The notes under the pieces: model-generated
The model's database searches: none
Told to the model about the DNA's origin: nothing
The model's input: the letters and a program-made list of their open reading frames with translations, nothing else
In this document: one piece after another, positions 1 through 64,000 of the stretch
Layout of the letters: each line of letters starts with the position of its first letter
Position numbering within the stretch: the first letter of the stretch is position 1
Translations under genes and position numbers: made by a program
From: Candidatus Woesearchaeota archaeon
Lineage (GTDB): Archaea > Nanobdellota > Nanobdellia > Woesearchaeales > UBA525
Length of the DNA: 64,000 nt
Direction: 5' to 3'
NCBI GenBank assembly: GCA_028818155.1
Contig: JAPPOH010000001.1
Span: 192,598 to 256,597, forward strand

Positions 1-3000
1 ATTGTGCGTGCGAGTCGGATGGTGATTGTCCAGGCAGCAGAAACGTCTGTGAGGTTGCTCGGTGCCTCAATCCTGGGACTGCGCAGGCGGTGTGTGTGAT
101 TGAGCCTGCTGAAGACGGCAATAGGTGTACTGATGATGGCGATATTTGCACAACTGATGTGTGTCTTGCTGGCGTGTGCACGCACAACAACAATGGCGTC
201 TGTCTCTGTACTGATGATAGCGAGTGTCCTGCAAGTGCAAACAGTTGCGAGGTAGCGAAGTGTTTCAACGCGGGAACACCTGCTGCATCCTGCGGTTTCG
301 AGAATGCGGAGGATGGGAATAGGTGTACTGATGATGGTGATATTTGCACAACTGATGTCTGCCAAGCTGGTGTCTGTGAACACAATGATAATGGTGTGTG
401 TGCGTGCCTCTCAAGTAACGATTGCCCAAGCAGTGGTAATGTGTGCGAAGAGCCATTCTGCTTTAACCCAGGCACGCCACAAGCGGTCTGTGGCTTCCAA
501 CCGAAAACTGACGGGACGCAATGTATTGATGATTTCGATATCTGTACTGCTGACGTCTGCCTCGCAGGAGTTTGTACGCACGATGATACTGGGGAGTGTG
601 ATTGTCGAATAGATGAAGACTGTCCAGAGAGTAGGAATGTCTGTGAAGATCCACTCTGCCTCAATCCTGGAACGCCGCAAGCAACGTGCACATTCCAACC
701 AAAGAGTGATGGGACGCAATGCACTGATGATAACAATGTCTGTACGGACGATGTCTGTCTCGCTGGTGTCTGTGAGCATGATGATAATGGTGCGTGTGCG
801 TGCGAGTCGGATGCTGATTGCCCAGGAAGTGCGAACAGTTGTGAGGTTGCGCGATGCTTGAATCCAGGAACGGCGCAGGCGGTGTGTGTGATCGAGAATG
901 CAGAGGATGGGAATAGCTGTGATGATGACTTTAATATTTGCACAACTGATGTGTGTCTTGCAGGAATTTGCACACACAATGATAATGGTGCGTGTGCGTG
1001 CGAGTCGGATGCTGATTGCCCAGATAATGGGAACGCGTGCCAAGAGCCGGTGTGCTTGAACCCCGGCACTGTGGATGCGACATGTGACTTCGCGCCAGCG
1101 AATGAAGGGCTCGTGTGCGGTAATGATGGAAACGAATGCACGACGGATACGTGTCAAGCCGGCGCATGTGTGAACGCGAATGTTGCTGATCAGACAATGT
1201 GCTCGGATGATAACAACCAATGCACGGATGACGTCTGCCTTGCTGGCGTGTGCACACATGACAATAACGGCGTATGTGAATGTCAAACAACGGATGATTG
1301 TACGCCGAGCACGAACGTCTGCCAGACCGTCACGTGTGTGAACCCTGGCACGGAGAATGCGTTCTGCGATACGGAATTCCTCCCGGACAATACACAATGC
1401 ACTGATGATTTCGATGTCTGTACTGCTGATGTCTGCCTCGCAGGCCAGTGTACCCATGAAGAGACTGGCGAGTGTGTCTGTGATACATGGGAAGACTGCC
1501 CAACAACTGAGAACACGTGCCAGATCCCTGTCTGTCTAAACGGGGGGACGCCTGACTCGGAGTGTGGCTTCGCTGATAACCCTGATGGTGTGACGTGCGC
1601 AAGTGATGGGGATGAGTGTACTGCTGACACGTGCCTTGCTGGTGCGTGTATCCATACAAACAATAACCTCTGTCGGTGTACCGTTGCTGATGACTGCCCT
1701 CCAAGTACGAACGAGTGTGAAGTGCCGGTGTGCGTGAACCCGGGAACAGTCGACGCGGCATGTAGCTTCGAGAACGCTCCTGATGATCTTTCATGCGCGG
1801 ATGACGGTGATGCGTGCACGGAAGATATCTGCACTGCTGGTGTCTGCACGCACAAGGATAACGGCCTCTGTGCATGTGAGTTTGATACCGATTGCCCTGC
1901 TGGCGATGCATTCTGCCAGATTCCACGATGTTTCGATGCAGGCACACCGAACGCAATCTGTGGCTTTGAGAACTTCCCTGATCAGACTGACTGCCCAGGT
2001 GATGGTGATGTCTGTACCGCTGATGTGTGTGTTGCTGGCATCTGCACACACGATAGTAACGGCCTCTGTGGTTGTTTCAACAATGATGACTGTCCAGACA
2101 ATGGGAATGAGTGTCAAGAGCCACTCTGTCTTAATCCGGGCACGGTAGACTCTGAATGTAGTTTCCAAAACCTCCCTGATGAGACGATGTGCTTGAGTGA
2201 TGACAATATCTGCACAACAGATGTGTGTGTTGCTGGCACGTGCGAACATCAAGATAAAGATGTTTGTGCCTGCGAGTCAGATGCAGAGTGCCCAGCCAGT
2301 GCCAATTCATGCGAGATCCCACGGTGCTTCAACCCAGGAACAGTCGATGCAGTTTGTGGTTTTGAAGCACTTCCTGACGACACCGCATGTGCTGATGACA
2401 ATGACCAGTGTACTGCTGATGTCTGCCTTGCTGGCGTCTGCACGCACGAGGACAACGGCCTCTGCGGCTGCAGTACCGATGATGATTGTCCAATCTGCGA
2501 GAACGAGTGTCAGAAGTCCACGTGCTTCAACCCAGGAACGCCTGAGGCGTTCTGTGACTTCGAAGACCTCCCATACGATACGCCGTGCACGCCAGATAGT
2601 AACGCATGCACACTTGATGTCTGCCGTTCTGGCGTGTGTAGTCACCCGGCAAGTAACGTGTGCCAATGCACGAAAGACAGCGACTGTCCAACTGGCGATA
2701 GCTGCCAGATCCCTCGCTGCTTTGGCAAGGGAACGATTAACGCGCAATGTGGCTTCGAGAACAAACCGGAGCTGACCACATGCGTAAATGACTTTAACCT
2801 CTGCACGGACGATATTTGTGTTGCTGGCATCTGCTCACACCTTGATAACGGTATCTGCCGATGTTCATCCAGCGATGATTGTCCAACGAGTGATAACTCC
2901 TGCGAGGAAGCACTCTGCGTGAACCCGGGAACGGAAGATTCCTATTGTGCATTCATTGACCTCCCTGATGCGAGCCAGTGTGTTGGTGATGGGGATGAGT

Positions 3001-4274
3001 GTACTGCAGATATTTGTGTTGCTGGCGTGTGTACGCACGCTGACAATGGCGCGTGCTTCTGTGATGATGATAAGGACTGCCCACGAGGCTTGAACGTCTG
3101 TAAGATTGGCAAGTGTCTCAACCCTGGCACGGTAAACGCGGTGTGTGGCTTCGAAGATAGGCCTGATAACACGCGGTGCACGAATGATGGGAACGCATGC
3201 ACAAATGATATCTGCCTTGCTGGTGTCTGCACGCATGAAGTTGACCAATCTTGTGTCTGTACAATGGACAGCCAGTGCCCACAGAGCAGTAATCCATGCG
3301 AAGAGCGCAGATGCTTTAGCCCAGGACAGAACAACGCGACGTGCGGCTTTGTCGATAAAGCAGACAACACGGCATGCCCTGATGATGGTGACGTCTGCAC
3401 GTCTGACGTCTGCCTTGCCGGTGTGTGCACGCACAGCAGTACAGGGGCATGCAACTGTAACAATGATGGTGACTGTCCTGCGAGCACGAGCGTCTGTCAG
3501 GTTGCAACGTGTTTCAACCCAGGAACCCCTGCATCATCTTGTGGCTTTGTGAACCTTGCGGATGATACAGCATGCACTGCGGACGGCACGTTCTGCACAG
3601 ATGATGTGTGCAGGAGTGGTGTGTGTGAGCATATCAAGAACAATCTCTGCGATTGCGTTGTTGATGGCGACTGCCCACGTGGCTTGAATGTCTGTATGGC
3701 AGCACTCTGTGTGAACCCTGGCACGGTGAACGCGTTCTGTGACTTTGTAGAACGCCCTGATAACACGCTCTGCACGAGTGACGGTGACGTCTGCACTTCT
3801 GATGTCTGTCAGAATGGTGTGTGTGAGCACATTGAGAATACCCTCTGCTCGTGTACGGATGATGCGCAGTGTCCTGACAACGCGAACGTCTGCCAAGTGC
3901 CGCGATGCATTGTTGACGGGAATGGTGCGCAGTGCGGCTTTGGGAACGCACTGAACTACTTACCGTGCCCTGACGGGTTGTGGTGTAATGGCGAGGAGAT
4001 CTGCTGGAACGGCGTCTGTGAGGCGCTCGAACAAGCGTGCCCTGCAGAACTCTGTGATGAGGATACGGACACGTGTACGGAGATCTGCACGGATGCATGT
4101 AACCCTGCTGAGTTCCCAGACTGTACGTCGGATAGTGCTGGCGTTGAGACGTGCGAGCTCGCGCTGGATGGCTGCTATGATATCGTGACGACTGCATGCC
4201 CTGCGGATCACGCGTGCGTGGATGGGGCTTGTGTCGAGAAATGTGGCTTTAGCGTCTCGTGCCCTGGACCATAG
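1..4274 (+). CDS. Giant secreted cysteine-rich tandem-repeat protein, 5' end lies outside the window
   Basis: The frame is open from base 3 and continuous with ORF 90..4274. It holds about 22 tandem modules of about 62 aa with the pattern CxC..D.DCP.S.N.CE...C.NPGT..A.C.F....DG..CTDD.D.CT.DVC.AG.C.H.DNG. The second half-module resembles Dictyostelium CTDC-type Cys repeats. A 45-nt perfect DNA repeat occurs at 781-825 and 979-1023. Confidence 0.85.
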   Translation, partial: CACESDGDCPGSRNVCEVARCLNPGTAQAVCVIEPAEDGNRCTDDGDICTTDVCLAGVCTHNNNGVCLCTDDSECPASANSCEVAKCFNAGTPAASCGFENAEDGNRCTDDGDICTTDVCQAGVCEHNDNGVCACLSSNDCPSSGNVCEEPFCFNPGTPQAVCGFQPKTDGTQCIDDFDICTADVCLAGVCTHDDTGECDCRIDEDCPESRNVCEDPLCLNPGTPQATCTFQPKSDGTQCTDDNNVCTDDVCLAGVCEHDDNGACACESDADCPGSANSCEVARCLNPGTAQAVCVIENAEDGNSCDDDFNICTTDVCLAGICTHNDNGACACESDADCPDNGNACQEPVCLNPGTVDATCDFAPANEGLVCGNDGNECTTDTCQAGACVNANVADQTMCSDDNNQCTDDVCLAGVCTHDNNGVCECQTTDDCTPSTNVCQTVTCVNPGTENAFCDTEFLPDNTQCTDDFDVCTADVCLAGQCTHEETGECVCDTWEDCPTTENTCQIPVCLNGGTPDSECGFADNPDGVTCASDGDECTADTCLAGACIHTNNNLCRCTVADDCPPSTNECEVPVCVNPGTVDAACSFENAPDDLSCADDGDACTEDICTAGVCTHKDNGLCACEFDTDCPAGDAFCQIPRCFDAGTPNAICGFENFPDQTDCPGDGDVCTADVCVAGICTHDSNGLCGCFNNDDCPDNGNECQEPLCLNPGTVDSECSFQNLPDETMCLSDDNICTTDVCVAGTCEHQDKDVCACESDAECPASANSCEIPRCFNPGTVDAVCGFEALPDDTACADDNDQCTADVCLAGVCTHEDNGLCGCSTDDDCPICENECQKSTCFNPGTPEAFCDFEDLPYDTPCTPDSNACTLDVCRSGVCSHPASNVCQCTKDSDCPTGDSCQIPRCFGKGTINAQCGFENKPELTTCVNDFNLCTDDICVAGICSHLDNGICRCSSSDDCPTSDNSCEEALCVNPGTEDSYCAFIDLPDASQCVGDGDECTADICVAGVCTHADNGACFCDDDKDCPRGLNVCKIGKCLNPGTVNAVCGFEDRPDNTRCTNDGNACTNDICLAGVCTHEVDQSCVCTMDSQCPQSSNPCEERRCFSPGQNNATCGFVDKADNTACPDDGDVCTSDVCLAGVCTHSSTGACNCNNDGDCPASTSVCQVATCFNPGTPASSCGFVNLADDTACTADGTFCTDDVCRSGVCEHIKNNLCDCVVDGDCPRGLNVCMAALCVNPGTVNAFCDFVERPDNTLCTSDGDVCTSDVCQNGVCEHIENTLCSCTDDAQCPDNANVCQVPRCIVDGNGAQCGFGNALNYLPCPDGLWCNGEEICWNGVCEALEQACPAELCDEDTDTCTEICTDACNPAEFPDCTSDSAGVETCELALDGCYDIVTTACPADHACVDGACVEKCGFSVSCPGP

Positions 4275-4304
4275 AAGACATTATAAACCCATTCTGTGCT
4301 CTTT

Positions 4305-4907
4305 ATGAGTATGATCCTCTGGATTCTCCTCGGTGCGGTGCTGGCATTTTTCCTCTACTGGCGCGTCTGGTTTCTCAGACGACCAAGACGAACGATACCG
4401 AAGAACGGTGTTGTCAGCCCCGCGAACGGGAAGCTGATGAAAATCATCCCGTTCCACGATGAAACTGCTGTCGTCCCGAAGGGGATGCTCGGCGAAGTGA
4501 ATGTCTTAACGAAGGATGTTGCAAAAGAAGGGTATATTCTTGTGATTCGGCTCACGCCGCTTGATGTGCACTACCAACGCGCCCCTGTCTCTGGCGCTGT
4601 TGCGAATGTCAAGTATAGAAAAGGGACGTTCAAGAATGTGGTGTCGACGAACGCAGCATACGGTGCGTTTGAAAACGAAAAGAATGAAATTCTTCTTGAT
4701 GGGACGTTCCCTATGAAGGTAGTGCAGGTCGCAGGCATTGCGTGCCGGCGCATCCGATGTGACGTGAAGAAAGATGATGTTGTGAAGAAAGGGGATGTGA
4801 TCGGACTGATTAACTTCGGGAGCCAAGTACTTGTGATTCTTCCGAAGAAGCAACTTCAGGTGCAAGAAGGGGACTATCTTGTTGATGGGGAGACGGTGCT
4901 CGTATGA
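4305..4907 (+). CDS. psd: Phosphatidylserine (archaetidylserine) decarboxylase, short archaeal type
   Basis: N-terminal TM segment, LTPLDVHYQRAPVSG and a C-terminal INFGSQV self-cleavage-like GS motif. TATA ATTATAAA at 4280-4287. In-frame alternative starts at 4296 (GTG) and 4311. Confidence 0.75.
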   Translation: MSMILWILLGAVLAFFLYWRVWFLRRPRRTIPKNGVVSPANGKLMKIIPFHDETAVVPKGMLGEVNVLTKDVAKEGYILVIRLTPLDVHYQRAPVSGAVANVKYRKGTFKNVVSTNAAYGAFENEKNEILLDGTFPMKVVQVAGIACRRIRCDVKKDDVVKKGDVIGLINFGSQVLVILPKKQLQVQEGDYLVDGETVLV

Positions 4908-5365
4908 AACCTGCAGATTATATTACGTTGTGTAACGGGATGGCTGGCGTGCTTGCTATTCTCTTCATCAGAACGGGAAACATTCCGTATGCTGCAGGTG
5001 CGCTTATCGCAGCAGTTCTCTTAGATTATGCTGATGGGTTCGTTGCAAAAAAAACGAAGCCCACAAAATTCGGGATGCACCTTGATGCGCTCGCCGATAT
5101 GATCTCCTTTGGCGTCGCGCCTGTTGCGATCATGTTCGTTGTGGTTGTGAATACATGGGTGGTCGTGCTTGCAGGGATTGTGTTCGTTGCAGCGGGCATG
5201 TATCGGTTGGCGAGGTTCCAGACGAAGAATAGTTATCAAGGCATGCCCATCACAGTGAACGGTGTTGTTGTTCCGCTTCTCTTGTTGACGAATGTGTCGT
5301 TACTTCCACTGTACTTTCTCTTGGCGAGTTGCTTGATGGTGAGCACGTTTCGGTGGTCTCGATGA
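4904..5365 (+). CDS. pssA: CDP-alcohol phosphatidyltransferase, probable archaetidylserine synthase
   Basis: Canonical motif D-x2-DG-x2-A-K-x8-G-x3-D-x3-D, read as DYADGFVAKKTKPTKFGMHLDALAD. Polytopic membrane protein. ATGA start/stop overlap with psd. Confidence 0.8.
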   Translation: MKPADYITLCNGMAGVLAILFIRTGNIPYAAGALIAAVLLDYADGFVAKKTKPTKFGMHLDALADMISFGVAPVAIMFVVVVNTWVVVLAGIVFVAAGMYRLARFQTKNSYQGMPITVNGVVVPLLLLTNVSLLPLYFLLASCLMVSTFRWSR

Positions 5366-5775
5366 AATTGCTTGTCGCCATTGTGTCTGCGTGGCTCGTT
5401 GCGAACGTGTGCAAGGTCATTTCTACGAGTATTCGGACGAAGGTGGTTGACTGGCAGGTCGTGTTTTTTGCTGGCGGCATGCCGAGTGTGCACACGACGT
5501 TGGTCACCGCACTCGTAACAAGCTTAGCCTTGTCTGAAGGGCTGACTGCTGTCACTGTTGCCTCGATTGTGTTCGCGTCGTTGTTCGTCTATGATGCGAT
5601 GACACTTCGGCGTGCGGTTGCGGAACATAACGCGATTTTGCGATGGGTGCATACGCATTTGAATGTGCAGGTTGCGAAATCATTAGAGCGGAAAGGGGGG
5701 ATTGGACACACGCCACTCGAGGTCGTCGCTGGCATCGTGATCGGTGTGCTTGTGCCGTTGCTTGTGTATGCTTGA
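5362..5775 (+). CDS. Divergent PAP2 / DUF212 membrane protein (acid phosphatase/vanadium haloperoxidase-related)
   Basis: GGMPSVHT, VYDAMTLRR and GHTPLEVVAG match the DUF212 signature. The ATG at 5362 overlaps the pssA stop (ATGA). The ORF track offers an upstream alternative start at 5329. Confidence 0.7.
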   Translation: MKLLVAIVSAWLVANVCKVISTSIRTKVVDWQVVFFAGGMPSVHTTLVTALVTSLALSEGLTAVTVASIVFASLFVYDAMTLRRAVAEHNAILRWVHTHLNVQVAKSLERKGGIGHTPLEVVAGIVIGVLVPLLVYA

Positions 5776-6265
5776 TATTCTTGGTCCGTTGTGGTTTTTC
5801 TTGCCTGCTGGCATTGCAAACATGATGCCGATCTTTGCGAATAAACTCTTTGGTCCGGGGCGGCCAATTCATACGGTGTTTGGCGCGCACAAGACGTGGC
5901 AGGGGATTATTTCTGCAACACTTGGCGGGTGGGCGTTTTTCTTGTTGCAGCGACTATTTGACGTGCCGTTTGCTATCGTTGACTATGCGAGCGTCTCGGT
6001 ATTTCTCGGTTTTGGGCTGGCCTTTTTCGCAATAATGGGCGATTTGGTGGAGAGTTTTATGAAACGAAAAATAGGTATTCAGCCAGGGAAGCCGTGGATT
6101 CCATTCGATCAGCTCGATTATGTGGTTGGCGGTCTTCTCGGCTCGTTGTTGTTCGTGCGCTTGGCCCTTGTTGATTACGTGGTGATTCTTGTCGCGTGTT
6201 TCCTCGCGGTATTCGTGGTGAGTCGCGTTGGGTATATGACGGGGCTTCGGAAGGAGAAGTATTAG
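5768..6265 (+). CDS. carS: CDP-archaeol synthase (CDP-2,3-bis-O-geranylgeranyl-sn-glycerol synthase, DUF46)
   Basis: FLPAGIANMMPIF, HKTWQG, GDLVESFMKRKIGIQPGKPWIPFDQLDYV. The ATG at 5768 overlaps the DUF212 gene stop by 8 nt. Confidence 0.8.
   Translation: MLDILGPLWFFLPAGIANMMPIFANKLFGPGRPIHTVFGAHKTWQGIISATLGGWAFFLLQRLFDVPFAIVDYASVSVFLGFGLAFFAIMGDLVESFMKRKIGIQPGKPWIPFDQLDYVVGGLLGSLLFVRLALVDYVVILVACFLAVFVVSRVGYMTGLRKEKY
6236..6265. repeat. 30-bp direct repeat, copy 1 (the last 30 nt of carS including its stop codon)
   Basis: ATGACGGGGCTTCGGAAGGAGAAGTATTAG is identical to 7690-7719. Confidence 0.95.
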
Positions 6266-6603
6266 CGGGGTTTGGAGTCTTGCGAAAGTGATATTTTGAG
6301 AGCTCGTTTGTATAGATTTGAATATACTTTGGCAAGTTCATCTCGGGATAGGTCATTGATGAAATCGTTAAAATCTGAAACTCCTCGAACTCCAAGTCCG
6401 GAAAATCTTCCGTAGCAGTCTCCTTTATGTTCTTCGATTATGTGTTCCCTTTGAAGGTTGTACACGGGACCGCCACGACGTTCATCCTGCCTGCTGAGAA
6501 CCAAATAGGGTTTGTCGATATCTCTTCCGAGTTCTCTAATTGCCTCTCGGTAGTTTTCCTCAATCCTGTTTTCCAGTTCTCTTAGGTTTTCTGGTATTTC
6601 CAT
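6262..6603 (-). CDS. Hypothetical protein (113 aa) in the cassette
   Basis: ORF preceded by GGAGGAAAAAATG (Shine-Dalgarno-like). No recognisable motif. Confidence 0.5.
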   Translation of the reverse strand: MEIPENLRELENRIEENYREAIRELGRDIDKPYLVLSRQDERRGGPVYNLQREHIIEEHKGDCYGRFSGLGVRGVSDFNDFINDLSRDELAKVYSNLYKRALKISLSQDSKPR

Positions 6604-7689
6604 TTTTTCCTCCGTTCAATCACTAGCAAGGAAATGGCTGCAGATTGATAAAAATTCTTATTGAATTTCTTTACTTTTACAAAATATTTATAAATATAAT
6701 AGTAATTGTAAAGAAAATGAAAGGATTAGATGTGTACTCCTCGAAAATACTGTATGAACTTGATAAGCAATCGAATATGCCACTGAAAGCTCTAGCAAAG
6801 AAGATCAGAAGATCAAAGCAGTTTGTCCTGTACAGAATCAAGAAGTTGGAGAAAGAAGGCATAATTACTAGCTACAATGCAATCGTCGACATGTCAAAAC
6901 TTGGATTCTTCTCATTCAGAATCTATTTCAAAATGCGACAGTTTACCAAGAGAGATGTCAACGAATTTGTCGATTTTTTGAAGCGTGAGTTTGACTATAT
7001 TTGGGCAATTACAACAATGCACGGAATGTGGGACATTGCAGTGTTTCTCGGTATCAAAACAATTGGCGATCTTCAGATTTTTTGGGATACTGTGCTGTTG
7101 AAGTATAACAAGCACATTAAAGAGTATACTGTATCTGTATATGCGCCAATATTTAATTTTAACAGGTTATTTACAGGCGCAAAGACGAGCGAATTCCAGA
7201 CGAGAGTATATGGTGAAGGAGACTTGGTTGACGTTGACGAGCTCGACTGGAAACTTATTCAGTTCTATGCACCGAACGTGCGAGCATCTGCCTTGGAGAT
7301 CAGTAAAACACTTGGTGTATCTGCGGACACTGTGCGAAAGCGCATTAAGAATCTTGAGAACGCGAACGTAATCGTCGGATACAAAATCGGAGTGAACCTG
7401 AAAAAGTTAGGCTATACCTCATACAGATTGGACTTTGATCTTCTCTCAACAACGGAGAACAAGAGACTTTTTGAGTTTTGCAGACAACACGAGAAAATTT
7501 ATCAAGTCAACAACGCGATTGGTGGAGCAAATTACGAAATTGAAGTGTTGGTGAAAGATGAGCATGAACTCCACGATTTGATTGAAGATATCAAAGATGC
7601 GTTTGCTGATGTTGTAGAAGATATTCGCTATTTCAGTTTTTCAACATTCCACCAACTAAAATATATTCCTGATTGAAGTTTCTGTCTAC
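6266..7689. mobile_element. AT-rich 1.4 kb inserted cassette bounded by the 30-bp direct repeats, with no recombinase inside
   Basis: It is flanked by perfect 30-bp direct repeats. Hand GC counts of single 60-nt lines give about 35% in cassette coding DNA (line 6901) against about 55% in carS (line 6121). It carries two genes. Confidence 0.6.
6717..7676 (+). CDS. Tandem (duplicated) Lrp/AsnC-family transcription regulator
   Basis: Two HTH plus ligand-domain units in one chain: LDKQSNMPLKALAKKIRRSKQFVLYRIKKLEKEGII and APNVRASALEISKTLGVSADTVRKRIKNLENANVI. TATA TTTATAAATA at 6687-6696 is centred about 27 nt before the ATG at 6717. Confidence 0.8.
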   Translation: MKGLDVYSSKILYELDKQSNMPLKALAKKIRRSKQFVLYRIKKLEKEGIITSYNAIVDMSKLGFFSFRIYFKMRQFTKRDVNEFVDFLKREFDYIWAITTMHGMWDIAVFLGIKTIGDLQIFWDTVLLKYNKHIKEYTVSVYAPIFNFNRLFTGAKTSEFQTRVYGEGDLVDVDELDWKLIQFYAPNVRASALEISKTLGVSADTVRKRIKNLENANVIVGYKIGVNLKKLGYTSYRLDFDLLSTTENKRLFEFCRQHEKIYQVNNAIGGANYEIEVLVKDEHELHDLIEDIKDAFADVVEDIRYFSFSTFHQLKYIPD

Positions 7690-7719
7690 ATGACGGGGCT
7701 TCGGAAGGAGAAGTATTAG
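7690..7719. repeat. 30-bp direct repeat, copy 2
   Basis: Identical to 6236-6265. Confidence 0.95.
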
Positions 7720-7767
7720 GTGTGTTGGGGGCTACACTTACGCAAACGTTTCTATTGGGGGACACAT

Positions 7768-8019
7768 TTACAGTTGCTTCAACAAATCTTTCCCTTTTTT
7801 CGTTAACTCATAGAACCGGAAAAAGTGCGCGTCTTCCGTGATGCAGTGGACGAGTTTCTTCTCTTTCAATTCCGCGAGTGCGTTACTCACATTAGAGGTA
7901 CTAATTTTGCATTCTTGTGCGATTTGTTTGGGTGTTTTCGCCTCTGTGAGTGCGCGCATGACTGCATGCCGTCTCCTTCCCCGCAGGACGAAGCTGATCA
8001 TTGGATAGTCCTTTTTCAC
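7768..8019 (-). CDS. Small winged-helix DNA-binding regulator (ArsR/MarR-like)
   Basis: 83 aa. TPKQIAQECKISTSNVSNALAELKEKKLV is a typical HTH followed by a wing. Confidence 0.65.
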   Translation of the reverse strand: MKKDYPMISFVLRGRRRHAVMRALTEAKTPKQIAQECKISTSNVSNALAELKEKKLVHCITEDAHFFRFYELTKKGKDLLKQL

Positions 8020-8258
8020 GTCTCGTATGGTGACATCGCTTTATTACTTCCTTGCCATTGATGAAATACTTATGAAATACTAAATAGAGCAGAATATATT
8101 GTACACACATCGAATCCTTATACACGTAGTGTTTCCACACTGCAGGAGATGCTAAAAATACGTGAGAAATACCAAAGAAATACCAAAAATTATAAAGGGG
8201 TGCGCATTTCCGTTTTTCTAATGGTGCTTCGGCACTGTTCATAGGTCAAATTCGGAAT

Positions 8259-8293
8259 GTTTCCGGTATCTCCCGGAAACCTTCCGGGTTTTT
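8259..8293 (+). promoter_or_regulatory. Three-segment alternative hairpin (TTCCGG / CCGGAA / TTCCGG) followed by GTTTTT
   Basis: GTTTCCGG-tatctc-CCGGAAAC (8-bp stem) shares its 3' arm with CCGGAA-acc-TTCCGG, which is followed by GTTTTT. It lies 57-91 nt upstream of the 8350 start. Confidence 0.4.
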
Positions 8294-8349
8294 CATCGAT
8301 ACTCAATTAAAGAACACCGCATTACCATGCAAAACAGGCCAAAACGGCC

Positions 8350-10143
8350 ATGGGGGATACAATGAACAAACTACTCGCATACGCCACGGTACTCTTACTC
8401 GTACCACTCGTCCTCGCGATGCCGCGAGGAACACTTGAAGAACGACAAGCATTCCACGATACTGTCTCACTCGCATCGAACACGTACACATGCGGGGACG
8501 GCATTCGTTGCGAAGCGTACATCAACATTCCGATTCGTGATCGAAAAGCGATCGCGCGCAACAAAGATATTTTCTTCAGCCTTGCATACCTCAACGGCAC
8601 AGAAAGTAACTACACGATCAACTATGAAGTGGGACACTACGAGAAGAAGAAAGAGCGAACATATGTACAACGCTGTCGTACCGTGCAAGAGCGGAATGGC
8701 TCAACAGGCGAGCGGTGCAGAAATGTCCCGCGAACAAAGCAGGTGCGAGAGCTCGTGTGGCACGGCCAACACTTCGTGCCGGGCATGAATGTCTTACACC
8801 TGTGGTCTGATGACAAACCAGCAGATGCAATCGTCGACTGGAACTTCCGTATACCTGAAACGCCTGTGCAGATGCGACACAAGAACACAGAGAAGATGTT
8901 CCGCACAGACTTTGACACGCGCGTGAAGGGCTGGGCGATCTGGGGGGACCCTGACTGGGAGTGGCAGAATAGTAGCTTCAGTAAACGACGAACATTCGCA
9001 CTTGACGAAAGCGGAAGGACAAACACACCGGTCCTTGTCACGATCGCAGACCTCAGCACAACGGGGAATGGATTTGCAGTCTACACAGAGCAAGACGAGC
9101 AGAAACCACTCACGTACCTTGATGCAGAGGAACACATCACAACACCGGGGAACGCAACACACATACTCTTCACGGCTGATAGTGGGGAGACCTACTTTCT
9201 CTATTATGAGAACACAACAGCAGTCCCAGGAACAAACGCCTTTCTCGTCTGGGACAGGTTCACTGACTCGACAAATAGTCTGCCATGGACGGAGCGCCTT
9301 GGCTCGTGGACCTATACAACTTACGCGAACAAAGCAGGCATAGGCCACGTGACGTACGATGTAGCGAACCTCTATGACTACAAAGATCTTGGCACGTTCG
9401 CCCGCGTCCTCTACACGACAAGAGGGGATGGCCTCAGGTTCGCGTGGCGTGACAGTACTACAGGAAATTTAGGCGCTGACGGCTCACGGATGGTTTGTGA
9501 CTTCGGCCCGAGCAAGTACCGATGCTTCGGTAACGGGTACGCAGACCTGCGCGGGAATGGTGGCGCAACGAATGTGTGGCATGATTACACGTTCCGCATT
9601 GGGACGTCAGGGCTCATCCTCTATGAAGATGAAGGCGGCCCACTCATCACATTCACCACGCCAAACGATGCGCAAATCGGCCCCGCAACACAAAACCGTG
9701 TTGGGATGGGCGGACAAGAATCTGGCGCTGGACGGTTTGATGACTATGCGCTCTGGAACTGGACGCTCCTCGGCAGAGTCAACTTTTACGACAGTCTGAG
9801 TACCACCTACCAGCTTGGCGCTGAACAAGGCGGGAGCAGTATTGATGAGGAAGCTGCACGAGCAGCGATCTACGACGGACTAAACCAATCAGTGCTCGCA
9901 GGAAACTATAGTGCAAGCGAAGACCAGGACCTTGTCGTCAGGTACCAGAACGGCACGATCATCGAGGACACCCTAGATATCTTCGTTGCGAACGGCATGA
10001 CGCGCTGGGCGTTCGACTACACAAACACGACAGCGACAAGCATCGTGAACATCACACCTGCCTTTTACGTGTGGACAGGGATGGGGATGACCGCATCAGA
10101 GATCATTGACAGCGTACGGACATTCGTGGATGGAACTGCATGA
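8350..10143 (+). CDS. Secreted DUF2341/LamG-like protein
   Basis: Signal-like MNKLLAYATVLLLVPLVLA. TYFLYYENT resembles the DUF2341 YYGN block. GRFDDYALWNWTL resembles a laminin-G/ConA-like C-terminal strand. Many N-x-S/T sequons. Confidence 0.45.
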   Translation: MGDTMNKLLAYATVLLLVPLVLAMPRGTLEERQAFHDTVSLASNTYTCGDGIRCEAYINIPIRDRKAIARNKDIFFSLAYLNGTESNYTINYEVGHYEKKKERTYVQRCRTVQERNGSTGERCRNVPRTKQVRELVWHGQHFVPGMNVLHLWSDDKPADAIVDWNFRIPETPVQMRHKNTEKMFRTDFDTRVKGWAIWGDPDWEWQNSSFSKRRTFALDESGRTNTPVLVTIADLSTTGNGFAVYTEQDEQKPLTYLDAEEHITTPGNATHILFTADSGETYFLYYENTTAVPGTNAFLVWDRFTDSTNSLPWTERLGSWTYTTYANKAGIGHVTYDVANLYDYKDLGTFARVLYTTRGDGLRFAWRDSTTGNLGADGSRMVCDFGPSKYRCFGNGYADLRGNGGATNVWHDYTFRIGTSGLILYEDEGGPLITFTTPNDAQIGPATQNRVGMGGQESGAGRFDDYALWNWTLLGRVNFYDSLSTTYQLGAEQGGSSIDEEAARAAIYDGLNQSVLAGNYSASEDQDLVVRYQNGTIIEDTLDIFVANGMTRWAFDYTNTTATSIVNITPAFYVWTGMGMTASEIIDSVRTFVDGTA

Positions 10144-13100
10144 AGCTCTTGTTTGTGTTTTGTGTGAGCATGCTGCTCCTCATGAACTGCGCGTACGGGA
10201 TGCCAGAACAGAAGCTCTCGCCACGAGCGAAGGCGATGCTGGAAGCACACCCTGACATGCCGAGAGAACTCATCATCCAATACAAGAAAGAGAAGATGCA
10301 CATGATGCGAACAAAGCACACGGACGCATGGAAGCACAAGCGCGTGCGCGCAGAGCGAATGAAGCTGGCAAGACTGCACGCAGACATGCAGGACATTGAG
10401 CGCGTCGAGCTGGATCAGGATATCACGACGAAAGAACTCACGTGGAACGTCGAGCGCGTCGCAGGTATGTGGACAGGTGCTGGCGGATCTGGCGTGACTG
10501 TCGCAGTCCTCGATACAGGGTTCACACACGACGACCTTGCTGTTACAGGATGGAACGTCCTGCTTGAGAACCAGAATAGCACGGATACGAACGGGCATGG
10601 CACGTCAGTTGCGAGCGTTGTGCATGCTGTGGCGCCTGAAACGGCGATTGTACCCGTAAAGATTATGAATACGAACATCGGAAGTTTAAGTGATGCGATC
10701 GCGGGGTTGTCATGGGCGATAGAACAAGAGGTGGATGTTGCTGTGTTGAGCTTTGGCTTCCCTGAACGATCAGAGATCTTCAACGACCTCGTACAAGAGG
10801 CGTATGATAATGGGATGCTCCTCGTTGGCGCGTCCGGAAATGACGGGGGCCCAGTGTTATATCCAGCAGCGTATGACGATGTAATAGCTGTTGGCGCAAC
10901 GGAAAGTGATGATACACTCGCAGGGTTCAGCAATCGCGGATTTTCGCAAGAACTTGTTGCGCCAGGCGTGGACGTTCCTGTCATGACTCTCACAGGATAT
11001 GGCACTGCTACTGGTACGTCGCTTGCAGCCCCACACGTCGCGGGGGTTGCCGCGCTCTTCCTGAGCGAAGGACGTTCATCGAGTGACACTCGTGCCTCCT
11101 TACGCTCGGGCGCGCTTGATCTTGCACCTGCGGGCAAGGATAGCAAACACGGCTTCGGGTTGGTACAGGCTGTCCTTGCTGATGGAGAGGTGAATGACTC
11201 TTATTCGTATGACGTGTATAATGTAACAGATTATGGCTTAGAAAGCGAGACGATTGTGTACTGGACCTCTGGGGTTGGCACAATAGATAATCTTTCTTTC
11301 GCGGACGGCGTGTATATTGTGACGCGGGACGGCGTGAATAGCACGATGATTGTTGGAGAAAATGGCAGTGTTGGCACGCTTGCTGTTGGGGGCGACTTAC
11401 TCTTCTTTGACTCGTACACAGTTGATGGCACGGACATGGATGGTGCGCTCTGGGTAGGAGATACAATCACGATCGGTGTTGACCCGGCAACAACGCCATT
11501 GCCCTTCTCTGTCTTGGATGGCGAGTGTCATAGTGGTGATGGGGACCCGAGCTCAAACTTTGACGCGTGCTGGTTTGATACAGCAACAAAACGTGATGAC
11601 TGTGATGCGCACACGGGATTCGTTCATTGCGGGAGTATCACCTCGTGCAATATTGACGATGTTGGTGAGAACAGAACTGGTATTGTGGATACGAGCTCCA
11701 CGTTGTACCAGAATCAGCGCGCGCGACTCTATGATAATTGCTTTGACACGGTGCCTGATTTTTGGACGACGAATGAGCGGTATGTGCTCGTGATGGATGA
11801 GAAGCGCTCCACGTGTGTGAATAGCACGCACTACGCGTACGAAGGACGATATACAGGAAGCAATTGGGCAGCGTACCATACGGATGCGTGCCCTGGTTCT
11901 TGTGTGCAAGGACTGACTACTACGGAAAGCTCGAGGAATATACCATTGAGCCCGCCGTGCGATGGTTGTGTGGGGAGTGGTGTTGTTCGAGCGATCGTTG
12001 CGGTTGATGGCAGCGCTGCTGTGGGGTATCCTGTCCGGCTGAACAATGTATATGTTGGCGAAACTGATAGTGTTGGCACACTCGACATGCATGTGGGTGC
12101 AACTGGCTGTAGTGTTGCACAAGATGTAACGGTGTATTGTCAGGATAATACAACTGTGTGTGGCACGGATTCGACGTGGCTTGGCGCACTCGATGACACA
12201 GACTCCATGCTTTTTGACTGTACGTTAGCGTGCGGCTCTGGGAATGACTTGTATATGGAGCAAGCTGCTATTGTTGTTGCTGGGACAACAGTGACGGTTG
12301 GCGTCTCCTCTGTTGGCGTGACTGCCTCGAATGTTGCTGTACGTGTCGTCCGTGGGACTGCTGAGAATTTCTTTGCTGAGACAAGAGAAGATACAATCAG
12401 TGTGACGCCTGGCACTGTAACGGATGCGTCTGTAACCTTTAATGAATTAGCAGATGGGGATGTGCTGCGTATTTGGCTGGATGATACGCATGTTGTTGCA
12501 AACGAAGATAATACGAATAATTACGTGGAGCGGCAGGCGTTTAAGGATGTGAAGGTTCACATTGACTTCGATCTTCCTCCGCAGTTCAGTGTTTTAGAAG
12601 ACATATTCACTGAGTATATAGGTTCTGTGGCGGAGATTGTTACTCCTGGTGCTGCTGATGTACTACTTGAAGTAAAAACATACAAAAAGCCATTTTTTGG
12701 CGGGAAAAAATTCGTTATTGATGGCGAAGAGCAAGACAAACCATTCGCTGTGCGAATCAGTAAGGAGTTCACAGGTAAGCAGGAAATCACTGTTGAAGGA
12801 AAGGATATTGAAGGAGTTATCGTTGGACTGAAGCGATTTGTTGAGCGTATGCAATTCTTTGCTGCTCGAGGAAATGAGGAAGTATATTTGAAGGATACAG
12901 ATCCATTTGGCGTACGTATTTTTGATCAACTAGTTGCAGATGGAACGAATATTGTTCGAGATAATAGTCCAGCGGCGAGAGCGCTTGTTCGTGACGTGCT
13001 GTTTGATCAGAATTTCGAGGTTGCGATAAAACCAGTGAAGACGCCATTTGGTGCTTCCTATCCTGGCGATGTACTGTTGCGAGTGAAACACGTGAATGCT

Positions 13101-14060
13101 GATGTGAGTGAAGATTATCGAGAAGCATTTGGGGTTTCTACCAATCCTGTTGTGTTTAGCGGCGGTCTCTTTTCAAATATCGAAGCGTGGGAGGGGGATG
13201 GCGGCCTCGCTGCACAAATGGCTCGTGAAGGATGGGATGTGTGGTCTATCGAGATGACTGGTGGACCGAATACTGAGTGCGACACGTGTCCAAACTATAC
13301 GTACAGTGATCTTGTTGATTTCCACTGGCCAGCATCGATTGCCGGTGTGATGACATACGCAGATACGAATAAGATTGACTATGTCGGACACTCGAATGGT
13401 TGTCGTGCTGCATTAAGTTCCTTACATGAGTATTCGAATAGCGGGAAGAATAGTGCCGGCTATTATTTGGATGAGACTGGGTCGTTTGCTGCAGCTGATT
13501 TGCCAGCACTCCCTGTTGATCGTTTTGTTGGAGTGGGATGTCCGAGTGTGTTGAATGAAGAAAGTACGTTCACAACTGTTTCCCGTATTAGTCGCTCTAC
13601 CGGAGAGAAGAATGGCGATTTTGCTATCAGAAAGACTTCGAGCAAGAAGCATGTAAACCTCGGCGACTACTCAAAGTGGCTTGTAACTCCTGATGTTTTA
13701 CTTCCGCCACAAATTATTGGAGATGATATAGCACGTGTGATTTTTTGGACTGGAGCAACACTCGTTTCTCCAAATAAAATTTCACACAATTTGATGAACT
13801 TCTATAGTGACCTTGCTGTTAATCCATCAAGTTCTTTGAACTTTAATGGTGTGAATGTGAGTGAATTGCATTTATTTGCTACAAAAATGAGCGATATTGT
13901 AGTTCCAATCAATGACTCTTATGATATAGAAGATGACGTTAAGATTAATCAAGACGATAAGAGCATAATTGTTTATGAACTCCAGCCATTTGAGACAGAC
14001 CACGTTTTTATTAAAGACTTTAAAGAGTTTATAGATGAAGCTAAGGTGATACTAAAATGA
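10140..14060 (+). CDS. Subtilisin-like serine protease (S8) fused to a long C-terminal region containing a lipase-like alpha/beta-hydrolase domain
   Basis: S8 triad blocks VAVLDTGF (Asp), NGHGTSVASV (His), GASGNDG (Asn) and GTSLAAPHVAG (Ser). Lipase nucleophile elbow DYVGHSNGCRAAL near residue 1090. ATGA overlap with the upstream gene. Confidence 0.85.
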   Translation: MKLLFVFCVSMLLLMNCAYGMPEQKLSPRAKAMLEAHPDMPRELIIQYKKEKMHMMRTKHTDAWKHKRVRAERMKLARLHADMQDIERVELDQDITTKELTWNVERVAGMWTGAGGSGVTVAVLDTGFTHDDLAVTGWNVLLENQNSTDTNGHGTSVASVVHAVAPETAIVPVKIMNTNIGSLSDAIAGLSWAIEQEVDVAVLSFGFPERSEIFNDLVQEAYDNGMLLVGASGNDGGPVLYPAAYDDVIAVGATESDDTLAGFSNRGFSQELVAPGVDVPVMTLTGYGTATGTSLAAPHVAGVAALFLSEGRSSSDTRASLRSGALDLAPAGKDSKHGFGLVQAVLADGEVNDSYSYDVYNVTDYGLESETIVYWTSGVGTIDNLSFADGVYIVTRDGVNSTMIVGENGSVGTLAVGGDLLFFDSYTVDGTDMDGALWVGDTITIGVDPATTPLPFSVLDGECHSGDGDPSSNFDACWFDTATKRDDCDAHTGFVHCGSITSCNIDDVGENRTGIVDTSSTLYQNQRARLYDNCFDTVPDFWTTNERYVLVMDEKRSTCVNSTHYAYEGRYTGSNWAAYHTDACPGSCVQGLTTTESSRNIPLSPPCDGCVGSGVVRAIVAVDGSAAVGYPVRLNNVYVGETDSVGTLDMHVGATGCSVAQDVTVYCQDNTTVCGTDSTWLGALDDTDSMLFDCTLACGSGNDLYMEQAAIVVAGTTVTVGVSSVGVTASNVAVRVVRGTAENFFAETREDTISVTPGTVTDASVTFNELADGDVLRIWLDDTHVVANEDNTNNYVERQAFKDVKVHIDFDLPPQFSVLEDIFTEYIGSVAEIVTPGAADVLLEVKTYKKPFFGGKKFVIDGEEQDKPFAVRISKEFTGKQEITVEGKDIEGVIVGLKRFVERMQFFAARGNEEVYLKDTDPFGVRIFDQLVADGTNIVRDNSPAARALVRDVLFDQNFEVAIKPVKTPFGASYPGDVLLRVKHVNADVSEDYREAFGVSTNPVVFSGGLFSNIEAWEGDGGLAAQMAREGWDVWSIEMTGGPNTECDTCPNYTYSDLVDFHWPASIAGVMTYADTNKIDYVGHSNGCRAALSSLHEYSNSGKNSAGYYLDETGSFAAADLPALPVDRFVGVGCPSVLNEESTFTTVSRISRSTGEKNGDFAIRKTSSKKHVNLGDYSKWLVTPDVLLPPQIIGDDIARVIFWTGATLVSPNKISHNLMNFYSDLAVNPSSSLNFNGVNVSELHLFATKMSDIVVPINDSYDIEDDVKINQDDKSIIVYELQPFETDHVFIKDFKEFIDEAKVILK

Positions 14061-14542
14061 AGGTTGCGTATAGCTTAATTTTGGGCGCTGTAATGACTTA
14101 CTTTTTTAGCTATAGTACTTTGGTCATTCACAGTCCTTCTGGTGCAAACATTTTTGCAACTTTACTTTTGTTTGCAAGTATTAGTGCCGTGGGTTACTTT
14201 ACCTACGACTTCGTTGTCTCAAGAAAGTATGGGTTGGAGCTATCATCTAGCTTGCTTGCAGGTTTAATTCTAGGATTTATTTATTCTATCATTATAGTGA
14301 TATATTCTAGGTATTTCCTGCCTAGTGATTTCAATACAGTTATTCAATTTAACAAGGATTCTAGACTATTTTTGCCATTCATCGTAATTTTTACTAGTGT
14401 TCTTTGGACTTTTATGAAGTCGAAGAAAATTAGAATTGGTAGAGTCTTGAAAGTTCTCGGATATTACTTCCTTGCTTTTTTAACAAGTGGAACTTTATAC
14501 TACTCAATATTTATGATTTACTTCCTCGTTGAATGGAGTTAA
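14057..14542 (+). CDS. Hypothetical polytopic membrane protein
   Basis: 161 aa with 4-5 hydrophobic spans. AT-rich. 4-nt overlap with the protease gene. Confidence 0.55.
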   Translation: MKVAYSLILGAVMTYFFSYSTLVIHSPSGANIFATLLLFASISAVGYFTYDFVVSRKYGLELSSSLLAGLILGFIYSIIIVIYSRYFLPSDFNTVIQFNKDSRLFLPFIVIFTSVLWTFMKSKKIRIGRVLKVLGYYFLAFLTSGTLYYSIFMIYFLVEWS

Positions 14543-14543
14543 A

Positions 14544-16655
14544 ATGACAAAAACAAAACTAACAAAGTTGGCACTCACCCTACTTATAAGTATCTCGACG
14601 ATATCTCTTGCGTATGCAATGACTGTCGATGAGCTCATTGAAAGCTACGATTACGACTACGTTGGCAGCGTCAACGTCACGAACGCAACAGACTACCTCG
14701 ATGACACACTCACTATCAACATCACAACGAACACAACAGGCAACTACTACGTCACAATAACTCTTTTCGACACGATCACACTCACAAACACGACAAACAC
14801 AAGCATCATAGCAAACCAGCCAACAAGCATCACGTTCAACGAGAGAGACTTGCAGAAGAACCAGTACAATTACACGATCGAAATCCACGATCAAGACCTG
14901 AACCTCCAGTACAGGAAGTACAAGACAGCAACAAACGTGTACGCATTCGAGCAAGGAACACAAGTCACCAGCATCACAGACCAGAACACAGGGAACATCT
15001 ACCTCACAATAACACTCAACAACACCATCAACGAGACAACAAACGCCACAGTCTACCTCGACTACAACAATCACACAATCCAACACACAGAAACCGTCAC
15101 GATAACAGCACCACACGACACGATCACCCTCACCATCCCAAACGAGACGATCAAAGCAACACACTACAACGGACCATACACCATCAAAACACTCCAGCTC
15201 GGCACTACATACATCCAAACAAATCACACAACAGCATCGTACAACTACGAAGACTTTGCAACAGACTACATCAAGAACATCACGATCACAGAGATAGATA
15301 ACAACAGCAACAACCTCACGGACGAGCTCATTCTGACTTACACTGTTGTGACTGGTGGCGGTCAGTACACTGCTTCAGGGACCCTCGCACGGTCAACGGC
15401 GCACACTGCTGCCACCAGCACAACTCTCCCGGCAGGGACGAGCGAGATCACCCTCACAATACATGGGGAGGACATCTACGCAGCGAAAGAATCCGGCACG
15501 TTCACACTCGTGAGCGCAACGCTCACAGGACCAGCAAACGATTCCATTAACAATGCGCTCACAACAGAACTCCAATACACGAGCTTCGAGCCGCCAGCGA
15601 GACCAGATATCACGCTCACACTCGTACAAGCAGAGCCATTCATCGTCACCGTCGCAAACGAAGGAGCAGTGCCTGCAGCAAACATCATAATTGACATTTT
15701 CAACGATGACGTGTACGAGAACCAAACTGTCATTAACACATTGAACGCGAGCGAAGCAACAAATCTCACGTTCCACCCACCAGCAAACACGATCGTCACA
15801 GCAATCGCAGACTTCAACAACGAGATAGACGAGGAAAACGAGACGAATAACATCGTGAACAACCTCGAGGCAATCATGAACGTCCAAATCTCTTCCCTAA
15901 GTGCTGGCATACTCGAAGGTGTCATCGCAAATAACGGTAACCAACTCTTGGAAAATGTCTCATGGAACCTTTCATTCGGTGATGGAACAACGCTCGCAAG
16001 CACAGCTGCCACGGACCTTCCACCCGGCGAGCGCACCATCATCATCGCAGCACACACCTACCCAGGTGGCACGTACAACGCAACCCTCACCGGCATCGCA
16101 AATGAAACAGCGGAAGCAACGATCACCATCGATGCACGGCCAATAACTGTTGAGCCATTCACAACACTCTATGAGCAAGACACGCACATGGTACTTGAAG
16201 GAAGTATTACAGGGGGTACAACAGGCACCATCACAATAGGAGAAGAGACACGCCCAGTCACATTCAACACACCGATCGTTCTCATCGAAGCAGCATTCCA
16301 GCAACCAGGACTCAACACACTTAACGTTTCTGCCACGAGCGACGGGTTTACTGACACACGCGTGATCACGACAACGATTGCGGAGCTCTTCCTCGAAGCG
16401 GTACAACTCGCAGCAAGTGGCACGACAGGCATCATCGAGTTCACCGCACAAAACCTCTTTGAGCAGAACACCACATTCAACTGGACGTATGATACAGGAA
16501 GTGTTATCCTCCCAGGGAGCGAGATCACGCTCACAAACCAGAGCAATGTGACAGTACTCCTTGAACATGACTTCGGCAGCACGGGAACATATGCAACGAC
16601 TGTGCTTGCAGACACAAGGACAATCTACGAGGAAGCTGTGGAGGTGGTTGTTTGA
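14544..16655 (+). CDS. Secreted Thr/Asn-rich CARDB-domain protein, probably heavily N-glycosylated
   Basis: Signal peptide MTKTKLTKLALTLLISISTISLAYA. CARDB-like block VTVANEGAVPAANIIIDIF...ADFNNEIDEENETNN. At least 15 N-x-S/T sequons in the first ~280 aa. Confidence 0.7.
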   Translation: MTKTKLTKLALTLLISISTISLAYAMTVDELIESYDYDYVGSVNVTNATDYLDDTLTINITTNTTGNYYVTITLFDTITLTNTTNTSIIANQPTSITFNERDLQKNQYNYTIEIHDQDLNLQYRKYKTATNVYAFEQGTQVTSITDQNTGNIYLTITLNNTINETTNATVYLDYNNHTIQHTETVTITAPHDTITLTIPNETIKATHYNGPYTIKTLQLGTTYIQTNHTTASYNYEDFATDYIKNITITEIDNNSNNLTDELILTYTVVTGGGQYTASGTLARSTAHTAATSTTLPAGTSEITLTIHGEDIYAAKESGTFTLVSATLTGPANDSINNALTTELQYTSFEPPARPDITLTLVQAEPFIVTVANEGAVPAANIIIDIFNDDVYENQTVINTLNASEATNLTFHPPANTIVTAIADFNNEIDEENETNNIVNNLEAIMNVQISSLSAGILEGVIANNGNQLLENVSWNLSFGDGTTLASTAATDLPPGERTIIIAAHTYPGGTYNATLTGIANETAEATITIDARPITVEPFTTLYEQDTHMVLEGSITGGTTGTITIGEETRPVTFNTPIVLIEAAFQQPGLNTLNVSATSDGFTDTRVITTTIAELFLEAVQLAASGTTGIIEFTAQNLFEQNTTFNWTYDTGSVILPGSEITLTNQSNVTVLLEHDFGSTGTYATTVLADTRTIYEEAVEVVV

Positions 16656-16695
16656 TAGATCATGTAGAGAGTAAACTGATTCAATATTAACAGGC

Positions 16696-18279
16696 ATGGT
16701 AAAATTGGGAAAGAAAAGAAAAGAAAGTAAAGAGATATTCAGCAAGAAGTTCTTCTTACTTTGGTCAATTCTTTTCTTCTTTCCTTATTCGCTGTCATAT
16801 GCAGGGCACTTAGGATCTGTTGTGGGTTTCGAGCCACTTACACTTCCTTATTCTATCTTAATTGAAGCAATGTTCTTTTTCCCCTGGTTCTTTCTTATAA
16901 TCTATTTTTTTCCGACCAACCTGATAATGAGTTTTGTCGCAGCAGTCTTACTTGCAAATATGTACATAGAGTGTGAGCTTTTTAGGAAGTGTGTAATGAA
17001 AACATACAGAATTCTATGCAATAGGAAGACTTCCATAATCTTGAGCTGTATTTTTTTGTGCTTCTTTCTTGGGATGAGCTACAATCATTTACTTTTTGAA
17101 CACAACAAAAACTTAGAGAAAGACAAATTCTGCAAGTTTATGATTCCCTCAGATTCTAAGAGTTTCTGCTACTTTCAACTAGCAAAGAATTCAGAGAAGA
17201 AGGAAGATTGTGAAAAAGCTACTAGCCACAAAGGATGTAAGAAGATAGTTGCAGAAACAAGAACGCTGGATGTTTCAATTTGCGGTGATCCAAGTGCAGG
17301 TCATTCTGGTAGCTGCGTACGAGATGTAATTTTAAGTGTTGAGAGTGTCATGCAAAGAAGAATCAACTCAGATAATTTTTGCACACCTGAGGATGATATC
17401 TGCTTGGTTGATAATTTCAAATTGAAATACACTGTTGGAAATATGAAATTATTCTTGAAGGTAAACTCGAATGTTGAAAGAGAAGTAAGCGTATCTAGCA
17501 CACTATGCAGGTCATATGATGGGATTTTCAAGCCTGTAGAATGTAGGATTATGAACTATTCAGAGCATATTCTAAAAAGCGGAACGAATGATATAGTGTT
17601 AGAATACTCTGCAGATGAGTATCTTAAGCAGAGACTGGCTTATGGAAAGCCAATTGGTATTAAATTTATCAAAATTGATTTGCCAAATGGATCTTTCGTG
17701 GGTGCGTATGATTTGGAGTATGTTGGAGAGTGGTATCAAATAAAAAATGAGTATATTCGAGATGCAGAAGAGCGAATCACGGATACGAAAATGCATGACT
17801 TATTTATGGGGAATGTCAGCTCAGAAACTTGCTCTGCTATACAAAGTGTAGTAGAGGAATCTTACAATAAAAACACTAAGAGCTTAACAGATGTTCCCAC
17901 ATGGCTATGTTGGCTCAAAAGTACGGACTGTTCTGGGGCTAACGATTGGGGTTATGAATGTGGCTTTGCTAGAGATGGCAGAAGCCTATCATTTTGTGAA
18001 GATAACCCAAGATGTTCTTGGTCAAATATACTTCTTGAAGGAGGAGTCAAAAGAAATTACACTGGCTTCAGAGAAAATGCTTTCTGGTCTATTGTTAACG
18101 GAAATATCAAAACATGTTACAATAACCAAGGAATGCTTGACTATTGCCTCAGAAACACAGGTTTGCTCTGGTTAGACTGTGAAGCATGCTCTCTGATGCT
18201 GAACACAACAGGTGAGATGATTTGCAAAAAAACAATAGAGATGCTCTCAGATGGAAAGATTATGTGTGATATCACATGA
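16696..18279 (+). CDS. Hypothetical membrane-anchored Cys-rich protein
   Basis: N-terminal hydrophobic spans followed by a roughly 380-aa Cys-rich domain. About 33% GC in one hand-counted line (16861). Confidence 0.55.
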   Translation: MVKLGKKRKESKEIFSKKFFLLWSILFFFPYSLSYAGHLGSVVGFEPLTLPYSILIEAMFFFPWFFLIIYFFPTNLIMSFVAAVLLANMYIECELFRKCVMKTYRILCNRKTSIILSCIFLCFFLGMSYNHLLFEHNKNLEKDKFCKFMIPSDSKSFCYFQLAKNSEKKEDCEKATSHKGCKKIVAETRTLDVSICGDPSAGHSGSCVRDVILSVESVMQRRINSDNFCTPEDDICLVDNFKLKYTVGNMKLFLKVNSNVEREVSVSSTLCRSYDGIFKPVECRIMNYSEHILKSGTNDIVLEYSADEYLKQRLAYGKPIGIKFIKIDLPNGSFVGAYDLEYVGEWYQIKNEYIRDAEERITDTKMHDLFMGNVSSETCSAIQSVVEESYNKNTKSLTDVPTWLCWLKSTDCSGANDWGYECGFARDGRSLSFCEDNPRCSWSNILLEGGVKRNYTGFRENAFWSIVNGNIKTCYNNQGMLDYCLRNTGLLWLDCEACSLMLNTTGEMICKKTIEMLSDGKIMCDIT

Positions 18280-26760: not shown

Positions 26761-27963
26761 CTAGCGCGGCTTGAGCATCGGATCGAGGAGCTCAGGCTCG
26801 TCAGGCCGCCGGTCAACTAGCAGCCGATTGAGCAGTTGGTGCAGCTTTTCTTCGATTGCTGCGATGCGCTCGTCCACGAGTGCCTTCTCTCGTTCCATTG
26901 CGCCAAGTTGTCGCTCAAGCGCAGTCTTCGCTTCCGAAGTGAGGAGGTCTTCATCAGTGATGGTGTCGTGCATCCCGAGGAACTCGGTGTAGTACGCAAC
27001 CATGTCTGCTGTGGTCCAGCCGAACCTGTGCATGAACGCGCTTTCGTGTTTGTATTTTGGGCGCCAGTAGCACGCGCTTGAGTGTCGGAAGTCGTACAGG
27101 GTGAGCTCTGGGTAGGTCTTGCCGGCTGCACTCGTTCCGTCGCCGAGGACTCGACTTCCGAGGGCCTTGAGGTAGCGATTCGCGACGGAGGGTGAGAAGT
27201 CGAAAATGTACTGGTCCGGTTTGAGTCCTTGGTCGTGGATGTATTCGCGCAAGAGCGGCGGGCAGTGGAGCAGGGTGATCTTCCTGCCGAAGGTCTTGCT
27301 GGTTTCCTCGCGAATGTGGAGCTGCGTGCAATCTTCTGTGAGATCGCGGACGCGGACGTTGACGAGTTCGGTCGGCGCGCGGATGCCGCTGTCGTAGAGA
27401 AAGCGGATGAGGACTTGGTACTTGTAATTCGCGTGTCGGCAGAGTTTCTCGACTTCCTGCTCGGTGAGGTAGACCCAGCGGGGCTTCTCGCACCGGGTGT
27501 CGAGTTCTTCGCAGATGTCAACAACGGTCTGTCCGCCTCGCTTTTTTACCTTCATGTGCCAGTGCCAGAAGGTTTTGAAGACTTTGACGTAGTCGCCGGT
27601 GCTCTTGTACTTCTCGCCGTCGCGGCGGCGGATCTCTCCGTTGCGCATGCGGCTGAAGCAGGCGTGGGCATGCGATTCGGTTGCGTTGGTCAGGGGGTCA
27701 ACGTCGAGATGTGCAGAGAACAGCCTGGCGAGGAAGCTCAGTTTTGTCCGGAGTGCGTTGAGGTGGAGAAAGCTCCGGCCGCCTTTCTTGCTGCTCCTTG
27801 AGATGTTCCTGCCGATCTCCATGTCCGCGAGGAACGCGCGGAGGCACGCGGAGTTCGCACTGCTCACACCCGGGATGCCGTCGGCTGTTGCTTGCTGCCA
27901 TCGCCGGTACTGGGCTTCGCTTTGGTATGGGTCTCGCTTCACGTGTTTGTTCGACGGGTGCAC
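26761..27963 (-). CDS. Tyrosine recombinase / phage-type integrase
   Basis: C-terminal catalytic region LTLYDFRHSSACYW...HRFGWTTADMVAYYTEF (H-x-x-R and terminal Tyr). It lies adjacent to the tRNA 3' end. Confidence 0.8.
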   Translation of the reverse strand: MHPSNKHVKRDPYQSEAQYRRWQQATADGIPGVSSANSACLRAFLADMEIGRNISRSSKKGGRSFLHLNALRTKLSFLARLFSAHLDVDPLTNATESHAHACFSRMRNGEIRRRDGEKYKSTGDYVKVFKTFWHWHMKVKKRGGQTVVDICEELDTRCEKPRWVYLTEQEVEKLCRHANYKYQVLIRFLYDSGIRAPTELVNVRVRDLTEDCTQLHIREETSKTFGRKITLLHCPPLLREYIHDQGLKPDQYIFDFSPSVANRYLKALGSRVLGDGTSAAGKTYPELTLYDFRHSSACYWRPKYKHESAFMHRFGWTTADMVAYYTEFLGMHDTITDEDLLTSEAKTALERQLGAMEREKALVDERIAAIEEKLHQLLNRLLVDRRPDEPELLDPMLKPR

Positions 27964-28023
27964 TGCCTTTAAGGCGTTGCACTGGCAAGGCTGGTATCTC
28001 CTGAGAATGCGCGGTTCGTATCA

Positions 28024-28095
28024 AGCCCCCGGAGAGATTTGAACTCCCGACCTGCGGTTTACAAAACCGCCGCTCTACCGCTGAGCTACGGAGGC
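28024..28095 (-). tRNA. tRNA-Thr (anticodon UGU), no encoded CCA
   Basis: Hand-folded cloverleaf: GCCTCCG/CGGGGGC acceptor, GCTC/GAGC D stem, GCGGT-TTTGTAA-ACCGC anticodon arm, GGGAG-TTCAAAT-CTCTC T arm. Confidence 0.9.
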
Positions 28096-28119
28096 ACTGT
28101 CGATTGAAGCTAGAAGCTG

Positions 28120-28127
28120 TTTAAATA
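28120..28127 (-). promoter_or_regulatory. TATA box for tRNA-Thr
   Basis: TATTTAAA on the minus strand, centred about 27 nt upstream of the tRNA 5' end at 28095. Confidence 0.6.
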
Positions 28128-28129
28128 GG

Positions 28130-28558
28130 TTACGCGAGCGGCCCTGTGCATCCCGGTCCGTCAGCCATGCTGGGGAGTGCGAGCAAGAGTGTTCTCGCTG
28201 CCTCTGCATACGCCGTATCTGAGCTTGCAGTGAAGTGTTCTGGAATTGGGCACGTGAAATAGTCGTTCTTGTCGTTATAGAGTCTCACGTTGCAGGCTGT
28301 GCCTGTCGATGCCCGCACGACTGCTCGTGCTGTCTTGCCATGTGTGAGCTCGAGTGTGGCGTATTCACAGGCCTCGAGCTGCTTGCCGAAGCAGCTGAGT
28401 GCTGTTTCACCTGTTGCGATGCTGCCATCCTCGGTGAGTGTTGCTGGGCCACAGTCGTGGGGCTGCTTTGGCTCTCCTCGAGGAACCTCTGAGGGCTCGT
28501 GGACGGGTGCTGTGCAGGCTACCATAAGAAGAAGTATGATACTCACCCACCACTTCAT
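28130..28558 (-). CDS. Small secreted/lipoprotein-like protein
   Basis: MKWWVSIILLLMVAC signal with a lipobox-like Cys. 142 aa. Confidence 0.5.
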   Translation of the reverse strand: MKWWVSIILLLMVACTAPVHEPSEVPRGEPKQPHDCGPATLTEDGSIATGETALSCFGKQLEACEYATLELTHGKTARAVVRASTGTACNVRLYNDKNDYFTCPIPEHFTASSDTAYAEAARTLLLALPSMADGPGCTGPLA

Positions 28559-28713
28559 GCTCTGCTTTTCGTTGTGCTGTTTATAAATGTTTTCTGTTGA
28601 CGTGTTCTCGTCGAGAAATTCGTTGTCTCTCGAGAGTGGTTAAAAGCGAAAGATTTATATAGGGAAAAATTGATATAGGGGTGTTCCTATACTATAGCTA
28701 AACCGGTGAAATA

Positions 28714-30204
28714 ATGGCAGAATATGGTCCTCCTAAACTAGAGGCTCCTCGAGGTAGAGGGCTCTCTGTAAGGAATTCTCTTGGCGGACTTAGCAGTATC
28801 GCTGTCAGTGCGTATGCAGCTGCGATTTCGCTTGCGAGCCCACTCGCTGCATTGCAACCACGACATGAGCAGCCAATGGCTGCACAAGGATACTCGGAAG
28901 GGCTCATGCGTGGTGCAAGCGGAGCGACATATGCTGCCGCGAAACAAGGTGAAGCAACGCTTGCTGTGTCTGTGAATGATGTGTATGGCGCACTGCTCGC
29001 AAATCAGAATCATCAACTCTGGCAGCTTGCAGAAACAGGTGGTATGGCAAACATTCCATCGTTGAATGAGCTTCTTGCTGAGCTTGGTGCGCCGCAGAGT
29101 AGTTCGTCAGGATTACGTCACACACTTGATGCCGGGACGTCAGGATCGAGCAGGTTCGGCACACCTCGCGGAACGCTTGACAGAGTCAGAGTATACTCCG
29201 GAATGAGTTCAATGGCTGGCGCGAAAGTCGTCGCATATGACGCTGTTAGTGGCGATGAGGTCACGCAAGGATCTGCTGAGGCGAACGGCACAGCATACTT
29301 AGGATTGCAGCATGGGCAGTACAGAGTGCAACTGACCAGAGGTACTGCAGAGTTCGATCTTCATCCGGTTGAGTACTTGGTGAATGTTGATCAGGACGGT
29401 GTTATTGGTGTTGAACTTCCTGCAGTACGTAAAGAAGTAGATATTCCTGCAACTGGGTTGAGCAATCCATTTATTTGGGAGCCTTTGTGGACACCACAGG
29501 GCCAAAATATATCGCTTCTTGAGCGCTTGTATATGAATGACTCGAGGCCGCCAGAACTCCAACCAAGAGACGGACTTAGTTACTTAACGATGGATCCTGC
29601 AAACGGTGTCTACGAAGCACTCATAGAACGTGAAGGATTGGAAGCGGTTGCAGCGGCCAAAGGAGTTCCTGAGTGGTTCATCGCTCAACAGATAGGAAAT
29701 GCACTTCGACACAAGCCATTCCTAAACGAAGCGGCGAGTGGGGAGAATATCAATGTGCGCCTTATTGACAGAGCAGATGTTCCTGAAACATTACCTCCTG
29801 GTTGCATTTTGTATAGGGGAAATGCGGAGAACCCTGATCTGGTTGCTACAGTAAGAAGAAATGTTGATCCGAGTGGCAGATTTGCAGAGAGTATTATTAT
29901 CACTTATGGTAGGAATTCGAGCCAAGCTATTTTCGATCACGAAACATTGCAAGCTACGGACTTTACTAGTGATGGGGGAGATACTTCCATAGGAGAAAAT
30001 CCTAATGGCATTAGTGTTCACGGGGAAAAATTCGCTTCAGGTCCAACAATTAGCGATGCGCTTAGAGCGTACACAATTCGAGCCCTCGGCGCAGGAACAC
30101 GACTCATTAACCATCCAGAACTTGGCAAAATGTTCAGCCGGCTTGAGTATCCATTAGAAACAATCATCATTCGAGAAGCAGGAAAAAGTGCTCCGAGATA
30201 TTAA
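28714..30204 (+). CDS. Hypothetical protein (496 aa) with a possible carboxypeptidase-regulatory-like beta-sandwich
   Basis: VRVYSGMSSMAGAKVVAYDAVSGDEV...ANGTAYLGLQHGQYRVQL resembles CarboxypepD_reg. Otherwise an orphan. Confidence 0.5.
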   Translation: MAEYGPPKLEAPRGRGLSVRNSLGGLSSIAVSAYAAAISLASPLAALQPRHEQPMAAQGYSEGLMRGASGATYAAAKQGEATLAVSVNDVYGALLANQNHQLWQLAETGGMANIPSLNELLAELGAPQSSSSGLRHTLDAGTSGSSRFGTPRGTLDRVRVYSGMSSMAGAKVVAYDAVSGDEVTQGSAEANGTAYLGLQHGQYRVQLTRGTAEFDLHPVEYLVNVDQDGVIGVELPAVRKEVDIPATGLSNPFIWEPLWTPQGQNISLLERLYMNDSRPPELQPRDGLSYLTMDPANGVYEALIEREGLEAVAAAKGVPEWFIAQQIGNALRHKPFLNEAASGENINVRLIDRADVPETLPPGCILYRGNAENPDLVATVRRNVDPSGRFAESIIITYGRNSSQAIFDHETLQATDFTSDGGDTSIGENPNGISVHGEKFASGPTISDALRAYTIRALGAGTRLINHPELGKMFSRLEYPLETIIIREAGKSAPRY

Positions 30205-30254
30205 GCACCTTATTCCAGCACTCACTCTTGAATAGTGTCTTCTTCACGGTAATC

Positions 30255-30264
30255 TTTATAAATA
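30255..30264 (+). promoter_or_regulatory. TATA box of the 1668-aa surface protein gene
   Basis: TTTATAAATA, centred 27 nt before the ATG at 30287. Confidence 0.6.
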
Positions 30265-30286
30265 GCGTGTAGCAAAATAAGAGGAT

Positions 30287-33200
30287 ATGGGTAAGGGTGT
30301 GGTTGTACTATTCTTGTTCCTCGTGAGTCTTGCACCTGCTTTCGCGTTTCATGCAGGCGATCACTCGGTATGTTCACAAATTATCGAAGAAAATCCAGAA
30401 ATGGGTACGTGCACTTGTACGAACTCACAACCTAATTTCTTTGGATGCCTTCCAGATAATGATCCTGAGCAGTTAACTGGCGATCCACACCAGGATAGTT
30501 GTATCCCTGGAGCAAGTCCCACGTGTGATTTTAACTTTTGTGCATATGGTGCAAATTGTGGCGTGTGGGGTCAGTGCATTGTGCAGAGTGGAGAAGTCTG
30601 CTATCACCCACACGATCCGCCAGCATGTGCGTGTGAATGTGATCCTGGACTTCGCTTCTGTGAATCCGCGGGAGCCTGCTTACCCGATACTGATGGTGAT
30701 GGAACAGCTGACGGTTGCCTCCCAGCACACTGTACAGATGGTGTAATGAATGGTGATGAACTAAATACTGATTGTGGCGGCTCATGTGACGCGTGCACCT
30801 GCACGGGAAGCACTGTGAGAGCATGTGATCCTGCATGCGCAGGGACTGAAACACGAACGTGCAACACTGACGGCACGTGGTCTGCCTGGAGCGGCTGCCC
30901 GGAAGTGTGCTGTGGTGAAACTTCAGTATGTAATGATGATGTTGATTGTTGTGATGATCTAGAATGTATAGATCACAATTCTGATGGTACGAAAACTTGC
31001 GAAGAATCAGGAACTGAATGCCCACTAACTCCAACTCCAGAAACAGAAGACCGCATCTGGACAACATGCGACACCTGCGGCTACGAGCAATGGGTCTGTA
31101 CAGCAGGTTCACCAAACACATTCCAATTCGGCAGCTGCATCGAACCAACAGACGCTGACGGCGACGGCTTCTTCGCCGATGCTGGCGTGCACGGCACGTG
31201 CCCAGTCGACTGTGACGATAGCACGTACAGCGCGACAAACACGTGTGGTTGTACGACCCCAGATGATTGTCCTGATGACACAAATCTCTGCACCTACAAA
31301 ACATGCGTAGCTGGCATCTGCGGCCAAGCAAATCTCCCTGACTCAACGCCACCGATTGGCGCGGGGACGTGCCAGACAGTTACGTGTAGTGGTGGTGTAG
31401 AAGTGCCGCATGATGACAACCCATACTGTGACGATGGCGCAGGGAATGGCGTCTGTTGCGGTTGGGGTGGCTTCAGCGTGTGCTGTGGTGATGGTGCTCC
31501 CGGATACTTCTGTGCGAATGATGCAAGCGAGTGCACAGCATGTAATAATAATGGTGCACAAGACAATGGTGAGACTGGCGTCGATTGTGGCGGCGGTGGC
31601 TGTCCGAACTGTCTCGTCTGCAACTGGAACAGCATAACCGATAACGGCGAAGCGGGCACTGACTGTGGCGGTGGTGGCTGCCCTGCTTGTAGCTGTGATT
31701 TCAACAGCGCGACATACCCGTCTGGTTCTTCCATTCAGTGTGGCACTGATGAAGGTGTCTGTGAGTTTGGCACGCAAACGTGCTCTGTATCTGGCGTCTG
31801 GGGCTCCTGTACTGGTGCGCTTGGCCCAACCGAAGGAACGGAACTCTCGTGTGATGGGCAAGATAACGATTGCGATGGCACGATTGACGAGAGTCCTGTC
31901 TGCTGTGTGGATGGTGATGGGGATGGCTACCAAGTCGAAGGTGCAACGTGCGGCACGTGCACGGAATGGGATCCTATTTTCACGACAACGTGCATTCAAT
32001 GGACGTCCTGCCTCTGTGGGACGCCGGATTGCAATGATAATAATAACGCGCTTACAACAAACTGCTGTGCAACTGGCAATAACAACGGTGTCTGTGAAGC
32101 GACAGATTGTACGTGTACAGCTGCAGGTCAAGATTGCGCGGTGGTAGCTGAGTTCAACGCCGTCTGCGGCGGCTGCGGTAATAATAATGGTGCTTGTGAG
32201 GCAGGCGAGTGTAACTGTAAAGCACCTGGTCAGGATTGTGATGCAACAGTAGGTAACACGTATCCTGCATGTCCTGAGATCTGTACGGTTGGCGATAACG
32301 ATGGCGTCTGTGAGGCAGGTGAGTGTTCCTGTGACCAAGCAGGTCAGGATTGTGATGCGACGGTCACGACGCCTGCAATCTGTGTAGACACTGAAATTTG
32401 CAATAATGATCTTGATGATGACGGAAATGGAGAGTGCAATTATGATGGGCGGCGCGCGTCCAATACAGCACTGACGTGTGGCACAAAAGGCGATATCGCG
32501 TGTGCCGTTGATGTGGTCATGGCATCTATTGATACAACGAATATTTGTACGAGTAGCGAGGTTGTTGTCTCCTGTGAAGTAAGCCAGCGAGGCATTCACA
32601 GTATCACTGCAACGCTGAATGGTGCAAGCTGCTCCTTTGAAAACTGGCACCCAACAGATCCAGTCGCGAACTTCAGGTGCACTGGCGTTTCTCCTGGCGG
32701 CCTCTTTGCACAGTGTGTGATTGATGAAACAATATCCTATGTGGACACACTCGGTAGTGTGTCTGCAATCACAAACGTTCCTGTGTGTCCGACAGCAGAG
32801 ATCTGCGCGAATGATGTGGATGACGATTTCAATGGTGAGTGTGATTACGATGGCGTGGGGTGCCAGCCATTCTTCCAAAAGGGAGATATCGCGTGCCCTG
32901 TGGACATGGTGGCTGCCAGCTTCGTCTCTGGCGATCCATGCACGGGACAAGTGACTGTCTCTTGCGAGACATCCGTTCGTAATCTTGCGAGTGTCCGTGC
33001 AACGTATAATGGTGTGGGATGCTCGTGGACACACTGGCATGCAACGCAGCCGATCGCGTACTTCTCGTGTAACGCGCCCGGTATTTCTGGAGCTGGTGGC
33101 TATGGTGTCCAGTGTTCGATCGATGAGACGATGTCGTATGTAGGAACAACAGCGAGTCAGACGACGCTTGGTAGTGTCTTCTGCCCAGTGGCGGAGATTT

Positions 33201-35293
33201 GTAATAATGATATTGATGATGATTTGAATGGCGAATGTGATTATGACGGTCAGGTCGGGTGCAGTCCGATCTTGAACAAAGGAGATAGTGCATGTCCTGT
33301 GCACGTCACGAGCGCATTCCTGGATGATACAAACACGTGCATGACAAACACAGCAACCATCTCGTGTGGTGTGAGTGCAGATTACGTAGGGAGCATCAGA
33401 GCAACACTCACTGGCTCGGCCTGTTCATTCGAGAGCTGGGTGCACGCACAACTTGCACGATTCACGTGCACAGGAGTTCCTGAGGGAACGCTCACAGCAG
33501 AGTGCTTCATTGACGATACGGTGTCGTATGTTGATGGGCCGAGCATGACGGACGTCAAGGTTGTCTCGTGCCCGTGCCCGATTGATGGTGTCTGTACGCC
33601 AGGTGAGTGTGGTTGCACGATCCCTGGCCAGGATTGTAGTAATCCAATCGTGCGAGAGCCAATCTGTTGTAACGCAGATGGCGTGTGTGATACGTTCTGT
33701 GCAAACGATCCTGATTGTTGCAGTGATGGCGATAACGATGGCACATGTGAGACTGGCGAATGCTCCTGTACTGGTGTAGGCCAAGATTGTAGCGTCCCTG
33801 CTGAACACACTGCTGTCTGCTGTGTCGCTGATGGCTATTGCGAGCCGACCTGTTCTGGCACAAGTGATCCGGACTGTACGGAAGTCTGTGACAATGGTGC
33901 TGATGATAACGGGAATGGTGATATTGATTGCGATGACGTACAATGTTCCTGCGCATGCACAACAAATGCTGACTGTGGCGTGGACGGCCAGTGTAACACG
34001 TTCACCTGCTTGAATCCCGCTACGACAAGCTCCTCCTGCCAAGAAAATTTCGAACCAAGCACAACGCTCTGCACTGATGATGGGAATGAATGTACTGACA
34101 ATCATTGCTCTGGTGTGGACGCGAGCTGTGTGACAACGCTGCTAACAGGCACATCTTGTACGGGTGGCACGTGTCAGAGTGGCGTTTGTATCGTTTGCGA
34201 TAATGATGGTGATGGCTTTAACAGGACGGATGTTCCATTGTACTGTGAGAATGGCATCGATTGTGATGATACTAATGATCAAGTCACAGGCCACGCTGAG
34301 AATGTCCTCCCTGCCACGTGCTCTGATGGCTGGGATAACGACTGTGATGGCGAGGCTGACTATGATGGCTCGGGCGATGTGCTCGCGAATTACGGCCTGA
34401 CTGACCCGCTCCATGGTGACGTGAACTGTCCCGTGGATATCACAGGCGGCACGGCAGCTGATGTGAACACCGTTGCAACGTGCACAGCAAATACAGTGGA
34501 AGTCCGATGCACTGCAAACCCGCTTGTGGTGCGAAGTATCAGTGCCGAGTTTGATGGAACAAACATGGGCGACGGTGTTTTAATCGGAAGTGAGCAAGTC
34601 TTCACGATCTCACGTCCTGCTGATGGAACGTATACAGCCAGATGCTTCGTTGACCCTGCAAAATCCTACCAGACAGGCCCTGACTGGACTGATAATAGCG
34701 TGTCCGTCGATTGTTTCAAGACGGTCGAAGGTACAGTCACAGATATCACGACAACACATCCTATCGAGGATGCGACTGTGCGCATCGGCACGATCAGCAC
34801 GGGCCCTATCGAGACGACGACAGATCAGAACGGCTACTACCAATTCAGTATCGTTGAGCTCGGCAATCATGACTTCAGCGTGACGCACGAGTACTACCTC
34901 GACAACTACAAAGTGGATGAGCCGATCTTGAGCGAGCCGACAACAGTGAACTTTGCGCTCAGCCCAGAGCAGTGCACGGGAGATTGCACGTTCCTGGGCA
35001 TCTGTAATTACAAGTGTCTTGATGAGGGGGATTGCTCCATCGCGGGTGTTGACCCTGCTGATCTGGATGCGTTCAAGTCCGTGTGTGATCAGGCGACGCA
35101 TGGCGAGCCACGATTCTTTAACGCGACGCACGACGCGATCTGTTGCACGGGAGGGATTGAACCGAATAACGTCAGGAAGACACCACTCGTGATCGAGAGT
35201 TGCACAGAGCAGCTGATCCAGCACAAGAAGCTCGTCGAGTATAACGGGAAGTTACACCAGTTAACGATCGTCTCGTACGAGAAGTGCGAGTAG
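30287..35293 (+). CDS. Giant (1668 aa) secreted mosaic cysteine-rich surface protein
   Basis: Signal MGKGVVVLFLFLVSLAPAFA. MopE-like CDGQDNDCDGTIDE. About six G-DNDG-CE-GEC-C-GQDC units. Three tandem ~133-aa modules starting ICNNDxDDDxNGECDYDG (period about 400 nt at 32393, 32798, 33193) plus a fourth at about 34320. CTDDGNECTDNHC (CTDC-like). CarboxypepD_reg-like VEGTVTD...DQNGYYQF near the C-terminus. Confidence 0.85.
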   Translation: MGKGVVVLFLFLVSLAPAFAFHAGDHSVCSQIIEENPEMGTCTCTNSQPNFFGCLPDNDPEQLTGDPHQDSCIPGASPTCDFNFCAYGANCGVWGQCIVQSGEVCYHPHDPPACACECDPGLRFCESAGACLPDTDGDGTADGCLPAHCTDGVMNGDELNTDCGGSCDACTCTGSTVRACDPACAGTETRTCNTDGTWSAWSGCPEVCCGETSVCNDDVDCCDDLECIDHNSDGTKTCEESGTECPLTPTPETEDRIWTTCDTCGYEQWVCTAGSPNTFQFGSCIEPTDADGDGFFADAGVHGTCPVDCDDSTYSATNTCGCTTPDDCPDDTNLCTYKTCVAGICGQANLPDSTPPIGAGTCQTVTCSGGVEVPHDDNPYCDDGAGNGVCCGWGGFSVCCGDGAPGYFCANDASECTACNNNGAQDNGETGVDCGGGGCPNCLVCNWNSITDNGEAGTDCGGGGCPACSCDFNSATYPSGSSIQCGTDEGVCEFGTQTCSVSGVWGSCTGALGPTEGTELSCDGQDNDCDGTIDESPVCCVDGDGDGYQVEGATCGTCTEWDPIFTTTCIQWTSCLCGTPDCNDNNNALTTNCCATGNNNGVCEATDCTCTAAGQDCAVVAEFNAVCGGCGNNNGACEAGECNCKAPGQDCDATVGNTYPACPEICTVGDNDGVCEAGECSCDQAGQDCDATVTTPAICVDTEICNNDLDDDGNGECNYDGRRASNTALTCGTKGDIACAVDVVMASIDTTNICTSSEVVVSCEVSQRGIHSITATLNGASCSFENWHPTDPVANFRCTGVSPGGLFAQCVIDETISYVDTLGSVSAITNVPVCPTAEICANDVDDDFNGECDYDGVGCQPFFQKGDIACPVDMVAASFVSGDPCTGQVTVSCETSVRNLASVRATYNGVGCSWTHWHATQPIAYFSCNAPGISGAGGYGVQCSIDETMSYVGTTASQTTLGSVFCPVAEICNNDIDDDLNGECDYDGQVGCSPILNKGDSACPVHVTSAFLDDTNTCMTNTATISCGVSADYVGSIRATLTGSACSFESWVHAQLARFTCTGVPEGTLTAECFIDDTVSYVDGPSMTDVKVVSCPCPIDGVCTPGECGCTIPGQDCSNPIVREPICCNADGVCDTFCANDPDCCSDGDNDGTCETGECSCTGVGQDCSVPAEHTAVCCVADGYCEPTCSGTSDPDCTEVCDNGADDNGNGDIDCDDVQCSCACTTNADCGVDGQCNTFTCLNPATTSSSCQENFEPSTTLCTDDGNECTDNHCSGVDASCVTTLLTGTSCTGGTCQSGVCIVCDNDGDGFNRTDVPLYCENGIDCDDTNDQVTGHAENVLPATCSDGWDNDCDGEADYDGSGDVLANYGLTDPLHGDVNCPVDITGGTAADVNTVATCTANTVEVRCTANPLVVRSISAEFDGTNMGDGVLIGSEQVFTISRPADGTYTARCFVDPAKSYQTGPDWTDNSVSVDCFKTVEGTVTDITTTHPIEDATVRIGTISTGPIETTTDQNGYYQFSIVELGNHDFSVTHEYYLDNYKVDEPILSEPTTVNFALSPEQCTGDCTFLGICNYKCLDEGDCSIAGVDPADLDAFKSVCDQATHGEPRFFNATHDAICCTGGIEPNNVRKTPLVIESCTEQLIQHKKLVEYNGKLHQLTIVSYEKCE

Positions 35294-36115
35294 TTATTTC
35301 AAGAATGTTACGGCAGCGTCAACGACCGCTTTGACGCCTTTCTTCCCCGTGATGTGCTCGCCAGGCAGCACGAGGAACTCGTGTTCAGCAGGGACGCGAT
35401 CAACGAACCATTGACTTTGCTCTTTTGATACAACCTCATCTTTTTCTCCTGCGATGAAGAGTGTTGGCGTCCGCAAGTTTCGCGCGCACCGCGGCATGTC
35501 AATCTTCTCGCCGTCTTCGAAGAACGTGTAATTAATGAGCTCCTCTTTCTCACCGTTATGCACGTGGAAGTAGCGTTTGAGTTTGATGCGCATCATTTCT
35601 CTGCTGTCAAACTGCATGAATGACGCGCCTTGGATCGTGCTCGGCGTGTTAACGAGGACAAGTTTGTGTGCAATCGGGTGGAATGCTTCGAGGATTAATG
35701 CAGACATCGCACCGTAGCCATAGCCGAGAATGTATGTTTTTTTCTCGTTGATGTACGCTCTTCGTTTGGCGTACGTGATCACATCGCTGATATCCCGTGC
35801 GCGCTGGCTCATCGTGATATCTGAGGCACGTCCTTCACTTTTGCCGAAGCCGTTCGTGAAATCAAAGACGGCAACGGCAAACCCTGCCTCTAAGAGGAGT
35901 CTGGACGTCTCTTTCGTGACGGGTGATGCTGCTATCCCAAAAAAGCCATTTGCGATTGCCACGAGCGGAAACTTTCCGCGGGGTTTGGGTCTGAGAATGG
36001 TGCCACGAATCGTTAATCCTGCCTCATTCAGCACTGCGAACGATTCTTCCATTCGAGAAGGAGCGGTGAGTTCTTTATAAACTTGCTGACGACAAACAAG
36101 GTTTTTCCTAGGCAC
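35294..36115 (-). CDS. Alpha/beta-hydrolase fold protein (dienelactone hydrolase/peptidase S9-like) with Gly at the nucleophile position
   Basis: The fold-typical nucleophile elbow reads ILGYGYGAM (GGC where AGC/TCN is expected). Downstream GEKDEVV and LPGEHIT fit the Asp and His of a triad. Confidence 0.6.
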   Translation of the reverse strand: MPRKNLVCRQQVYKELTAPSRMEESFAVLNEAGLTIRGTILRPKPRGKFPLVAIANGFFGIAASPVTKETSRLLLEAGFAVAVFDFTNGFGKSEGRASDITMSQRARDISDVITYAKRRAYINEKKTYILGYGYGAMSALILEAFHPIAHKLVLVNTPSTIQGASFMQFDSREMMRIKLKRYFHVHNGEKEELINYTFFEDGEKIDMPRCARNLRTPTLFIAGEKDEVVSKEQSQWFVDRVPAEHEFLVLPGEHITGKKGVKAVVDAAVTFLK

Positions 36116-36172
36116 TGCTGAGAAGTTTTACGCAGAGAAAGATTCATAAACACAGTTACTCCTATGGAGTAC

Positions 36173-37162
36173 ATGAAGCACACCGCCGTTGCGCTCTACG
36201 CATTCATGCTGCTCTTCGGCTACTTGAGCTACCTCGTCTTGCAGCCATTTCTCACGTACGTGATCCTCGCATTACTGTTCGCAGTGCTCTTTCACCCGAT
36301 CTACCATATCTTGCAACCGAGGATGCCGAAGCGCATCGCAACACTTGTTGTCTTGTTGATTGTTCTCCTGTGTATTGTCCTCCCGAGCGCGTACTTTGGC
36401 GCGACGCTCTTCGTTGAACTCTCAGGGGCGTATCAAGCGACACGTGACGCTGGCATCTCCGTCTTCGATCAGACAAGCATTGCGAACTGGATCGCGCAGA
36501 CGTTCGGCGTTGATGTCCGGAGTGAATTGCAGGAGATTATCACGCAAGGCGCAGCGGTCGTGACGAACGCGCTCCCCGGCATTATTACGGGCACGGGCGC
36601 GGTGCTCCTCGGCATGTTCATCATGTTTCTTATTCTGTACTATGCACTGCAGGACGGCCCTGTGTGGTTGCAGCGGGGCATTTCACTCTTACCGCTGAAG
36701 AAGAATCACCGAAAGCAATTGTTTGAGAAAGTCAAAAAAGAAACGCGTGCGCTCCTCTACGGACAGATCGTCACGAGCATTTTCATCGGTGTCCTGAATG
36801 GCTTAGTGTTGTGGGCTGCGGGCATCCCAAACGCGGTCTTCTGGGCATTTCTCATGATTATCATCGGGATCATTCCCGTTGTGGGCGCATTCTTAGTGTA
36901 CATCCCCGCAGGAATCTATTTACTCGTGCAACAGCACTGGATCCCGGGCATCGGGGTGCTTGTACTTTGTACGGCAATTCATCTCTTTATCGATTACATC
37001 GTGCGCCCGAAAATGATTAGTGACGCAGCGCAGATCCACCCTATTTTCGTCATTCTTGGCGCGCTTGGCGGGATAGCGCTCATGGGCGTCGTGGGCTTTT
37101 TAATCGGCCCACTAGTGCTCAGCTTCTTCATTACATTATTGAGCTTTGATTACGAGAACTAA
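36173..37162 (+). CDS. AI-2E family transporter (PerM/UPF0118)
   Basis: YGQIVTSIFIGVLNGLVLWAAGIPNAVFWAFLMIIIGIIPVVGAFLVYIPAG. TATA TTCATAAA at 36143-36150 fits the ATG at 36173 (track start 36164). Confidence 0.75.
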   Translation: MKHTAVALYAFMLLFGYLSYLVLQPFLTYVILALLFAVLFHPIYHILQPRMPKRIATLVVLLIVLLCIVLPSAYFGATLFVELSGAYQATRDAGISVFDQTSIANWIAQTFGVDVRSELQEIITQGAAVVTNALPGIITGTGAVLLGMFIMFLILYYALQDGPVWLQRGISLLPLKKNHRKQLFEKVKKETRALLYGQIVTSIFIGVLNGLVLWAAGIPNAVFWAFLMIIIGIIPVVGAFLVYIPAGIYLLVQQHWIPGIGVLVLCTAIHLFIDYIVRPKMISDAAQIHPIFVILGALGGIALMGVVGFLIGPLVLSFFITLLSFDYEN

Positions 37163-37626
37163 CGAATCTCCACAACTTCAAGATCGAACGTTAAGGTCTT
37201 TCCTGCTAATGGGTGATTCATATCCAACTCCACTTCATCTTTCGTGATCTTCACGACCTTTGCAGGGATTGGTTGTGGTGCTGCAGGATGCTGTAATGCA
37301 AGCATCATTCCTTTCTCGGGCGTAATATCCCCGAGCGTTTTTTTCGGGACTACTTGCCTGAGCTCATCTCGCACGGGACCGTACCCTTCTTCTGGCGGCA
37401 CTTCTATCGTTTTCTTTTCACCAACTTTCATGCCAAGGAACGCCTTCTCAAAACCAGGGATCACCTTATGTTCGCCAACGGCGAATTCTAACGGTTCTTT
37501 CCCTTCTGTGGAGTCGAATGGCTTCCCATCAAGGGTGCCATTATAGTGTACTTTGACGACACTGCCTTCTTTGACAACATCTGATTTCTTTCTCGGTGCA
37601 ACTTTCGTCTTTTTTGTTGGTGCCAT
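37159..37626 (-). CDS. FKBP-type peptidyl-prolyl cis-trans isomerase (short archaeal type with an insert-in-flap)
   Basis: VKVHYNGTLDGKPFDST...LEFAVGEHKVIPGFEKAFLGMKVGEKK...HPLAGKTLTFDLEVVEI. Confidence 0.85.
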   Translation of the reverse strand: MAPTKKTKVAPRKKSDVVKEGSVVKVHYNGTLDGKPFDSTEGKEPLEFAVGEHKVIPGFEKAFLGMKVGEKKTIEVPPEEGYGPVRDELRQVVPKKTLGDITPEKGMMLALQHPAAPQPIPAKVVKITKDEVELDMNHPLAGKTLTFDLEVVEIR

Positions 37627-37669
37627 TACTGAGGATGAACGTTCCTCTGTTTAAGAAGGTTTGTGTGGA

Positions 37670-38047
37670 TTAGTTCGCTACAGTAGCAGACAGAGATGCT
37701 GCAGGGCGAGGCCGATCTCTCACGGCGTAGAGTGAGACTGCGTGCAGTGAGTATCTTCTTCCCCAGACAGTTTGCTTAGTTGCTGGACCACTCGTGAAAC
37801 CGATCGCTCCACCGCTTTCTCTCGCAGCAACAACAGCACCTCCTGCCGAACCACTATTGATGTACGATCTGACGCCTTCTTCAAGCAATTGAAGATTCTC
37901 CCTACCTCTATATCTGATAATTGTTGCAGCTTCAAGTGGTATGAGATTCCCCTCGACGGGATGCATGTGATCAGCATCTGCGTAATTGAGCGGATGCACT
38001 TTTGAATCAGCATGTGCTATTCGAACAAGTCGTAGTTCATCTGCCAT
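37670..38047 (-). CDS. Hypothetical protein (125 aa)
   Basis: TATA (plus-strand TATTTAAA at 38069-38076) is centred 27 nt from the ATG at 38047. Confidence 0.5.
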   Translation of the reverse strand: MADELRLVRIAHADSKVHPLNYADADHMHPVEGNLIPLEAATIIRYRGRENLQLLEEGVRSYINSGSAGGAVVAARESGGAIGFTSGPATKQTVWGRRYSLHAVSLYAVRDRPRPAASLSATVAN

Positions 38048-38108
38048 GCTGCTGTGATTCCCCTCACATATTTAAACGTATCCCTTATCGAGTAGTAGTT
38101 GCCAAACC

Positions 38109-38116
38109 TTTAAATA
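38109..38116 (+). promoter_or_regulatory. TATA box of the thrS leader transcript
   Basis: TTTAAATA, centred about 27-29 nt upstream of the uORF ATG at 38142. Eleven other genes and tRNAs in this window show similar spacing. Confidence 0.6.
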
Positions 38117-38141
38117 GAGCAGTGTGCTTTAGACTTCCAGT

Positions 38142-38177
38142 ATGATTCTCACAACGAGAACCACGACAACGGCGTGA
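38142..38177 (+). CDS. Candidate Thr-rich leader peptide MILTTRTTTTA upstream of thrS
   Basis: ATG ATT CTC ACA ACG AGA ACC ACG ACA ACG GCG TGA. Six Thr in seven consecutive codons. It begins at the predicted transcription start, and its stop lies 22 nt before the thrS ATG. Confidence 0.5.
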   Translation: MILTTRTTTTA

Positions 38178-38199
38178 GGCGCGCCATCTTCTCAACTTC

Positions 38200-40113
38200 A
38201 TGGTGCACGAAATGAACATCCAGATAACACTCCCGGACGGAACAGTACAAACGCACAAGAAAGGCAGCACGCCATTCGACGTCGCGAAGGGCATTTCTGA
38301 TGGACTGGCCAGGGCAACCATCGCCGCAAAAGTGAATGATGAGCTCGTCGACAGAACAAAAAAATTAGAAAAAGATTGCACACTCCAACTCCTCACGCTC
38401 AAAGATGAAGAGGGCATCTATATTCTCCGGCACAGCTGTGCACACACGTGCGCGCAAGCAGTGAAACGACTCTATCCGGAGGCACTCCAGACCATCGGCC
38501 CTGTCATAGAACATGGCTTCTACTTCGACTTTGACAATCTCGACATCTCAGATGAGGATCTACCGAAGATAGAAGCGGAAATGAAAACAATCGTGAAAGA
38601 AAAACACGGCGTCACAAGAAAGGATTACAAAAACGCACAAGAAGCGAAAGCAGACTACAAAAACAACTCCTACAAAATCGACCTCATCGAAGAACACAAG
38701 GAAGAAGGACTCAGCAGGTACGATCAAGGAGAATACCATGACCTCTGTCGAGGACCACACGCACCGGATACGAGCTGGGCGGACGCGTTCACACTCACAC
38801 ACGTCGCGAAAGCATACTGGCGCGGCAAATCTGAGAATAAACAGCTCACACGCATCTACGGGCTCTGCTTCCCTAAGAAGAAAGAATTGAACGCACACAA
38901 GGAAATGCTCGAGCAAGCAAAGAAGCGCGATCACAGAAAACTCGCAAAAGAGCTTGATCTCGTGATGTTTCACGAGCATAGCCCGGGTGCACCGTTCTTC
39001 CTGCCAAAAGGCGCTGTCATGTACGAGCAACTCATGGAGCTGATCAGAGAACTCTATAGAGCACGAGGATACGATGAGGTCATCACGCCACTCATCTACA
39101 ATAAAGAGCTCTTCAAAACATCCGGTCACTGGGACCACTACAGAGAGAACATGTTCCATACAACAGTCGAAGGACAAGAATTCGCGCTCAAGCCGATGAA
39201 CTGCCCGAGCCACTGCCTGCTCTTCCAGCGAGACGCACACAGTTACAGAGATCTACCGCTCCGCATCGCGGATTTCGCACCCTTACACAGGAACGAACTC
39301 TCTGGTACACTTTCAGGGCTCACACGCGTCAGGAAGTTCAGTCAAGATGATGCACACATCTTCTGCGCGCCAGAACAGTTAGAGGAAGAACTCAAAGGCG
39401 TAATGGAGTTCATCGAACATATCTTCACAGAGGTCTTCAAGATGGAATACCACGTGGAATTATCTACGAGACCAGCAAAGTTCATGGGCGAAATAGCACT
39501 CTGGGACCAAGCGGAAGCACAGCTCAAGACGGTCCTTGAGGATTTGCAGATCAAGTATACAGTGAATGAAGGAGATGGCGCGTTCTACGGGCCAAAAATT
39601 GATGTGCATGTGAAAGATGCGATTGGTAGGAGCCATCAATTGAGCACGAACCAAGTGGACTTTCAAATGCCACAACGCTTCAAGTTAGAATATGAAGGCG
39701 CGGACGGCAAGAAACACACACCGGTCATGGTACACAGAGCAATCTTCGGCAGCTTCGAACGATTCTTCGGTATTTTAGTAGAGCACTACGAAGGAAAGTT
39801 CCCCGTATGGCTCTCACCGGAACAAGTTCGTGTCCTCCCCATCGCGGACAGACACGTTGCGCATGCCGCGTTGGTTGTGGAACAATGCAAGCAGGCAGGA
39901 ATTCGAGTGACGTTAGATGATCGCCACCTAACAACAAATAAGAAAGTGCGCGAAGCACAACTGGAGCAAGTGAACTACATTCTTGTTGTCGGCGATAGAG
40001 AAGTAGAGAGTAAGACTGTCAACGTCCGTACGAGAGACAATGAAATTCTCGGGGAGAAACAGGTTGAAGAATTCATAGCTACAGTAACTGCTCTGGTACA
40101 AAGTCGCCAATAA
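38200..40113 (+). CDS. thrS: Threonyl-tRNA synthetase (bacterial/eukaryal-type architecture: TGS, editing and class II core)
   Basis: TGS-like IQITLPDGTVQTHKKGSTPFDVA, editing-domain HSCAH, HRKLAKELDL, class II motifs and the anticodon-binding C-terminus. Alternative ATG at 38212. Confidence 0.95.
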   Translation: MVHEMNIQITLPDGTVQTHKKGSTPFDVAKGISDGLARATIAAKVNDELVDRTKKLEKDCTLQLLTLKDEEGIYILRHSCAHTCAQAVKRLYPEALQTIGPVIEHGFYFDFDNLDISDEDLPKIEAEMKTIVKEKHGVTRKDYKNAQEAKADYKNNSYKIDLIEEHKEEGLSRYDQGEYHDLCRGPHAPDTSWADAFTLTHVAKAYWRGKSENKQLTRIYGLCFPKKKELNAHKEMLEQAKKRDHRKLAKELDLVMFHEHSPGAPFFLPKGAVMYEQLMELIRELYRARGYDEVITPLIYNKELFKTSGHWDHYRENMFHTTVEGQEFALKPMNCPSHCLLFQRDAHSYRDLPLRIADFAPLHRNELSGTLSGLTRVRKFSQDDAHIFCAPEQLEEELKGVMEFIEHIFTEVFKMEYHVELSTRPAKFMGEIALWDQAEAQLKTVLEDLQIKYTVNEGDGAFYGPKIDVHVKDAIGRSHQLSTNQVDFQMPQRFKLEYEGADGKKHTPVMVHRAIFGSFERFFGILVEHYEGKFPVWLSPEQVRVLPIADRHVAHAALVVEQCKQAGIRVTLDDRHLTTNKKVREAQLEQVNYILVVGDREVESKTVNVRTRDNEILGEKQVEEFIATVTALVQSRQ

Positions 40114-40792
40114 GTTCTTCATACACGCTTGGTTGCCAACCATTCTTTAAGAGGAAGTCAAGGTCTTTGAGCGCACGTGCAAACGTGCCGTACGTGATAT
40201 CGTCTGGGTGGAGTGCGAAACGGATAATGCCTTCTTTTTTGAACGTGGTTCTGAGATGTGATGTATATGCGAGGAGTGTGCTGAAGTATTTTCCGCCAGA
40301 GTATATGATGGGAACGGCAGGGAATTTTTTCTCGAAGTAATCGATCCCTCTTTTATCTGCGTAGTACTTGAAGTATTTTTCAAGAAGTTTCTTGTGACGT
40401 TTCGAATAGACCCAGTACGGAGGGACAAAGCCCCTTGGCTCGATGTTGAACGCTTTCTTGAGTGACGCAAGCCCAAGCTTGAGCTTTCGGTCGATCGCGG
40501 CAGCCTCAATACCGCTGAACTCAGGACCTTTATTGAGATCAAGCGCCTCGTAGAACGCGTTCTTCTTCCTTGGCTTGTGCTCATACCCGTGCAGGACGAT
40601 CGTCCCGGGCTGTTTCTTCACGAGATTGATGAACTCGGTGTTTCGTTCGATGGGTGCTTTCCCATGCCAATTCGGCGTGACGAGAATATTGAACGCTTTG
40701 ATGTTTCGTTTCGCAAGTTCTTCGAAGATCTGTCTGCATTCTTCCATGAACTTCGGGGTGACGTCGTGGACAGTAAGAAAGAGTCGTTGCAA
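40079..40792 (-). CDS. DUF2334-type predicted polysaccharide deacetylase-like protein
   Basis: LTVHDVTPKF...NILVTPNWHGKAPI...IVLHGYEH matches the DUF2334 pattern. Its 3' end overlaps the thrS 3' end by 35 nt (convergent). Confidence 0.6.
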   Translation of the reverse strand: MQRLFLTVHDVTPKFMEECRQIFEELAKRNIKAFNILVTPNWHGKAPIERNTEFINLVKKQPGTIVLHGYEHKPRKKNAFYEALDLNKGPEFSGIEAAAIDRKLKLGLASLKKAFNIEPRGFVPPYWVYSKRHKKLLEKYFKYYADKRGIDYFEKKFPAVPIIYSGGKYFSTLLAYTSHLRTTFKKEGIIRFALHPDDITYGTFARALKDLDFLLKNGWQPSVYEELIGDFVPEQLL

Positions 40793-40832
40793 AGCAGTTC
40801 ACCTATTTGTGGACACACTCATACTGAATGTG

Positions 40833-41021
40833 TTATGCCTCTGGAAGTTCGTCTTCGTCGAGTTCCTCTTCGAGTTCCTCGTCTTCTTCATCCGAGTCGT
40901 ACCCTTCCATAAAGGCACCTTCTTCTGGGCTAATCTCGTCGTTCTCCTCGAGCGCTTCACGAGCCTCGTGCCCGTAGACATTCACTTCGTGTTCCTCGTC
41001 GGGGAAATCCTCGTAGCTCAT
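40833..41021 (-). CDS. Small highly acidic protein (62 aa)
   Basis: MSYEDFPDEEHEV...DSDEEDEELEEELDEDELPEA. TATA (plus-strand TATTTAAG at 41044-41051) fits a leaderless ATG at 41021 rather than the track start at 41030. Confidence 0.45.
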   Translation of the reverse strand: MSYEDFPDEEHEVNVYGHEAREALEENDEISPEEGAFMEGYDSDEEDEELEEELDEDELPEA

Positions 41022-41088
41022 ACTCTGCATCCCGTTCTGACCGTATTTAAGGGTTTCCCCTTATGTTTGAGCAGAAATGCACGAGAGT

Positions 41089-41119
41089 GCGCGTTTTTTA
41101 TGAGAAAGTAGTTAAAGAA
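41089..41119 (+). repeat. 31-nt promoter module, copy 1
   Basis: GCGCGTTTTTTATGAGAAAGTAGTTAAAGAA is identical to 41924-41954. It contains TATA-like GTTAAAGA about 24 nt before the ATG at 41138. Confidence 0.85.
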
Positions 41120-41137
41120 AAGGAGGATTCTCTGCGC

Positions 41138-41533
41138 ATGGCCTACGAAAGGTACAGCGGGAAACCAATCCTCATTTATGAGCCTGATGCAGCAAAAATC
41201 GACGGTGTAATGGAGCAAATTGCAGCACTAGGAGGGGAGCATGGACATATTAATGCATTCTTTTGCCAGAGTCCTATTGCTGTTCGACGAGCATGGAATC
41301 TCAAGCCGGATGTGATTTACGCAGGAGCAAGCAATGCAGATGACGTTTCGAGAATAAAAGAAATGCTCTATCATTCACCTGAATCAACAGTGATTGCATT
41401 CGCAGAACGTGGCTTGGTAACGAGTATGTTCGAGAGTACAAACATCACTGTTTTTCGGCGAGATGATATGGGGCGTTCACTTCAACGGGCATTCGTCCCT
41501 GCAAAAAGCGAGGTGCATGCAAATGGGAAGTAG
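41138..41533 (+). CDS. Hypothetical small protein, possibly a degenerate receiver-like alpha/beta fold
   Basis: KPILIYEPD...PDVIYAG...TVIAFAE shows alternating beta-alpha character. No phospho-acceptor Asp is evident. Confidence 0.4.
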   Translation: MAYERYSGKPILIYEPDAAKIDGVMEQIAALGGEHGHINAFFCQSPIAVRRAWNLKPDVIYAGASNADDVSRIKEMLYHSPESTVIAFAERGLVTSMFESTNITVFRRDDMGRSLQRAFVPAKSEVHANGK

Positions 41534-41924
41534 CGAGTACGTTGATTTTGGCGCAAGAAAACCGAACGTTGTTGTGTATGAATCGCTCGATGATAATCAC
41601 GATCCTAAGAGAGGCATATGGCCTTCTCTTTTGCACAGCGGCTTAGCAGGGGATTTTGATGTTGAGATCTATAGTAGCGTAGAGCGTCTCACTCAGCGCA
41701 TCAACGCATCCAGAATGTACCCTGATGTCGTTGCGTGTAGGGTGCGGACGGATGAAGAATTTGATACATTGCGCGATCTTACGTTCATGACTGACATCCC
41801 TTTTGTTGGTTTCGTTGACACACTGAACTCGAAGTTATCTGCTCGAGTGCAAACAAGAATGAAGGTGCAATCGGTAAAACATGGCTTGCCCGCGGATGAA
41901 GTGCGAGCGATGCTCGGCAGATAG
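41517..41924 (+). CDS. Hypothetical small protein, possibly a degenerate receiver-like fold
   Basis: NVVVYESLDD...PDVVACRV...IPFVGFVD. Overlaps the upstream gene by 17 nt. Confidence 0.4.
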   Translation: MQMGSSEYVDFGARKPNVVVYESLDDNHDPKRGIWPSLLHSGLAGDFDVEIYSSVERLTQRINASRMYPDVVACRVRTDEEFDTLRDLTFMTDIPFVGFVDTLNSKLSARVQTRMKVQSVKHGLPADEVRAMLGR

Positions 41925-41954
41925 CGCGTTTTTTATGAGAAAGTAGTTAAAGAA
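41924..41954 (+). repeat. 31-nt promoter module, copy 2
   Basis: Identical to 41089-41119. It begins at the last base of the stop codon of the preceding gene and ends 19 nt before the ATG at 41973. Confidence 0.85.
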
Positions 41955-41972
41955 GAGAGGGGTTCTTCGTGT

Positions 41973-42374
41973 ATGCCTCAAGATCCACAGCGAAACATTG
42001 CGCTTGTTGGCCTCGGCTATGTTGTTGGGCCTGTTGCAGAGCGACTCACTAGTTTAGGATTCGAAAACGTTCATGGCTGTCGACCTGAATCATATAAGCC
42101 AGAACATGCTGAGCAGGACTTGCTTGTGCACATCTACATGCGAGAAGGTCGTTCTTCAGATGCGGGACCTTTACGTACAAGATTTGATCAAGCAGGAGGG
42201 AACCCAGCACATGCGCTCACCGTTCTCTACGATCAGCTTGATGGAAAATCTGGAATGGATTGTAGTACATTTGTGGATGAAATCGCGGCGGACGTTGAGA
42301 AAAAAATCACGAACGAAGGGTTACCAGAACCAATACGTCGCCCTACCGCACCACGACTGTTTTCGCATTCATAA
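41973..42374 (+). CDS. Hypothetical small protein
   Basis: NIALVGLGYVVGPVAERL is a Rossmann/receiver-like N-terminus. Its 3' end overlaps the convergent dehydrogenase gene by 32 nt. Confidence 0.4.
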   Translation: MPQDPQRNIALVGLGYVVGPVAERLTSLGFENVHGCRPESYKPEHAEQDLLVHIYMREGRSSDAGPLRTRFDQAGGNPAHALTVLYDQLDGKSGMDCSTFVDEIAADVEKKITNEGLPEPIRRPTAPRLFSHS

Positions 42375-43698
42375 ACTCGCGAATCCCTTCTTCGCTGAGT
42401 TCTCGGCCGTACCCTGATTCTTTCACGCCACCGAATGGCATTCTCGGATCTGATTTCACGAAATCGTTCACAAAAACGGCGCCTGCTTCGATCTGTCGCG
42501 CAACGTTCTCTGCTCTACCAATATCTTCTGAAAAGACTGCTGCACCAAGACCAAAAACAGAGTCATTCGCAACGGCAATTGCTTCTGCTTCATCCTTGAC
42601 CGTAATAATACTCGCGACAGGGCCGAAGAACTCTTCTTCGTACGCAGGATTGCCTTTCTGGACGTTATCCAAGACAGTTGCAGGGTAGAACGCGCCAGGA
42701 TTGTCTGGCACTTCACCACCTAACAGTATCTTTGCGCCTGCTGCTATACTTCGTTCCACTTGGTCGTGGAGTTCATCTCGGAGATCGTGTCGTGACATGG
42801 GTCCGAGCCTTGTGTTCTTGTCGCTTGGATCGCCAACGGGAATGTGCATTGCTTTGACGAACGCATCCGTGAATTGTTCTTTGACGGATTCCACAACGAT
42901 GAGTCGTTTTGCGCAGATGCACGCCTGTCCTGCATTCAGTAGTCGCGAAATCGCAGAGGTTGCTGCGGCTGTTGCGATGTCCGCGTCCTCTAATATGATA
43001 TAGGGGTCACTCCCTCCTAATTCTAACACTGTTTTCTTTAATACAGCGCCTGCTTTGCTCGCAACCGCCTTCCCTGCGGGCGTACTCCCTGTGAGGGTTG
43101 CTGCTCGCACGTGCGGGTGCTCGAGAACCGCGTTCACCTTTCGTGCGCCGATCATGAGTGTTCTGAAAACGTTCTTGGGAAAGCCTGCCTCTTTGAACAC
43201 GGATTCAATTGCGAGCGCACAGCCCGGGACGTTGGATGCATGCTTTAAGACACCGCAGTTCCCTCCCATGATGTTGGGGGCTGCGAACCTGAAGACTTGC
43301 CAGAAGGGGTAGTTCCATGGCATGACTGCCAGCACAATCCCGATTGGTTGGTAGGAGACGTAACTTTTGCTCGCGTCCGTCTCGCGGAGTTCATCTGCTA
43401 GAAACTGTTCTGCATTCTCAGCATAATATTCGCAGACCCACGCGCACTTTTCAACTTCTGCAACGCCATCGCCGAGCAATTTGCCCATTTCGTCTGTCAT
43501 GAGTTGCGCGTATTGCTCTTTGTTTGCTCGCAGGACCTCCGCGGCTTTTTTCATGAGGGTTGCCCGTTCAGCAAAGGGAACGGTCTTCCATGATTGCCAC
43601 GCAGTGTGCACATCATCAACGATCTGTTTCGCTTCGTCTGGCGTGTGTTCTTGGTATTCTTTTCCTTGTTCGCCAGTTGTTGGGTTACGAGCTTTCAT
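42343..43698 (-). CDS. sad: NAD(P)+-dependent succinate-semialdehyde dehydrogenase (YneI/Sad-like aldehyde dehydrogenase)
   Basis: NPTTGEQ, MPWNYPFWQVFRFAAPNIMGGN, LELGGSDPYIILEDAD, GQACICAKR (catalytic Cys), GPMSRHDLRDELHDQV and FGGVKESGYGRELS closely track the E. coli YneI blocks as I recall them. Confidence 0.85.
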   Translation of the reverse strand: MKARNPTTGEQGKEYQEHTPDEAKQIVDDVHTAWQSWKTVPFAERATLMKKAAEVLRANKEQYAQLMTDEMGKLLGDGVAEVEKCAWVCEYYAENAEQFLADELRETDASKSYVSYQPIGIVLAVMPWNYPFWQVFRFAAPNIMGGNCGVLKHASNVPGCALAIESVFKEAGFPKNVFRTLMIGARKVNAVLEHPHVRAATLTGSTPAGKAVASKAGAVLKKTVLELGGSDPYIILEDADIATAAATSAISRLLNAGQACICAKRLIVVESVKEQFTDAFVKAMHIPVGDPSDKNTRLGPMSRHDLRDELHDQVERSIAAGAKILLGGEVPDNPGAFYPATVLDNVQKGNPAYEEEFFGPVASIITVKDEAEAIAVANDSVFGLGAAVFSEDIGRAENVARQIEAGAVFVNDFVKSDPRMPFGGVKESGYGRELSEEGIREFMNAKTVVVR

Positions 43699-45329
43699 CC
43701 TTTCGATAAATCTCCTGTGAGTTCTTTGTTATCGGTATAATCGATTGGGCACTCGATGACGACGGGGCCTTTTTTGTCGAGCGCCGTCGTGATGACTTCC
43801 CCCAAACATTGGTCCTTTTCCACTCGGAGGCCAGTCGCACCGTATGACTCAGCATACTTCACAAAATCAGGGTTGCCGAACTGCATGCCGAACTCTGCGA
43901 AGCCCATTTGTTCTTGCTTCCACTTAATGAACCCGTACTCGTCGTCTTTGAGAATGACAACAACGATGTCAAGTTGCATTCGCACTGCCGTTTCTAAATC
44001 CTGACTGTTCATCATGAAGCCGCCATCGCCGACGACGGCAACGACCTTCCGATCAGGGTAGACCATTTTTGCCGCCATTGCGCTCGCTAATCCTGCGCCC
44101 ATCGTTGCCAATGCGTTATCTAAGAGCAACGTGTTCTCTGCGTAGGTTGGGTACAACCGGGCGAACCAGACTTTGTAGATGCCGTTGTCCAGGCAGACGA
44201 TGTCTTCGTTGCCCAGCGCCTTCCGCACTTTGTACACGACCTGTTTCGGCCCTGGTGGCCAGCACTCTGGTGGTTTGCTGTGGAGTTTTTTGTGTAAGGT
44301 TGTGCGTTCCTCTTGGAGGTGGTTGTTCTCGTATGTTGTTTTGAGTTGCTCTCTGATGAGTCTGAGTCCTGTGGAGATGTCGCCTGTGACTTCTGCATCT
44401 GGGTTGTAGTATTCGTCCGGTTCTGCGGGTGTGAAATCAATGTGTAAGATTTTTTTGTGTTTGCTCCAGACGGATGGTGGGTATTCCACGATGTTGTAGC
44501 CGATGGTGATGATGAGATCTGCCGTGTCTAACACATTGTGGACGAGGTCTTTTTTGTGGATCCCCATGCTGAACATGCTCTGTGGATGTTCGTCAGACAG
44601 GACACCTTTGCCCATTTGCGTTGCAACAGCATAGATGCCTGTCTGTTCCACGAAATTTCTGAGTTCTGCGTGGATTTTGTTTCTGTTCGCGCCCGCTGAG
44701 TAGATGATCATCGGGTTCTTTGCAGCTTCGAGGAGTTTCACTGCGGTGTCGATTGCTGTGTGGTTCGGGACTGGTCTTCGTTCTTTGACGCGTCGCGCTG
44801 GCTCGCCTGTTACTTCTTCTGCAGCAACATCTTCTGGGAGTTCAATGTGGACTGCGCCTGGGCGTTCTGCTTCTGCTGTTTTGCATGCGTGTCTGATGAA
44901 CTTTGGGATGGTGTGTGCGTTTGTGATGGAGGTGTTCCATTTCGTGACGGGTTTGAATGCTCTGACGATGTCTACGATTTGGAAGTTGCCTTGCCAGTTT
45001 TCTTTGACGCCTTTCTGTCCTGTGATTGCGAGTAATGGGATGCCGCAGAGTTGTGCGTACGCTAACCCTGTAAGAAGGTTTGTGGCTCCGGGTCCGAGCG
45101 TGGAGAGGCAGACGCCGGTCTTGCCGGTTAACCTGCCATAGGTGGCTGCCATGAATGCTGCGTGCTGCTCGTGTCTCGTGACGATGAGTTTGATAGAACT
45201 TTCGCGCATGCTCTCGAGCAGATCGAGGTTTTCCTCGCCGGGAACACCAAAAATGTACTTGACGCCCTCTTCCTCGAGGCACTTTATAAAGAGATCTGAC
45301 GCTTTCATACCCATGTGCTCGACGATCAC
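43695..45329 (-). CDS. Thiamine-diphosphate enzyme of the acetolactate synthase family (AlsS / 2-oxoglutarate decarboxylase-like)
   Basis: GVKYIFGVPGEENLDLL, VTRHEQHAAFMAATYGRLTGKTGVCLSTLGPGATNL, and the TPP-binding block GDGGFMMNSQDLETAVR. ATGA overlap with sad. The true start may be the ATG at 45314. Confidence 0.8.
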   Translation of the reverse strand: MIVEHMGMKASDLFIKCLEEEGVKYIFGVPGEENLDLLESMRESSIKLIVTRHEQHAAFMAATYGRLTGKTGVCLSTLGPGATNLLTGLAYAQLCGIPLLAITGQKGVKENWQGNFQIVDIVRAFKPVTKWNTSITNAHTIPKFIRHACKTAEAERPGAVHIELPEDVAAEEVTGEPARRVKERRPVPNHTAIDTAVKLLEAAKNPMIIYSAGANRNKIHAELRNFVEQTGIYAVATQMGKGVLSDEHPQSMFSMGIHKKDLVHNVLDTADLIITIGYNIVEYPPSVWSKHKKILHIDFTPAEPDEYYNPDAEVTGDISTGLRLIREQLKTTYENNHLQEERTTLHKKLHSKPPECWPPGPKQVVYKVRKALGNEDIVCLDNGIYKVWFARLYPTYAENTLLLDNALATMGAGLASAMAAKMVYPDRKVVAVVGDGGFMMNSQDLETAVRMQLDIVVVILKDDEYGFIKWKQEQMGFAEFGMQFGNPDFVKYAESYGATGLRVEKDQCLGEVITTALDKKGPVVIECPIDYTDNKELTGDLSKG

Positions 45330-45422
45330 TGTGGCTTATATATCTTTTCCTGCTTATGCATCACTACTTGAAAGTAACAAATAATAGAAAGGTTTATAAA
45401 GATACAATCAGCACTACAGTAT

Positions 45423-45671
45423 ATGAATCGCACACAACTCAAAATTCTTCGAGATGAGTGGGTATCTGATAGAGCACACTGGGGAAAACAACGAATTACC
45501 AGCGAACTTGAATCGCTTGATGCTTGTAGAAGCACCCCTGAATTACTCAGCAGAAGGTTGAGTTACCTTGGTTGGAGGCAACTTCCAAATTCAAGTGTTA
45601 CTGCTTCCGCAGAAACTGCACAAGATCGTCCTTCCAATAACGGGGGATCGTACCGCCCAGCAACTCGGTAA
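45423..45671 (+). CDS. Possible small orphan gene (82 aa) whose tail overlaps the lhr 3' end
   Basis: The palindromic TATA TTTATAAA (45393-45400) is centred 27 nt before the ATG at 45423. No family signal. The TATA could instead serve the minus-strand TPP-enzyme gene. Confidence 0.3.
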   Translation: MNRTQLKILRDEWVSDRAHWGKQRITSELESLDACRSTPELLSRRLSYLGWRQLPNSSVTASAETAQDRPSNNGGSYRPATR

Positions 45672-48594
45672 GCCACGCATCGAACGATTCGCTTGGTGTG
45701 AACTTCTCCTCATTAATCATCCGTTGTATTGTTTCTTGATAGTCTGGCGGCACTTTTCCTTTCACTGCTGCATAGCGGAGTTGATCGGATAAGTAGCCGC
45801 GATAATCTTCTTGTTTTTTCTTTTCTTCCTTCGCTTGCTCGTTCCAGAGGTTGTCGTATGTGAAACTTGGGGCGGGCATCGCTACTTTCTCTGGTTTTTT
45901 GCCTTGGATCTCTTGCAGCACCATGTTGTGGAGCCTTCGCACAAACTCTACGCGGTCTTCCATCTTGAGTAAGTCGGTGTAGCCTTGCATCATAAGGTTG
46001 AAGGCGAATGGGCTTGGGATATCGGAGGTTTTTTCTACAACTTTCATTTTTTTCTTGGTGATGTTTGTCACAATATCCACTGCGTGTTGGATGTCCATAA
46101 GATCTTCTAAAATCTCTCTCCTTGCTTCTTTGAGGATCGGGAAATCATTCCCAATTTTCTTCACTGCGTTCATGATGATCTGCGCGCTGATCTGTTGTTT
46201 GCCGACTGACTTTTCGCGTCCTTTGTATTTCCTGAGGATCATTAAGCTTCTGCCGGCGCAGTGTCTGAATCGTCTTTTCAGCACTTCACTTTTATCCAAT
46301 GCTAATTCCATGATGCGCGGGAGGTCTTCTGGTTTCAAGAGTTTCAATGAGCGGAGCGCTTGGATGGGTTGTGTGCTTTTCAGAAAGAACCCGTTGTCAT
46401 TCACGCCGACCTCGACATCTCTGTTGGTAATGCGTCCGTTCACGTATGCGATGGCCCTTGCTAAGACATCATTGACCCTCCTTCCGTGCAGCGAGTGGAC
46501 GAACACGTACTTTTTGTTGCCGTCTTTGAAATGCTCTAAGAGGAGTTTGTTTGTGTGTGAGATTTCGCTGAATTTGTCTTGCTGCTGCAAGTAGTTGTAC
46601 ACTGCGTGCACGCCGTGTTCATCGACGTATAGATAGTTTCTTATCCAGTCGAGGATCTCTTTCTTGGTTTTCTTCCCGTTGAGTTGTTGGCTCATGTACT
46701 TCCGGAATTTCTGGATTTCTAACGCTAAGTCGTAATTCAACGGGAGCATTTCGCTGATCCAGCTTGGCACGGTTGGTAATCTCCCAGCAGATGTTCGCAC
46801 TTGTGCGGTCGTGCCCCTTGTGAACTTGAACTCGTAGGGTTCTCCGCCAAGAACAAAAACATCGCCTGGCTTTAATCGCTCAACGAATTCTTCTGTGATC
46901 GTGCCGATGAATGCGTCCCCGATTTTGACTTTCACGGACGTTTCATCTGGGATGGTGCCGATGTTCGTCATGTAGATTAAGCGCGCGAGTTTGCCTCGTT
47001 TGCCGAACTTGCCGTCTTCCATCCAGATCTTGCTGTAGATGCTCCGCTCTTGGAGTTGTGCGTGTTCGCCGGCTAAGTATGCGAGTGTTGCATCGAAATC
47101 TTTTCTCTCGAGTGTGTGGTAGGGTGCTGCGCTTGTGATGGTTTGCCAGGCATCTTCTACCTCGGTAATTTCTTCGATCGCCATGCCGTAGATGTGTTGT
47201 GCCATGACGTCCAGTGCGTTTTTTGGCATGTTGATCTTGTCGATCTTTCGCTCGATGGCAGCTTTTAACAATACAGAACATTCGACGAGGTCATCACGAT
47301 CCAGTACGATGATTCGTCCTTTTGCTTCATCATGTAATTTGTGTCCGCTGCGTCCAATTCTTTGCAGGGCACGTGCGACTGACTTCGGGCTGCCTAACAG
47401 GATGACTAAATCAATGTATCCGATGTCGATGCCTAACTCTAACGATGTTGAGCAACTTACCAATTGTAATTTGCCTTCTTTCAACATCGTCTCGATTTTC
47501 AGTCTGTGCTTCTTTGCAAGCGAACCATGATGTGCGCCGATTAAACCTTTTTGTTTAATTTCTTCTGGTATCTCTGCTTCTTCCGCGAGGTGTTCGTGCT
47601 GCTTCCCTTCCGCTTCGATGAGCTCCTTCCGTTCTTCATCTGCGTCTAGGACGTTTGCGTACTTCATTGGGTATCGTGCTTTCAGTTGATGGATGACTCT
47701 CTCAGTTCCCGATCTCGTGTTCGTGAAAATGAGTGTTGTTCTGTGTGTCTGGACTAAATGATGAATTAACTCGTACATGTTGTTTTGTAACGTCATGTGT
47801 GGTGTGTCGATAATGTCTTTGACAGGGGAGAGGACTTTAAGGTCCATTTTTTTCTGGTAGGTTGCCGCAGCATCGATGATTTTGCATGGTCGCGGCTTGC
47901 CGTTGTCGTAGCCGACGAGGAAGGCAGCTACATCTTCGAGCGGTGCGACGGTTGCAGAGAGACCGATCCTGGTGAACTGTGCTCTTCTTGCGAGGCGTTC
48001 TAAAGATAAGGAGAGGTGTGTGCCTCGTTTGTTTTCTGCTAATGCGTGGATTTCGTCGATGATGACATATTTTGTTGTTCTAAGGTGTAAGGAGAATTTT
48101 GAGCTTGCTAATGCGATGGCAACACTTTCTGGTGTGGTGATGAGGATGTGTGGTGGTTTTTTGAGCATGCCTGCTTTCTGACTGGGTGTGGTGTCGCCTG
48201 TTCGCGTGCCGACTCTGATGTCGACGTCCTTGTCGTATTTTTTTGCAATCGCTTTGATTTCTTTGAGCGGTTCTGTGAGGTTCTTGTTGATGTCATTCGC
48301 CAGTGCTTTGAGTGGTGAGATGTAGATGCAGGCGATCTCATGCTCTAATGTGCCGAGGTCTGCTCGCGTGACAAGGTCGTTGATGATGGTAAGAAAGCTG
48401 CTGAGGGTTTTTCCCGAACCAGTGGGCGAGCTGATCAAGCTATTAATCCCTAATTGGATGTTTCTAATGCTGAAGTACTGCGGCGGGCTGAAGTCCTCGA
48501 ACTTGTTCGTGAACCATTCTCTAACGAATGGATGCAGATTATCCAGGATCTCCTTTTTCTTGTACGGCTTGGTTTGAAATTCAATATTTTCCAT
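45598..48594 (-). CDS. lhr: Lhr-like large ATP-dependent SF2 helicase
   Basis: SPTGSGKTL (motif I), IIDEIHAL (DEIH), LGIDIGYIDLV, QRIGRSGH, and a long DEAD-associated C-terminal domain. 998 aa. Confidence 0.85.
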   Translation of the reverse strand: MENIEFQTKPYKKKEILDNLHPFVREWFTNKFEDFSPPQYFSIRNIQLGINSLISSPTGSGKTLSSFLTIINDLVTRADLGTLEHEIACIYISPLKALANDINKNLTEPLKEIKAIAKKYDKDVDIRVGTRTGDTTPSQKAGMLKKPPHILITTPESVAIALASSKFSLHLRTTKYVIIDEIHALAENKRGTHLSLSLERLARRAQFTRIGLSATVAPLEDVAAFLVGYDNGKPRPCKIIDAAATYQKKMDLKVLSPVKDIIDTPHMTLQNNMYELIHHLVQTHRTTLIFTNTRSGTERVIHQLKARYPMKYANVLDADEERKELIEAEGKQHEHLAEEAEIPEEIKQKGLIGAHHGSLAKKHRLKIETMLKEGKLQLVSCSTSLELGIDIGYIDLVILLGSPKSVARALQRIGRSGHKLHDEAKGRIIVLDRDDLVECSVLLKAAIERKIDKINMPKNALDVMAQHIYGMAIEEITEVEDAWQTITSAAPYHTLERKDFDATLAYLAGEHAQLQERSIYSKIWMEDGKFGKRGKLARLIYMTNIGTIPDETSVKVKIGDAFIGTITEEFVERLKPGDVFVLGGEPYEFKFTRGTTAQVRTSAGRLPTVPSWISEMLPLNYDLALEIQKFRKYMSQQLNGKKTKKEILDWIRNYLYVDEHGVHAVYNYLQQQDKFSEISHTNKLLLEHFKDGNKKYVFVHSLHGRRVNDVLARAIAYVNGRITNRDVEVGVNDNGFFLKSTQPIQALRSLKLLKPEDLPRIMELALDKSEVLKRRFRHCAGRSLMILRKYKGREKSVGKQQISAQIIMNAVKKIGNDFPILKEARREILEDLMDIQHAVDIVTNITKKKMKVVEKTSDIPSPFAFNLMMQGYTDLLKMEDRVEFVRRLHNMVLQEIQGKKPEKVAMPAPSFTYDNLWNEQAKEEKKKQEDYRGYLSDQLRYAAVKGKVPPDYQETIQRMINEEKFTPSESFDAWLTELLGGTIPRYWKDDLVQFLRKQ

Positions 48595-48648
48595 ATGGAA
48601 ATTATTCCTCGATGTTTGATTACCATCTGAAAGAATGCAAAACTGCTT

Positions 48649-49017
48649 TTAAAGCCTTACGGGTGTGTGACCAGTGGCGCCGAAGTGCTCATTTGCAGCA
48701 GTGTGTGCTTGCAGAAATCCCTCGTAAGCTTTGAGAGGAAACCCGCCTCCAGGTGAGTATTCTTCCAGCGAGAAGGGCTCCGCTGCTTGATGTAGCGCTT
48801 CGAGTACAGGCACATCTTCTTTCTGAGCCCGCCTGATATGTTCTGGAAGAAAATGAGAGAGGCCCATCATGTATGATATCGCAGACCCTACTGTGATGCC
48901 TTCCCTTTCGTAGAGTGGCTCTCCTTCGAGATCAACTCCTTTCAGAATGAGGGGTTTCACGAGATGAAGAATTCGTGGATGACTTTGTACAATGATATCG
49001 CGTATACTTTGCCTCAT
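48649..49017 (-). CDS. Hypothetical protein (122 aa)
   Basis: The ATG at 49017 lies 27 nt from the centre of the shared TATA. The track start at 49056 would bury that TATA in coding sequence. Confidence 0.45.
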   Translation of the reverse strand: MRQSIRDIIVQSHPRILHLVKPLILKGVDLEGEPLYEREGITVGSAISYMMGLSHFLPEHIRRAQKEDVPVLEALHQAAEPFSLEEYSPGGGFPLKAYEGFLQAHTAANEHFGATGHTPVRL

Positions 49018-49038
49018 GGAGTTGGAGTCCACACTATC

Positions 49039-49046
49039 TTTAAATA
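49039..49046. promoter_or_regulatory. Single TATA box positioned to serve two divergent leaderless genes
   Basis: The centre of TTTAAATA (49042.5) is about 26 nt from the plus-strand ATG at 49068 and about 26 nt from the minus-strand ATG at 49017. Confidence 0.5.
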
Positions 49047-49067
49047 CACTTCTCAAATCCCCACTCT

Positions 49068-49655
49068 ATGAAAGTAGTGACACTTCCCGGCACGTGCGCA
49101 ACTTCTCAAAGAATTTATGTGTTCGCTAAAGAACCAGGGAAGATAACGTGGTCACGTGAGAATCCAGGTGCCCGAGAGACGCTCGAACTCGCAGGCATGC
49201 TAGCTGATCGCGTTGGAAACTGCCTTGCGCTGGAGCGCCGTGATACCAGTATCAATTGCAACGGACTTGGCCTCTATGTTGTAGGGGCCCTTAATGAACC
49301 TGGTGACATTTGGGGAAACAGAGAATTCGGCAACATATATAGTGCATTTCCTGTCCGATTTTCATACAACCAACAACCGGCTCCGGTGCTTGTACACCTC
49401 CTCAACGAACGCCCTAATGTTGAAGGAGCGTCTTCGCTTCCAGATTATCAAGCAATTGTACATAGCCTTGTACTCTTAGGCACTCTAGAAGGTGAAGATG
49501 TGTGTTTCGAAAACAGATTTCTACAAGGGAACATATGCAGCACAGTCGCTGCTTCCGAGCACCATACTATCGAACAAGGAAGAGAGATCCCATCCTACAG
49601 AGGTGGAGGATACAATACGTTACACAGACTCTACGTACAGCCACAACAAATATAA
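49068..49655 (+). CDS. Hypothetical protein (195 aa)
   Basis: ORF with canonical TATA spacing. No motif recognised. Confidence 0.5.
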   Translation: MKVVTLPGTCATSQRIYVFAKEPGKITWSRENPGARETLELAGMLADRVGNCLALERRDTSINCNGLGLYVVGALNEPGDIWGNREFGNIYSAFPVRFSYNQQPAPVLVHLLNERPNVEGASSLPDYQAIVHSLVLLGTLEGEDVCFENRFLQGNICSTVAASEHHTIEQGREIPSYRGGGYNTLHRLYVQPQQI

Positions 49656-49679
49656 GCATCATGTAGCTTTCAGACGCTC

Positions 49680-50318
49680 ATGTACCTCTTCGACAAGCGG
49701 ACGAGTAACTTCAGGAAAGCATGTATCACAATTGCGCTTGCGGTTCGCATCAGCTTAGTGCTCGCGATGCTCAGCGCGTTCATTAACAATAAGTGGCTCG
49801 TCCTCTTTGTGAGTGGCCTTACGTTGTTCTTAACGTTCCTTCCTTCAATGATTCAAGATCGCTACAACATCTACTTTCCGATTGAGGTGGAGCTCATCGC
49901 AATGGTCTTTGTCTATGCAACCCTCTTTCTTGGTGATGCGCACGGCTACTACACCAAGTTCTGGTGGTGGGACGTTGTCCTGCATAGTGCCTCAGGCCTT
50001 GTCTTTGGCTTAGCAGGCTTCCTCATCATGTATGCGCTCTGGGAGAGCAAGAAAGTGACTGCGTCTGCAGGTATTATTGCGCTCTTTTCCTTCTGTTTTT
50101 CCGTTGCGATCGGCGCGCTCTGGGAGATCACAGAGTTCGCGATCGACTACTTCTTTAAAGCAAATATGCAGAAGTCCGGCCTTGTTGACACGATGTGGGA
50201 CTTGATCGTTGATAGCATCAGTGCGTTGATCGCCGCACTCCTCGGGTATTCCTACTTAAAAGGCGGGAAGACGCACGTCTTTGATAACGCGCTCAAACGG
50301 TTCACGAAGAACCAGTAA
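49680..50318 (+). CDS. DUF2238 (YjdF-like) membrane protein
   Basis: WDVVLHSASG, ALWEITEFAIDYF, GLVDTMWDLIVDSISALIAALLG. Paralogous to 57752-58303. Confidence 0.6.
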   Translation: MYLFDKRTSNFRKACITIALAVRISLVLAMLSAFINNKWLVLFVSGLTLFLTFLPSMIQDRYNIYFPIEVELIAMVFVYATLFLGDAHGYYTKFWWWDVVLHSASGLVFGLAGFLIMYALWESKKVTASAGIIALFSFCFSVAIGALWEITEFAIDYFFKANMQKSGLVDTMWDLIVDSISALIAALLGYSYLKGGKTHVFDNALKRFTKNQ

Positions 50319-50360
50319 CCTTTTAAGGAGTGGGAAAATTCTTCGTGCTGAGGTGCTTCC

Positions 50361-50669
50361 ATGAAAGTAAATGAACTTAAGGACCGTAGTAAAGTTGATG
50401 AACTCACACTCAAGATCACATCGAAAGATGAAGCTCGCGACGTACGCGGCGGGACGCTCCGTGTCTGCAATGCGACAGGCGAGGATGACACTGGCTCTGT
50501 CACTGTGACATTATGGAATGATGATATCGAGCGCGTTGCTGAAGGCGACACGATTACGATTAAGAACGGCTGGACGCAAGAATACAATAATGCTTTACAA
50601 GTCAGTTCTGGTAAGTTTGGGAGCATCGAGAAAGCAGGTGATGTGCCTGCAGAAGAAGCTGCCGAGTAA
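50361..50669 (+). CDS. Single OB-fold ssDNA-binding protein (SSB/RPA-like)
   Basis: 102 aa. VDELTLKITSKDEARDVRGGTLRVCNATGEDDTGSVTVTLWNDDIERVAEGDTITIKNGW matches the archaeal OB-fold SSB pattern. Confidence 0.65.
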   Translation: MKVNELKDRSKVDELTLKITSKDEARDVRGGTLRVCNATGEDDTGSVTVTLWNDDIERVAEGDTITIKNGWTQEYNNALQVSSGKFGSIEKAGDVPAEEAAE

Positions 50670-50786
50670 TTCTTTTTTTCGAGGTTTTTCTATGTACGCC
50701 AACCCTGCAAACGTACTAACGGGGTTTCGCGCACTGCTTGTTTTTCATATCTCTTGCGTACGAACTAGCACCCTATCTTAAGAAAT

Positions 50787-52559
50787 CTACAACTCCAGCG
50801 CCGAAATGATTTTTTCTTTATCGAATTTTTCAAGGTCAGAATAAGATTGGCCTGTGCCAAGGTATAATATGGGTTTTCCCGTCACGTACGAAACTGAAAT
50901 TGCCGCACCACCTTTCTCGTCGATATCTGCCTTGCTGAGAATTAATGCATCAATGCCCACAAGCGAGTTAAACACCTTCGCTTGCTCCACACAATCATTT
51001 CCTGTAATACTTTCACCCACAAAGATTTTCAGATCGGGTTTGCTCACACGCACAACTTTTTCTAATTCCGCCATTAAGTTGGTATTGCTGTGCAACCTGC
51101 CCGCGGTATCAATCAACACAACATCAATATCCTGCGCTTCCGCGTGCTTTACAGCATCAAACGCGACTGCCGCAGGATCGGCATTGTACCCTTGGCTGAT
51201 TAATTTCACGCCAAGTTTCTTTGTGTGCTCCTCTAACTGATCGATCGCAGCTGCTCGGAACGTATCTGATGCTGCAACGACACAAGATAAATCATTTTGC
51301 TGGAATAAATGAACGAGTTTTGCGAGCGATGTCGTTTTCCCAGAGCCATTCACGCCAATCACACAGATCTTGCACGGCTTGTTTTCTTTCACTTTCTTGA
51401 GTAAGTCAAATGTTTCCACATCGAAGAGCTCTTCCACTGACTGGCGGAGTCGATTACTGATCGTTTCCTCGATGCTAAAGCGTGAGACTTTGCCTGTGGT
51501 GAGTTCATCACGTAAGTCTGTCTTGATTTTCTCGATGACTTCAACGGCAACATTGTTCTCTAACATTGCGATTTCTAACTCCCAGAAGATTTCGTCGAAT
51601 TTCTCAGTGGAAAGTGTTTTTTTCGTGACTGCAGCCTTGAGTTTGCCGAAGAATCCTTCTTCTTCAGGTTCTTCCTGTTCTTCAGGAAGTTCTTCTACAA
51701 CTGGTTCTTCCTGTTCTTCAGTAGCTTCTTCAGGTTCAACTTCTTTCGTTGTTTCTGGAAGAGCTTCTTCTGTTGGTTCTTTTTCAGGGCGCTCGACTTT
51801 CTCTTCCGGCTCTTCTGCAACTGGTTCTTCTTTCTTTCGGAATAATTTGCTGAAGAATCCTTTCTTTTCTTTCGGCTTCTCTTGTTCCAGCTCTTCTTCA
51901 GGTGTTTCTTCTACATCTTCTTTTGGTGTTTCCACGAGTTCGTCGACTTCTTCGACAACCTCTTCAACTGCAGGAATGTCTTCCTTCGGTTTTTCTCGGA
52001 CTTCTTCCTTAGATTCCTCGGCTGGAGTATCTTCAGACTCTTCTGCAACTTGTTCCGGTGTTTCTTCTGTCACTTCTTCCTTGGGTTCCTGTGGAGGCGC
52101 TTCTTTGACGTTCTCTTCAATTTCTTCTTTCGCAGGTTCTTCTGCTGTTTTTTCAGGAACAACTGCTTCCGGTTCTTTTGAGATAGCAGTCGTTTCGACT
52201 GTTGGTAGGACTTCTGCTTCGATGTCTTCTGTTTGTTCGACTGCAGGAACTTCAGGAATTTCATCAACTTCTTTTTCAGGCGTTGTTTCCTTTGGCTTTT
52301 TTTTCTTTGTCGCTTTCTTTTCCTTCAGAATATCTGGTTTCGTTTCTTTTTTCGGTGTTTTCTTTTTTGGTTTTTCTTTCGGAGTTTTCGCTGTTTTTTT
52401 CTTTGGCGCCTTTTCTGGTTTCTTTGCTTCTTTTTTCGCAGCTTTCTTTTTGGGTTCCTTCTTTTTTTGCTTGACTTCTTCTTGTTGCGTCTCTTCTTCT
52501 GCGGACTTGGTGAATTTCTTCACCGCTTGCTTGAGTTTGTCTTTTAAGAATCCGAACAT
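50787..52559 (-). CDS. ftsY: Signal recognition particle receptor FtsY with a roughly 300-aa Lys/Glu/Pro-rich N-terminal extension
   Basis: NG domain ICVIGVNGSGKTTSLAKL, DTFRAAAIDQL, VLIDTAGRL, SKADIDEKGG. The N-terminal half is low-complexity KKEPKKKAAKKE/EEPEE. Confidence 0.9.
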   Translation of the reverse strand: MFGFLKDKLKQAVKKFTKSAEEETQQEEVKQKKKEPKKKAAKKEAKKPEKAPKKKTAKTPKEKPKKKTPKKETKPDILKEKKATKKKKPKETTPEKEVDEIPEVPAVEQTEDIEAEVLPTVETTAISKEPEAVVPEKTAEEPAKEEIEENVKEAPPQEPKEEVTEETPEQVAEESEDTPAEESKEEVREKPKEDIPAVEEVVEEVDELVETPKEDVEETPEEELEQEKPKEKKGFFSKLFRKKEEPVAEEPEEKVERPEKEPTEEALPETTKEVEPEEATEEQEEPVVEELPEEQEEPEEEGFFGKLKAAVTKKTLSTEKFDEIFWELEIAMLENNVAVEVIEKIKTDLRDELTTGKVSRFSIEETISNRLRQSVEELFDVETFDLLKKVKENKPCKICVIGVNGSGKTTSLAKLVHLFQQNDLSCVVAASDTFRAAAIDQLEEHTKKLGVKLISQGYNADPAAVAFDAVKHAEAQDIDVVLIDTAGRLHSNTNLMAELEKVVRVSKPDLKIFVGESITGNDCVEQAKVFNSLVGIDALILSKADIDEKGGAAISVSYVTGKPILYLGTGQSYSDLEKFDKEKIISALEL

Positions 52560-52945
52560 TGTGTCTCCATCTTCTGGAGCGTTGCCAGTTTTTCTTCAAA
52601 GAGCGCTTGGAGCTCTTTCTGGTGTGCTTCCATCTGCTCTAATTGTCCGGAGAGCATCTCCGCGACGTGTTCTGGTTCTCGCTTAACCACAACACCTTGG
52701 CCGACATTCACTAAGAGTGTTTTATCTGGCACGCTCATTGCCTTCGTGAAAATGCCTGGTGCTAGCGGAACGAAGAGTTCTTTTCCTGTTTCGATTGTTT
52801 CATAGTCGCTTAATGATGCACGAAGTTGCTCGACTTCCTCGTGCTTCTTATCGAGTTCTTGGAGTTCTTGTTCGATCTGTCCAAGCTCGTAGTTCAGGAG
52901 TTCTGCTTGCATCATGTGGTGTTTATCCATACAGCACCTCGTCAA
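52544..52945 (-). CDS. pfdA: Prefoldin alpha subunit
   Basis: Coiled coil, then two beta hairpins (ELFVPLAPGIFTKAM...TLLVNVGQGVVVKRE), then coiled coil. Conserved eif6-pfdA-ftsY neighbourhood. The start is uncertain (Met at residues 1, 6, 11 and 12). Confidence 0.8.
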   Translation of the reverse strand: MTRCCMDKHHMMQAELLNYELGQIEQELQELDKKHEEVEQLRASLSDYETIETGKELFVPLAPGIFTKAMSVPDKTLLVNVGQGVVVKREPEHVAEMLSGQLEQMEAHQKELQALFEEKLATLQKMETQCSDS

Positions 52946-53585
52946 TGTGCACGATTTCCGGTCCGCCGGACGCGTCGCCGATCAGGAAGCCGTTTGTGTT
53001 GTTTAAGAGTGCTGCATTCAGGTATGGGGTGCCCATGTTCGCGGTTGCTTGTGTGAGCGTCACGTTCAGCACTGATTCAAGTTCGTGTTTTTCTTCATCT
53101 GTGACGTCTCGGTGGACAACCCCTTTCTCTCCTTGCAGGACGATGACTGCGCCAGGTGTCTTGAGCCCTGCGACATCCATTTTGATAACTGGCACTTTCA
53201 GGTATGCTTCGATCGTCTGCCGTTCTTCCTCAGAATAATCTGTGCTGATAACTGCGCCGTGGTCGTTGCACACGATGTTGTTGCCGAGGCATGTGTGCTT
53301 CGTCTCGAGTACCTGGACGGGAATCTTGAGTTTCTCTAACTCTTCGCGTTCATGCTCGAAGAGAATCCCTGGTGCGAGCACACAGTGTGAGTTGCCAGCG
53401 AGAAAGACGCCAGGCATCTGCGTGCCTGCGATGGCAACATGATGTAAAGGTACTTGCAGGACAGCTGTGACTTCTTCTTTTCGCTTTCCTGTGAGTTGTT
53501 CGCCGAGGAGCGCATACTGCTCCGTCACGTAGCCGTAGAGGCCGACGTTTGATGTGCCTGCAAAGTGCGTTCTGAGAACGTGCAT
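52923..53585 (-). CDS. eif6: Translation initiation factor 6 (aIF6)
   Basis: MHVLRTHFAGTSNVGLYGYVTEQYALLG and the pentein-repeat character. 220 aa. Confidence 0.85.
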   Translation of the reverse strand: MHVLRTHFAGTSNVGLYGYVTEQYALLGEQLTGKRKEEVTAVLQVPLHHVAIAGTQMPGVFLAGNSHCVLAPGILFEHEREELEKLKIPVQVLETKHTCLGNNIVCNDHGAVISTDYSEEERQTIEAYLKVPVIKMDVAGLKTPGAVIVLQGEKGVVHRDVTDEEKHELESVLNVTLTQATANMGTPYLNAALLNNTNGFLIGDASGGPEIVHIDEVLYG

Positions 53586-53621
53586 GTTGCTGAAGAATCA
53601 CAAAGCTCTTTAAAAAGGCAT

Positions 53622-54497
53622 CTACTCTTTCCCAACGTTCTCGTCAGGTGCTTCTGTACTCAAGAGATGCACGGTAATCTCGCCGAAATGGTCATCTTGC
53701 TCCATCTCCACTTTCAGCGCGTTCTCTAAGTGAAGCAGCGGAATGAACGCCAGGACAAGATCGCGCGGATCCTTACTCCTTGTGATATGGTGGAATTTCA
53801 AGCTCCCCTGATCTTGCTTCTCGATATGATAGTGGTTGTGCACGTGGTCAAAGACCTCTTTGATAATCACGCTAATATCTACGTGGTTCTTCGGCGGGTT
53901 AATCTTCCTGATCTTCCGTGGAAGGACGACTGCAGGGGGTCTTCTCGCTTCCACCTCGAGTGCCTGCTCTAGAGCCTCAACTAAATCGTAGACGGTCACT
54001 TTGCGTTTCCGAGGTTGTGGTGTTCTCGGGATTAATTTCGGCAGTTCTGGCCGTTCTTCCTCGCCGAAGAGATCTAACTCTTCGAAGTCTTCTGCTTCGA
54101 CGGCATCAATCAGGTTGTCGAGCGCGGCCATTTCTTCTTTTTGGAGTTTGTCTGCCTTCATTTTCAGCAAAACGGCACTCGCAAGCACAACTTTACCAGA
54201 AATGCGGAAGTCAAGCTCCTTTAATTTCTTCAATTCATCAAGAAACTTTTGGCTAAGTAACGAGACATCAATATCCCAGGGGTCCATCTGGTTACTGTCG
54301 ACGAGATCAAAGATTAGGCTGCGCCAGCCGATGTCGTCCTGTTTGACAATAATATCGAGAAGCCTGTCTTGTGTCGTCTGTGCTGCTGTCGGCGTCATCG
54401 CTGCTCTCCCATTAGTAGAGGCCTTTTTAATAGTTTCTTTCACCTGTGTACCACCCCCTGTAGATTCCGGTACCCTTAAAAAAGGTTTTGTGTTCAT
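53622..54497 (-). CDS. scpA: Segregation and condensation protein A (kleisin ScpA)
   Basis: MDPWDIDVSLLSQKFLDELKKLKELDFRISGKVVLASAVLLKMKA is the ScpA N-terminal signature. Confidence 0.75.
   Translation of the reverse strand: MNTKPFLRVPESTGGGTQVKETIKKASTNGRAAMTPTAAQTTQDRLLDIIVKQDDIGWRSLIFDLVDSNQMDPWDIDVSLLSQKFLDELKKLKELDFRISGKVVLASAVLLKMKADKLQKEEMAALDNLIDAVEAEDFEELDLFGEEERPELPKLIPRTPQPRKRKVTVYDLVEALEQALEVEARRPPAVVLPRKIRKINPPKNHVDISVIIKEVFDHVHNHYHIEKQDQGSLKFHHITRSKDPRDLVLAFIPLLHLENALKVEMEQDDHFGEITVHLLSTEAPDENVGKE
54476..54483 (+). promoter_or_regulatory. TATA box for tRNA-Val
   Basis: TTAAAAAA, centred 27 nt upstream of the tRNA 5' end at 54507. Confidence 0.55.
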
Positions 54498-54506
54498 GAC
54501 CTGTGA

Positions 54507-54582
54507 GGGCCCGTAGTTTAGTGGCTATAACGTCTCGTTTACACCGAGAAGGTCACCAGTTCGAGTCTGGTCGGGCCCACCA
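54507..54582 (+). tRNA. tRNA-Val (anticodon UAC) with genomically encoded CCA
   Basis: GGGCCCG/CGGGCCC acceptor, TCTCG-TTTACAC-CGAGA anticodon arm, ACCAG-TTCGAGT-CTGGT T arm, then ACCA. Confidence 0.9.
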
Positions 54583-54632
54583 TTTTTCTTACTTGTGAGT
54601 AGGTTTATATACTGTGCAAGAATCCACGGCAC

Positions 54633-54947
54633 ATGCCATCACAGAACGCAATTCATGTACCACACGAAGGAACGCGAGTTGAGCAAGAACTTCTCATTCT
54701 CCCTGAAGACGTTATATCGAAGATGACTCAACAAGCGCATGAGAAGGGAGAGCTGCGCTACAATGGAGAGAATCTCAATGTGCAGGACATAGCGGCATTC
54801 GCAAGATATCTTGCAACCCGTACCTTGCACGAACAGCACAACAACTCGAAGCCATCTGTGAAGGAGCAGCACATGATCGGAGACTCATCGACTTCCATGT
54901 GGTTAAAGCAAGTATCCGAAAATCAATGTGGGCGTATCAAGATTTAG
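54633..54947 (+). CDS. Hypothetical protein (104 aa)
   Basis: TATA TTTATATA at 54604-54611 is centred 27 nt before the ATG at 54633. Confidence 0.5.
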   Translation: MPSQNAIHVPHEGTRVEQELLILPEDVISKMTQQAHEKGELRYNGENLNVQDIAAFARYLATRTLHEQHNNSKPSVKEQHMIGDSSTSMWLKQVSENQCGRIKI

Positions 54948-55049
54948 ACTCAGGAGAACCAACGATGACTGATACGACTGTGAACGCAAATATTGGCATT
55001 CTCCAAAAGGCAGCGCAACTCGCGTACGAGCACGTTCCTCCGGTGAAGA

Positions 55050-56348
55050 TCACCCCTGCCGCCCAACACCAAAGTATGTGAACCCCTGCATAGCAGGATC
55101 ATAGATGTTTCTTCCGTCAAAAATCACAGGCGCTCGCAATAACTCCTGTAACTTCGCAAAATCAGGGATCTTATACTCATCCCACTCAGTCATTACAACG
55201 AGACAATCTGCGCCAGCAACAGCATCGTACTTGTCATCGCAACAGGTAACCCTGTCTCCATAGTGTTCCTTCGCCTCTTCCAACGCCTTCGGATCATGCA
55301 CACGAACGCGTGCACCTTTCTCCAAAAAATAATCAATCGCAGCAAGCGATGCGCTCTCTCGAATATCGGAGGTGCGCGCTTTGAATGCCACGCCCCACAC
55401 CCCGATCGTTTTCCCTTGTAACGAGCCAAGGTGCTTCTCCACCTTCTGCGGCATGTACAACTTGTGCACATCATTCGAGCGATCAACAGCAAACGTGATC
55501 GGAAGATCCAAACCCATCTCTTTCGAAAACTCACGGAGCGCACGGTCATCTTTCGGGAAACAGCTCCCGCCAACGCCAGCGCTCGGGTACAGGTACGCTG
55601 TCCCAATGCGAGCATCTCTGCCCATGCCCTTCCGGATCTCTTCCATGTCCGCAAGCACGGTATCAGCATTCATGGCTGACGCAATCTGCGCAAACTCATT
55701 CACGAGCGCAATGCGCGCGTACAACATCGTATTGGAGAATAATTTCGTCAAAATCGCAGACACAGGTTTCATGCGCATCGCAGGATCGCTCTCTTTGAGG
55801 AATGGCGCGTACAAACTGTGCACTTTTTCAAATACCTCCTCGCTCTCCGTGCCGATAATCACCCGATCCGGCTTTTCGAAATCACCAAGCGCGCGCCCCT
55901 CGCGCAAGAACTCAGGATTACTGACAACCTCCACCTTCGAGCCAAGAATCTTTCGCACTTCAGTGTACGTGCTCGGGAGCACAGTACTCTTGAGGACAAC
56001 AATGTGCTTTTTTCCTTGCAAAACTGCAGCAATATCTTTCGCGGCGGCATGTACATAGTCCATGTTGAACGCACCACTTTCTTCAGATGGCGTGCCAACA
56101 GCAATGAACGTGATATCAGCTCCAGGCACAGCGTCGGCAATGGAAGTGGTAAAGTGTAAGTTGCCAGCAGCGACGGCGCTCGTCACGACTTCCTGCAGGC
56201 CAGGCTCAAAGAAATGAATCGTTCCAGCAGTCAACTGTGCAATGATCTGCTCGTTAATATCGACGCACGTGACGTGGTTGCCAACTTTCGCAAACATGGC
56301 GCCGGCGACAAGACCAACATATCCTGTTCCAATAACTGCAATGTTCAT
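55050..56348 (-). CDS. ugd: UDP-glucose 6-dehydrogenase
   Basis: MNIAVIGTGYVGLV (NAD fold), GGSCFPKD (catalytic Cys), and the C-terminal UDP-binding domain. Confidence 0.9.
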   Translation of the reverse strand: MNIAVIGTGYVGLVAGAMFAKVGNHVTCVDINEQIIAQLTAGTIHFFEPGLQEVVTSAVAAGNLHFTTSIADAVPGADITFIAVGTPSEESGAFNMDYVHAAAKDIAAVLQGKKHIVVLKSTVLPSTYTEVRKILGSKVEVVSNPEFLREGRALGDFEKPDRVIIGTESEEVFEKVHSLYAPFLKESDPAMRMKPVSAILTKLFSNTMLYARIALVNEFAQIASAMNADTVLADMEEIRKGMGRDARIGTAYLYPSAGVGGSCFPKDDRALREFSKEMGLDLPITFAVDRSNDVHKLYMPQKVEKHLGSLQGKTIGVWGVAFKARTSDIRESASLAAIDYFLEKGARVRVHDPKALEEAKEHYGDRVTCCDDKYDAVAGADCLVVMTEWDEYKIPDFAKLQELLRAPVIFDGRNIYDPAMQGFTYFGVGRQG

Positions 56349-56379
56349 GATGCGGAGAGGACTCTCAACCTATTTATGC

Positions 56380-57726
56380 TTACCGCCTGTACCAACAGAG
56401 GTAGTACGGGTTGCCAGAAATACTCAGCTGCACGGTATGAACGCAGCCAGCGGGTAAGCCACGACCAGGTTGCGACTGGCAGACAGCATCAGTATCGGAT
56501 GAATAAGAGTCCCATGTTGCCTGGTTCTGTGCGTACGCTCTGTGTCCTGGCAGCCACGTGTCATCACAGTTCGCGGGCTTGCCTCGTGGTCCTGCAACCG
56601 TTGGCTGATTCCCTGTTGGCGCTGGTGCGGCTTGACAAAAGTCGAGTGGTGCCGCTTGATTGCCTCGTGCACGATCACTATCGAACGGACACCTCGTGGG
56701 TGTGAGTCCTGGTGCATTACATGGGAGGCCGCAGATCACTTGACCTTGTTCCTCACATTTGAGTGCTTTTGCGTGGATGCTACCGAACGTCAACACGCAG
56801 AACGTGTCTGCTGCTCGGAAGGCGGAGCACGTAACGTGCTTCTTGTTGTGCTGGTAGAAGTCACAGACCCGGTACCCGTTGTACGTTGCTACCGTCTGCT
56901 GCGGTGGTGCTGGCGGACTCGGTGTAAAGAAGCGAATGATTGGTTGCGTGAAGAAGCTGAGCGTGCTCCTCAAGAAGGTACAGCCGCCAACAACGAGCTT
57001 CTTGGTTTTGAACATGTGACTCATCGCTGCAGCTCTATCATGGCTGCCGAGCACTGCGTTGAGGTCTTGCTCACTAACCGTTACTTTGTGCTTGCAACTG
57101 CCAGCTGTTGAGAGCCCAGTAATCTGCTTGTTCGCGATCGTGACAAAGATGTTCTTCGTGCTGCCATCCTGCATCTGTATGTCCACTCGTGTGTTACCGC
57201 CGATAATGCTGCCGACAACGCTCGGGAGTGGTGCGGGGCATCCCTGCAACTGCCTGTTCAGTAAGGGCACTTCTCGCAAGAATGCTTGCGTATCTCGCGC
57301 GTGCATCGTGACCTGACATTGCTGCGAGCCACTACACTCCACGTACATTTCTCGGTACAAGCCGCCTATCGGCGTGCTACAGTCAACACCAACAATACAG
57401 CGTGGACAGATGTGGCACGTGTTTGTTTTGTCAGCACACACACCACTCTGTGGCGCACCATCACAGTAGACGCCGGTTCTGTCTCCAGAGAGGCTCGAGC
57501 TTACAGCTGCAGATGGATGCACTTGCTGGCAGACGCTTGTCGTGGTTGCTGTGTAGCCAACACAGGTCTTTCCAAGTTTCTGACAAACTTCATCTCCTGT
57601 ATCTTCGCTCGCATCATCTGCGCTCACAACATAGTACTCGCGGCCGTTCTCCTGGAATGGGCCGGAGACTGCGGTGACGAAGCTCAGCGTAAGCAAGAAG
57701 ACAATGAAAACTGCGTACCCCCTCAT
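56380..57726 (-). CDS. Secreted Cys-rich hypothetical protein
   Basis: The signal MRGYAVFIVFLLTLSFVTAVSG begins at the ATG at 57726, which is 27 nt from the centre of a TATA (plus-strand TATTTAAG at 57749-57756). The track ORF extends to 57951. Confidence 0.55.
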   Translation of the reverse strand: MRGYAVFIVFLLTLSFVTAVSGPFQENGREYYVVSADDASEDTGDEVCQKLGKTCVGYTATTTSVCQQVHPSAAVSSSLSGDRTGVYCDGAPQSGVCADKTNTCHICPRCIVGVDCSTPIGGLYREMYVECSGSQQCQVTMHARDTQAFLREVPLLNRQLQGCPAPLPSVVGSIIGGNTRVDIQMQDGSTKNIFVTIANKQITGLSTAGSCKHKVTVSEQDLNAVLGSHDRAAAMSHMFKTKKLVVGGCTFLRSTLSFFTQPIIRFFTPSPPAPPQQTVATYNGYRVCDFYQHNKKHVTCSAFRAADTFCVLTFGSIHAKALKCEEQGQVICGLPCNAPGLTPTRCPFDSDRARGNQAAPLDFCQAAPAPTGNQPTVAGPRGKPANCDDTWLPGHRAYAQNQATWDSYSSDTDAVCQSQPGRGLPAGCVHTVQLSISGNPYYLCWYRR

Positions 57727-57751
57727 ACTACGGAGAACTGAAGCGATGTAT

Positions 57752-58303
57752 TTAAGATTTCCGAGTAACTCGCCAGACCGCAACGGTAAGCGCGCCAACA
57801 AGGTTCGAGAACATGTCCAAGGATGCGTTCTGCCACTCACCAATATCGCCAGCACCATACAATAAGAACCCATCCCCAGCACCGAAAGTAGCGTAGCCAA
57901 ACCACTCAACAATCTCTGCAGCAGCACCACAACCAAGAGGCACGAGCACAATCAACAAGAATCGTTGGACACGACCCCACCGTTCGTTCGCAAATAATCG
58001 ATCAGCAACGAGCGCAGCGGCCAAGCCGCCAACAAAGTGCATATACCTGTCAAACCCAAGGCCAAAGAACGTATTCTCATACAAGCCAACATTATGTAAC
58101 ATGAGTGCGAAGAGAAACACACCATAACTCCAGTTATCCTGGTGCGTCGTCGTAAAAAAACGCACAAAAACCGCAATCCCCGCAAGCGAGAGCAACACAT
58201 CATACACCATGTTCGAGCTGATAGTGAAGCCAACGAACGTTCGCGGGAACGTCAGATGCAGAATTCCAAGAAGAACAAGAAGAAGAACAGCAACGCCCGT
58301 CAT
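57752..58303 (-). CDS. DUF2238 (YjdF-like) membrane protein
   Basis: FDRYMHFVGG, AAAEIVEWFGY, GDIGEWQNASLDMFSNLVGAL. The start was chosen at MTGVAVLLL. The upstream in-frame part would collide with the helicase promoter. Confidence 0.55.
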   Translation of the reverse strand: MTGVAVLLLVLLGILHLTFPRTFVGFTISSNMVYDVLLSLAGIAVFVRFFTTTHQDNWSYGVFLFALMLHNVGLYENTFFGLGFDRYMHFVGGLAAALVADRLFANERWGRVQRFLLIVLVPLGCGAAAEIVEWFGYATFGAGDGFLLYGAGDIGEWQNASLDMFSNLVGALTVAVWRVTRKS

Positions 58304-58349
58304 CCACCATGTCAGCTTGTTTTTCTGCACACACAAAGAACCCCCTGTC

Positions 58350-58359
58350 TTTTTATATT
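58350..58359 (+). promoter_or_regulatory. TATA box of the Ski2-like helicase gene
   Basis: TTTTTATATT, centred about 26 nt before the ATG at 58380. Confidence 0.6.
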
Positions 58360-58379
58360 GCTTCCGTTCCAACAGAGGC

Positions 58380-60290
58380 ATGGTTGAATTTAGAGGATTA
58401 ACCCTAGACAGGTTCCAAGTCGAAGCAACACAATTTCTCACAGAAGGCCATTCTGTTGTTGTCTCAGCAGCCACAGGCACAGGGAAGACCATCATCGCAG
58501 ATTACGTCATCGATAAAGCGTTCACAGAAGGTAAGAAAGTCTTCTACACGAGCCCAATCAAAGCACTCTCCAATCAAAAATTCAGCGAATTCAAACAATT
58601 ATACGGCGACAAGAACGTCGGGATATTAACAGGCGATGTCGTGCAAAACCCAACAGCTCCGCTGTTAATCATGACAACAGAAATCTATAGAAATATGCTC
58701 TTAGCAGACGACCCGATCACAGACCATCTCAAAGCAGTGGTATTCGATGAAATCCATTTCCTCGGCGACAAAGAGCGAGGCACCGTCTGGGAAGAAGCGA
58801 TCATCTTCAGCCCGGAACACGTCAGATTCCTCTGTTTATCTGCAACAATCCCCAACGCACGACAGTTCGCGAACTGGATACAGGCAATCAAACACCATGA
58901 CGTGAAAGTCGTCACAGAAAAGAAGCGCGCAGTCCCACTCCAACACCAATTTTACGATATCAGATTCGGGATGAGCACACTCAAAGAAATAAAACAACGA
59001 AAACACCATCCAAACTACAAGCAATTCAAAAAGCGAGGAAGAAGAACCAAGCGTCCTCCAAAACTCACACACCTTGATCTTATCAAACAACTCAGACACA
59101 AGCAACACATCCCCTGCATCTACTTCTGCTTCAGCAGAGCAGCCACACAAGACAAAGCGGACGAACTCGCACAACGAACATCATTCCTGACAAAAGAACA
59201 ACAACAAAAGGTCCACGAACACATTGACAACATTATCACAGACCCGGACGTGCAAACACTCGAGACAACACACATCCTCTGCAGCTGCCTCGAACGAGGG
59301 GTTGCATTTCACCATGCAGGCATCCTTCCTGTCTTGAAAGAGCTCGTCGAAGTATTATTCGCAGAAAAACTCGTGTTCGTCCTCTACGCAACAGAAACAT
59401 TTGCCGTCGGCATTAATCTCCCAACAAAAACAGTCTGCTTCAACTCACTCGAGAAATACGATGGAATAGAGTTCAGATACCTCCACAGCAGAGAATACTT
59501 CCAACTGGCAGGTAGAGCAGGGAGACGAGGCCTGGATAAGATCGGCTACGCAATCAGCGTCATAGACCCAGAGTATGCGGACCTGAACACAATCGCGAAC
59601 ATGACAGCAGGCGACACAGACCCGCTCCAATCACAATACAAACTCTCGTACAACACCGTCTTGAACTTAGTTGCGAACCACACGCCAGCAGAGCGAGAAA
59701 CTATTCTCACCTCCAGCCTCTATACATACCAGACAGCAGGCAAACATGCAGAGCGCATCGTGAAACAATTCCACAAGAAAAAACAATACTTGGAGGACCT
59801 CGACTACATCAAGGATGACAAGGTCACAGAAAGAGGCGAGTTCGCCAGAAAAGTGTACCAAGCAGAACTCATGCTCACCGAACTCTTCATGACAAGCTTA
59901 ACGGAACACTTCTCCGACTTCCAAATGATGTTATTATGCGCAGCACTTGAGTTCGAGCCGAGACCGAATATGCAATTCAGGAAGAAACACGCGCCCGCGA
60001 CAAAAGAGCTCTTAGTCTTGTTCAAAGAATACCCTGGCATCTACTCGTTCTTCAAGAAGCGACGCATGGAGAAAATAGAACCGATGCTCGCAGCATGGTA
60101 CAACGGCAAGGAGTTCATTGAGTTACTTGACCTCACCACCATGCCGGAAGGGGATATCATTCGCTTCTTCAGAAGAATCATTGACGTCATACAGCAGGTG
60201 CAGCACGCGACACAAGACGCGAGTCTCAGACACAAACTGAAAGAGATCGTGACACGAATTGACCGCGGTATTGTACAAGTGCACTTATAA
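58380..60290 (+). CDS. Ski2/Mtr4/HelY-like SF2 RNA helicase with a DSHCT-like C-terminal domain
   Basis: AATGTGKT, FDEIHFL, SATIPN, HHAGILP, ATETFAVGINLP, QLAGRAGRRG. C-terminal WYNGKEFIELLDLTTMPEGDIIRFFRRIIDVIQQV resembles DSHCT. Confidence 0.8.
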   Translation: MVEFRGLTLDRFQVEATQFLTEGHSVVVSAATGTGKTIIADYVIDKAFTEGKKVFYTSPIKALSNQKFSEFKQLYGDKNVGILTGDVVQNPTAPLLIMTTEIYRNMLLADDPITDHLKAVVFDEIHFLGDKERGTVWEEAIIFSPEHVRFLCLSATIPNARQFANWIQAIKHHDVKVVTEKKRAVPLQHQFYDIRFGMSTLKEIKQRKHHPNYKQFKKRGRRTKRPPKLTHLDLIKQLRHKQHIPCIYFCFSRAATQDKADELAQRTSFLTKEQQQKVHEHIDNIITDPDVQTLETTHILCSCLERGVAFHHAGILPVLKELVEVLFAEKLVFVLYATETFAVGINLPTKTVCFNSLEKYDGIEFRYLHSREYFQLAGRAGRRGLDKIGYAISVIDPEYADLNTIANMTAGDTDPLQSQYKLSYNTVLNLVANHTPAERETILTSSLYTYQTAGKHAERIVKQFHKKKQYLEDLDYIKDDKVTERGEFARKVYQAELMLTELFMTSLTEHFSDFQMMLLCAALEFEPRPNMQFRKKHAPATKELLVLFKEYPGIYSFFKKRRMEKIEPMLAAWYNGKEFIELLDLTTMPEGDIIRFFRRIIDVIQQVQHATQDASLRHKLKEIVTRIDRGIVQVHL

Positions 60291-60345
60291 CTCACTTTCG
60301 AGTGGTCCCCAAACTTTATAACCTCCACGGAGAGCATTCTCGTCG

Positions 60346-60756
60346 ATGGCAATCTCTGCACAAGTCGGCGTCTGGCTCGCGTACGCAAATGTGTTTATCG
60401 CGGCATTCATTACTGTGTATGCGCACCTCTTCTTGAAGCAGACGAAGAAGCACAAAGACAGAAGGCCATGGGACTTCCTCTTCATGGCATCATTCCTGTA
60501 CTTGATCTTTCAAATCTTCAACGTGCTCGTTGTCTCTGGCTTCACCACCCTCGTCTCTGTGGTGAACCTCGCTATTGTTGGCAGCATCATGGCATTCTTC
60601 TACTCAGGGCTCGTGTTGCTTGCTTTCATCAGCCAGCATGATTTAATCTTAAAGAGCCAGCTCATCCTCATCAGCAAGAAAGATAAGAAGGAAGAAGCAG
60701 AGGATGATGTACAAGTGAAAGTGAGCTTGCCAAAGAGAAAGGAACCTACTTCTTAA
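60346..60756 (+). CDS. Hypothetical membrane protein
   Basis: Three or four TM spans and a charged C-terminal tail. Confidence 0.5.
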   Translation: MAISAQVGVWLAYANVFIAAFITVYAHLFLKQTKKHKDRRPWDFLFMASFLYLIFQIFNVLVVSGFTTLVSVVNLAIVGSIMAFFYSGLVLLAFISQHDLILKSQLILISKKDKKEEAEDDVQVKVSLPKRKEPTS

Positions 60757-60847
60757 GCCGTCTGCGCTTCTCTTTCTTCATGCGCTTGCGCTGCCACTTC
60801 CAGCGCATTTGGCCTTTTTTCTTCCATCGACGGGAACTTCGCTTCAT
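60746..60847 (-). CDS. Candidate ultra-basic micro-protein related to ribosomal protein L41e
   Basis: MKRSSRRWKKKGQMRWKWQRKRMKKEKRRRLKK. The last 20 aa align with eukaryotic/archaeal L41e ([20 protein letters not shown] as I recall it). TATA (plus-strand TTTTTAAA at 60871-60878) is centred 27 nt from the ATG at 60847. Confidence 0.5.
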   Translation of the reverse strand: MKRSSRRWKKKGQMRWKWQRKRMKKEKRRRLKK

Positions 60848-60922
60848 CTCCTCTTGAGAGCCATGAAGTCTTTTTAAAGCTTTGCGCGAGAACGATTTAA
60901 ACGCACACGCACTCCCAAACAC

Positions 60923-61333
60923 ATGATCCTTGAACTCGTCCTGTATTTCATCATCGCCGTCGGCCTCTCGTTCGTGAAAGTGGATGTTGTCCCGATCGCG
61001 AGCGTAATTGTGGGCATTCACTTTGGTAGCTTCGTAGGTGTCTTGTTTGGGATCATCACAAAAATCGTGAACAGCATCCTCAGAAAGCAGTTCGATCACC
61101 GGACACTCGTCCACATCGCAGGCATTATTTTCCTCGTGAAGATCACTGCATCCGTTGGCATGACACTAACAATGGGCCCCTTGTTGGGTGCGATCCTCGC
61201 GTATATCATCATCACGTTCATTGTTATCCAGCTCTTTGGCGGGGACTTCTTGAAAGGACTGCTGTTTGCAGCCAGAGATATTGTGGTCACGATTGTCTTC
61301 ATCAAACTACTCCAACTCGCGAGCATCATCTAA
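60923..61333 (+). CDS. Hypothetical membrane protein
   Basis: Four hydrophobic spans. TATA TTTAAA at 60896-60901 is about 25 nt before the ATG. Confidence 0.55.
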   Translation: MILELVLYFIIAVGLSFVKVDVVPIASVIVGIHFGSFVGVLFGIITKIVNSILRKQFDHRTLVHIAGIIFLVKITASVGMTLTMGPLLGAILAYIIITFIVIQLFGGDFLKGLLFAARDIVVTIVFIKLLQLASII

Positions 61334-61366
61334 AGGTTTAAGAAACACAGCAGGATCTCTTCTCGT

Positions 61367-62101
61367 ATGGAACTCGGGACTGTTACACGCATCATGCGCT
61401 TCCCGGTCAAAAGTATGGCAGGAGAGGAAGTAGATGATGTTTTCATCTCCTATTCAGGCGTCACAGGCGACAGGGTCTACGCGTTTTTGGACACGACAAA
61501 AACGAACAACTTTCCCTGGATGACTGCACGGCAGAAACACGACCTCGTCAAGTATAGAACAAAATTTGTGCAGCCATCTGCGCCACAGCAACAGTACCCG
61601 AGGAAAGAAGCATTCACTATTCAGGTCACGACACCTGAAGGACACACCTACGATGTAACGGACGCATCTCTCAGAGATGCGCTCCAAGAGCAGACAGGTG
61701 TGCCACTCCAACTTCGATTTTCTGAGGCAGGCATGCAAGACAGTAGGCCTCTTTCCATTGTGAGTACACAGACACTCGCAGCGCTCGAGCAAGAGATGGG
61801 CATGACTGTTGATCACCGACGATTCAGAATGAACCTCGAAATAAACTGGAAGAACGAGCAACCATACTATGAGAACGAGCTCCTCGGGAAAACACTGCGG
61901 ATTGGAGAAACACTTACACTACAGATCTCAAAACGAGACACGCGCTGTGTGATTATCACTGTGGACCCAGACACGGGAGAGACGACGCCAGAGCTCTTGC
62001 AACATGTTGCAAAGGAGCATAAGGGGAGTGTTGGTGTCTACGCAGTCGTGCTCAGAGAAGGGGTTGTCAAGAACGGAGATCGCATTGTGCTCGAGAATTA
62101 A
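61367..62101 (+). CDS. MOSC domain protein (YcbX-like, N-terminal beta-barrel plus MOSC)
   Basis: IMRFPVKSMAGEEV...GVTGDRVYAF and RFRMNLEI...the conserved Cys in RDTRCVIITVDPDTGE. Confidence 0.75.
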   Translation: MELGTVTRIMRFPVKSMAGEEVDDVFISYSGVTGDRVYAFLDTTKTNNFPWMTARQKHDLVKYRTKFVQPSAPQQQYPRKEAFTIQVTTPEGHTYDVTDASLRDALQEQTGVPLQLRFSEAGMQDSRPLSIVSTQTLAALEQEMGMTVDHRRFRMNLEINWKNEQPYYENELLGKTLRIGETLTLQISKRDTRCVIITVDPDTGETTPELLQHVAKEHKGSVGVYAVVLREGVVKNGDRIVLEN

Positions 62102-63429
62102 CCAAGCGCGCTCTTGAACATCGCCAGCGTCGCTTCCCGCGCTGTTTTGTGGTCAACCATCTGCGAAGGATATCCTTCTATCGTTTCATTCGCAAGGTTA
62201 TGAATTGTGCTGGAGGGTACGTCTGCAAGCTCTGGCACCCACTGCTTGATATACTCACATGCAGGATCGAACTTCTGCTGTTGCAACCATGGATTAAAGA
62301 TCCTGAACCATGGTTGCGCGTCACATCCTGTGGATGCTGCCCACTGCCAATTTCCGTTGTTCACACACGGATCGTAATCCACGAGCTGTTGCGCGAAGTA
62401 CTGCTCACCAAGACGCCAGTCCAGTTGTAAGTCCTTCGTCAAAAAAGATGCAACAATCATCCGAACGCGGTTGTGCATGAACCCTGTTGTGTTCAATTCT
62501 CGCATCCCTGCGTCGACGATGGGAAAGCCTGTTGTTCCTGTGCACCATTTCTCGAATGCTTGCTTGCTGTTCTTCCACTGCACACGCTCGAATTTCTTCT
62601 TGAACGGCCCGCCAAATACGTGCGGAAAATGGAATGCGATATGCGTAAAAAAATCTCGCCAGATGAGCTCGTTGATGAGTATGTGTTCTTCCCCCAGTGT
62701 GTCTTTGATTGCATGATACACTTCCCTGACAGATACAGTGCCAAACTTATTGTGTGCTGATAAATGTGTTGTTGCGTCTTGCGCTGGAAAGTTTCTTGTG
62801 TCCACGTACGAGAGATACTGCCCGATGTTCTCTAAGACAGCGAGCGCGTGACTCCGCCCACCAGGGATACACTGCTCGTTTCGCTCCGGAAGGAGCTCAT
62901 CCAATACGGTGAGGGGCACTTCACCTGGAAGTTGTTCTGTGTGGAACGTTCCTGTTGTGCTCTGTGGTGCTGTCACTTGCAGTGTTCGTGCTTTCTTCAT
63001 GAACGGCGTGTACACAGTGTATGGCTGCCCGTCCGACTTCAGTACATCTTCAGGTTCGTGCAAGAGTGCGTCAGGAAAGCTTGTGCACTGAAGTAGTTTC
63101 GCGAGCGCAGCATCTCGTTCCTGACTGAACGGTGTATAGTCTCTGTTGAACGTGATGTTCTCAACGTGTTCTTTGAGCTGTGCAACGACATCCTCCGCTA
63201 TGCCCTTGAAGAGATATAATCTTCCACCGAGCGCTTTGAGTTGCTCGTCGAGTTCTCGCAGGGAATCGAACATGAACTGCACGCAATTGGCACTGTGATA
63301 CTCGTTCTCCTCCAGCTGTCGCTCATCAAGGATGAAGCATGGCACAACAGTTCCCTGTGCGAGTGCTGCTCGGAGCGCTGTGTTGTCATGCACTCGCAGG
63401 TCTCGCCGGAAGATGTGGAGGGTTAGCAT
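62098..63429 (-). CDS. phr: Deoxyribodipyrimidine photolyase (class I CPD-type / cryptochrome-photolyase family)
   Basis: LHIFRRDLRVHDNTAL, WRDFF, TGFPIVDAGMRELNTTGFMHNRVRMIVASFLTKDL, WQWAAS. Confidence 0.9.
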   Translation of the reverse strand: MLTLHIFRRDLRVHDNTALRAALAQGTVVPCFILDERQLEENEYHSANCVQFMFDSLRELDEQLKALGGRLYLFKGIAEDVVAQLKEHVENITFNRDYTPFSQERDAALAKLLQCTSFPDALLHEPEDVLKSDGQPYTVYTPFMKKARTLQVTAPQSTTGTFHTEQLPGEVPLTVLDELLPERNEQCIPGGRSHALAVLENIGQYLSYVDTRNFPAQDATTHLSAHNKFGTVSVREVYHAIKDTLGEEHILINELIWRDFFTHIAFHFPHVFGGPFKKKFERVQWKNSKQAFEKWCTGTTGFPIVDAGMRELNTTGFMHNRVRMIVASFLTKDLQLDWRLGEQYFAQQLVDYDPCVNNGNWQWAASTGCDAQPWFRIFNPWLQQQKFDPACEYIKQWVPELADVPSSTIHNLANETIEGYPSQMVDHKTAREATLAMFKSALG

Positions 63430-64000
63430 AGTGCTTTCGCCCTGATTGCACTCGGCTCTTTGTCTTTGATCTCAAGCATAATGTCGCAGTCGATTGGCAC
63501 ATGCTTGATAAAGGTTGTGAAGTGCTTGTCATCGAGCGTCTGCGCGTGCTTTCCCACTCGTTCGCCCGGCGCTTGCATGCTGTAGTCGACGAGTGGAATG
63601 CCATCTTCTTTCTTCCACGTTATCGCGAGCTGTTGCATTGCTTCCTCTTGTGTTTCACCGTTGTGCAAACATTCGTGATGTAAATTGTCAAAGATCACAG
63701 GGATGCCTGTTTGCTTGTGAATTACCATGCAATCTCGTACTGAAAATAATCTGTCGTCGTGTTCGATCGCGAGTCGTCGTTGTATCTTGCTTGGTAATCT
63801 CTTGTGTTCGTGCACGAAGCGAGCGATCGCTGCTTCCTTGTCACCATATACGCCTCCAACATGGATCTGGATTTTTGCTGTCGTATCGAGCCCGAGCGCA
63901 TCGAGGAAGTCGGCGTGCCACGAAAGATCTCCAATACTTTTTTCGACGATCTTTGGATCTTTCGCGTTAATCAGCACAAATTGGTCCGGGTGCATCGAGA
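63423..64000 (-). CDS. uvdE: UV damage endonuclease UvdE, N-terminus lies outside the window
   Basis: HPDQFVLINA, IQIHVGGVYGDKEAAIARF, LAIEHDDRLF and IPVIFDNLHH match UVDE blocks. The ORF is open to the window edge. Its stop lies inside the first codons of phr. Confidence 0.8.
   Translation of the reverse strand, partial: SMHPDQFVLINAKDPKIVEKSIGDLSWHADFLDALGLDTTAKIQIHVGGVYGDKEAAIARFVHEHKRLPSKIQRRLAIEHDDRLFSVRDCMVIHKQTGIPVIFDNLHHECLHNGETQEEAMQQLAITWKKEDGIPLVDYSMQAPGERVGKHAQTLDDKHFTTFIKHVPIDCDIMLEIKDKEPSAIRAKALC

Follow-up and report, generated by a model that had tools for sequence, protein, structure and literature searches.

The gene that opens the 64,000-nucleotide stretch of Candidatus Woesearchaeota DNA analyzed here (the window) encodes a 3,048-aa protein, nearly the whole of which is made up of ~85 small Cys-rich hairpin units. 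Judged from its sequence, this is a very acidic, Sec-exported, disulfide-braced repeat protein, and we hold with moderate confidence that it is most likely a long stiff extracellular stalk or fiber, a structural or attachment element that a small-genome (DPANN-type) archaeon would carry on its cell or have around it. The CTDC-type repeat that forms part of it is already known from bacteria and slime molds; what is unusual is the protein itself, a surface or matrix protein specific to this species.

The window contains the C-terminal 47% of the gene, corresponding to the last 1,423 of 3,048 residues, in an unbroken + strand frame spanning window base 3 through the stop codon at 4272-4274. The full gene occupies positions 187725-196871 of the contig (C15; equivalent to 9726-18872 of L009). 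The first-pass annotation had correctly placed the N-terminus beyond the window, and we find the ATG start at C15 187725, 4,873 nt upstream of window base 1; its length of more than 1394 aa had been counted from an internal GTG and falls well short of the true 3,048 aa. The same product was called independently in a public metagenome record (ENA ERZ23496502, scaffold_4), which may be the same assembly. Cys accounts for 453 residues of the full protein (14.9%) and for 218 of the 1,423 residues in the window (15.3%), in agreement with the earlier description of a nearly pure array of Cys-rich modules. Asp and Glu together number 466 (15%), versus 57 Lys and Arg; the proteome overall is not acidic. 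The suggestion to look upstream for a signal peptide proved fruitful: the N-terminus carries a Sec-type signal, MRGTLVALIVALAILPGAVAVG, which looks cleavable, with a Pro-Gly break and an A-V-A motif. The “RG” at residues 2-3 raised the possibility of a type IV pilin-like signal, which was rejected by eye, as the +1 Thr and the downstream P-G...A-V-A suit Sec better. The only hydrophobic 19-mer windows of the full protein fall at residues 3-25. A TATA-like element, TTTATATT, lies 26-33 nt ahead of the ATG, which is the archaeal spacing of a leaderless-type promoter. From its N-terminus, the protein consists of a Cys-rich region of ~235 aa, then 34 A and 51 B units, and finally a Cys-rich tail.

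Unit A has 38 aa and six Cys (CxCx5CPx6Cx4CxNPGTx4C), and unit B has 28 aa and four Cys (Cx2DGNxCTxDxCx2GxCxH), the number per unit being even and invariant. The core spacing C-x6-C-x4-C is common to both, and the two profiles align over this core (hhalign E 7.9e-5). Within the window, A and B alternate with a 66-aa (198-nt) period, and 10 Cys are invariant in each module (Table 1); the earlier figures of ~62 aa and ~8 Cys were both too low. The ~22 modules counted previously resolve into 19 full A-B modules, one of them with an extra 28-aa B half-unit, followed by a lone A and a 102-aa Cys-rich tail. Against the module profile, individual modules reach 91-104 bits each, and the module alignment is invariant at C1, C3, C9, C16, C21, G25, C31, C42, D45, C49, T50, D52, C54, G57, C59, and H61; a single module with 11 Cys is the exception to the even count. 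A third Cys unit, present once in the tail, is tandemly repeated tens of times in two giants of bacterial type (P0163 and P0164; consensus DDGLYCNGxExCxxGxCxxGxDPCPGQxCDE), and the tail motif GCxDxVxTTCPA recurs in the N-terminal region of the full protein.

Table 1. Features of the gene within the window
Feature	Window positions	Strand	Basis
C-terminal 1,423 codons and stop of the 3,048-codon gene	1..4274	+	Open frame
A-B modules 1-5, each 66 aa with 10 Cys	3..992	+	Module parsing and alignment
Module 6, A-B-B with extra B unit, 94 aa, 14 Cys	993..1274	+	Module parsing
A-B modules 7-19, 66 aa each save one of 65 aa	1275..3845	+	Module parsing
Final degenerate A unit without B partner, CSCTDDAQCPDNANVCQVPRCIVDGNGAQC...	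3846..3965	+	Module parsing
Single copy of third Cys unit, CPDGLWCNGEEICWNGVCEALEQACPAELCDEDTDTC	3966..4076	+	Search with tail region
Terminal 65-aa Cys-rich tail, ending ...CGFSVSCPGP, without hydrophobic anchor	4077..4271	+	Hydrophobicity scan
Exact 45-nt direct repeat, copy 1, module 4/5 boundary	781..825	+	
Exact 45-nt direct repeat, copy 2, module 5/6 boundary, 198 nt downstream	979..1023	+	

AlphaFold2 models a single module with pLDDT 88.4 as four strands in two hairpins; with one predicted beta-hairpin per unit, the 66-aa module would thus be two stacked hairpins. Two modules together are modeled with pLDDT 75.9 and pTM 0.41, a low pTM that is compatible with loosely coupled beads. A PDB sequence search with three modules gave no match at E<=10. 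The top Foldseek matches, and nearest solved structures, are the Cys-rich region of the Entamoeba histolytica Gal/GalNAc lectin heavy chain and snake-venom disintegrins/ADAM10, which resemble the modules in being serial small disulfide-braced beta-hairpin units. The module, confidently predicted to adopt a fold without a solved counterpart, is a tractable target for structure determination.

The Pfam model Dicty_CTDC (PF00526) has 24 positions and a gathering cut-off of 27 bits. Scanned whole, the window protein matches no Pfam family and nothing usable in NCBIfam; in pieces, single or double modules reach 11.8-13.5 bits with PF00526, and four pieces of 340-396 aa at most 14.1 bits, all under the cut-off. 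Upstream of the window, residues 236-591 (356 aa) do pass, with 42.5 bits (E 5.6e-11), and these are clearly homologous to the part encoded by window positions 3-1190 (BLASTP, 40% identity, E 3e-75); unit B is therefore CTDC-type. The assignment of one half of the module to the CTDC pattern thus holds by way of this upstream segment, while no significant Pfam match lies in the window itself. Genome-wide, 27 of the 28 sub-threshold PF00526 matches (E<=1) are in this gene, nine of them in the window, and the matches span model positions 2-22. The description of the repeats as eukaryote-like is not supported: PF00526 is found at E<=0.001 in half of the 50 database relatives scanned (best 2.2e-24), and the named genomes with matches belong to three Myxococcota-type bacteria and an uncultured archaeon. 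Several database matches also have PF00526 in their precomputed annotation. What was named after slime molds is a widespread prokaryotic building block, here hugely amplified in a DPANN-type archaeon. Disintegrin (PF00200) matched no piece, and the NCBIfam model TIGR04201 (Myxo_Cys_RPT) matched one stretch only, with 16.4 bits (E 0.0072) against a cut-off of 25 bits; the Pfam and NCBIfam scans recognized no binding or catalytic head domain in any part of the protein. The whole-protein hmmscan is empty even though a sub-segment passes a curated threshold, and proteins of this type would for that reason be systematically left unannotated.

In the stalk or fiber that we favor, all Cys would be paired, giving ~226 disulfides, and the array would be extended rather than globular. 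The genome encodes oxidizing machinery, namely two VKOR genes and three Thioredoxin_4 (DsbA-like) domains, all over the Pfam cut-off, whose products could oxidize exported cysteines; together with the export signal and the 6 + 4 invariant Cys per module, these are the features expected of a disulfide-bonded extracellular protein. The gene has neighbors that also code for secreted proteins, these with VWA-PKD and Ig-like domains. No C-terminal anchor, membrane anchor, or sorting signal was found in the protein, and we therefore assign its hold on the surface, provisionally, to the distinct Cys-rich regions at its N- or C-terminus. The original proposal of a candidate adhesin or cell-cell contact protein is plausible as a hypothesis. 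With its 453 Cys, the protein offers a test case for extracellular oxidative folding on a large scale in small-genome archaea: whether it takes place, and by what means.

A rather less probable alternative is that the protein, instead of being a single-molecule adhesin, leaves the cell and becomes part of an extracellular coat or biofilm matrix held together by intermolecular disulfides, acting like the Cys-rich Dictyostelium spore-coat proteins that are the namesake of the repeat family. The cleavable-type signal peptide and the lack of an anchor are consistent with this, as is the presence in the family of Dictyostelium coat and matrix proteins, the slime-mold members being described with inter-chain as well as intra-chain disulfides around a cellulose layer (PMC3068167). 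Carbohydrate-binding modules are frequent in relatives, yet a polysaccharide-binding domain was not found in this protein. Moreover, with the exception of the 11-Cys module, the even and invariant Cys of every unit leave no obvious free Cys for cross-links. To our knowledge, such archaea have no cyst or spore stage.

N-x-S/T sequons occur only twice in the full protein (0.07 per 100 aa), as compared to 36 occurrences of the reversed motif and to 38.8 +/- 5.6 sequons (minimum 18) in shuffled sequences; under the stalk or fiber reading, selection may have kept glycans off the small knotted units. The source genome encodes several other giants of 2,785-5,406 aa that have 0.4-1.6% Cys and 2-6.5 sequons per 100 aa, and the near-absence of sequons here, against neighboring giants saturated with them, suggests that the surface can be built by either of two strategies. 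A bolder and doubtful extension is that this archaeon makes its giants either as glycan-coated, Cys-poor proteins or as disulfide-knotted, sequon-free ones but never as both, with this protein the extreme of the second class, and that the protein is a species-specific disulfide-locked fiber contacting a partner cell. Such a fiber would measure 100 nm or more, and its array would have been amplified in situ from one A-B pair of a kind seen elsewhere as isolated copies; if true, ~226 disulfides in one chain would be exceptional for a reduced-genome archaeon. The Cys-high, sequon-poor pattern holds only among Cys-rich large ORFs (7/10), and across all ORFs of at least 400 aa Cys content is not significantly related to sequon depletion (Spearman -0.03).

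We consider it unlikely that the protein serves instead to bind metals or calcium, with its thiolates and acidic side chains holding Zn, Fe, Cu, Cd, or Ca so as to sequester or detoxify the ions or to nucleate minerals. The Cys would then be in the reduced or metal-bound state that the surroundings of an anaerobe might lead one to expect. The composition (14.9% Cys, 15% Asp plus Glu, only 57 basic residues) would suit such a role, as would the invariant Asp45, Asp52, and His61 of each module; a MopE-like motif, DADGDG...CG..DC..D, is discernible by eye in the N-region, and one relative matches a Pfam family of putative metal-binding motifs. However, the strictly even Cys numbers and fixed spacings are typical of disulfide knots, the confident hairpin model arose without metals, VKOR and DsbA-like genes are present in the genome, and no Pfam metal-binding family matches this protein.

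No close homologue turned up in the 60 relatives searched, including all 8 same-genus and all 10 same-family genomes, and the gene is therefore not part of a conserved attachment apparatus. A scan of 400 genomes of the phylum retrieved a single match, G025, with weak A'-like units. Two small archaeal genomes besides the source genome have A'-type units related to A; on the sequence comparisons made, unit A is nearly private to this gene. Since the A and B HMMs matched no other gene among all ORFs of the source genome, the second Cys-rich giant, at window positions 30287-35293, is not a paralogue. Scans of genome and metagenome contigs with the single protein produced only relatives of 29-37% identity. 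In relatives, the B-type unit adjoins glycoside hydrolases, carbohydrate-binding modules, FG-GAP and lectin-like domains, and an S8 protease, neighbors such as a spacer would have. A literature search on Cys-rich giant proteins in DPANN or Woesearchaeota found nothing relevant.

This distribution, along with a delta-proteobacterium and Myxococcales as the named genomes holding the most similar proteins, might be taken to indicate that the gene is no archaeal feature but a recent horizontal import of a Myxococcota-type bacterial gene, or the product of a mis-binned or chimeric assembly. We find this very unlikely. The best outside matches have ~30% identity through the repeats alone, and the A'-type units provide an archaeal connection. 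The gene lies well inside a 258-kb contig. An archaeal TATA box precedes it at the spacing of a leaderless transcript, and 22-37 nt separate its end from an archaeal lipid operon that includes CarS. In GC3 it is typical of the genome (z = -0.66), and it avoids the codons ACC and GCC as the genome does, a native codon usage on which recent transfer was rejected as the main reading.

The exact 45-nt repeat reported earlier is present and is of the greatest length seen in the window; upstream of the window the longest has 98 nt. “Near-identical DNA repeats” is nonetheless an overstatement, as the average DNA identity of module pairs is 57% and the highest 78%; the copies are too diverged for Tandem Repeats Finder to report the array. 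Identity between modules is 66% at codon positions 1 and 2 and 40% at position 3 (28% expected by chance), from which we take it that selection acts at the protein level. The claims of ongoing recombination or expansion and of a risk of assembly collapse retain weak support in the few short exact stretches; the modules are old and diverged, and at an average of 57% DNA identity the risk of collapse looks low. That the repeat number is an artefact of collapse or expansion during assembly is most unlikely: exact repeats exist and the source genome is a metagenome bin of 17 contigs, but the modules differ by 22-54% in DNA so that short reads can place each uniquely, no stop interrupts the 9.1-kb frame, in which the 198-nt phasing is perfect, and the public metagenome record, though possibly of the same assembly, contains the same product.

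Giant surface proteins of DPANN archaea (e.g. SPEARE of Nanohaloarchaeota) and the other giants of the source genome share with this protein a very large size, secretion, and a small-genome archaeal host, which presumably depends on cell contact. The same-genome giants are Cys-poor and sequon-rich, the opposite of this protein, and no domains shared with them were detected. The C-terminal 340 aa contain no Pfam family, CARDB included, and the N-terminal signal is the only hydrophobic segment, with no transmembrane anchor; in these respects the protein differs from SPEARE as described. The Dicty_CTDC proteins, which comprise dictyostelid matrix and spore-coat proteins and many uncharacterized bacterial giants, are like this protein secreted, Cys-rich, and tandemly repeated. 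Here, however, the host is an archaeon, the CTDC units of the window alternate with the 6-Cys A unit and remain, singly or together, under the Pfam cut-off, and mucin-like or proline-rich segments and recognizable non-repeat domains are lacking. The best database match is P0002, an uncharacterized protein of 2,034 aa (389 bits against the module profile, 32% identity) that likewise forms a long array in which CTDC-type B alternates with a second small Cys unit. In P0002, 25 Disintegrin (PF00200) stretches are each followed by a CTDC-like unit, and the protein has a weak dockerin-like end; its partner unit is accordingly disintegrin-like (ECDPxEVCDG...CP.D), whereas the partner in the window, which Disintegrin does not match, takes the form CxC...DCP...NPGT.

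The single open frame of 1,423 codons at the start of the window runs past its 5' end and is the 3' part of a giant gene. Its contig, C15, belongs to a bin of 1.64 Mb in 17 contigs (87% complete). There, the preceding in-frame stop lies at C15:187640 and the first ATG after it at 187725, giving a product of 3,048 aa; with the true start upstream, just the last 47% of the protein, its C-terminal part, therefore falls in the window. The identical product, 3,048 aa from the same start, is also encoded on a 258-kb scaffold of a public metagenome assembly, where it carries no Pfam annotation. The extended N-terminus (MRGTLVALIVALAILPGAVAVG followed by LGGPC) combines a single basic residue with a hydrophobic core of 19 residues, a Pro–Gly break and an A-V-A motif, and judged by eye is a typical Sec signal, of the type that the first-pass annotation had proposed looking for upstream; no other hydrophobic segment occurs in the protein. 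The TATA-like TTTATATT lies 26–33 nt upstream of the ATG, a position consistent with a leaderless archaeal mRNA. Another secreted-protein cluster, which includes a 1,137-aa VWA and PKD protein and two Ig-like/DUF1573 proteins, lies a few kb upstream on the minus strand. Past the stop, genes for psd, CDP-alcohol phosphatidyltransferase, DUF212 and carS follow on the same strand.

The giant protein contains 453 Cys (14.9%), 466 Asp+Glu and 57 Lys+Arg. Behind a Cys-rich N-region of ~235 aa it is built from two small Cys units, A and B, in 34 copies (33 pattern matches and one degenerate first unit, residues 235–265) and 51 copies, respectively. The N-terminal half places one to five B after each A (BBBBB-ABBB-AB-ABBB-...) and includes three hybrid A' units (CxCQxNGDCxDGDVCTSDVCLNPGTxNAVC), and beyond residue 1560 the alternation is strictly A-B. 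An earlier estimate of about 22 modules of ~62 aa with ~8 Cys was roughly right; the exact figures for the window are 19 modules, 66 aa and 10 Cys, which an alignment of 18 modules shows to be invariant, as are G25, D45, T50, D52, G57 and H61. A and B have the core spacing C-x6-C-x4-C in common, and profile–profile comparison pairs DCPxxxNxCxxPxC of A with CxxDGNxCTxDxC of B (hhalign E 7.9e-5, probability 61%); these similarities and the A' hybrids suggest that unit A derives from B by divergence and enlargement. The tail opens with one copy of a third unit (DGLWCNGEEIC...CPxxxCDE), a type present in tens of tandem copies in two giant bacterial-type proteins, P0163 (2,590 aa) and P0164 (2,280 aa). 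Their unit is roughly 50 aa long (CxxDxDCDDGLYCNGxExCxxGxCxxGxDPCPGQxCDE), and both proteins lack Pfam annotation and finish in a Gly-Cys/Leu-rich/Arg-rich, sorting-signal-like end (GGGCxCG...LLLLLLGLAVLR..RR).

Features of the giant gene, its product and related loci (positions refer to the window unless a contig, C, or locus stretch, L, is named)
Feature	Position	Description
Open frame	3-4274 (+)	1,423 codons
Unit A		~38 aa, 6 Cys; CxC-x5-C(P)-x6-C-x4-C-xNPGT-x4-C
Unit B		~28 aa, 4 Cys; C-x2-DGN-x-CT-x-D-x-C-x2-G-x-C-x-H
A-B modules in window		n=19; 66 aa (198 nt) each
Extra-B module	993-1274	one of the 19 A-B modules
Last lone A	3846-3965	closes array
Cys-rich tail		102 aa, C-terminal to last A
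Third unit	3966-4076	first 37 tail residues
Exact direct repeat	781-825 = 979-1023	45 nt
Start region of archaeal lipid head-group genes	4275-4311	psd, CDP-alcohol phosphatidyltransferase, DUF212, carS; begin 22-37 nt past giant-gene stop
Segment passing Dicty_CTDC cut-off	L009 10431-11498	356 aa
Upstream secreted-protein cluster	L009 277-5684 (C15 178276-183683)	minus strand
VKOR, two genes	C4:106655-107017; C12:951-1343	
Thioredoxin_4, DsbA-like, three domains	C13:157143-157625; C15:122253-123281	latter: two domains, one 417-aa frame
Cys-rich large ORFs (examples)	30287-35293 (C15 222884-227890); C16 12124-17709; C5 14480-21066	
Cys-poor large ORFs (examples)	C2 35813-71209; C14 35913-39650; C15 166460-170101	
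S8 protease of uncultured archaeon	L021 4717-7242 (CAYFVC010000047.1)	841 aa, secreted
Secreted protein of genome G025	L034 3-1922 (C9)	at least 640 aa, runs off contig end

The family assignment depends on which part of the protein is searched. With the whole window protein, hmmscan returned no family even at E<=10, and single modules and four window pieces of 340–396 aa stayed at or below 14.1 bits with Dicty_CTDC, whose cut-off is 27. Residues 236–591, which are rich in B-B-B runs, pass that model (42.5 bits, E 5.6e-11) and align to the window part at E 3e-75; the CTDC match claimed in the first-pass annotation thus holds through a homologous upstream segment, while the window itself falls short of the Pfam cut-off, an outcome that, read to the letter, that annotation had named as refuting the match. 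When the genome was scanned with PF00526 (E<=1), 27 of the 28 matches fell inside the giant gene, nine of them in the window, each scoring 11–22 bits over model positions 2–22 of 24. These comparisons lead us to class B as a CTDC-type repeat, though a divergent one. An NCBIfam search gave Myxo_Cys_RPT alone, below threshold, and Disintegrin, EGF and other Cys-repeat families gave no match. That hmmscan is silent on the repeat protein (1–4274) while a sub-segment passes the curated cut-off is probably an artefact of filtering or bias correction, and illustrates how routine annotation can miss highly repetitive Cys-rich proteins (false negatives).

AlphaFold2, run with paralogous modules as the alignment, gave a one-module model with pLDDT 88.4 and pTM 0.60, and a two-module model with 75.9 and 0.41. 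The predicted strands form two beta-hairpins, at module residues 17–22/30–35 (A) and 50–55/58–63 (B). The best Foldseek matches were to the Entamoeba Gal/GalNAc lectin, in its Cys-rich region (E 0.05 and 0.55), and to ADAM10 and disintegrins, and a PDB sequence search with the modules found no match; as modelled, the module resembles no solved structure. A modelling survey lists Dicty_CTDC among the repeat families without known structure (PMC8078820).

Scored against 1.84 billion representative proteins, the 66-aa module profile matched just 398 at E<=0.001, most of them at profile positions ~36–63, the B half only. Among 161 relatives fetched, 159 have B-type units scoring 15 bits or more, A-like units occur in just two, and the A pattern is matched by none. 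One of these two, P0040 (1,230 aa), has the sole clear A found outside the giant gene, in an isolated A-B pair (CSSPSDCPNNNVCTYPVCNNASTPSAYC...CADDGNSCTTDVCSSGSCTH); by eye, P0040 also has thrombospondin-type-1-like repeats (W..CS..CGGG.Q.R.C). PF00526 was present in 25 of 50 relatives scanned, accompanied by FG-GAP, glycoside hydrolases, carbohydrate-binding modules and lectin-like domains. The named genomic matches are one delta-proteobacterium, two Myxococcales and one uncultured archaeon; the family is therefore mainly prokaryotic, and the label “eukaryote-like” used previously is a misnomer. In the uncultured archaeon, similar units make up the tail of an S8 protease, subtilisin-like by sequence motifs, whose C-terminal half carries CNGxExC, CTxDxC and A'-like (DDCNDGDECTEDTCNNPGTC) Cys units; by its sequence, this protein shows Cys units serving as an enzyme appendage in another archaeon.

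The giant protein holds only two N-x-S/T sequons in 3,048 aa, as compared to 38.8 +/- 5.6 (minimum 18) in 2,000 composition-preserving shuffles, and the reversed motif occurs 36 times. Column-wise shuffling of the module alignment gave 5.9 +/- 1.9 sequons versus one observed (0.6% of shuffles as low). Sequons number 2–6.5 per 100 aa in this genome's Cys-poor giant proteins. The observed/expected ratio is at most 0.36 in seven of 10 ORFs with at least 400 aa and 5% Cys, and 2.6–3.3 in several Cys-poor giants; over all ORFs, Cys content and sequon depletion are not significantly correlated. In the two groups of large ORFs, surface proteins may be stabilised by different, alternative means. Two VKOR genes and three DsbA-like domains likely constitute an extracytoplasmic disulfide-forming system kept by this small genome.

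We propose that the protein, which is extremely acidic in a proteome that overall is not, is exported through its Sec-type signal. Each unit has an even, invariant number of Cys and is predicted as one hairpin. Some 226 intramolecular disulfides would lock ~85 mini-domains into an extended, protease-resistant string, at a rough guess from typical mini-domain sizes >100 nm long; glycosylation would be counter-selected because glycans would disturb folding or packing at this small unit size. Where they occur in relatives, such units would serve as spacers for catalytic or binding heads; in the giant protein, the functional entity would be the string as such, including the distinct Cys-rich regions at its N- and C-terminal ends, as a stalk, fibre or matrix component. 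The cysteines might instead build a disulfide-cross-linked coat, as in the Dictyostelium spore coat, and a further alternative is metal or Ca binding by this protein.

Could the array be an assembly artefact? The exact 45-nt repeat noted in the first-pass annotation is present, and the longest exact repeat of the gene, 98 nt, lies upstream of the window. Yet the modules are not near-identical in DNA, as had been stated: pairwise identity averages just 57% and peaks at 78% (module 1 versus module 5). Between modules, codon positions 1+2 are identical at 66% and position 3 at 40%, versus 28% expected from composition, a signature of protein-level selection, not recent homogenisation; outside the exact repeats, the modules read as old copies. 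Because they are old and diverged, and the array is absent from Tandem Repeats Finder output, a short-read assembler is unlikely to have collapsed the part that lies in the window.

The giant gene was not found in eight same-genus, 10 same-family and ~42 same-order genomes, nor in 400 high-quality genomes sampled across the phylum, with one exception, the same-order genome G025, whose secreted protein interleaves A'-like units (ECYNNADCFDFNPCTDDVCMNPGTANSYCQY) with other Cys repeats. Genome and metagenome contig collections yielded no relative above 37% identity, and in its own genome the gene is single-copy, with A and B nowhere else. Recent horizontal transfer, mis-binning or contamination, which such narrow distribution might evoke, is unlikely given a genome-typical GC3 (z = -0.66), the genome-wide avoidance of ACC and GCC that the gene shares (11% of Thr and 8% of Ala codons, respectively), and a mid-contig position directly upstream of archaeal psd-pssA-DUF212-carS lipid genes. 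CarS, together with the small genome and the many sister families with small genomes, agrees with placement of the genome in Woesearchaeota (DPANN). The gene looks native despite its distribution, and is best read as an old unit of sporadic occurrence that was amplified specifically in this lineage.

The first-pass annotation is thus partly confirmed in its observation and partly supported in its interpretation. Notable are the scale of the Cys load for an archaeon whose genome is reduced, an A unit almost private to the gene and its strict alternation with B, the restriction at species level and the almost complete lack of sequons. The gene is real and remarkable, and of a kind already known, the CTDC-type Cys-repeat extracellular proteins; in its best match, P0002, B alternates with disintegrin-like units, whereas in the giant protein B's partner is unit A.

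Follow-up and report, generated by a model that had tools for sequence, protein, structure and literature searches.

A two-gene cassette between 30-bp copies of the carS 3' end in a Woesearchaeote, with eight sister inserts at gene and tRNA ends

The CDP-archaeol synthase gene, carS, of a Candidatus Woesearchaeota archaeon is followed by a 1.4-kb cassette of two genes lying between two exact copies of the last 30 bp of carS, and eight further inserts flanked by gene- or tRNA-end repeats are present in the same genome. The explanation we prefer, with a little better than even confidence, is integration of the att type, Campbell-like, in which a small circular cassette entered through a recombinase that acted in trans or has been lost, as for CIME-like elements. 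The locus lies in a window of 64,000 nucleotides (contig JAPPOH010000001.1, positions 192,598 to 256,597); a public record of the contig is ERZ23496502 (scaffold_4 of SAMN13943220). The genome is metagenome-assembled (17 contigs, 1.64 Mb, 87% complete) and the whole case stands on this one assembly. The features of the locus, in coordinates of the window, are these:

5768-6265, + strand: carS (CDP-archaeol synthase; Pfam CarS-like, 1.8e-17)
6236-6265, + strand: left repeat, attL-like; last nine carS codons and TAG; exact repeat
6262-6603, - strand: 113-aa ORFan, from the ORF list and also called on a public contig
6266-7689, no strand: insert, 1424 bp, 38.6% GC
6604-6716, no strand: putative divergent promoter region, 23.9% GC, read from sequence
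6717-7676, + strand: fused double Lrp/AsnC-type regulator, 319 aa (Pfam, NCBIfam)
7690-7719, + strand: right repeat, attR-like; non-coding, 13 nt past the Lrp stop

The perfect 30-nt duplication of the carS end described in an earlier note on this DNA is exact at both positions: ATGACGGGGCTTCGGAAGGAGAAGTATTAG, the last nine codons of carS with the TAG, is found at 6236-6265 and at 7690-7719. The genome-wide search suggested at that time shows the pair to be unique, the 1.64 Mb containing exactly two copies and neither they nor the window a third, even with up to 3 mismatches allowed; a degenerate third copy of the carS end was sought downstream and not found. The number of second copies expected by chance is about 3e-12. 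On the left side, identity beyond the 30-mer amounts only to 'TA' plus one mismatch (33 nt with one mismatch), and similarity in the flanks falls to 10/24 on either side. The left repeat also contains the stop codon (6262-6264) of the convergent 113-aa ORF, while 3' of the right repeat lies the 3' end of a convergent 83-aa wHTH gene (7768-8019). The uninterrupted locus would read ...GTTGGGTAT-30mer-GTGTGTTGGGGGC.

carS closes a lipid operon of psd, a CDP-alcohol phosphatidyltransferase gene, DUF212-PAP2 and carS itself. Its start is probably the ATG at 5768, which overlaps the upstream stop; the longest ORF begins at 5744, and the 165-aa form is the gene called on the public contig. The C-terminus, GYMTGLRKEKY-stop, matches those of 16 CarS homologues end to end in alignment, and the left copy is therefore the true carS end. 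Such an alignment shows the repeat to be native carS sequence. No CarS closer than 49% identity was found among 40 related genomes and 5.8 billion proteins. The 49%-identity relatives have no cassette after carS, and in a same-genus genome (G004) the order psd-pssA-PAP2-carS is followed by a different convergent gene, again without the cassette; gene order 3' of carS varies among the relatives examined.

The two genes and their shared promoter region fill the whole insert, whose GC content places it in the lowest 0.5% of same-size genome windows (genome mean 47.3%, sd 3.0 in 1424-bp windows); its parts are at 42.7% (orphan), 23.9% (intergenic) and 38.9% (Lrp). The AT-richness claimed earlier thus holds in direction, at 38.6% against 50.2% for carS, but the hand counts of 35% and 55% had exaggerated it. 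The check on codon composition divides in the same way, the insert being a GC outlier but its codon-position GC3 unremarkable: at 0.447 for Lrp (29th percentile) and 0.377 for the orphan (11th), with neighbours at 0.57-0.62, cassette-gene GC3 is slightly reduced and inside the normal genome range. Both ORFs attributed to the insert, the 113-aa orphan and the fused double Lrp/AsnC gene, are present, and the reported absence of an integrase or transposase is borne out: Pfam, PHROGs and NCBIfam gave no recombinase match within the insert and no integrase remnants, and no coding room is to spare. An Rfam search of 5600-8500 gave no match.

The regulator has one wHTH module at residues 8-51 and a second at 174-214 (HTH_24/HTH_AsnC; 3.7e-17 and 1.1e-14), a weak AsnC_trans_reg match (0.0087) and an NCBIfam LrpA match (2.2e-20) that falls under the family cut-off, as expected of a fused double form. 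It belongs to a large Woesearchaeota/Pacearchaeota orthogroup, with relatives in genomes of 38-43% GC. In a phylogenetic tree it sits in a 100/98 clade with the protein of a genome from another Woesearchaeal family (G040), apart from the same-genus homologues of G005 and G006; by virtue of this grouping it looks horizontally acquired, a xenologue in this genome. We consider it extremely unlikely that the arrangement is instead old and native, with the regulator close to carS from the outset and a scar of local duplication as the second 30-mer, with no transfer. The unremarkable GC3 would fit such a history, as would another Woesearchaeote (L070), in which 1.9 kb separate the orthologous regulator from a carS-like gene; the tree, however, separates the regulator from its same-genus homologues, no such gene follows carS in G004 or in the closest CarS relatives, the right copy is still 30/30 identical although non-coding, and eight unrelated loci repeat the same architecture.

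The protein searches proposed earlier confirm the orphan status of the 113-aa product, for which no homologue was found in 5.8 billion or 1.84 billion proteins and no family in Pfam, PHROG or NCBIfam; the same searches returned more than 200 homologues of the regulator, at 50-60% identity. The AF2 model of the ORFan is mostly helical at low confidence (pLDDT 47). Its ATG is preceded at 5 nt by GGAG and at ~45 nt by a TTTTTATC box. On the other side of the divergent region, TTTATAAATA lies at 6687-6696, ~26 nt upstream of the Lrp ATG, and, given the usual spacing of archaeal TATA boxes, this distance suggests that the Lrp transcript is leaderless. Each cassette gene has its own putative promoter.

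A genome-wide scan found eight further inserts, of 0.5-1.8 kb, flanked by 18-33-nt repeats of gene or tRNA 3' ends. They are recombinase-less; their targets include trpA, a metK-like gene, tRNA-Phe, tRNA-Cys and the gene for a 220-aa membrane protein, and several carry toxin-antitoxin genes. Of the 23 isolated repeats of at least 18 nt, nine coincide with the 3' end of a gene or tRNA and are correctly oriented, against ~0.8 expected (p about 4e-8). At 9/9 loci the repeat either reaches the stop codon or tRNA end, running at most 4 nt beyond it, or falls 6-9 nt short of the stop, in which case the insert supplies replacement codons. At the metK-like gene and the 220-aa membrane-protein gene the insert brings a diverged continuation of the target end, reading DFLWEQT versus EFPWEKT at one of them and, at the other, A-L-L-stop on either side, the two versions differing at six places, all synonymous; duplication of the target alone would not yield such copies. 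tRNA 3' ends are a classic integrase target. No terminal motif common to the nine inserts was found; the one candidate, CGAGGAAA close to the right end of some of them, is marginal and does not rise above shuffles. In two further Woesearchaeales genomes, of which about 800 kb were scanned, there was no bona fide insert of this kind, so the scan does not yield them by default; one apparent insert, in G040, turned out to be a pair of tandem paralogous pilin-like genes. Within the trpA insert, a 485-aa ORF considered as a hidden recombinase has no family match and an uninformative AF2 model (pLDDT 34), and a tRNA-like stretch in the tail matches no tRNA gene of the genome; synteny at this trpA/DUF5522 locus is absent in same-genus genomes too.

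Since at least eight more such inserts exist in the genome, the carS cassette belongs to a recurring route of gene gain, not a one-off event, and the eight sister inserts, with two at tRNA ends and two with diverged ends, favour an att-type origin over chance. The earlier proposal of insertion at a gene 3' end that regenerates the terminus is upheld as to architecture, and the insert is foreign both in composition and in phylogeny.

That the locus is an artefact of assembly or binning, a low-GC fragment or free circle carrying the 30-mer having been threaded into carS, we regard as very unlikely. A short repeat in a metagenome-assembled genome of 17 contigs and 87% completeness is where such an error might be looked for; but repeat lengths differ by locus between 18 and 33 nt, with no fixed k-mer overlap, the genome contains no N anywhere, and a fragment of foreign origin would have to end in the same unique 30-mer on both sides. 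Furthermore, the ORFan stop lies inside the repeat, with the reading crossing the junction cleanly, target ends are mimicked at the coding level in sister loci, and the arrangement stands on two public contigs, the second with the same gene neighbourhood.

The main rival to att-type integration is insertion with long target duplication, a process reportedly described for bacterial restriction-modification genes by Nobusato et al. in 2000 and treated by Furuta, Abe and Kobayashi in 2010 (PMC2853133). Foreign DNA without a mobility gene would have entered through a staggered break or an event of illegitimate or short-homology type, and ~30 bp of the target would have been copied in repair, with no attP ever involved. 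Inserts of this class have long, variable repeats, lie apart from any other mobile element, may overlap a gene 3' end, often carry an addiction-type module and are often of deviant GC (PMC2853133). The carS cassette resembles them as a small insert of deviant GC with no mobility gene and a genome-unique repeat overlapping a gene 3' end, and the toxin-antitoxin genes of the sister inserts recall their addiction-type cargo; the variable repeats of 18-33 nt, the lack of common ends and of a recombinase, and the low similarity of the carS repeat flanks (10/24) all speak for it. The carS repeat, at exactly 30 bp (33 with one mismatch), lies right at the class limit of >30 bp used in the published survey, which found no archaeal case (PMC2853133). 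We judge this route doubtful, in that all nine repeats are tied to stop codons or tRNA ends and not scattered in intergenic DNA, at two loci the insert itself contributes a diverged imitation of the gene end, the carS cargo is a regulator with an ORFan and not a restriction-modification system, and for tRNA 3' ends, the target at two loci, Furuta et al. themselves regard site-specific recombination as likely (PMC2853133).

The window does contain an integrase-like gene, a 400-aa ORF at 26761-27963 (PHROGs, 1e-14; no Pfam match at 1e-3), which the earlier note had put forward as a possible mobiliser in trans. It sits, however, in a GC-rich 3-kb element of its own (GC3 0.76), 17 kb from the carS cassette and complete with integrase and att, the latter a 14-nt sequence in tRNA-Thr found at 24990-25003 and 28021-28034. 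This element shows that the lineage uses short att cores at tRNA ends, but it has its own tRNA-Thr att and the opposite composition, and nothing links it to the 30-mer; a role as the cassette's mobiliser is not supported. A cognate integrase or attP was not found, the 30-mer being absent from viral and metagenome contig collections, and no second element bearing it exists in the genome as assembled (87% complete). The 83-aa wHTH gene has a paralogue on contig C10, and this contig was considered as a helper plasmid and rejected, having no replication or integration genes.

A recombinase that depends on identity alone could dispense with nine cognate integrases: by host homologous recombination, or through a low-specificity integrase of the Int-pTN3 type, a circle would recombine with any site of short identity. 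The nine cores are unrelated and share no arm motif, as such a process would allow, and the genome encodes one intact integrase, a XerA-like recombinase (contig C4, 100929-101411) and fragments of integrases. Int-pTN3 itself, an archaeal integrase, acts in a homologous-recombination-like way on identical stretches of at least 104 bp (PMC8371274). The 18-33 nt of the present repeats are far below that length, and the presence of an exact gene-end copy on each circle stays unexplained; we therefore think this route quite improbable.

Under the preferred reading, att-type integration, a horizontally acquired cassette comprising the ORFan gene and the double Lrp/AsnC gene, both with putative promoters of their own, would have been carried on a small circular DNA whose 30-bp sequence recombined with the identical last 30 bp of carS. 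Conservative, Campbell-type recombination would leave the 30-mer on each side, as attL and attR, and carS intact. As the cassette encodes no recombinase, the enzyme would have come from another element or from the host, in trans, or been lost with the rest of a larger element; the cassette would then be a cis-mobilizable, CIME-like element. We infer that a circle was the intermediate, and likewise what kind of recombinase acted and in which direction events ran. Counting against this reading are the lack of a common terminal motif, the unremarkable GC3 and the failure to find a cognate integrase or attP; and nine different cores within so small a genome would call for either many specificities or a recombinase independent of sequence.

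CIMEs, from the literature on streptococcal ICEs and IMEs, are att-flanked, integrase-less remnants with attL/attR repeats of 8-60 bp (PMC5704250). The carS repeat falls within this range, the gene 3' end is regenerated, genes for integration and transfer are missing, and reliance on a recombinase from another element is presumed in both. Unlike CIMEs, the cassette is 1.4 kb of intact genes, without decayed integrase or transfer genes and without a cognate integrase element that could be found, and its host is a DPANN archaeon with nine target sites in one 1.6-Mb genome.

Archaeal and bacterial elements that target tRNA genes by tyrosine integrases, such as pNOB8/SNJ2-type elements and tycheposons, encode the integrase themselves and usually reach several kb or more. 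The carS cassette shares with tRNA-targeting integrative elements the short identical cores at 3' ends of tRNA and protein genes, but lacks an integrase and has a core with no relation to the tRNA-Thr att. Other classes were rejected: a transposon or IS, there being no inverted ends and no transposase and the repeat length varying from 18 to 33 nt between loci; and a casposon, the genome having no Cas1.

Integron gene cassettes are similar in size (0.5-2 kb), in having one or two genes, frequently toxin-antitoxin cargo, and in lacking an internal recombinase. They differ in that the carS cassette genes have their own promoters, that many gene ends serve in place of one attI, and that the repeats at its flanks consist of 30 bp of target-gene sequence and not of a 7-nt core. 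As single strands, both junctions fold no better than shuffles (z -0.3 and -1.3), with none of the attC-like hairpins of an integron cassette. An integron-like but dispersed system, with neither attC nor a resident integrase, may be imagined as a dedicated, hitherto undescribed route of gene capture in this Woesearchaeote, and perhaps in other ultra-small DPANN and CPR organisms, in which promoter-bearing cassettes of 0.5-1.8 kb with 18-33-nt gene- or tRNA-end tags are inserted by a recombinase needing identity only, or by host recombination; we consider it unlikely.

To our knowledge, DPANN archaea, with their tiny genomes, have no known conjugation or competence machinery, and their acquisition of genes is poorly understood. 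The carS locus is a clean, recent gene gain, of what looks to be a regulator from another Woesearchaeal lineage together with an ORFan, by an insertion that spared an essential lipid gene. Its recurrence across the genome outweighs the single locus in importance, for nine inserts point to a routine route of integration needing no element-borne recombinase. The locus extends to archaea either integrase-less, att-flanked cassettes or long target duplication, for which the published survey had no archaeal case (PMC2853133). If polymorphism of presence and absence is confirmed, these loci, with their 18-33-nt cores, would be defined substrates for finding the recombinase.

The 30-mer that closes carS, ATGACGGGGCTTCGGAAGGAGAAGTATTAG, was said in the earlier note to recur exactly, and it does, at 6236-6265 and 7690-7719 of the window; a search of the genome (1.64 Mb in 17 contigs, 87% complete, with the window on contig C15, and by the names of its homologues that of a Woesearchaeota (DPANN) archaeon) found these two copies and, at up to 3 mismatches, no other in either window or genome. 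Chance would produce a second copy at about 3e-12, and beyond the 30 bases identity around the two drops to 10/24 on each side. carS is the final gene of a psd / CDP-alcohol phosphatidyltransferase / DUF212-PAP2 / carS operon, and since its C-terminus, ...GYMTGLRKEKY, aligns with 16 homologues as far as the last residue, the left copy is the genuine carS end. The 1424 bp between the copies are fully occupied by two ORFs, a promoter region and a spacer:

6262-6603, minus strand: 113-aa ORF, its stop codon inside the left repeat
113 bp, 24% GC: predicted divergent promoter region with TATA-like boxes
about 26 nt upstream of the regulator ATG: TATA-like box TTTATAAATA
6717-7676: fused double Lrp/AsnC regulator, 319 aa
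13 bp: spacer between regulator and right repeat

Both genes reported for the cassette are thus present, and the claim that it contains no integrase or transposase also held: domain and family profile searches of the 1424-bp insert detected no recombinase domain, and there is no space for a decayed one. The 113-aa protein keeps its orphan status: a search of 5.8 billion clustered proteins and an HMMER run over 1.84 billion representatives both came back without a relative; its single-sequence structure model is unreliable (pLDDT 47). An Rfam scan of the carS/insert region gave no match. Right after the right 30-mer, at 7725-7771, TTGGGGG(C)ACA(C/T)TTAC occurs twice with 30-nt spacing at the 3' end of an 83-aa wHTH gene; further on, at 8248-8291, a 19-nt inverted repeat (AAATTCGGAATGTTTCCGG / CCGGAAACCTTCCGGGTTT), possibly an operator, lies upstream of a 597-aa secreted-protein gene, and a similar sequence, TTTCGGAAATCTTCCGGATTT, is found twice on contig C14.

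The insert is indeed of low GC, at 38.6% against 47.3% for the genome, within the lowest 0.5% of same-size windows. The contrast of about 35% with 55% proposed earlier was nevertheless overstated, because the promoter region and the amino-acid make-up of the proteins account for some of the low GC, and because the GC3 of the regulator (0.447) and of the ORFan (0.377) compares with a genome-wide mean of 0.497 (sd 0.086) and with 0.57-0.62 in the adjoining genes. Phylogeny gives a clearer sign of foreign origin than composition. The regulator is part of a large orthogroup, and over 200 proteins from Woese-, Pace- and Nanoarchaeota match it at 50-60% identity; in a maximum-likelihood tree the insert's regulator falls in a clade (support 100/98) with several metagenome proteins and the gene of a Woesearchaeal genome from another family, while those of two same-genus genomes pair separately. 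The closest relatives of the insert's regulator reside in DNA of 38-43% GC.

Among relatives, the psd-pssA-PAP2-carS operon is retained in the same-genus genome G004, where a convergent 491-aa gene comes directly 3' of carS; in the two nearest CarS relatives an LPG-synthase-like gene takes the place after carS. In another Woesearchaeote (GCA_053532115.1, contig JAIYPQ010000104.1; L070:3501-6870, in coordinates of the extracted stretch) a carS-like gene has a 59% identical double Lrp orthologue 1.9 kb upstream of it, a nearness that we take as coincidence; the orthologue adjoins AbiEi/AbiEii and nucleotidyltransferase genes.

We scanned the genome for isolated exact direct repeats with spacing of 250-8000 nt and unrelated flanks, counting those of at least 18 nt. 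Nine of the 23 had one copy on a gene or tRNA 3' end, in the orientation fitting insertion just downstream, where about 0.8 were expected (p about 4e-8). Besides carS, these were:

C6:7837-9648 (L038:3338-5149 of the extracted stretch): trpA, 33-mer AATTCGTAACACTTATGAAAGCACGATGAACTG made up of the final 29 nt of trpA and 4 nt more
nucleotidyltransferase gene end: 26-nt repeat, insert a HEPN/MNT pair
C4:147767-148319: metK-like gene (S-adenosylmethionine synthetase, assigned by sequence reading alone), 21-nt core, diverged target end
C4:51420-51994: 220-aa membrane-protein gene, 20-nt core, diverged target end
317-aa gene: 19-20 nt repeat
C14:3526-4227: tRNA-Phe, 19-nt 3' end repeated 683 bp downstream
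C15:488-1009: tRNA-Cys, 19-nt 3' end repeated 503 bp downstream
contig C8: 134-aa gene, 18-nt repeat

The inserts measure 0.5-1.8 kb, are mostly of lower GC than their flanks, and in none of the nine was a recombinase found. At trpA the second 33-mer lies 1779 bp downstream, the 1.75-kb insert (42% GC) holds a single 485-aa ORFan, and a DUF5522 gene directly follows the right copy. The tRNA inserts, both without integrase, each carry a single gene, read by eye as a DUF86/HepT-type toxin-like protein of 128 aa (tRNA-Phe) and a RelE-like toxin of 86 aa (tRNA-Cys). At C13:238150-241875 (L039:5150-8875) three toxin-antitoxin-type cassettes—AbiEi/AbiEii, HTH with a DUF2204-like nucleotidyltransferase, and HEPN/MNT—are stacked 3' of an 811-aa Peptidase_S74-domain gene, set apart by a 46-nt repeat that contains a 10-bp palindrome (AGTGACTACA...TGTAGTCACT) and by a 26-nt gene-end duplication. 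On the insert side of the metK-like core the sequence runs on with diverged metK-like codons (DFLWEQT vs EFPWEKT), and in the membrane-protein case A-L-L-stop is encoded after both copies with six synonymous differences; therefore the incoming DNA already included a variant of the target's end. In two other Woesearchaeales genomes, of which one is closed, about 400 kb apiece yielded no genuine case.

Also in the window, a 31-mer that has a stop in each of the three frames, GCGCGTTTTTTATGAGAAAGTAGTTAAAGAA, occurs exactly at 41089-41119 and 41924-41954, each time about 18 nt upstream of the start codon of a small gene; the two genes are by eye maybe receiver-domain-like. The copies enclose an 835-bp two-ORF unit and look like a duplicated promoter/leader, or another cassette boundary.

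That misassembly created the carS arrangement is very improbable: repeat length varies between loci, the genome is free of Ns, ORFs run cleanly across the junctions, target ends are mimicked at the coding level in the sister loci, and the neighbourhood recurs on a second public contig. We favour conservative recombination between an element-borne and a chromosomal site, which would take the form of attP x attB, or of one Campbell-type crossover involving a small circle, because its hallmarks are present: repeats ending at a stop codon or tRNA end, tRNA targets, and element-borne gene-end mimics. Integrative elements are reported to have repeats of 8-60 bp, a range that covers the lengths seen here, and a CIME by definition retains attL and attR and lacks integration genes (PMC5704250). 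Integron-type and transposon origins were excluded, the former by the absence of attC-like hairpins, the latter because the ends are not inverted and the repeats vary in length.

The nine cores are unrelated and have no arm motif in common, which makes classical site-specific integrases an awkward fit and keeps two other routes viable. Insertion with long target duplication, known for bacterial restriction-modification genes, where repeats are variable, may overlap gene ends and involve no mobility gene (PMC2853133), we consider unlikely; identity-dependent recombination, shown for Int-pTN3 on segments of at least 104 bp (PMC8371274), seems to us slightly less likely still.

The integrase suggested earlier as mobiliser is real, and belongs to a complete small integrative element of its own:

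24990-28095: element, about 3 kb, 55.7% GC
24990-25003 and 28021-28034: bounding 14-mer TCAAGCCCCCGGAG, the second copy being the tRNA-Thr(TGT) 3' end
25135-25836, minus strand: ORF of no assigned family
26082-26531, plus strand: ORF of no assigned family
26761-27963, minus strand: tyrosine-recombinase-like gene, 400 aa (PHROG integrase, 1e-14)

The integrase gene has the genome's highest GC3 (0.76). GGGGCTT is common to the carS core (6238-6250) and the tRNA-Thr att (28021-28034), each in target-gene sense, by chance in roughly 2% of cases on a rough estimate; this match is too weak to tie the integrase to the carS site, and nothing else connects the two. Elsewhere the genome encodes a XerA-like recombinase and two integrase fragments, and no Cas1 was found in it. 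The earlier reading, site-specific insertion regenerating the carS end, is supported in part: the gene-end architecture and missing recombinase stand, and the role of the named integrase is not supported.

The likeliest identity of the carS insert is a small acquired cassette, flanked by att-like repeats and without an integrase. Such cassettes are a known kind; this one belongs to a DPANN archaeon whose genome has at least nine. The carS locus alone is of moderate interest; the recurring pattern would deserve more, should reads or strain genomes bear it out.

Follow-up and report, generated by a model that had tools for sequence, protein, structure and literature searches.

A cysteine-rich mosaic protein of a Woesearchaeota archaeon ends in an undescribed C-terminal cassette and is a candidate pilus-associated adhesin

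Woesearchaeota and other DPANN archaea are believed to live in attachment to other cells, and to our knowledge almost nothing is known of the molecules that make this contact. The window analyzed here, a 64,000-nucleotide stretch of a Candidatus Woesearchaeota contig (JAPPOH010000001.1), encodes an unannotated protein, P0001, of 1668 aa, and the question it raises is what such a protein does at the cell surface. A sequence-only reading had described it as a secreted cysteine-rich mosaic with several repeat types. That description holds, the ORF, composition, and repeats having each been rechecked. The gene and its N-terminal signal are placed as follows.

30255..30264, + strand: TATA-like box TTTATAAATA, 23-32 nt 5′ of the ATG, read from the sequence
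30287..35293, + strand: P0001 ORF, 1668 aa, intact in the assembly, with zero internal stops
30287..30349, + strand: Sec-type signal peptide, aa 1-21, MGKGVVVLFLFLVSLAPAFA/F, identified by eye

The TATA-like box suggests that the gene has its own promoter, and the mRNA is probably leaderless or carries a very short leader. P0001 contains 182 Cys (10.9%), 10.4% Asp, and 11% Gly, with 257 D+E against 39 K+R. The proposed signal peptide was confirmed as the sole hydrophobic peak across the protein; it is probably cleaved after AFA, and other family members have similar Sec-type N-termini. Hydrophobicity over the full protein gave no C-terminal transmembrane segment and no membrane anchor. D.D.DG motifs number 8 against 0.2 expected from shuffling, and N-glycosylation sequons number 2 against 16.2 expected (two or fewer in 0 of 2000 shuffles). 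An NCBIfam scan of P0001 returned zero matches, and neither Pfam nor NCBIfam detected a catalytic or toxin domain over all 1668 aa.

The largest repeat is a module of ~133 aa, present as a tandem array and as a separate copy nearer the C-terminus.

32396..33586, + strand: three tandem ~133-aa modules, aa 704-838, 839-970, and 971-1100, with starts at nt 32396, 32801, and 33197
34316..34720, + strand: fourth, canonical module, aa 1344 to about 1478-1482, TCSDGWDNDCDGEADYDG ... HGD..CPV followed by an Ig-like sandwich; it opens the conserved C-terminal cassette

Three tandem modules and a diverged fourth had been claimed, and all four were confirmed (the fourth at nt 34316). Each tandem module consists of an acidic motif (ICxNDxDDDxNGECDYDG ... 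GD..CPV) followed by an Ig-like beta-sandwich. Amino acid identity is 44-51% among the tandem three and 30-36% to the fourth. A DNA period of about 400 nt had also been proposed. In nucleotide sequence the copies share 52-56% identity, a divergence too great for Tandem Repeats Finder, which reported no repeat in the P0001 gene; the period is therefore that of a protein-level repeat and not of a DNA repeat. The tandem three form one clade in a tree (support 99/97), and the triplication is private to P0001's lineage.

A search with the module profile recovered 109 representative proteins at E ≤ 1e-3 among 1.84 billion, a count from a default-filter scan, in which the HMMER bias filter can drop cysteine-rich matches. 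The four P0001 modules score 94-111 bits against the family profile; the fourth scores best (111 bits) and is kept in same-genus relatives. The proposed module family (alignments A1/A2) reads C.DG.DNDC(D/N)GE.DYD ... HGD..CPV, then a sandwich with conserved positions C60, S69, C79, W84, F93, C95, C107, and SY. The P0001 copies qualify, with one Cys shifted from C10 to C14 in modules 1-3 and without the C79-C95 pair in module 4. In the AlphaFold (AF2) model, the strands of the fourth-module sandwich reach a pLDDT of ~90 and adopt an Ig-like fold. With the module and the adjoining CarboxypepD_reg domain as a paired query, the best Foldseek matches were the tandem Ig-like domains of Gram-positive pilins (BcpA, T6, and EbpB), SiiE, and intimin, all of them weak (E 3e-4 to 1e-2, 10-17% identity). 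Thus, the earlier assignment of an Ig-like segment is supported by model and fold comparison, with marginal matches only to Ig families by sequence. These adhesins and pilins share a tandem beta-sandwich stalk architecture with the P0001 pair but are stabilized by isopeptide bonds or Ca2+ rather than by multiple disulfides. Pfam and PDB sequence searches placed the module in no family, the PDB matches being noise, so that membership of a single well-characterized family, which would have undone the earlier reading, was not found. Neither Pfam nor PDB contains this rare ~133-aa domain, which joins an acidic motif to an Ig-like sandwich.

Two further domains follow the fourth module to the end of the protein.

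34721..34960, + strand: CarboxypepD_reg (transthyretin-like beta-sandwich), aa 1479-1558, Pfam PF13620
34961..35290, + strand: C-terminal domain (CTD), ~110 aa, aa 1559-1668, undescribed and family-defining

The CarboxypepD_reg-like beta-sandwich named in the sequence-only reading was borne out by Pfam (37.4 bits against a 32.3-bit cutoff, profile positions 1-81 of 82). Its mean pLDDT is ~71 in the AlphaFold model, and its adjacency to the module recurs in relatives. The CTD has 10 conserved Cys, a conserved N-x-T sequon (N1612), and a terminal beta-hairpin with a final Cys. Against the proposed CTD family (alignment A5), P0001 reaches 145 bits, has all of the conserved columns, and terminates in ...SYEKCE. 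The domain always forms the protein's C-terminus; it had no match in Pfam and PDB sequence searches, and its AlphaFold model, with two sequences covering, is poor (pLDDT 25-58 over most of the domain and ~70 in the last hairpin). We found the CTD in 45 of 201 genomes of the order, as a single copy in 43 of the 45. The default HMMER bias filter lost 8 of 14 true CTD matches, which were recovered with --max. Negatives from default-filter Pfam scans of cysteine-rich sequence, among them the zero matches over all cysteine-rich segments of P0001, are accordingly weak.

Conservation is confined to this end of the protein. Eight same-genus genomes match only residues ~1105-1668 of P0001, the best matches reaching the last residue, and what is shared with them is only the last ~380-520 residues (module, CarboxypepD_reg, and CTD). 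The positional ortholog in one of the relatives (G007), which adjoins an AI-2E transporter and thrS, is a 774-aa protein with only its C-terminal ~380 aa in common. All sampled module-bearing proteins in the family that can be read to their own C-terminus end in the CTD. A word-based search with the 325-aa cassette alone returned nothing, and one with region 1344-1668 returned one true relative, P0086. Together, these data define an undescribed family by its cassette: an acidic Cys motif (here with the Ig-like module), CarboxypepD_reg, and the CTD.

A repetitive gene within a metagenome-assembled genome could also be an artifact in which assembly joined repeats into a chimera, or else a pseudogene still open by chance. 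We regard this as highly improbable, given a frame that is open over 5 kb and preceded by its own TATA box, a CTD whose conserved Cys and sequon are all intact, and a fourth module that gives the best family-profile score; moreover, repeats at 52-56% DNA identity make a repeat-collapse misassembly unlikely.

The rest of P0001 is made up of smaller cysteine-rich units.

30350..32395, + strand: lineage-specific Cys-rich N-terminal region, aa 22-703, without a Pfam match
31838..31891, + strand: sub-threshold PF11617 match ELSCDGQDNDCDGTIDES (23.1 bits) to the MopE-like motif CDGQDNDCDGTIDE of aa 523-536
33572..33790, + strand: two more GQDC units, aa ~1096-1117 and 1147-1168, with a CC-containing variant unit between them
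33887..33952, + strand: motif CDNGADDNGNGDIDCDDVQC, aa 1201-1222, likened by eye to the teneurin Cys-rich motif C.D..DNDGDG..DC.D..C (PMC3278476)
33944..34201, + strand: one ~62-aa Cys-rich unit, CTDDGNECTDNHC, aa ~1220-1305, C.C..N.DC..DG.C....C.NP.T.S.SC...C.DDGN.CT.D.C

The N-terminal region contains three NGxxDxxExxxDCGGxC motifs (aa ~148-172, 417-443, and 444-468), one MopE-like unit (aa ~470-536), and three GQDC units (aa ~596-689). Apart from one DCGG-motif match, residues 22-703 had no homologs in same-genus genomes; the DCGG motif is common to P0001 and four other proteins of the same genome. The GQDC unit, G(D/N)NDGxCExGECxCxxxGQDC, is real, and its count comes to five clear copies (motif starts at aa 614, 648, 686, 1114, and 1165) where about six had been read; it was not found in any other protein examined.

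Two family labels attached to these units in the sequence-only reading proved too strong. The MopE-like motif is present, but PF11617 (Cu-binding_MopE, "putative metal-binding motif") scored 23.1 bits over aa 518-535 in a six-frame family search, below its 27-bit cutoff, and went unreported by default hmmscan of P0001. Alignment of the P0001 unit to repeat proteins that carry PF11617 gives 40-52% identity, and the same profile matches 13 of 30 family modules at E ≤ 1. The only proteins recovered by a full-length homolog search were PF11617 repeat proteins; these match one ~65-aa unit many times over, and we rejected them as true relatives. Similarly, kinship with the protein at 1-4274 of the window stands, the ~62-aa unit being repeated at least 34 times in that neighboring 3069-aa protein, but the CTDC label does not: Dicty_CTDC (PF00526, 27-bit cutoff) had zero matches in P0001 and only 18-22 bits in the neighbor. 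The MopE and CTDC labels are thus motif-level resemblances that lie below family thresholds in P0001.

The C.DG.DNDCDG..DE motif of PF11617 repeat proteins, known from myxobacteria and other bacteria, heads the fourth P0001 module and occurs again at aa 523-536. In P0001, however, this motif takes up only the opening ~25 residues of a ~130-aa module, and the Ig-like remainder belongs to no family. In teneurin, an acidic C.D..D.DGD..D(C).D..C motif (motif table in PMC3278476) stands directly before a CarboxypepD_reg-type sandwich; distant CTD proteins show this order too, a likeness drawn by eye only. The CTD family differs from teneurin in having no NHL, YD, or toxin parts, and in the Ig-like domain inserted between acidic motif and sandwich.

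What stabilizes so cysteine-rich a protein can be approached through covariation. Over 131 modules, Cys columns are gained and lost in pairs (C79-C95, phi 0.91; C60-C107, 0.70; C51-C132, 0.58), and the source genome encodes two VKOR homologs and DsbA-like Thioredoxin_4 proteins. Both observations suggest that the P0001 cysteines are disulfide-bonded; the acidic DxDxDG-type motifs, for their part, probably bind Ca2+. P0001 could instead be an extracellular metal-binding or metal-scavenging protein in which Cys thiolates and MopE-like motifs bind Cu, Zn, or Fe in place of disulfides. Its 182 Cys and 257 acidic residues would suit such a role, as would the motif-level likeness to PF11617, a family named after the copper protein MopE, and Woesearchaeota often occur in anoxic settings, where disulfides are less favored. 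We consider this very unlikely, since module Cys are lost in pairs, as disulfides would be, and the genome encodes the oxidoreductases just named. The PF11617 match, besides being sub-threshold, is to a profile that covers a small MopE region only, with the MopE copper site outside its coverage, and that lacks specificity (PMC6189053). A CxxC-rich or His-rich metal-site pattern was not seen by eye, and no recognizable metal-handling gene stood out beside P0001 or in the partly annotated neighborhoods of relatives. Over the order as a whole, VKOR was not found to track the CTD (both in 10 genomes against 13.7 expected, Fisher P = 0.2).

The neighborhoods of CTD genes in relatives point to a partner. 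Of 19 sampled loci, 8 have a pair of pilin-like genes next to the CTD gene and in the same orientation; the pair lies directly downstream in 7 of these 8, often overlapping the CTD gene, and upstream in G009. Their N-termini read KKG/YFFTLDA (family A) and KKG/VFFTL (family B); the two are called pilin-like solely from this motif, and Pfam gave zero matches on either. A T2SSE ATPase (131 bits) and T2SSF homologs lie within ~8 kb in five sampled loci. From the CTD gene onward, three loci (L055, L058, and L059) each form one contiguous same-strand operon; in L058 a ~900-1000-aa protein with weak TPR-like Pfam matches lies between B and the ATPase, and it has a homolog in L055.

Phyletic distribution points the same way. 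In an unbiased sample of 201 genomes, family A is present in 45 of 45 CTD-positive genomes against 139 of 201 overall (hypergeometric P = 4e-9), although a family found in 69% of genomes makes co-occurrence alone weak, and the relatedness of the genomes overstates the P value. Among the family A matches listed, at least 13 of the 45 genomes with a CTD have a short-form A gene in the same orientation and no more than 2 kb downstream, a figure that is a lower bound. In at least 23 others, none of the listed family A genes is close to the CTD gene, many of these contigs being short, and the remaining 9 are assigned to neither group. The source genome has a locus of the same type at contig C8:7408-15048, which lacks a CTD gene and comprises A and B (both at 7408-8879), T2SSE (139 bits), two genes for T2SSF, and pilins. 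The P0001 gene lies ~145 kb from one pilus locus, and the other is on a different contig; in the other same-genus genomes examined the CTD gene is likewise not beside pilus genes. In G009, from the same family and another genus, the module and CTD gene sits inside the other pilus locus. An upstream 496-aa ORF was rejected as a conserved partner, since a search of the genus's eight other genomes did not recover it. Because the cassette is conserved and lies beside type IV pilus genes in relatives, P0001 is probably a pilus-associated attachment protein, one whose outer part changes fast. The sequence-only reading had included neither the CTD, nor the restriction of conservation to the C-terminal third, nor the type IV pilus link, which are the most informative parts of the picture.

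Two other readings bear on this linkage. The first, which we think improbable though it deserves serious weight, is that of a pilus-independent envelope protein whose CTD cassette attaches it, with no covalent bond, to the S-layer or membrane of the same cell or else forms an extracellular matrix; the pilin neighborhood would then reflect only co-regulation of surface structures. It would explain why the gene is unlinked from pilus genes in this genus, and CarboxypepD_reg and Ig-like domains are generic adhesin stalk domains. A general anchor, however, would be expected on several proteins per genome, and the CTD is single in 43 of 45; in many unrelated families the CTD gene is translationally coupled to pilin-like genes, and family A accompanies the CTD in 45 of 45 genomes, both of which argue for a specific partner. 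Alternatively, P0001 could be cargo that the type IV filament machine exports or presents, in the way of a T2SS pseudopilus, and that acts, once released, on a host cell or polymers. The same gene linkage and the missing membrane anchor fit this, and PilY1 itself resembles a T2SS substrate by its position on the minor-pilin tip (PMC7541494). We nevertheless judge the cargo reading decidedly unlikely, given that 1668 aa yield no detectable catalytic or toxin domain, that the architecture is a repetitive stalk, and that archaea have no outer membrane that would need a pseudopilus piston.

The closest functional parallel for a pilus-associated protein of this kind is PilY1/PilC, the tip adhesin, itself not a pilin, of bacterial type IVa pili in Pseudomonas, Myxococcus, and Neisseria, which, like P0001, is large and carries a type I (Sec) signal peptide instead of a prepilin signal (PMC7541494, PMC8833165). 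P0001 shares with it a variable N-terminal region and a conserved C-terminal domain. PilY1 is encoded in minor-pilin clusters (PMC7541494); a corresponding position within or heading such a cluster is seen in the at least 13 of 45 CTD-positive genomes above and in G009, and not in this genome or genus. PilY1 function is calcium-dependent, and P0001 carries acidic Ca-type motifs. The two proteins have no sequence or fold relation. The PilY1 C-terminus is a ~500-aa beta-propeller, whereas P0001 ends in a ~110-aa, 10-Cys CTD after CarboxypepD_reg; no Pfam family falls on these last 110 aa, which are too few for a propeller. P0001 further differs in its extreme Cys content, in a host that is an archaeon without an outer membrane, in the distance of its gene from the pilus loci here, and in a pilin interaction that is putative.

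Archaeal type IV pilus loci repeatedly include genes for putative adhesins that are large and secreted (PMC4858521). The survey by Makarova, Koonin & Albers (2016, PMC4858521) embodies the same concept, describing signal-peptide proteins beside minor pilins, ATPase, and TadC as proposed tip adhesins, with conserved, presumably disulfide-forming cysteines in some of its systems. The term DPANN is absent from its main text, and its named adhesin candidates use DUF2341 and others, not the module, CarboxypepD_reg, and CTD cassette.

We therefore place about half of our confidence in P0001 being, jointly, a surface protein that a Woesearchaeota (DPANN) archaeon exports by Sec and that is not itself a pilin, and a disulfide- and probably calcium-stabilized, pilus-associated adhesin, analogous and not homologous to PilY1. 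After export, disulfides would lock the small cysteine-rich units and Ig-like modules, and the acidic DxDxDG-type motifs heading each module would bind Ca2+, giving a stiff, protease-resistant, largely unglycosylated stalk. The CTD would dock onto two minor pilins, one each of families A and B, in a filament resembling a type IV pilus, for which contig C8:7408-15048 is the candidate partner locus in the source genome. The lineage-specific N-terminal ~1100 residues, including the private module triplication, would then project outward as a variable binding part, for example in attachment to a host cell or a surface, a mode of action likened to that of bacterial PilY1/PilC without homology. By this analogy, P0001 may both dock on pilins and act as an adhesin.

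A bolder version, which we offer tentatively and think somewhat less probable, makes the CTD cassette proteins a DPANN-specific archaeal counterpart of PilY1, a family of tip adhesins that are not pilins. Their small 10-Cys domain would dock on a two-member minor-pilin complex, and their hypervariable, disulfide-knotted N-termini would set the host or surface choice of a Woesearchaeota episymbiont. If true, this would provide the first sequence-defined host-recognition candidate in this uncultured group, along with two new domain families. The analysis has in any case turned an unannotated gene into a member of a defined family with two domains absent from Pfam and PDB, has shown a clear split between conserved C-terminus and variable N-terminus, has linked the family by genomic and phyletic evidence to one type of type IV pilus operon, and has named a candidate partner locus in the same genome. 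Taken together, these results make the model of pilus-mediated attachment testable. One small genome also holds two opposite surface-protein designs, the one Cys-poor and sequon-saturated, the other Cys-rich and sequon-depleted.

The gene encoding P0001, the Cys-rich protein under study, is a single uninterrupted frame of 1668 codons (window 30287-35293, +). A TATA-like box lies 23 to 32 nt before its ATG, which suggests a promoter dedicated to this gene and a leader that is very short or absent. The adjacent alpha/beta hydrolase gene is convergent and abuts the P0001 stop codon. The protein contains 182 Cys (10.9%), 10.4% Asp, 11% Gly and 10.9% Thr; it is strongly acidic, having 257 acidic residues to 39 basic ones. 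Its sole hydrophobic segment is the N-terminal MGKGVVVLFLFLVSLAPAFA|F, which by eye resembles a Sec-type signal peptide (an earlier sequence-only reading had also proposed a signal peptide); other members of the family have similar-looking N-termini, and inspection of the composition and hydrophobicity of the whole protein revealed no membrane segment at the C-terminus. The source assembly (17 contigs, 1.64 Mb, 47% GC, 87% completeness) contains an archaeal 16S rRNA gene. The repeats were checked by segment-against-self BLAST and alignment.

Features of the P0001 gene and protein
Window 30255-30264, +: TATA-like box TTTATAAATA
Residues 704-838, 839-970 and 971-1100: three tandem modules, 44-51% identical to one another
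Residues ~1220-1305: one copy of a ~62-aa unit, of which the neighbouring 3069-aa protein has at least 34
Residues 1344-1482: fourth module, 30-36% identical to the tandem three
Residues 1479-1558: CarboxypepD_reg, the sole Pfam family recognized
Five GQDC units
Three NGxxDxxExxxDCGGxC motifs

These results confirm the three tandem ~133-aa modules and the diverged fourth copy that had been proposed from sequence, along with a CarboxypepD_reg-like beta-sandwich and a unit common to P0001 and the 3069-aa protein (14.8% Cys; its 3′ part is window 1-4274). The label CTDC-like given to that unit did not hold at family level, as Dicty_CTDC has no Pfam match in P0001, and about six G(D/N)NDGVCEAGEC.C..AGQDC copies had been claimed where five GQDC units were found. 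The motif described as MopE-like is present at residues 518-535 but, at 23.1 bits, falls below the 27-bit Pfam cut-off (PF11617). The reported ~400-nt period is a repeat of protein, not of DNA: the tandem modules are only 52 to 56% identical as DNA, fewer than half of their identical residues use the same codon, and Tandem Repeats Finder reported nothing on the gene. This argues that the duplications are old and that the copies have been maintained by selection. Assembly collapse at the repeats is unlikely and, with the frame open throughout, we regard an artefact or pseudogene as extremely improbable.

A module profile built from the four P0001 copies was scored against 1.84 billion representative proteins, using default HMMER filters. 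At E ≤ 1e-3 at least 109 proteins matched, 72 of them at E ≤ 1e-10, and in most the match spanned the whole module. The default composition-bias filter dropped eight of 14 genuine matches of the ~110-aa C-terminal domain (CTD) in Cys-rich proteins, all of which were recovered with --max (E 1e-8 to 1e-15); thus, the count of 109 is a lower bound, the Pfam negatives are to be read likewise, and default Pfam or phmmer negatives on Cys-rich proteins call for caution. The module consensus, C.DG.DNDC(D/N)GE.DYD ... HGD..CPV, leads into a beta-rich part in which C60, S69, C79, W84, F93, C95, C107, and SY are conserved. Among 30 modules, Pfam contact was confined to the first ~25 residues (PF11617, 13 modules at E ≤ 1); beyond these, neither a Pfam family (default filters) nor a PDB sequence relative was found. 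AlphaFold, given a 16-row alignment, predicted a sandwich with pLDDT about 90, bearing out the suggested Ig-like segment. The top Foldseek matches were tandem Ig-like domains of the Gram-positive pilins BcpA, T6, and EbpB, of the Ca-binding adhesin SiiE, and of intimin. Because the E-values were only 3e-4 to 1e-2 overall, the model points to an Ig-like stalk fold of generic type and not to a specific family. No single well-characterized family emerged from structure prediction and domain searches, and the module is a genuine domain, both rare and undescribed.

The module is confined to P0001 in its own genome. Of the 18 other genomes of its taxonomic family, 14 have it, but a sample of 22 further families of the order gave it in only two; named relatives are MAGs of Candidatus Woesearchaeota and Nanoarchaeota. 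When family modules were placed in a tree, the tandem copies formed a single clade (99/97 support) with a long stem, and the fourth copy fell loosely beside the CTD-proximal modules from the rest of the genus; the triplication is thus private to the P0001 lineage. A genome of the same genus encodes two adjacent P0001-family paralogs of 1425 and 1439 aa (G003:C28, locus L032, 6808-15650), one with three modules and the other with two, both terminated by the CTD; gene copy number and module number are thus variable within the genus. Nearly identical ~1380-aa module-bearing proteins occur in Candidatus Woesearchaeota RIFCSPHIGHO2_01_FULL_47_16 (L006) and in CAZHJH010000061.1 (L007), labeled ‘uncultured Methanosarcinales archaeon’; that label may reflect a binning error or symbiont-host transfer.

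When whole P0001 was searched against the eight other genomes of the genus, only residues ~1105-1668 were matched, the best matches reaching the last residue. The syntenic gene of one of these (G007), beside an AI-2E transporter and thrS, encodes 774 aa, of which only the last ~380 are common with P0001. By these comparisons, only the C-terminal third is conserved. The part common to relatives is a cassette of module, CarboxypepD_reg, and CTD, in that order. The CTD has ten conserved Cys, a conserved N-x-T sequon (N1612 in P0001), and a terminal hairpin with a Cys no more than two residues from the stop. It had no match in a default-filter Pfam scan or among PDB sequences, and AlphaFold gave no confident structure. 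In all cases examined it is the protein terminus. Even sampling of the order placed it in 45 of 201 genomes (40 of 169 genera), once per genome in 43 of the 45, closing open frames of 80 to 3013 aa. Distant CTD proteins (L036, L038, L046, L035, L044) lack the module and carry an acidic motif, C.DG.D.D(C/G)D..ID.DDPDC, immediately before CarboxypepD_reg, an order that is alike by eye only to the Cys-rich region and following transthyretin-like domain of teneurin (motif table, PMC3278476). An acidic Cys motif that looks teneurin-like by eye also occurs in P0001 (window 33887-33952).

Across 131 modules, Cys columns come and go in pairs (C79-C95, phi 0.91; C60-C107, 0.70; C51-C132, 0.58), as would be expected of disulfides. 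C79 and C95 are jointly missing in five modules, including P0001 copy 4, and one Cys of copies 1 to 3 is shifted from position 10 to 14. Two VKOR homologs (86 and 82 bits) are present in the genome, as are several DsbA-like Thioredoxin_4 domains; across the order, VKOR and the CTD show no association (both in 10 genomes versus 13.7 expected), so VKOR is not a general requirement. The known Ca-binding pattern D.D.DG occurs eight times in P0001 versus 0.2 expected, and an acidic motif stands at the N-terminal end of every Ig-like module, a common site of Ca2+ binding in adhesin rods. P0001 probably binds calcium; that it is instead a protein for binding or scavenging Cu, Zn or Fe seems very unlikely. 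P0001 has two N-x-S/T sequons versus 16.2 expected (two or fewer in none of 2000 shuffles), and an AglB/STT3 homolog is encoded in the genome. We compared window 1-4274 and 30287-35293 with contigs C2, C13, C14, and C17 of the same genome. Cys-rich giant secreted proteins are depleted of sequons (2 observed versus 16 expected, 4 versus 38 in the 3069-aa protein, and 4 versus 11), whereas Cys-poor ones are strongly enriched (269 versus 94, 216 versus 68, and 80 versus 25), which suggests that glycan shielding and disulfide knotting are alternative designs.

CTD neighborhoods of 14 to 20 kb were taken from 14 distant genomes and four of the family, and their ORFs were clustered. At eight of 19 CTD loci, two gene families, A and B, are same-strand neighbors of the CTD gene that often overlap it, directly downstream in seven and upstream in G009, a genome of another genus of the family. 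Family A (166-190 aa) begins KKG|YFFTLDAF, continues into a hydrophobic helix, and ends WGP..AEVRVWQ; family B (~330 aa) has an N-terminal KKG|VFFTL. Both N-termini resemble class III (prepilin) signals; neither family has a Pfam match, and both are pilin-like by this motif alone. Five loci (L033, L055, L058, L059, and L065) have homologs of the T2SSE ATPase and the T2SSF platform protein no more than about 8 kb from the CTD gene, and at L055, L058, and L059 the CTD gene through T2SSE/T2SSF forms a single unbroken operon on one strand. For the L058 copies the assignment comes from Pfam (T2SSE, 131 bits; T2SSF, only 22 bits in a frame cut by the locus end), and other loci were assigned via BLAST clustering, with T2SSF resting also on an L033 member homologous to a T2SSF of the P0001 genome that scores 60.9 bits. 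Between B and the ATPase, L058 encodes a ~900-1000-aa protein with weak TPR-like Pfam matches only; L055 has a homolog.

As an unbiased test, family A was searched in the same 201 genomes. It was found in 139, including all 45 with a CTD (hypergeometric P = 4e-9, overstated because the genomes are related). Family A has a short form and long forms of 600 to 1700 aa; in at least 13 of the 45 genomes the CTD is followed, within 2 kb and in the same orientation, by a short-form gene. The P0001 genome has two type IV pilus-like loci.

Pilus loci of the P0001 genome
C8:7408-15048: short-form A (163 aa), B, two small proteins, T2SSE (139 bits), two T2SSF, two pilins
C15:65000-80000 (L066): 1028-aa long-form A with VWA domain, B, PilB3-type ATPase, two T2SSF, two pilins

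The C8 locus is of the same operon type as the CTD-linked loci of relatives; it begins with A and has no CTD gene. In G009, a module and CTD gene lies inside a locus of the C15 type. This linkage, together with the loci of the P0001 genome, appears to tie the P0001 family to this type IV pilus system, from which the gene seems to have moved away in the present genus. Alternatively, P0001 might be an envelope protein independent of the pilus, which we consider rather unlikely, or cargo of the filament machine, which we consider quite unlikely.

We favor, with middling confidence, a pilus-associated adhesin. P0001 would be a Sec-secreted, non-pilin stalk protein, disulfide-stabilized and probably also Ca-stabilized. 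Through its conserved C-terminal cassette it would connect with a type IV pilus-like filament, A/B minor pilins being the likeliest contact, and the lineage-specific N-terminal two-thirds would be the variable binding part. Large secreted putative adhesins have been noted at archaeal pilus loci (PMC4858521), and P0001 fits this pattern. Its likeness to bacterial PilY1 is one of analogy: the CTD is far smaller than, and distinct from, the PilY1 domain, which places P0001 outside that family.

Immediately upstream of the P0001 gene, a 496-aa ORF (window 28714-30204) has no Pfam match, and a search of the genus's eight other genomes gave no counterpart; it is an orphan gene or else not a gene. 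Farther upstream, a 400-aa ORF resembling a tyrosine recombinase abuts the 3′ end of tRNA-Thr(TGT) (28024-28095, −), the two together occupying window 26761-28095, in a region of raised GC (0.574); the DNA to the left of this tRNA gene is probably an integrated element.

What the first reader, a model, noticed from the sequence alone, without database searches (positions are those of the whole stretch)
38109..38214. Leaderless Thr-rich uORF (MILTTRTTTTA) plus a start-codon-sequestering hairpin upstream of threonyl-tRNA synthetase
What the sequence shows:
- TATA TTTAAATA at 38109-38116 is centred about 27-29 nt before the ATG at 38142. Similar spacing holds for eleven other genes and tRNAs in this window, so the transcript should begin at this ATG.
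- The ATG opens ATG ATT CTC ACA ACG AGA ACC ACG ACA ACG GCG TGA, with six Thr in seven consecutive codons. Its stop lies 22 nt before the thrS ATG at 38200.
- GCGCCAT (38181-38187) can pair with ATGGTGC (38200-38206), giving 6 Watson-Crick pairs and 1 G-U pair with a 12-nt loop. This buries the thrS start codon.
- GGCG (38171-38174) can alternatively pair with CGCC (38182-38185).

A run of codons for the cognate amino acid in front of the gene that charges that tRNA is the hallmark of ribosome-mediated leader-peptide control, as in the bacterial thr, his and trp leaders. I know of no described leader-peptide control of an archaeal aaRS. The direction of regulation cannot be deduced from sequence alone.
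Basis: partly seen in the sequence, partly recalled or inferred. Interest (0 to 1): 0.85.

Follow-up and report, generated by a model that had tools for sequence, protein, structure and literature searches.

The report
Threonine-rich leader ORF before archaeal thrS
In a Woesearchaeota (DPANN archaeon) genome, the threonyl-tRNA synthetase gene is preceded by a tiny reading frame made mostly of threonine codons; the same frame occurs at the same place in two distant relatives, so it is probably a ribosome-based threonine sensor of a kind so far described only in bacteria.

Summary
The sequence features are real. An archaeal BRE/TATA (38102-38116) sits 25 nt before ATG 38142, which opens MILTTRTTTTA* (38142-38177).

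This is the only 7-codon stretch with 6 or more Thr in all six frames of the window. Two orthologous, syntenic loci from other assemblies (ThrRS 70% and 66% identical; GC 52% and 67%) carry promoter-proximal uORFs ending in the same ...IL...TTTTA-stop. They use different Thr and Ala codons and different stop codons. "TTTTA*" occurs three times in 1.05 Mb of fetched DNA, and all three are these thrS leaders. The uORF is therefore conserved at the coding level.

- thrS starts at 38212, not 38200.
- The hairpin 38181-38206 covers an SD-like GGUG, not the start codon.
- That hairpin is no more stable than shuffles and is not conserved.

In this window it competes with a second hairpin (38171-38185). 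A modelled ribosome on the last Thr codons shifts the balance strongly (p<0.004, metric chosen post hoc). The predicted polarity differs between orthologues.

Eight other close relatives lack the uORF and one is uninformative. No archaeal precedent turned up in the literature searches. The closest analogues are leaderless leader ORFs of actinobacteria. I rate it a new variant of a known kind; its function is untested.

The parts
38102..38116 (+). Archaeal promoter: BRE-like CCAAACC (38102-38108) followed by TATA box TTTAAATA (38109-38116)
   Evidence: Sequence. The same [A/C]ACC + T/A-rich octamer sits at the same distance before two tRNA genes and many ATGs in the window, and before thrS in leaderless orthologues. 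The transcription start is inferred, not mapped.
38142..38177 (+). Leader ORF (uORF) MILTTRTTTTA*. The ATG lies 25 nt after the TATA box, so it is at or within a few nt of the predicted transcript 5' end (leaderless).
   Evidence: Orthologous uORFs: L161:1391-1456 (in-frame GTG at 1382), MTYELTKVNDILLASITTTTA*; L166:1375-1443 (in-frame GTG at 1366), MARTYTTGNDILTTTATTTTTA*.
38151..38171 (+). Thr codon run: ACA ACG (38151-38156), AGA, then ACC ACG ACA ACG (38160-38171). This is the presumed sensing codons.
   Evidence: The codons used are the common Thr codons of each genome. Differences between the three loci fall only at third codon positions.
38146..38160 (+). Small hairpin inside the uORF (UUCUC / GAGAA, 5-nt loop). 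Significance unknown.
   Evidence: MFE and centroid structures. Not conserved in L161 or L166.
38171..38185 (+). Hairpin 1: GGCGUG / CGCGCC with triloop AGG. It spans the last Thr nucleotide, the Ala codon and the UGA stop. It is mutually exclusive with hairpin 2.
   Evidence: Centroid structure, about -9.1 kcal/mol.
38181..38206 (+). Hairpin 2: GCGCCAU / AUGGUGC with a 12-nt loop. It covers the SD-like GGUG and the in-frame ATG at 38200.
   Evidence: MFE structure, -11.0 kcal/mol with outer pairs. Favoured when a ribosome is modelled on the last Thr codons.
38202..38205 (+). SD-like GGTG, 6 nt before the thrS start codon
   Evidence: Sequence. GGTGA is used at similar spacing before gene 28714. 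L161 has GAGGAGG and L166 has GGAGG at the equivalent place.
38212..40113 (+). thrS: bacterial-type threonyl-tRNA synthetase (TGS, tRNA_SAD, tRNA-synt_2b and HGTP_anticodon domains), 633 aa. True start is 38212.
38069..38076 (-). TATA box of the divergent neighbour gene (37670-38047, minus strand). It marks the left limit of the thrS control region.

Best explanation
The transcript that carries thrS starts at or just before ATG 38142. It first encodes an 11-codon leader peptide with six Thr codons.

Ribosomes load on this 5'-terminal AUG, as they appear to do for most genes of this genome. Their speed through the Thr run reports the supply of charged tRNA-Thr, which is the product of ThrRS.

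Ribosome position then sets how accessible the thrS ribosome-binding site is (GGUG 38202-38205, AUG 38212). It does so by choosing between two mutually exclusive hairpins:
- Hairpin 1 (38171-38185) leaves the site open.
- Hairpin 2 (38181-38206) covers it.

Shown here: the uORF, its promoter context, its coding-level conservation in two other genomes, and the existence and competition of the two hairpins.

Inferred: translation of the uORF, Thr-dependent pausing, coupling to thrS translation, and above all its direction.
For: 1. Rarity. This is the only 6-of-7 Thr window in six frames of 64 kb.

2. Conservation. L161 and L166 are independent assemblies with ThrRS 70% and 66% identical and GC 52% and 67% against 49% here. 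Both share the AI-2E / FKBP / thrS synteny. Both have promoter-proximal uORFs ending in ...IL...TTTTA* directly upstream of thrS. 'TTTTA*' occurs exactly 3 times in 2.09 million six-frame codons of the window plus 170 loci, and all three are these leaders.

3. Coding signature. Within the shared T-T-T-T-A-stop block, every difference is at a third codon position or within the stop codon (TGA/TAA/TAG). The Thr codons follow each genome's own usage.

4. Promoter. The TATA-to-ATG distance matches leaderless genes and tRNA genes of the window. thrS has no TATA of its own, so it must be the second cistron. L161 and L166 each have an in-frame GTG 31 nt after the start of their TATA.

5. Switch. The modelled RBS opening energy is 4.3 kcal/mol for free RNA. 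It rises to 6.3-11.0 with the A site on the last four Thr codons and falls to 3.3 with the ribosome at the stop codon. This is robust to footprint 3' edges of +12 to +18. The rise of 6.7 kcal/mol was reached by 0 of 300 shuffles of the spacer.

6. Precedent. Mycobacterial leaderless poly-Cys sORFs work by stalled ribosomes changing RBS-sequestering structures (10.1101/834739). Streptomyces has leaderless leader peptides before leuS, trpS, alaS and thrS (PMC8079986).
Against: - Only three instances exist. Eight other close orthologues lack the uORF and one is uninformative. Of these, L162, L163, L164, L168, L170 and L081 have a TATA about 30 nt before thrS. L165 and L167 have a different 5'UTR. 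L169 has an assembly gap at the thrS start.
- No structure is conserved among the three leaders, and their folds are not more stable than shuffles (z = 0.0, -1.35, +0.83).
- The modelled polarity is inconsistent. In the window, a ribosome on the last Thr codons closes the RBS. In L161, a ribosome on the first two Thr codons opens it and one at the stop codon closes it. L166 stays flat near 10 kcal/mol.
- The window polarity (pausing lowers ThrRS synthesis) is not homeostatic.
- The switch statistic was chosen after seeing the data.
- There are no expression data of any kind.
Confidence: 0.45

Rival explanations
1. The sensor is the same, but the output does not depend on RNA structure. The Thr-run uORF is translated and senses Thr-tRNA. 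It then acts through the ribosome itself. One route: a ribosome paused near the 5' end protects the leaderless mRNA from 5'-to-3' decay, as with ermC-type 5' stabilisers in Bacillus. Another route: pausing changes the flow of ribosomes that reinitiate at thrS, 34-57 nt downstream.
For: - The only features common to all three leaders are the 5'-terminal position of the uORF, the Thr run, the Ala-stop ending and a downstream SD. No hairpin is shared.
- The structure models disagree in polarity.
Against: - There is no direct evidence.
- The window's spacer shows a ribosome-position-dependent RBS switch that 0 of 300 shuffles reach.
- Spacers of 34, 44 and 57 nt are long for termination-reinitiation coupling.
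- Whether these organisms have a 5'-to-3' exonuclease was not tested.
Confidence: 0.2
2. The uORF is conserved but not a threonine sensor. It is translated constitutively and tunes or enables thrS translation on a leaderless-type transcript, for example by ribosome loading or reinitiation. Alternatively it is a slowly decaying relic. The Thr richness has no regulatory meaning.
For: - Most relatives manage with a leaderless thrS, so the element is dispensable.
- L165 has a 5-codon, promoter-proximal uORF, MCRHL*, without any Thr.
- Leader ORFs have been proposed to raise downstream translation by reinitiation (PMC4833913).
Against: - It does not explain why the part conserved across genomes of 49-67% GC is specifically the Thr run in front of the Thr-specific synthetase.
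- It does not explain why the changes there are all synonymous.
Confidence: 0.15
3. The element works as RNA, not as a reading frame. The ACN-ACN-ACN repeat is bound by a factor: tRNA-Thr anticodons as with a T-box specifier, ThrRS itself, or another protein. The open reading frame is incidental.
For: - ACN repeats are complementary to tRNA-Thr anticodons.
- 12 nt (AACGACATTCTC) are identical between L161 and L166, which could reflect RNA-level constraint.
- Orthologues L165 and L167 carry an RNA stem-loop at this place instead.
Against: - In all three loci a start codon at the predicted 5' end, the frame and a stop codon directly after Ala are kept, while the stop codon itself changes (TGA/TAA/TAG).
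- Variation is confined to third codon positions.
- There is no Rfam match, including T-box and Thr_leader, even at E up to 10 for the window leader and up to 1 for the four loci.
- There is no anticodon-like 7-nt loop in the window leader.
Confidence: 0.1
4. The uORF encodes a micropeptide that functions in trans.
For: The N-D-I-L and TTTTA residues are shared between loci.
Against: - Length varies from 11 to 25 residues.
- Only a low-complexity C-terminal block is shared.
- The element is always placed in cis, directly before thrS.
Confidence: 0.05
5. The uORF is a chance ORF in an AC-rich intergenic region.
For: It is short. Folding statistics of the leader are unremarkable.
Against: - With 6.4% Thr, roughly 0.06 such windows are expected in 128,000 six-frame codons. 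One is observed, directly before thrS.
- The motif recurs at the orthologous site in two other assemblies and nowhere else in 1.05 Mb.
Confidence: 0.02

Closest known systems
Leaderless leader peptides upstream of aaRS genes in Streptomyces (leuL2-leuS, trpL2-trpS, alaL-alaS, thrL-thrS; PMC8079986; also leuS and trpS attenuators in PMC1262725)
   Same: - A short ORF starts at the transcript 5' end.
- It is enriched in codons for the cognate amino acid.
- It lies directly upstream of the matching aminoacyl-tRNA synthetase gene.
- Some of them lack a clear U-tract terminator.
   Different: - Those are in Bacteria, this is in Archaea (archaeal BRE/TATA promoter).
- The proposed Streptomyces thrL has only two Thr, against six here and up to eleven in L166.
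- There is no sequence homology.
- The Streptomyces elements are interpreted as transcription attenuators.
Mycobacterial poly-Cys leaderless sORF attenuators (Ms5788A; 10.1101/834739)
   Same: - A leaderless sORF carries a run of one amino acid's codons.
- Control is translational rather than by termination.
- A ribosome paused in the run remodels an RNA duplex that involves the downstream RBS.
   Different: - It controls Cys metabolic operons, not an aaRS.
- Pausing there frees the RBS, whereas the model for this window predicts the opposite and the model for L161 the same.
- It is experimentally proven there and untested here.
E. coli thr operon leader (thrL, Rfam Thr_leader) and pheST leader (pheM)
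   Same: - A leader peptide rich in the regulatory amino acid: thrL is [21 protein letters not shown] (from my own knowledge).
- pheM shows that an aaRS operon can be controlled in this way (cited in PMC1262725).
   Different: - Those are transcription attenuators with a terminator hairpin plus a U tract. No such site lies on the + strand here.
- There is no Rfam match.
- thrL controls biosynthesis genes, not thrS.
E. coli thrS operator (ThrRS binds anticodon-arm mimics next to the SD) and Bacillus thrS T-box
   Same: They regulate the same gene, a bacterial-type ThrRS, through its 5' leader RNA.
   Different: - The window leader has no anticodon-like stem-loop.
- There is no T-box match.
- Orthologue L167, and less cleanly L165, do carry a stem-loop with a UGU-containing loop abutting the SD. 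That is a separate lead.
ermC / cat leader-peptide translational attenuation
   Same: A ribosome arrested in a short leader ORF switches alternative hairpins that involve the downstream RBS.
   Different: The trigger there is a drug plus a specific nascent peptide, not the supply of one aminoacyl-tRNA.

Membership tests
Classical bacterial leader-peptide transcription attenuator (trp/his/thr/pheST type) | Short leader ORF with a run of codons for the regulatory amino acid | tested here: met
   6 Thr in 7 codons at 38151-38171. Conserved in L161 and L166.
Classical bacterial leader-peptide transcription attenuator (trp/his/thr/pheST type) | Intrinsic terminator (GC hairpin plus U tract) between the leader ORF and the gene | tested here: not met
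   No terminator-like site on the + strand in 38000-38400. No run of four or more T in 38178-38211. L166 likewise has none. L161 has only TTTATTT.
Classical bacterial leader-peptide transcription attenuator (trp/his/thr/pheST type) | Mutually exclusive hairpins whose choice depends on ribosome position | tested here: inconclusive
   Present in the window: 38171-38185 versus 38181-38206. Not alignable or consistent in L161 and L166.
Classical bacterial leader-peptide transcription attenuator (trp/his/thr/pheST type) | Match to the curated Rfam Thr_leader model or another leader model | tested here: not met
   No Rfam match at E up to 10 in 38050-38300, and none at E up to 1 in L161, L165, L166 or L167.
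Translational attenuation by a leaderless amino-acid-run sORF (mycobacterial Cys type) | sORF begins at the transcript 5' end | tested here: inconclusive
   The TATA-to-ATG distance equals that of other leaderless-type genes and tRNA genes. No TSS data.
Translational attenuation by a leaderless amino-acid-run sORF (mycobacterial Cys type) | RNA duplex sequesters the downstream RBS when no ribosome is paused, and pausing in the run frees it | tested here: not met
   Window: the free-state opening energy of 4.3 kcal/mol is lower than in 84% of spacer shuffles. A modelled pause on the last Thr codons closes the RBS (6.3-11.0). L161 partly fits, with a pause on the first two Thr codons giving 2.8-3.3 against 5.0 free. 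L166 is flat. These are thermodynamic models only.
Translational attenuation by a leaderless amino-acid-run sORF (mycobacterial Cys type) | Downstream gene expression responds to supply of the amino acid | not testable with these tools
   Uncultured organism known only from a metagenome-assembled genome. No expression data.
E. coli-type thrS operator (tRNA-Thr anticodon-arm mimic) | Stem-loop with a 7-nt anticodon-like loop (U33-NGU-R37) next to the SD | tested here: not met
   None in the 120 nt upstream of thrS in the window. Among 119 loci scanned, only L167 has one close to the SD.
T-box riboswitch | Match to the T-box covariance model | tested here: not met

The most novel reading that the evidence does not exclude
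This would be the first ribosome-mediated, amino-acid-sensing leader peptide in Archaea. A leaderless poly-Thr ORF would let DPANN archaea tune a bacterial-type ThrRS to Thr-tRNA supply without a bacterial terminator. Within one clade the element would be evolutionarily interchangeable with a leaderless thrS, and with a stem-loop next to the SD whose loop resembles the tRNA-Thr(UGU) anticodon loop (L165, L167). That would mean two different bacterial-style thrS control logics reinvented on archaeal transcripts.
Probability: 0.4. Interest if true: 0.85.

Novelty: new variant of a known kind. Interest (0 to 1): 0.72.

Why it matters
Leader-peptide sensing of charged tRNA is a textbook bacterial mechanism. 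My searches of the held literature found no archaeal example.

If functional, this element would show three things:
- Archaeal ribosomes on leaderless mRNAs can serve as amino-acid sensors.
- Such control can work without bacterial intrinsic terminators.
- DPANN symbionts, which rely on imported amino acids, regulate an aaRS in cis.

It also gives a compact, testable construct: 110 nt from the TATA box to the thrS AUG, with natural variants that have and lack the uORF. It suggests a simple genome-wide screen for archaea: promoter-proximal short ORFs with a run of one amino acid in front of the cognate aaRS or transporter genes.

Tried and rejected
It was useful only as a negative control set.
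It gave a handful of DPANN loci, all with a leaderless-type thrS.
- The viral-contig scan found nothing.
Two returned no DNA (P0003 and P0006). One (L169) has an N-gap exactly at the thrS start.
- Covariation analysis of the hairpins was not possible. There are only three leaders and their spacers do not align.
- Thermodynamic ribosome-mask modelling gave no common polarity.
- A rare-codon hypothesis for the Thr run is rejected, because the leaders use each genome's common Thr codons.
- 'ACCACAACC' upstream of thrS in L162, L167 and L170 looked like a relic of a Thr run. I rejected this reading because it is the BRE-like motif directly before the TATA box.
- A frameshift or readthrough fusion of the uORF to thrS is rejected. 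The frames differ and stop codons intervene.
- There is no other aaRS gene in the window on which to test generality.
Full report
**What is in the sequence**

- TTTAAATA at 38109-38116.
- ATG at 38142, opening ATG ATT CTC ACA ACG AGA ACC ACG ACA ACG GCG TGA (MILTTRTTTTA*, 38142-38177).
- The pairing GCGCCAT (38181-38187) with ATGGTGC (38200-38206).
- The alternative GGCG/CGCC pairing. RNAfold extends this to a 6-bp hairpin, GGCGUG(38171-76)/CGCGCC(38180-85).

The organism is a DPANN archaeon. The identical protein is named threonine--tRNA ligase of a 'Candidatus Woesearchaeota archaeon' MAG. The enzyme is the bacterial-type ThrRS with TGS, tRNA_SAD, class II core and anticodon-binding domains.

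**Correction of the gene start**

- The deposited protein is 633 aa and starts at ATG 38212 (MNIQITLPDG).
- In an alignment with 23 homologues, every sequence begins 1-3 residues before the I-x-I-T-[FL]-P-D motif. This matches 38212 and not 38200.
- GGTG at 38202-38205 lies 6 nt before 38212. GGTGA is used as an SD-like element elsewhere in the window, before gene 28714.

**Promoter and leaderless context**

- Many genes in the window have a T/A-rich box starting 29-33 nt before the ATG.
- The boxes of the two tRNA genes end 24 and 23 nt before the mature 5' end. The box of the uORF ends 25 nt before ATG 38142. All three are preceded by an [A/C]CC BRE-like motif.
- thrS has nothing resembling a TATA box 25-35 nt upstream of 38212 or 38200. 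It must therefore be transcribed from the 38109 promoter as the second reading frame of the transcript.
- This step is inferred from sequence. No TSS data exist.

**Is the Thr run chance?**

- In all six frames of the 64-kb window there is exactly one 7-codon stretch with at least 6 Thr, and it is this one.
- Of 625 short ATG-ORFs (5-40 codons), only ten have any residue at 5 of 7 or more. This is the only Thr case; the others are L, S, R or K runs.
- Thr makes up 6.4% of codons in the window's genes. About 0.06 such windows are therefore expected in the whole window (my arithmetic).

**Comparative test**

These served as controls. The informative loci came from exact-protein look-ups of the closest homologues, at 63-70% identity.

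Two loci carry a homologous leader ORF:
- L161: ThrRS 70% identical, GC 52%. Its uORF is MTYELTKVNDILLASITTTTA* (1391-1456).
- L166: ThrRS 66% identical, GC 67%. Its uORF is MARTYTTGNDILTTTATTTTTA* (1375-1443).

In both, an in-frame GTG lies 31 nt after the start of the TATA box, so the frame opens at the predicted 5' end.

Both loci share the window's gene order: AI-2E transporter, FKBP, thrS, then Aldedh or Lhr helicase further on. They are therefore orthologous sites.

Aligned, the three peptides share I-L, a Thr run and Ala-stop. In the T-T-T-T-A-stop block every nucleotide difference is at a third codon position or within the stop codon (TGA, TAA, TAG). Thr codon choice follows each genome's own usage.

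Background for the motif:
- 'TTTTA*' occurs three times in 2.09 million six-frame codons (1.05 Mb) of the window plus 170 loci. All three are these thrS leaders.
- Among 117 thrS upstream regions scanned, only L161 and L166 have a short Thr-rich uORF. Two further hits are long ORFs of 53 and 60 aa with only 4 of 7 Thr.

This is good evidence that the reading frame itself is under selection and is tied to thrS.

**The feature is patchy**

- L162, L163, L164, L168, L170 and L081, and the more distant DPANN loci, have the TATA box about 30 nt before the thrS ATG. Their thrS is leaderless.
- L165 and L167 have a 5'UTR of about 40 nt with a strong SD and a shared stem-loop.
- L169 has an assembly gap at the thrS start.
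- On a ThrRS tree the three uORF-bearing loci sit in two sub-branches. This implies either an old element with repeated loss or transfer.

**RNA structure**

The leader does not fold better than dinucleotide shuffles:
- Window: z = +0.69, 0.00 and +0.63 for three spans.
- L161: z = -1.35.
- L166: z = +0.83.

The spacers between uORF and thrS (34, 44 and 57 nt) do not align, so no covariation test is possible.

No Rfam family matches the window leader even at E = 10, and none matches L161, L165, L166 or L167 at E up to 1. This includes Thr_leader and T-box. There is no terminator-like site on the + strand. A bacterial-type transcription attenuator is therefore not supported.

**Ribosome-position modelling**

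I masked a 27-nt footprint at each codon and computed the energy needed to open positions -14 to +2 around the thrS start.

In the window:

| State | RBS opening energy (kcal/mol) |
|---|---|
| Free RNA | 4.3 |
| A site on the first two Thr codons | 3.4-3.5 |
| A site on the last four Thr codons | 6.3, 6.7, 9.2, 11.0 |
| Ribosome at the stop codon | 3.3 |

The cause is that a ribosome there blocks hairpin 1 and frees 38181-87 to close hairpin 2. The effect persists for footprint 3' edges of +12 to +18.

Spacer shuffles give the following:
- The rise of 6.7 kcal/mol was reached by 0 of 300 shuffles of the spacer.
- The free-state value is unremarkable: 84% of shuffles are at least as closed.

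So the window does carry an unusual two-state arrangement. Three caveats apply:
- The metric was chosen after seeing the data.
- The implied polarity (pausing lowers ThrRS synthesis) is not homeostatic.
- The orthologues disagree.

In L161 the conserved AUUCUCCUC inside the uORF pairs with the thrS SD GAGGAGG. There, a pause on the first two Thr codons opens the RBS (2.8-3.3 against 5.0 free) and a ribosome at the stop closes it (10.3). L166 stays near 10 kcal/mol throughout.

**Interpretation**

The best-supported reading is a translated, promoter-proximal Thr-run leader ORF that reports Thr-tRNA supply and acts in cis on thrS. I put about 0.8 on 'conserved functional element tied to thrS' and about 0.6-0.65 on 'Thr-tRNA sensor'. 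I put about 0.45 on the specific RBS-switch output and about 0.2 on a structure-independent output, such as mRNA protection by a 5' paused ribosome or altered ribosome flow. An RNA-only element, a non-sensing uORF, a micropeptide and chance are less likely, for the reasons given under the rival explanations.

**Comparison with known systems**

- aaRS genes controlled by leader peptides are known in bacteria: pheST in gamma-proteobacteria, and leuS and trpS in Streptomyces (PMC1262725).
- S. lividans has leaderless leader peptides before leuS, trpS, alaS and a weak one (two Thr) before thrS (PMC8079986).
- Mycobacteria use leaderless poly-Cys sORFs as translational attenuators through RBS-sequestering duplexes (10.1101/834739).

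The present element works like these. It is not a member by sequence or by the terminator criterion, and it sits on an archaeal promoter. Searches of the held literature for archaeal leader-peptide or uORF control of amino-acid or aaRS genes found none. That is absence of evidence in that library, not proof.

**Verdict**

- The core interpretation is supported by conservation.
- The hairpin mechanism is plausible in this window but is not conserved.
- Function is untested.
- Novelty: a new variant of a known kind, bacterial-style leader-peptide sensing on a leaderless archaeal transcript.
- Interest: 0.72.

Noticed in passing
L165:1468-1489 and L167:1468-1488 (directly before the SD GGAGG of thrS): Two orthologous thrS loci lack the Thr uORF. 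They share a stem-loop instead: UGUCGGC-AUUUGUAG-GUCGGCA in L165 and CCCCGGC-AUUGUAG-GUCGGGG in L167. The outer pairs show two compensatory changes. L167's 7-nt loop reads U-UGU-A, like positions 33-37 of the window's tRNA-Thr(UGU) loop UUUGUAA. This is a possible E. coli-like ThrRS operator mimic. L165's loop has 8 nt and holds the stop codon of a 5-codon promoter-proximal uORF, MCRHL*.
   Followed up: partly
window 38102-38108; also before the TATA boxes of tRNA-Thr (28024-28095, minus strand), tRNA-Val (54507) and thrS in L162, L163, L164, L167 and L170: A conserved [A/C]A[A/C]CC motif (e.g. CAACC, AAACC) directly abuts the TATA box. It is probably the BRE of this lineage. In some loci it reads ACC ACA ACC and can be mistaken for a Thr-codon relic.
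   Followed up: partly
window 37670-38047 (minus strand): A 125-aa ORF with its own leaderless-type TATA (38069-76, minus strand) and no Pfam match lies between FKBP and thrS. The syntenic loci L161, L162, L165, L166 and L167 have FKBP directly divergent from thrS. This looks like a lineage-specific insertion or an orphan gene.
   Followed up: no
window 38212-40113: The ThrRS of this archaeon is the bacterial type with the N2 editing domain (HSCAH motif). Outside DPANN its best matches in the species-representative genomes are bacteria at about 50% identity (Planctomycetota, Bacillota). This is consistent with an old bacterial acquisition by the Woesearchaeota/Nanoarchaeota lineage.
   Followed up: no
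window 12001-20000: GC content drops to 0.42-0.44 against about 0.49-0.53 elsewhere. The region covers large secreted-type ORFs: an S8 peptidase at 10140-14060, a CARDB protein at 14529-16655, and ORFs with no Pfam hit. It may be a foreign or fast-evolving surface-protein island.
   Followed up: no
window 22506-22568 and 22680-22742 (minus-strand frames inside ORF 21274-23001): Two near-identical short frames (MPSPSSSSQ[T/A]SP...) lie 174 nt apart. This indicates an internal tandem repeat in the 575-aa ORF on the + strand.
   Followed up: no
L161:1421-1429 versus L161:1485-1494: The conserved AUUCUC(CUC) inside the L161 uORF (codons I-L-L) is complementary to the thrS SD GAGGAGG and pairs with it in the MFE fold. 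The 12 nt AACGACATTCTC are identical in L161 and L166. The reason for this nucleotide-level identity is unexplained.
   Followed up: partly
L169:705-714: There is a run of 10 N (scaffold gap) exactly at the thrS start of the closest relative of L161. The deposited protein (P0022, 598 aa) is N-terminally truncated as a result. Whether a Thr leader is present there cannot be decided.
   Followed up: yes
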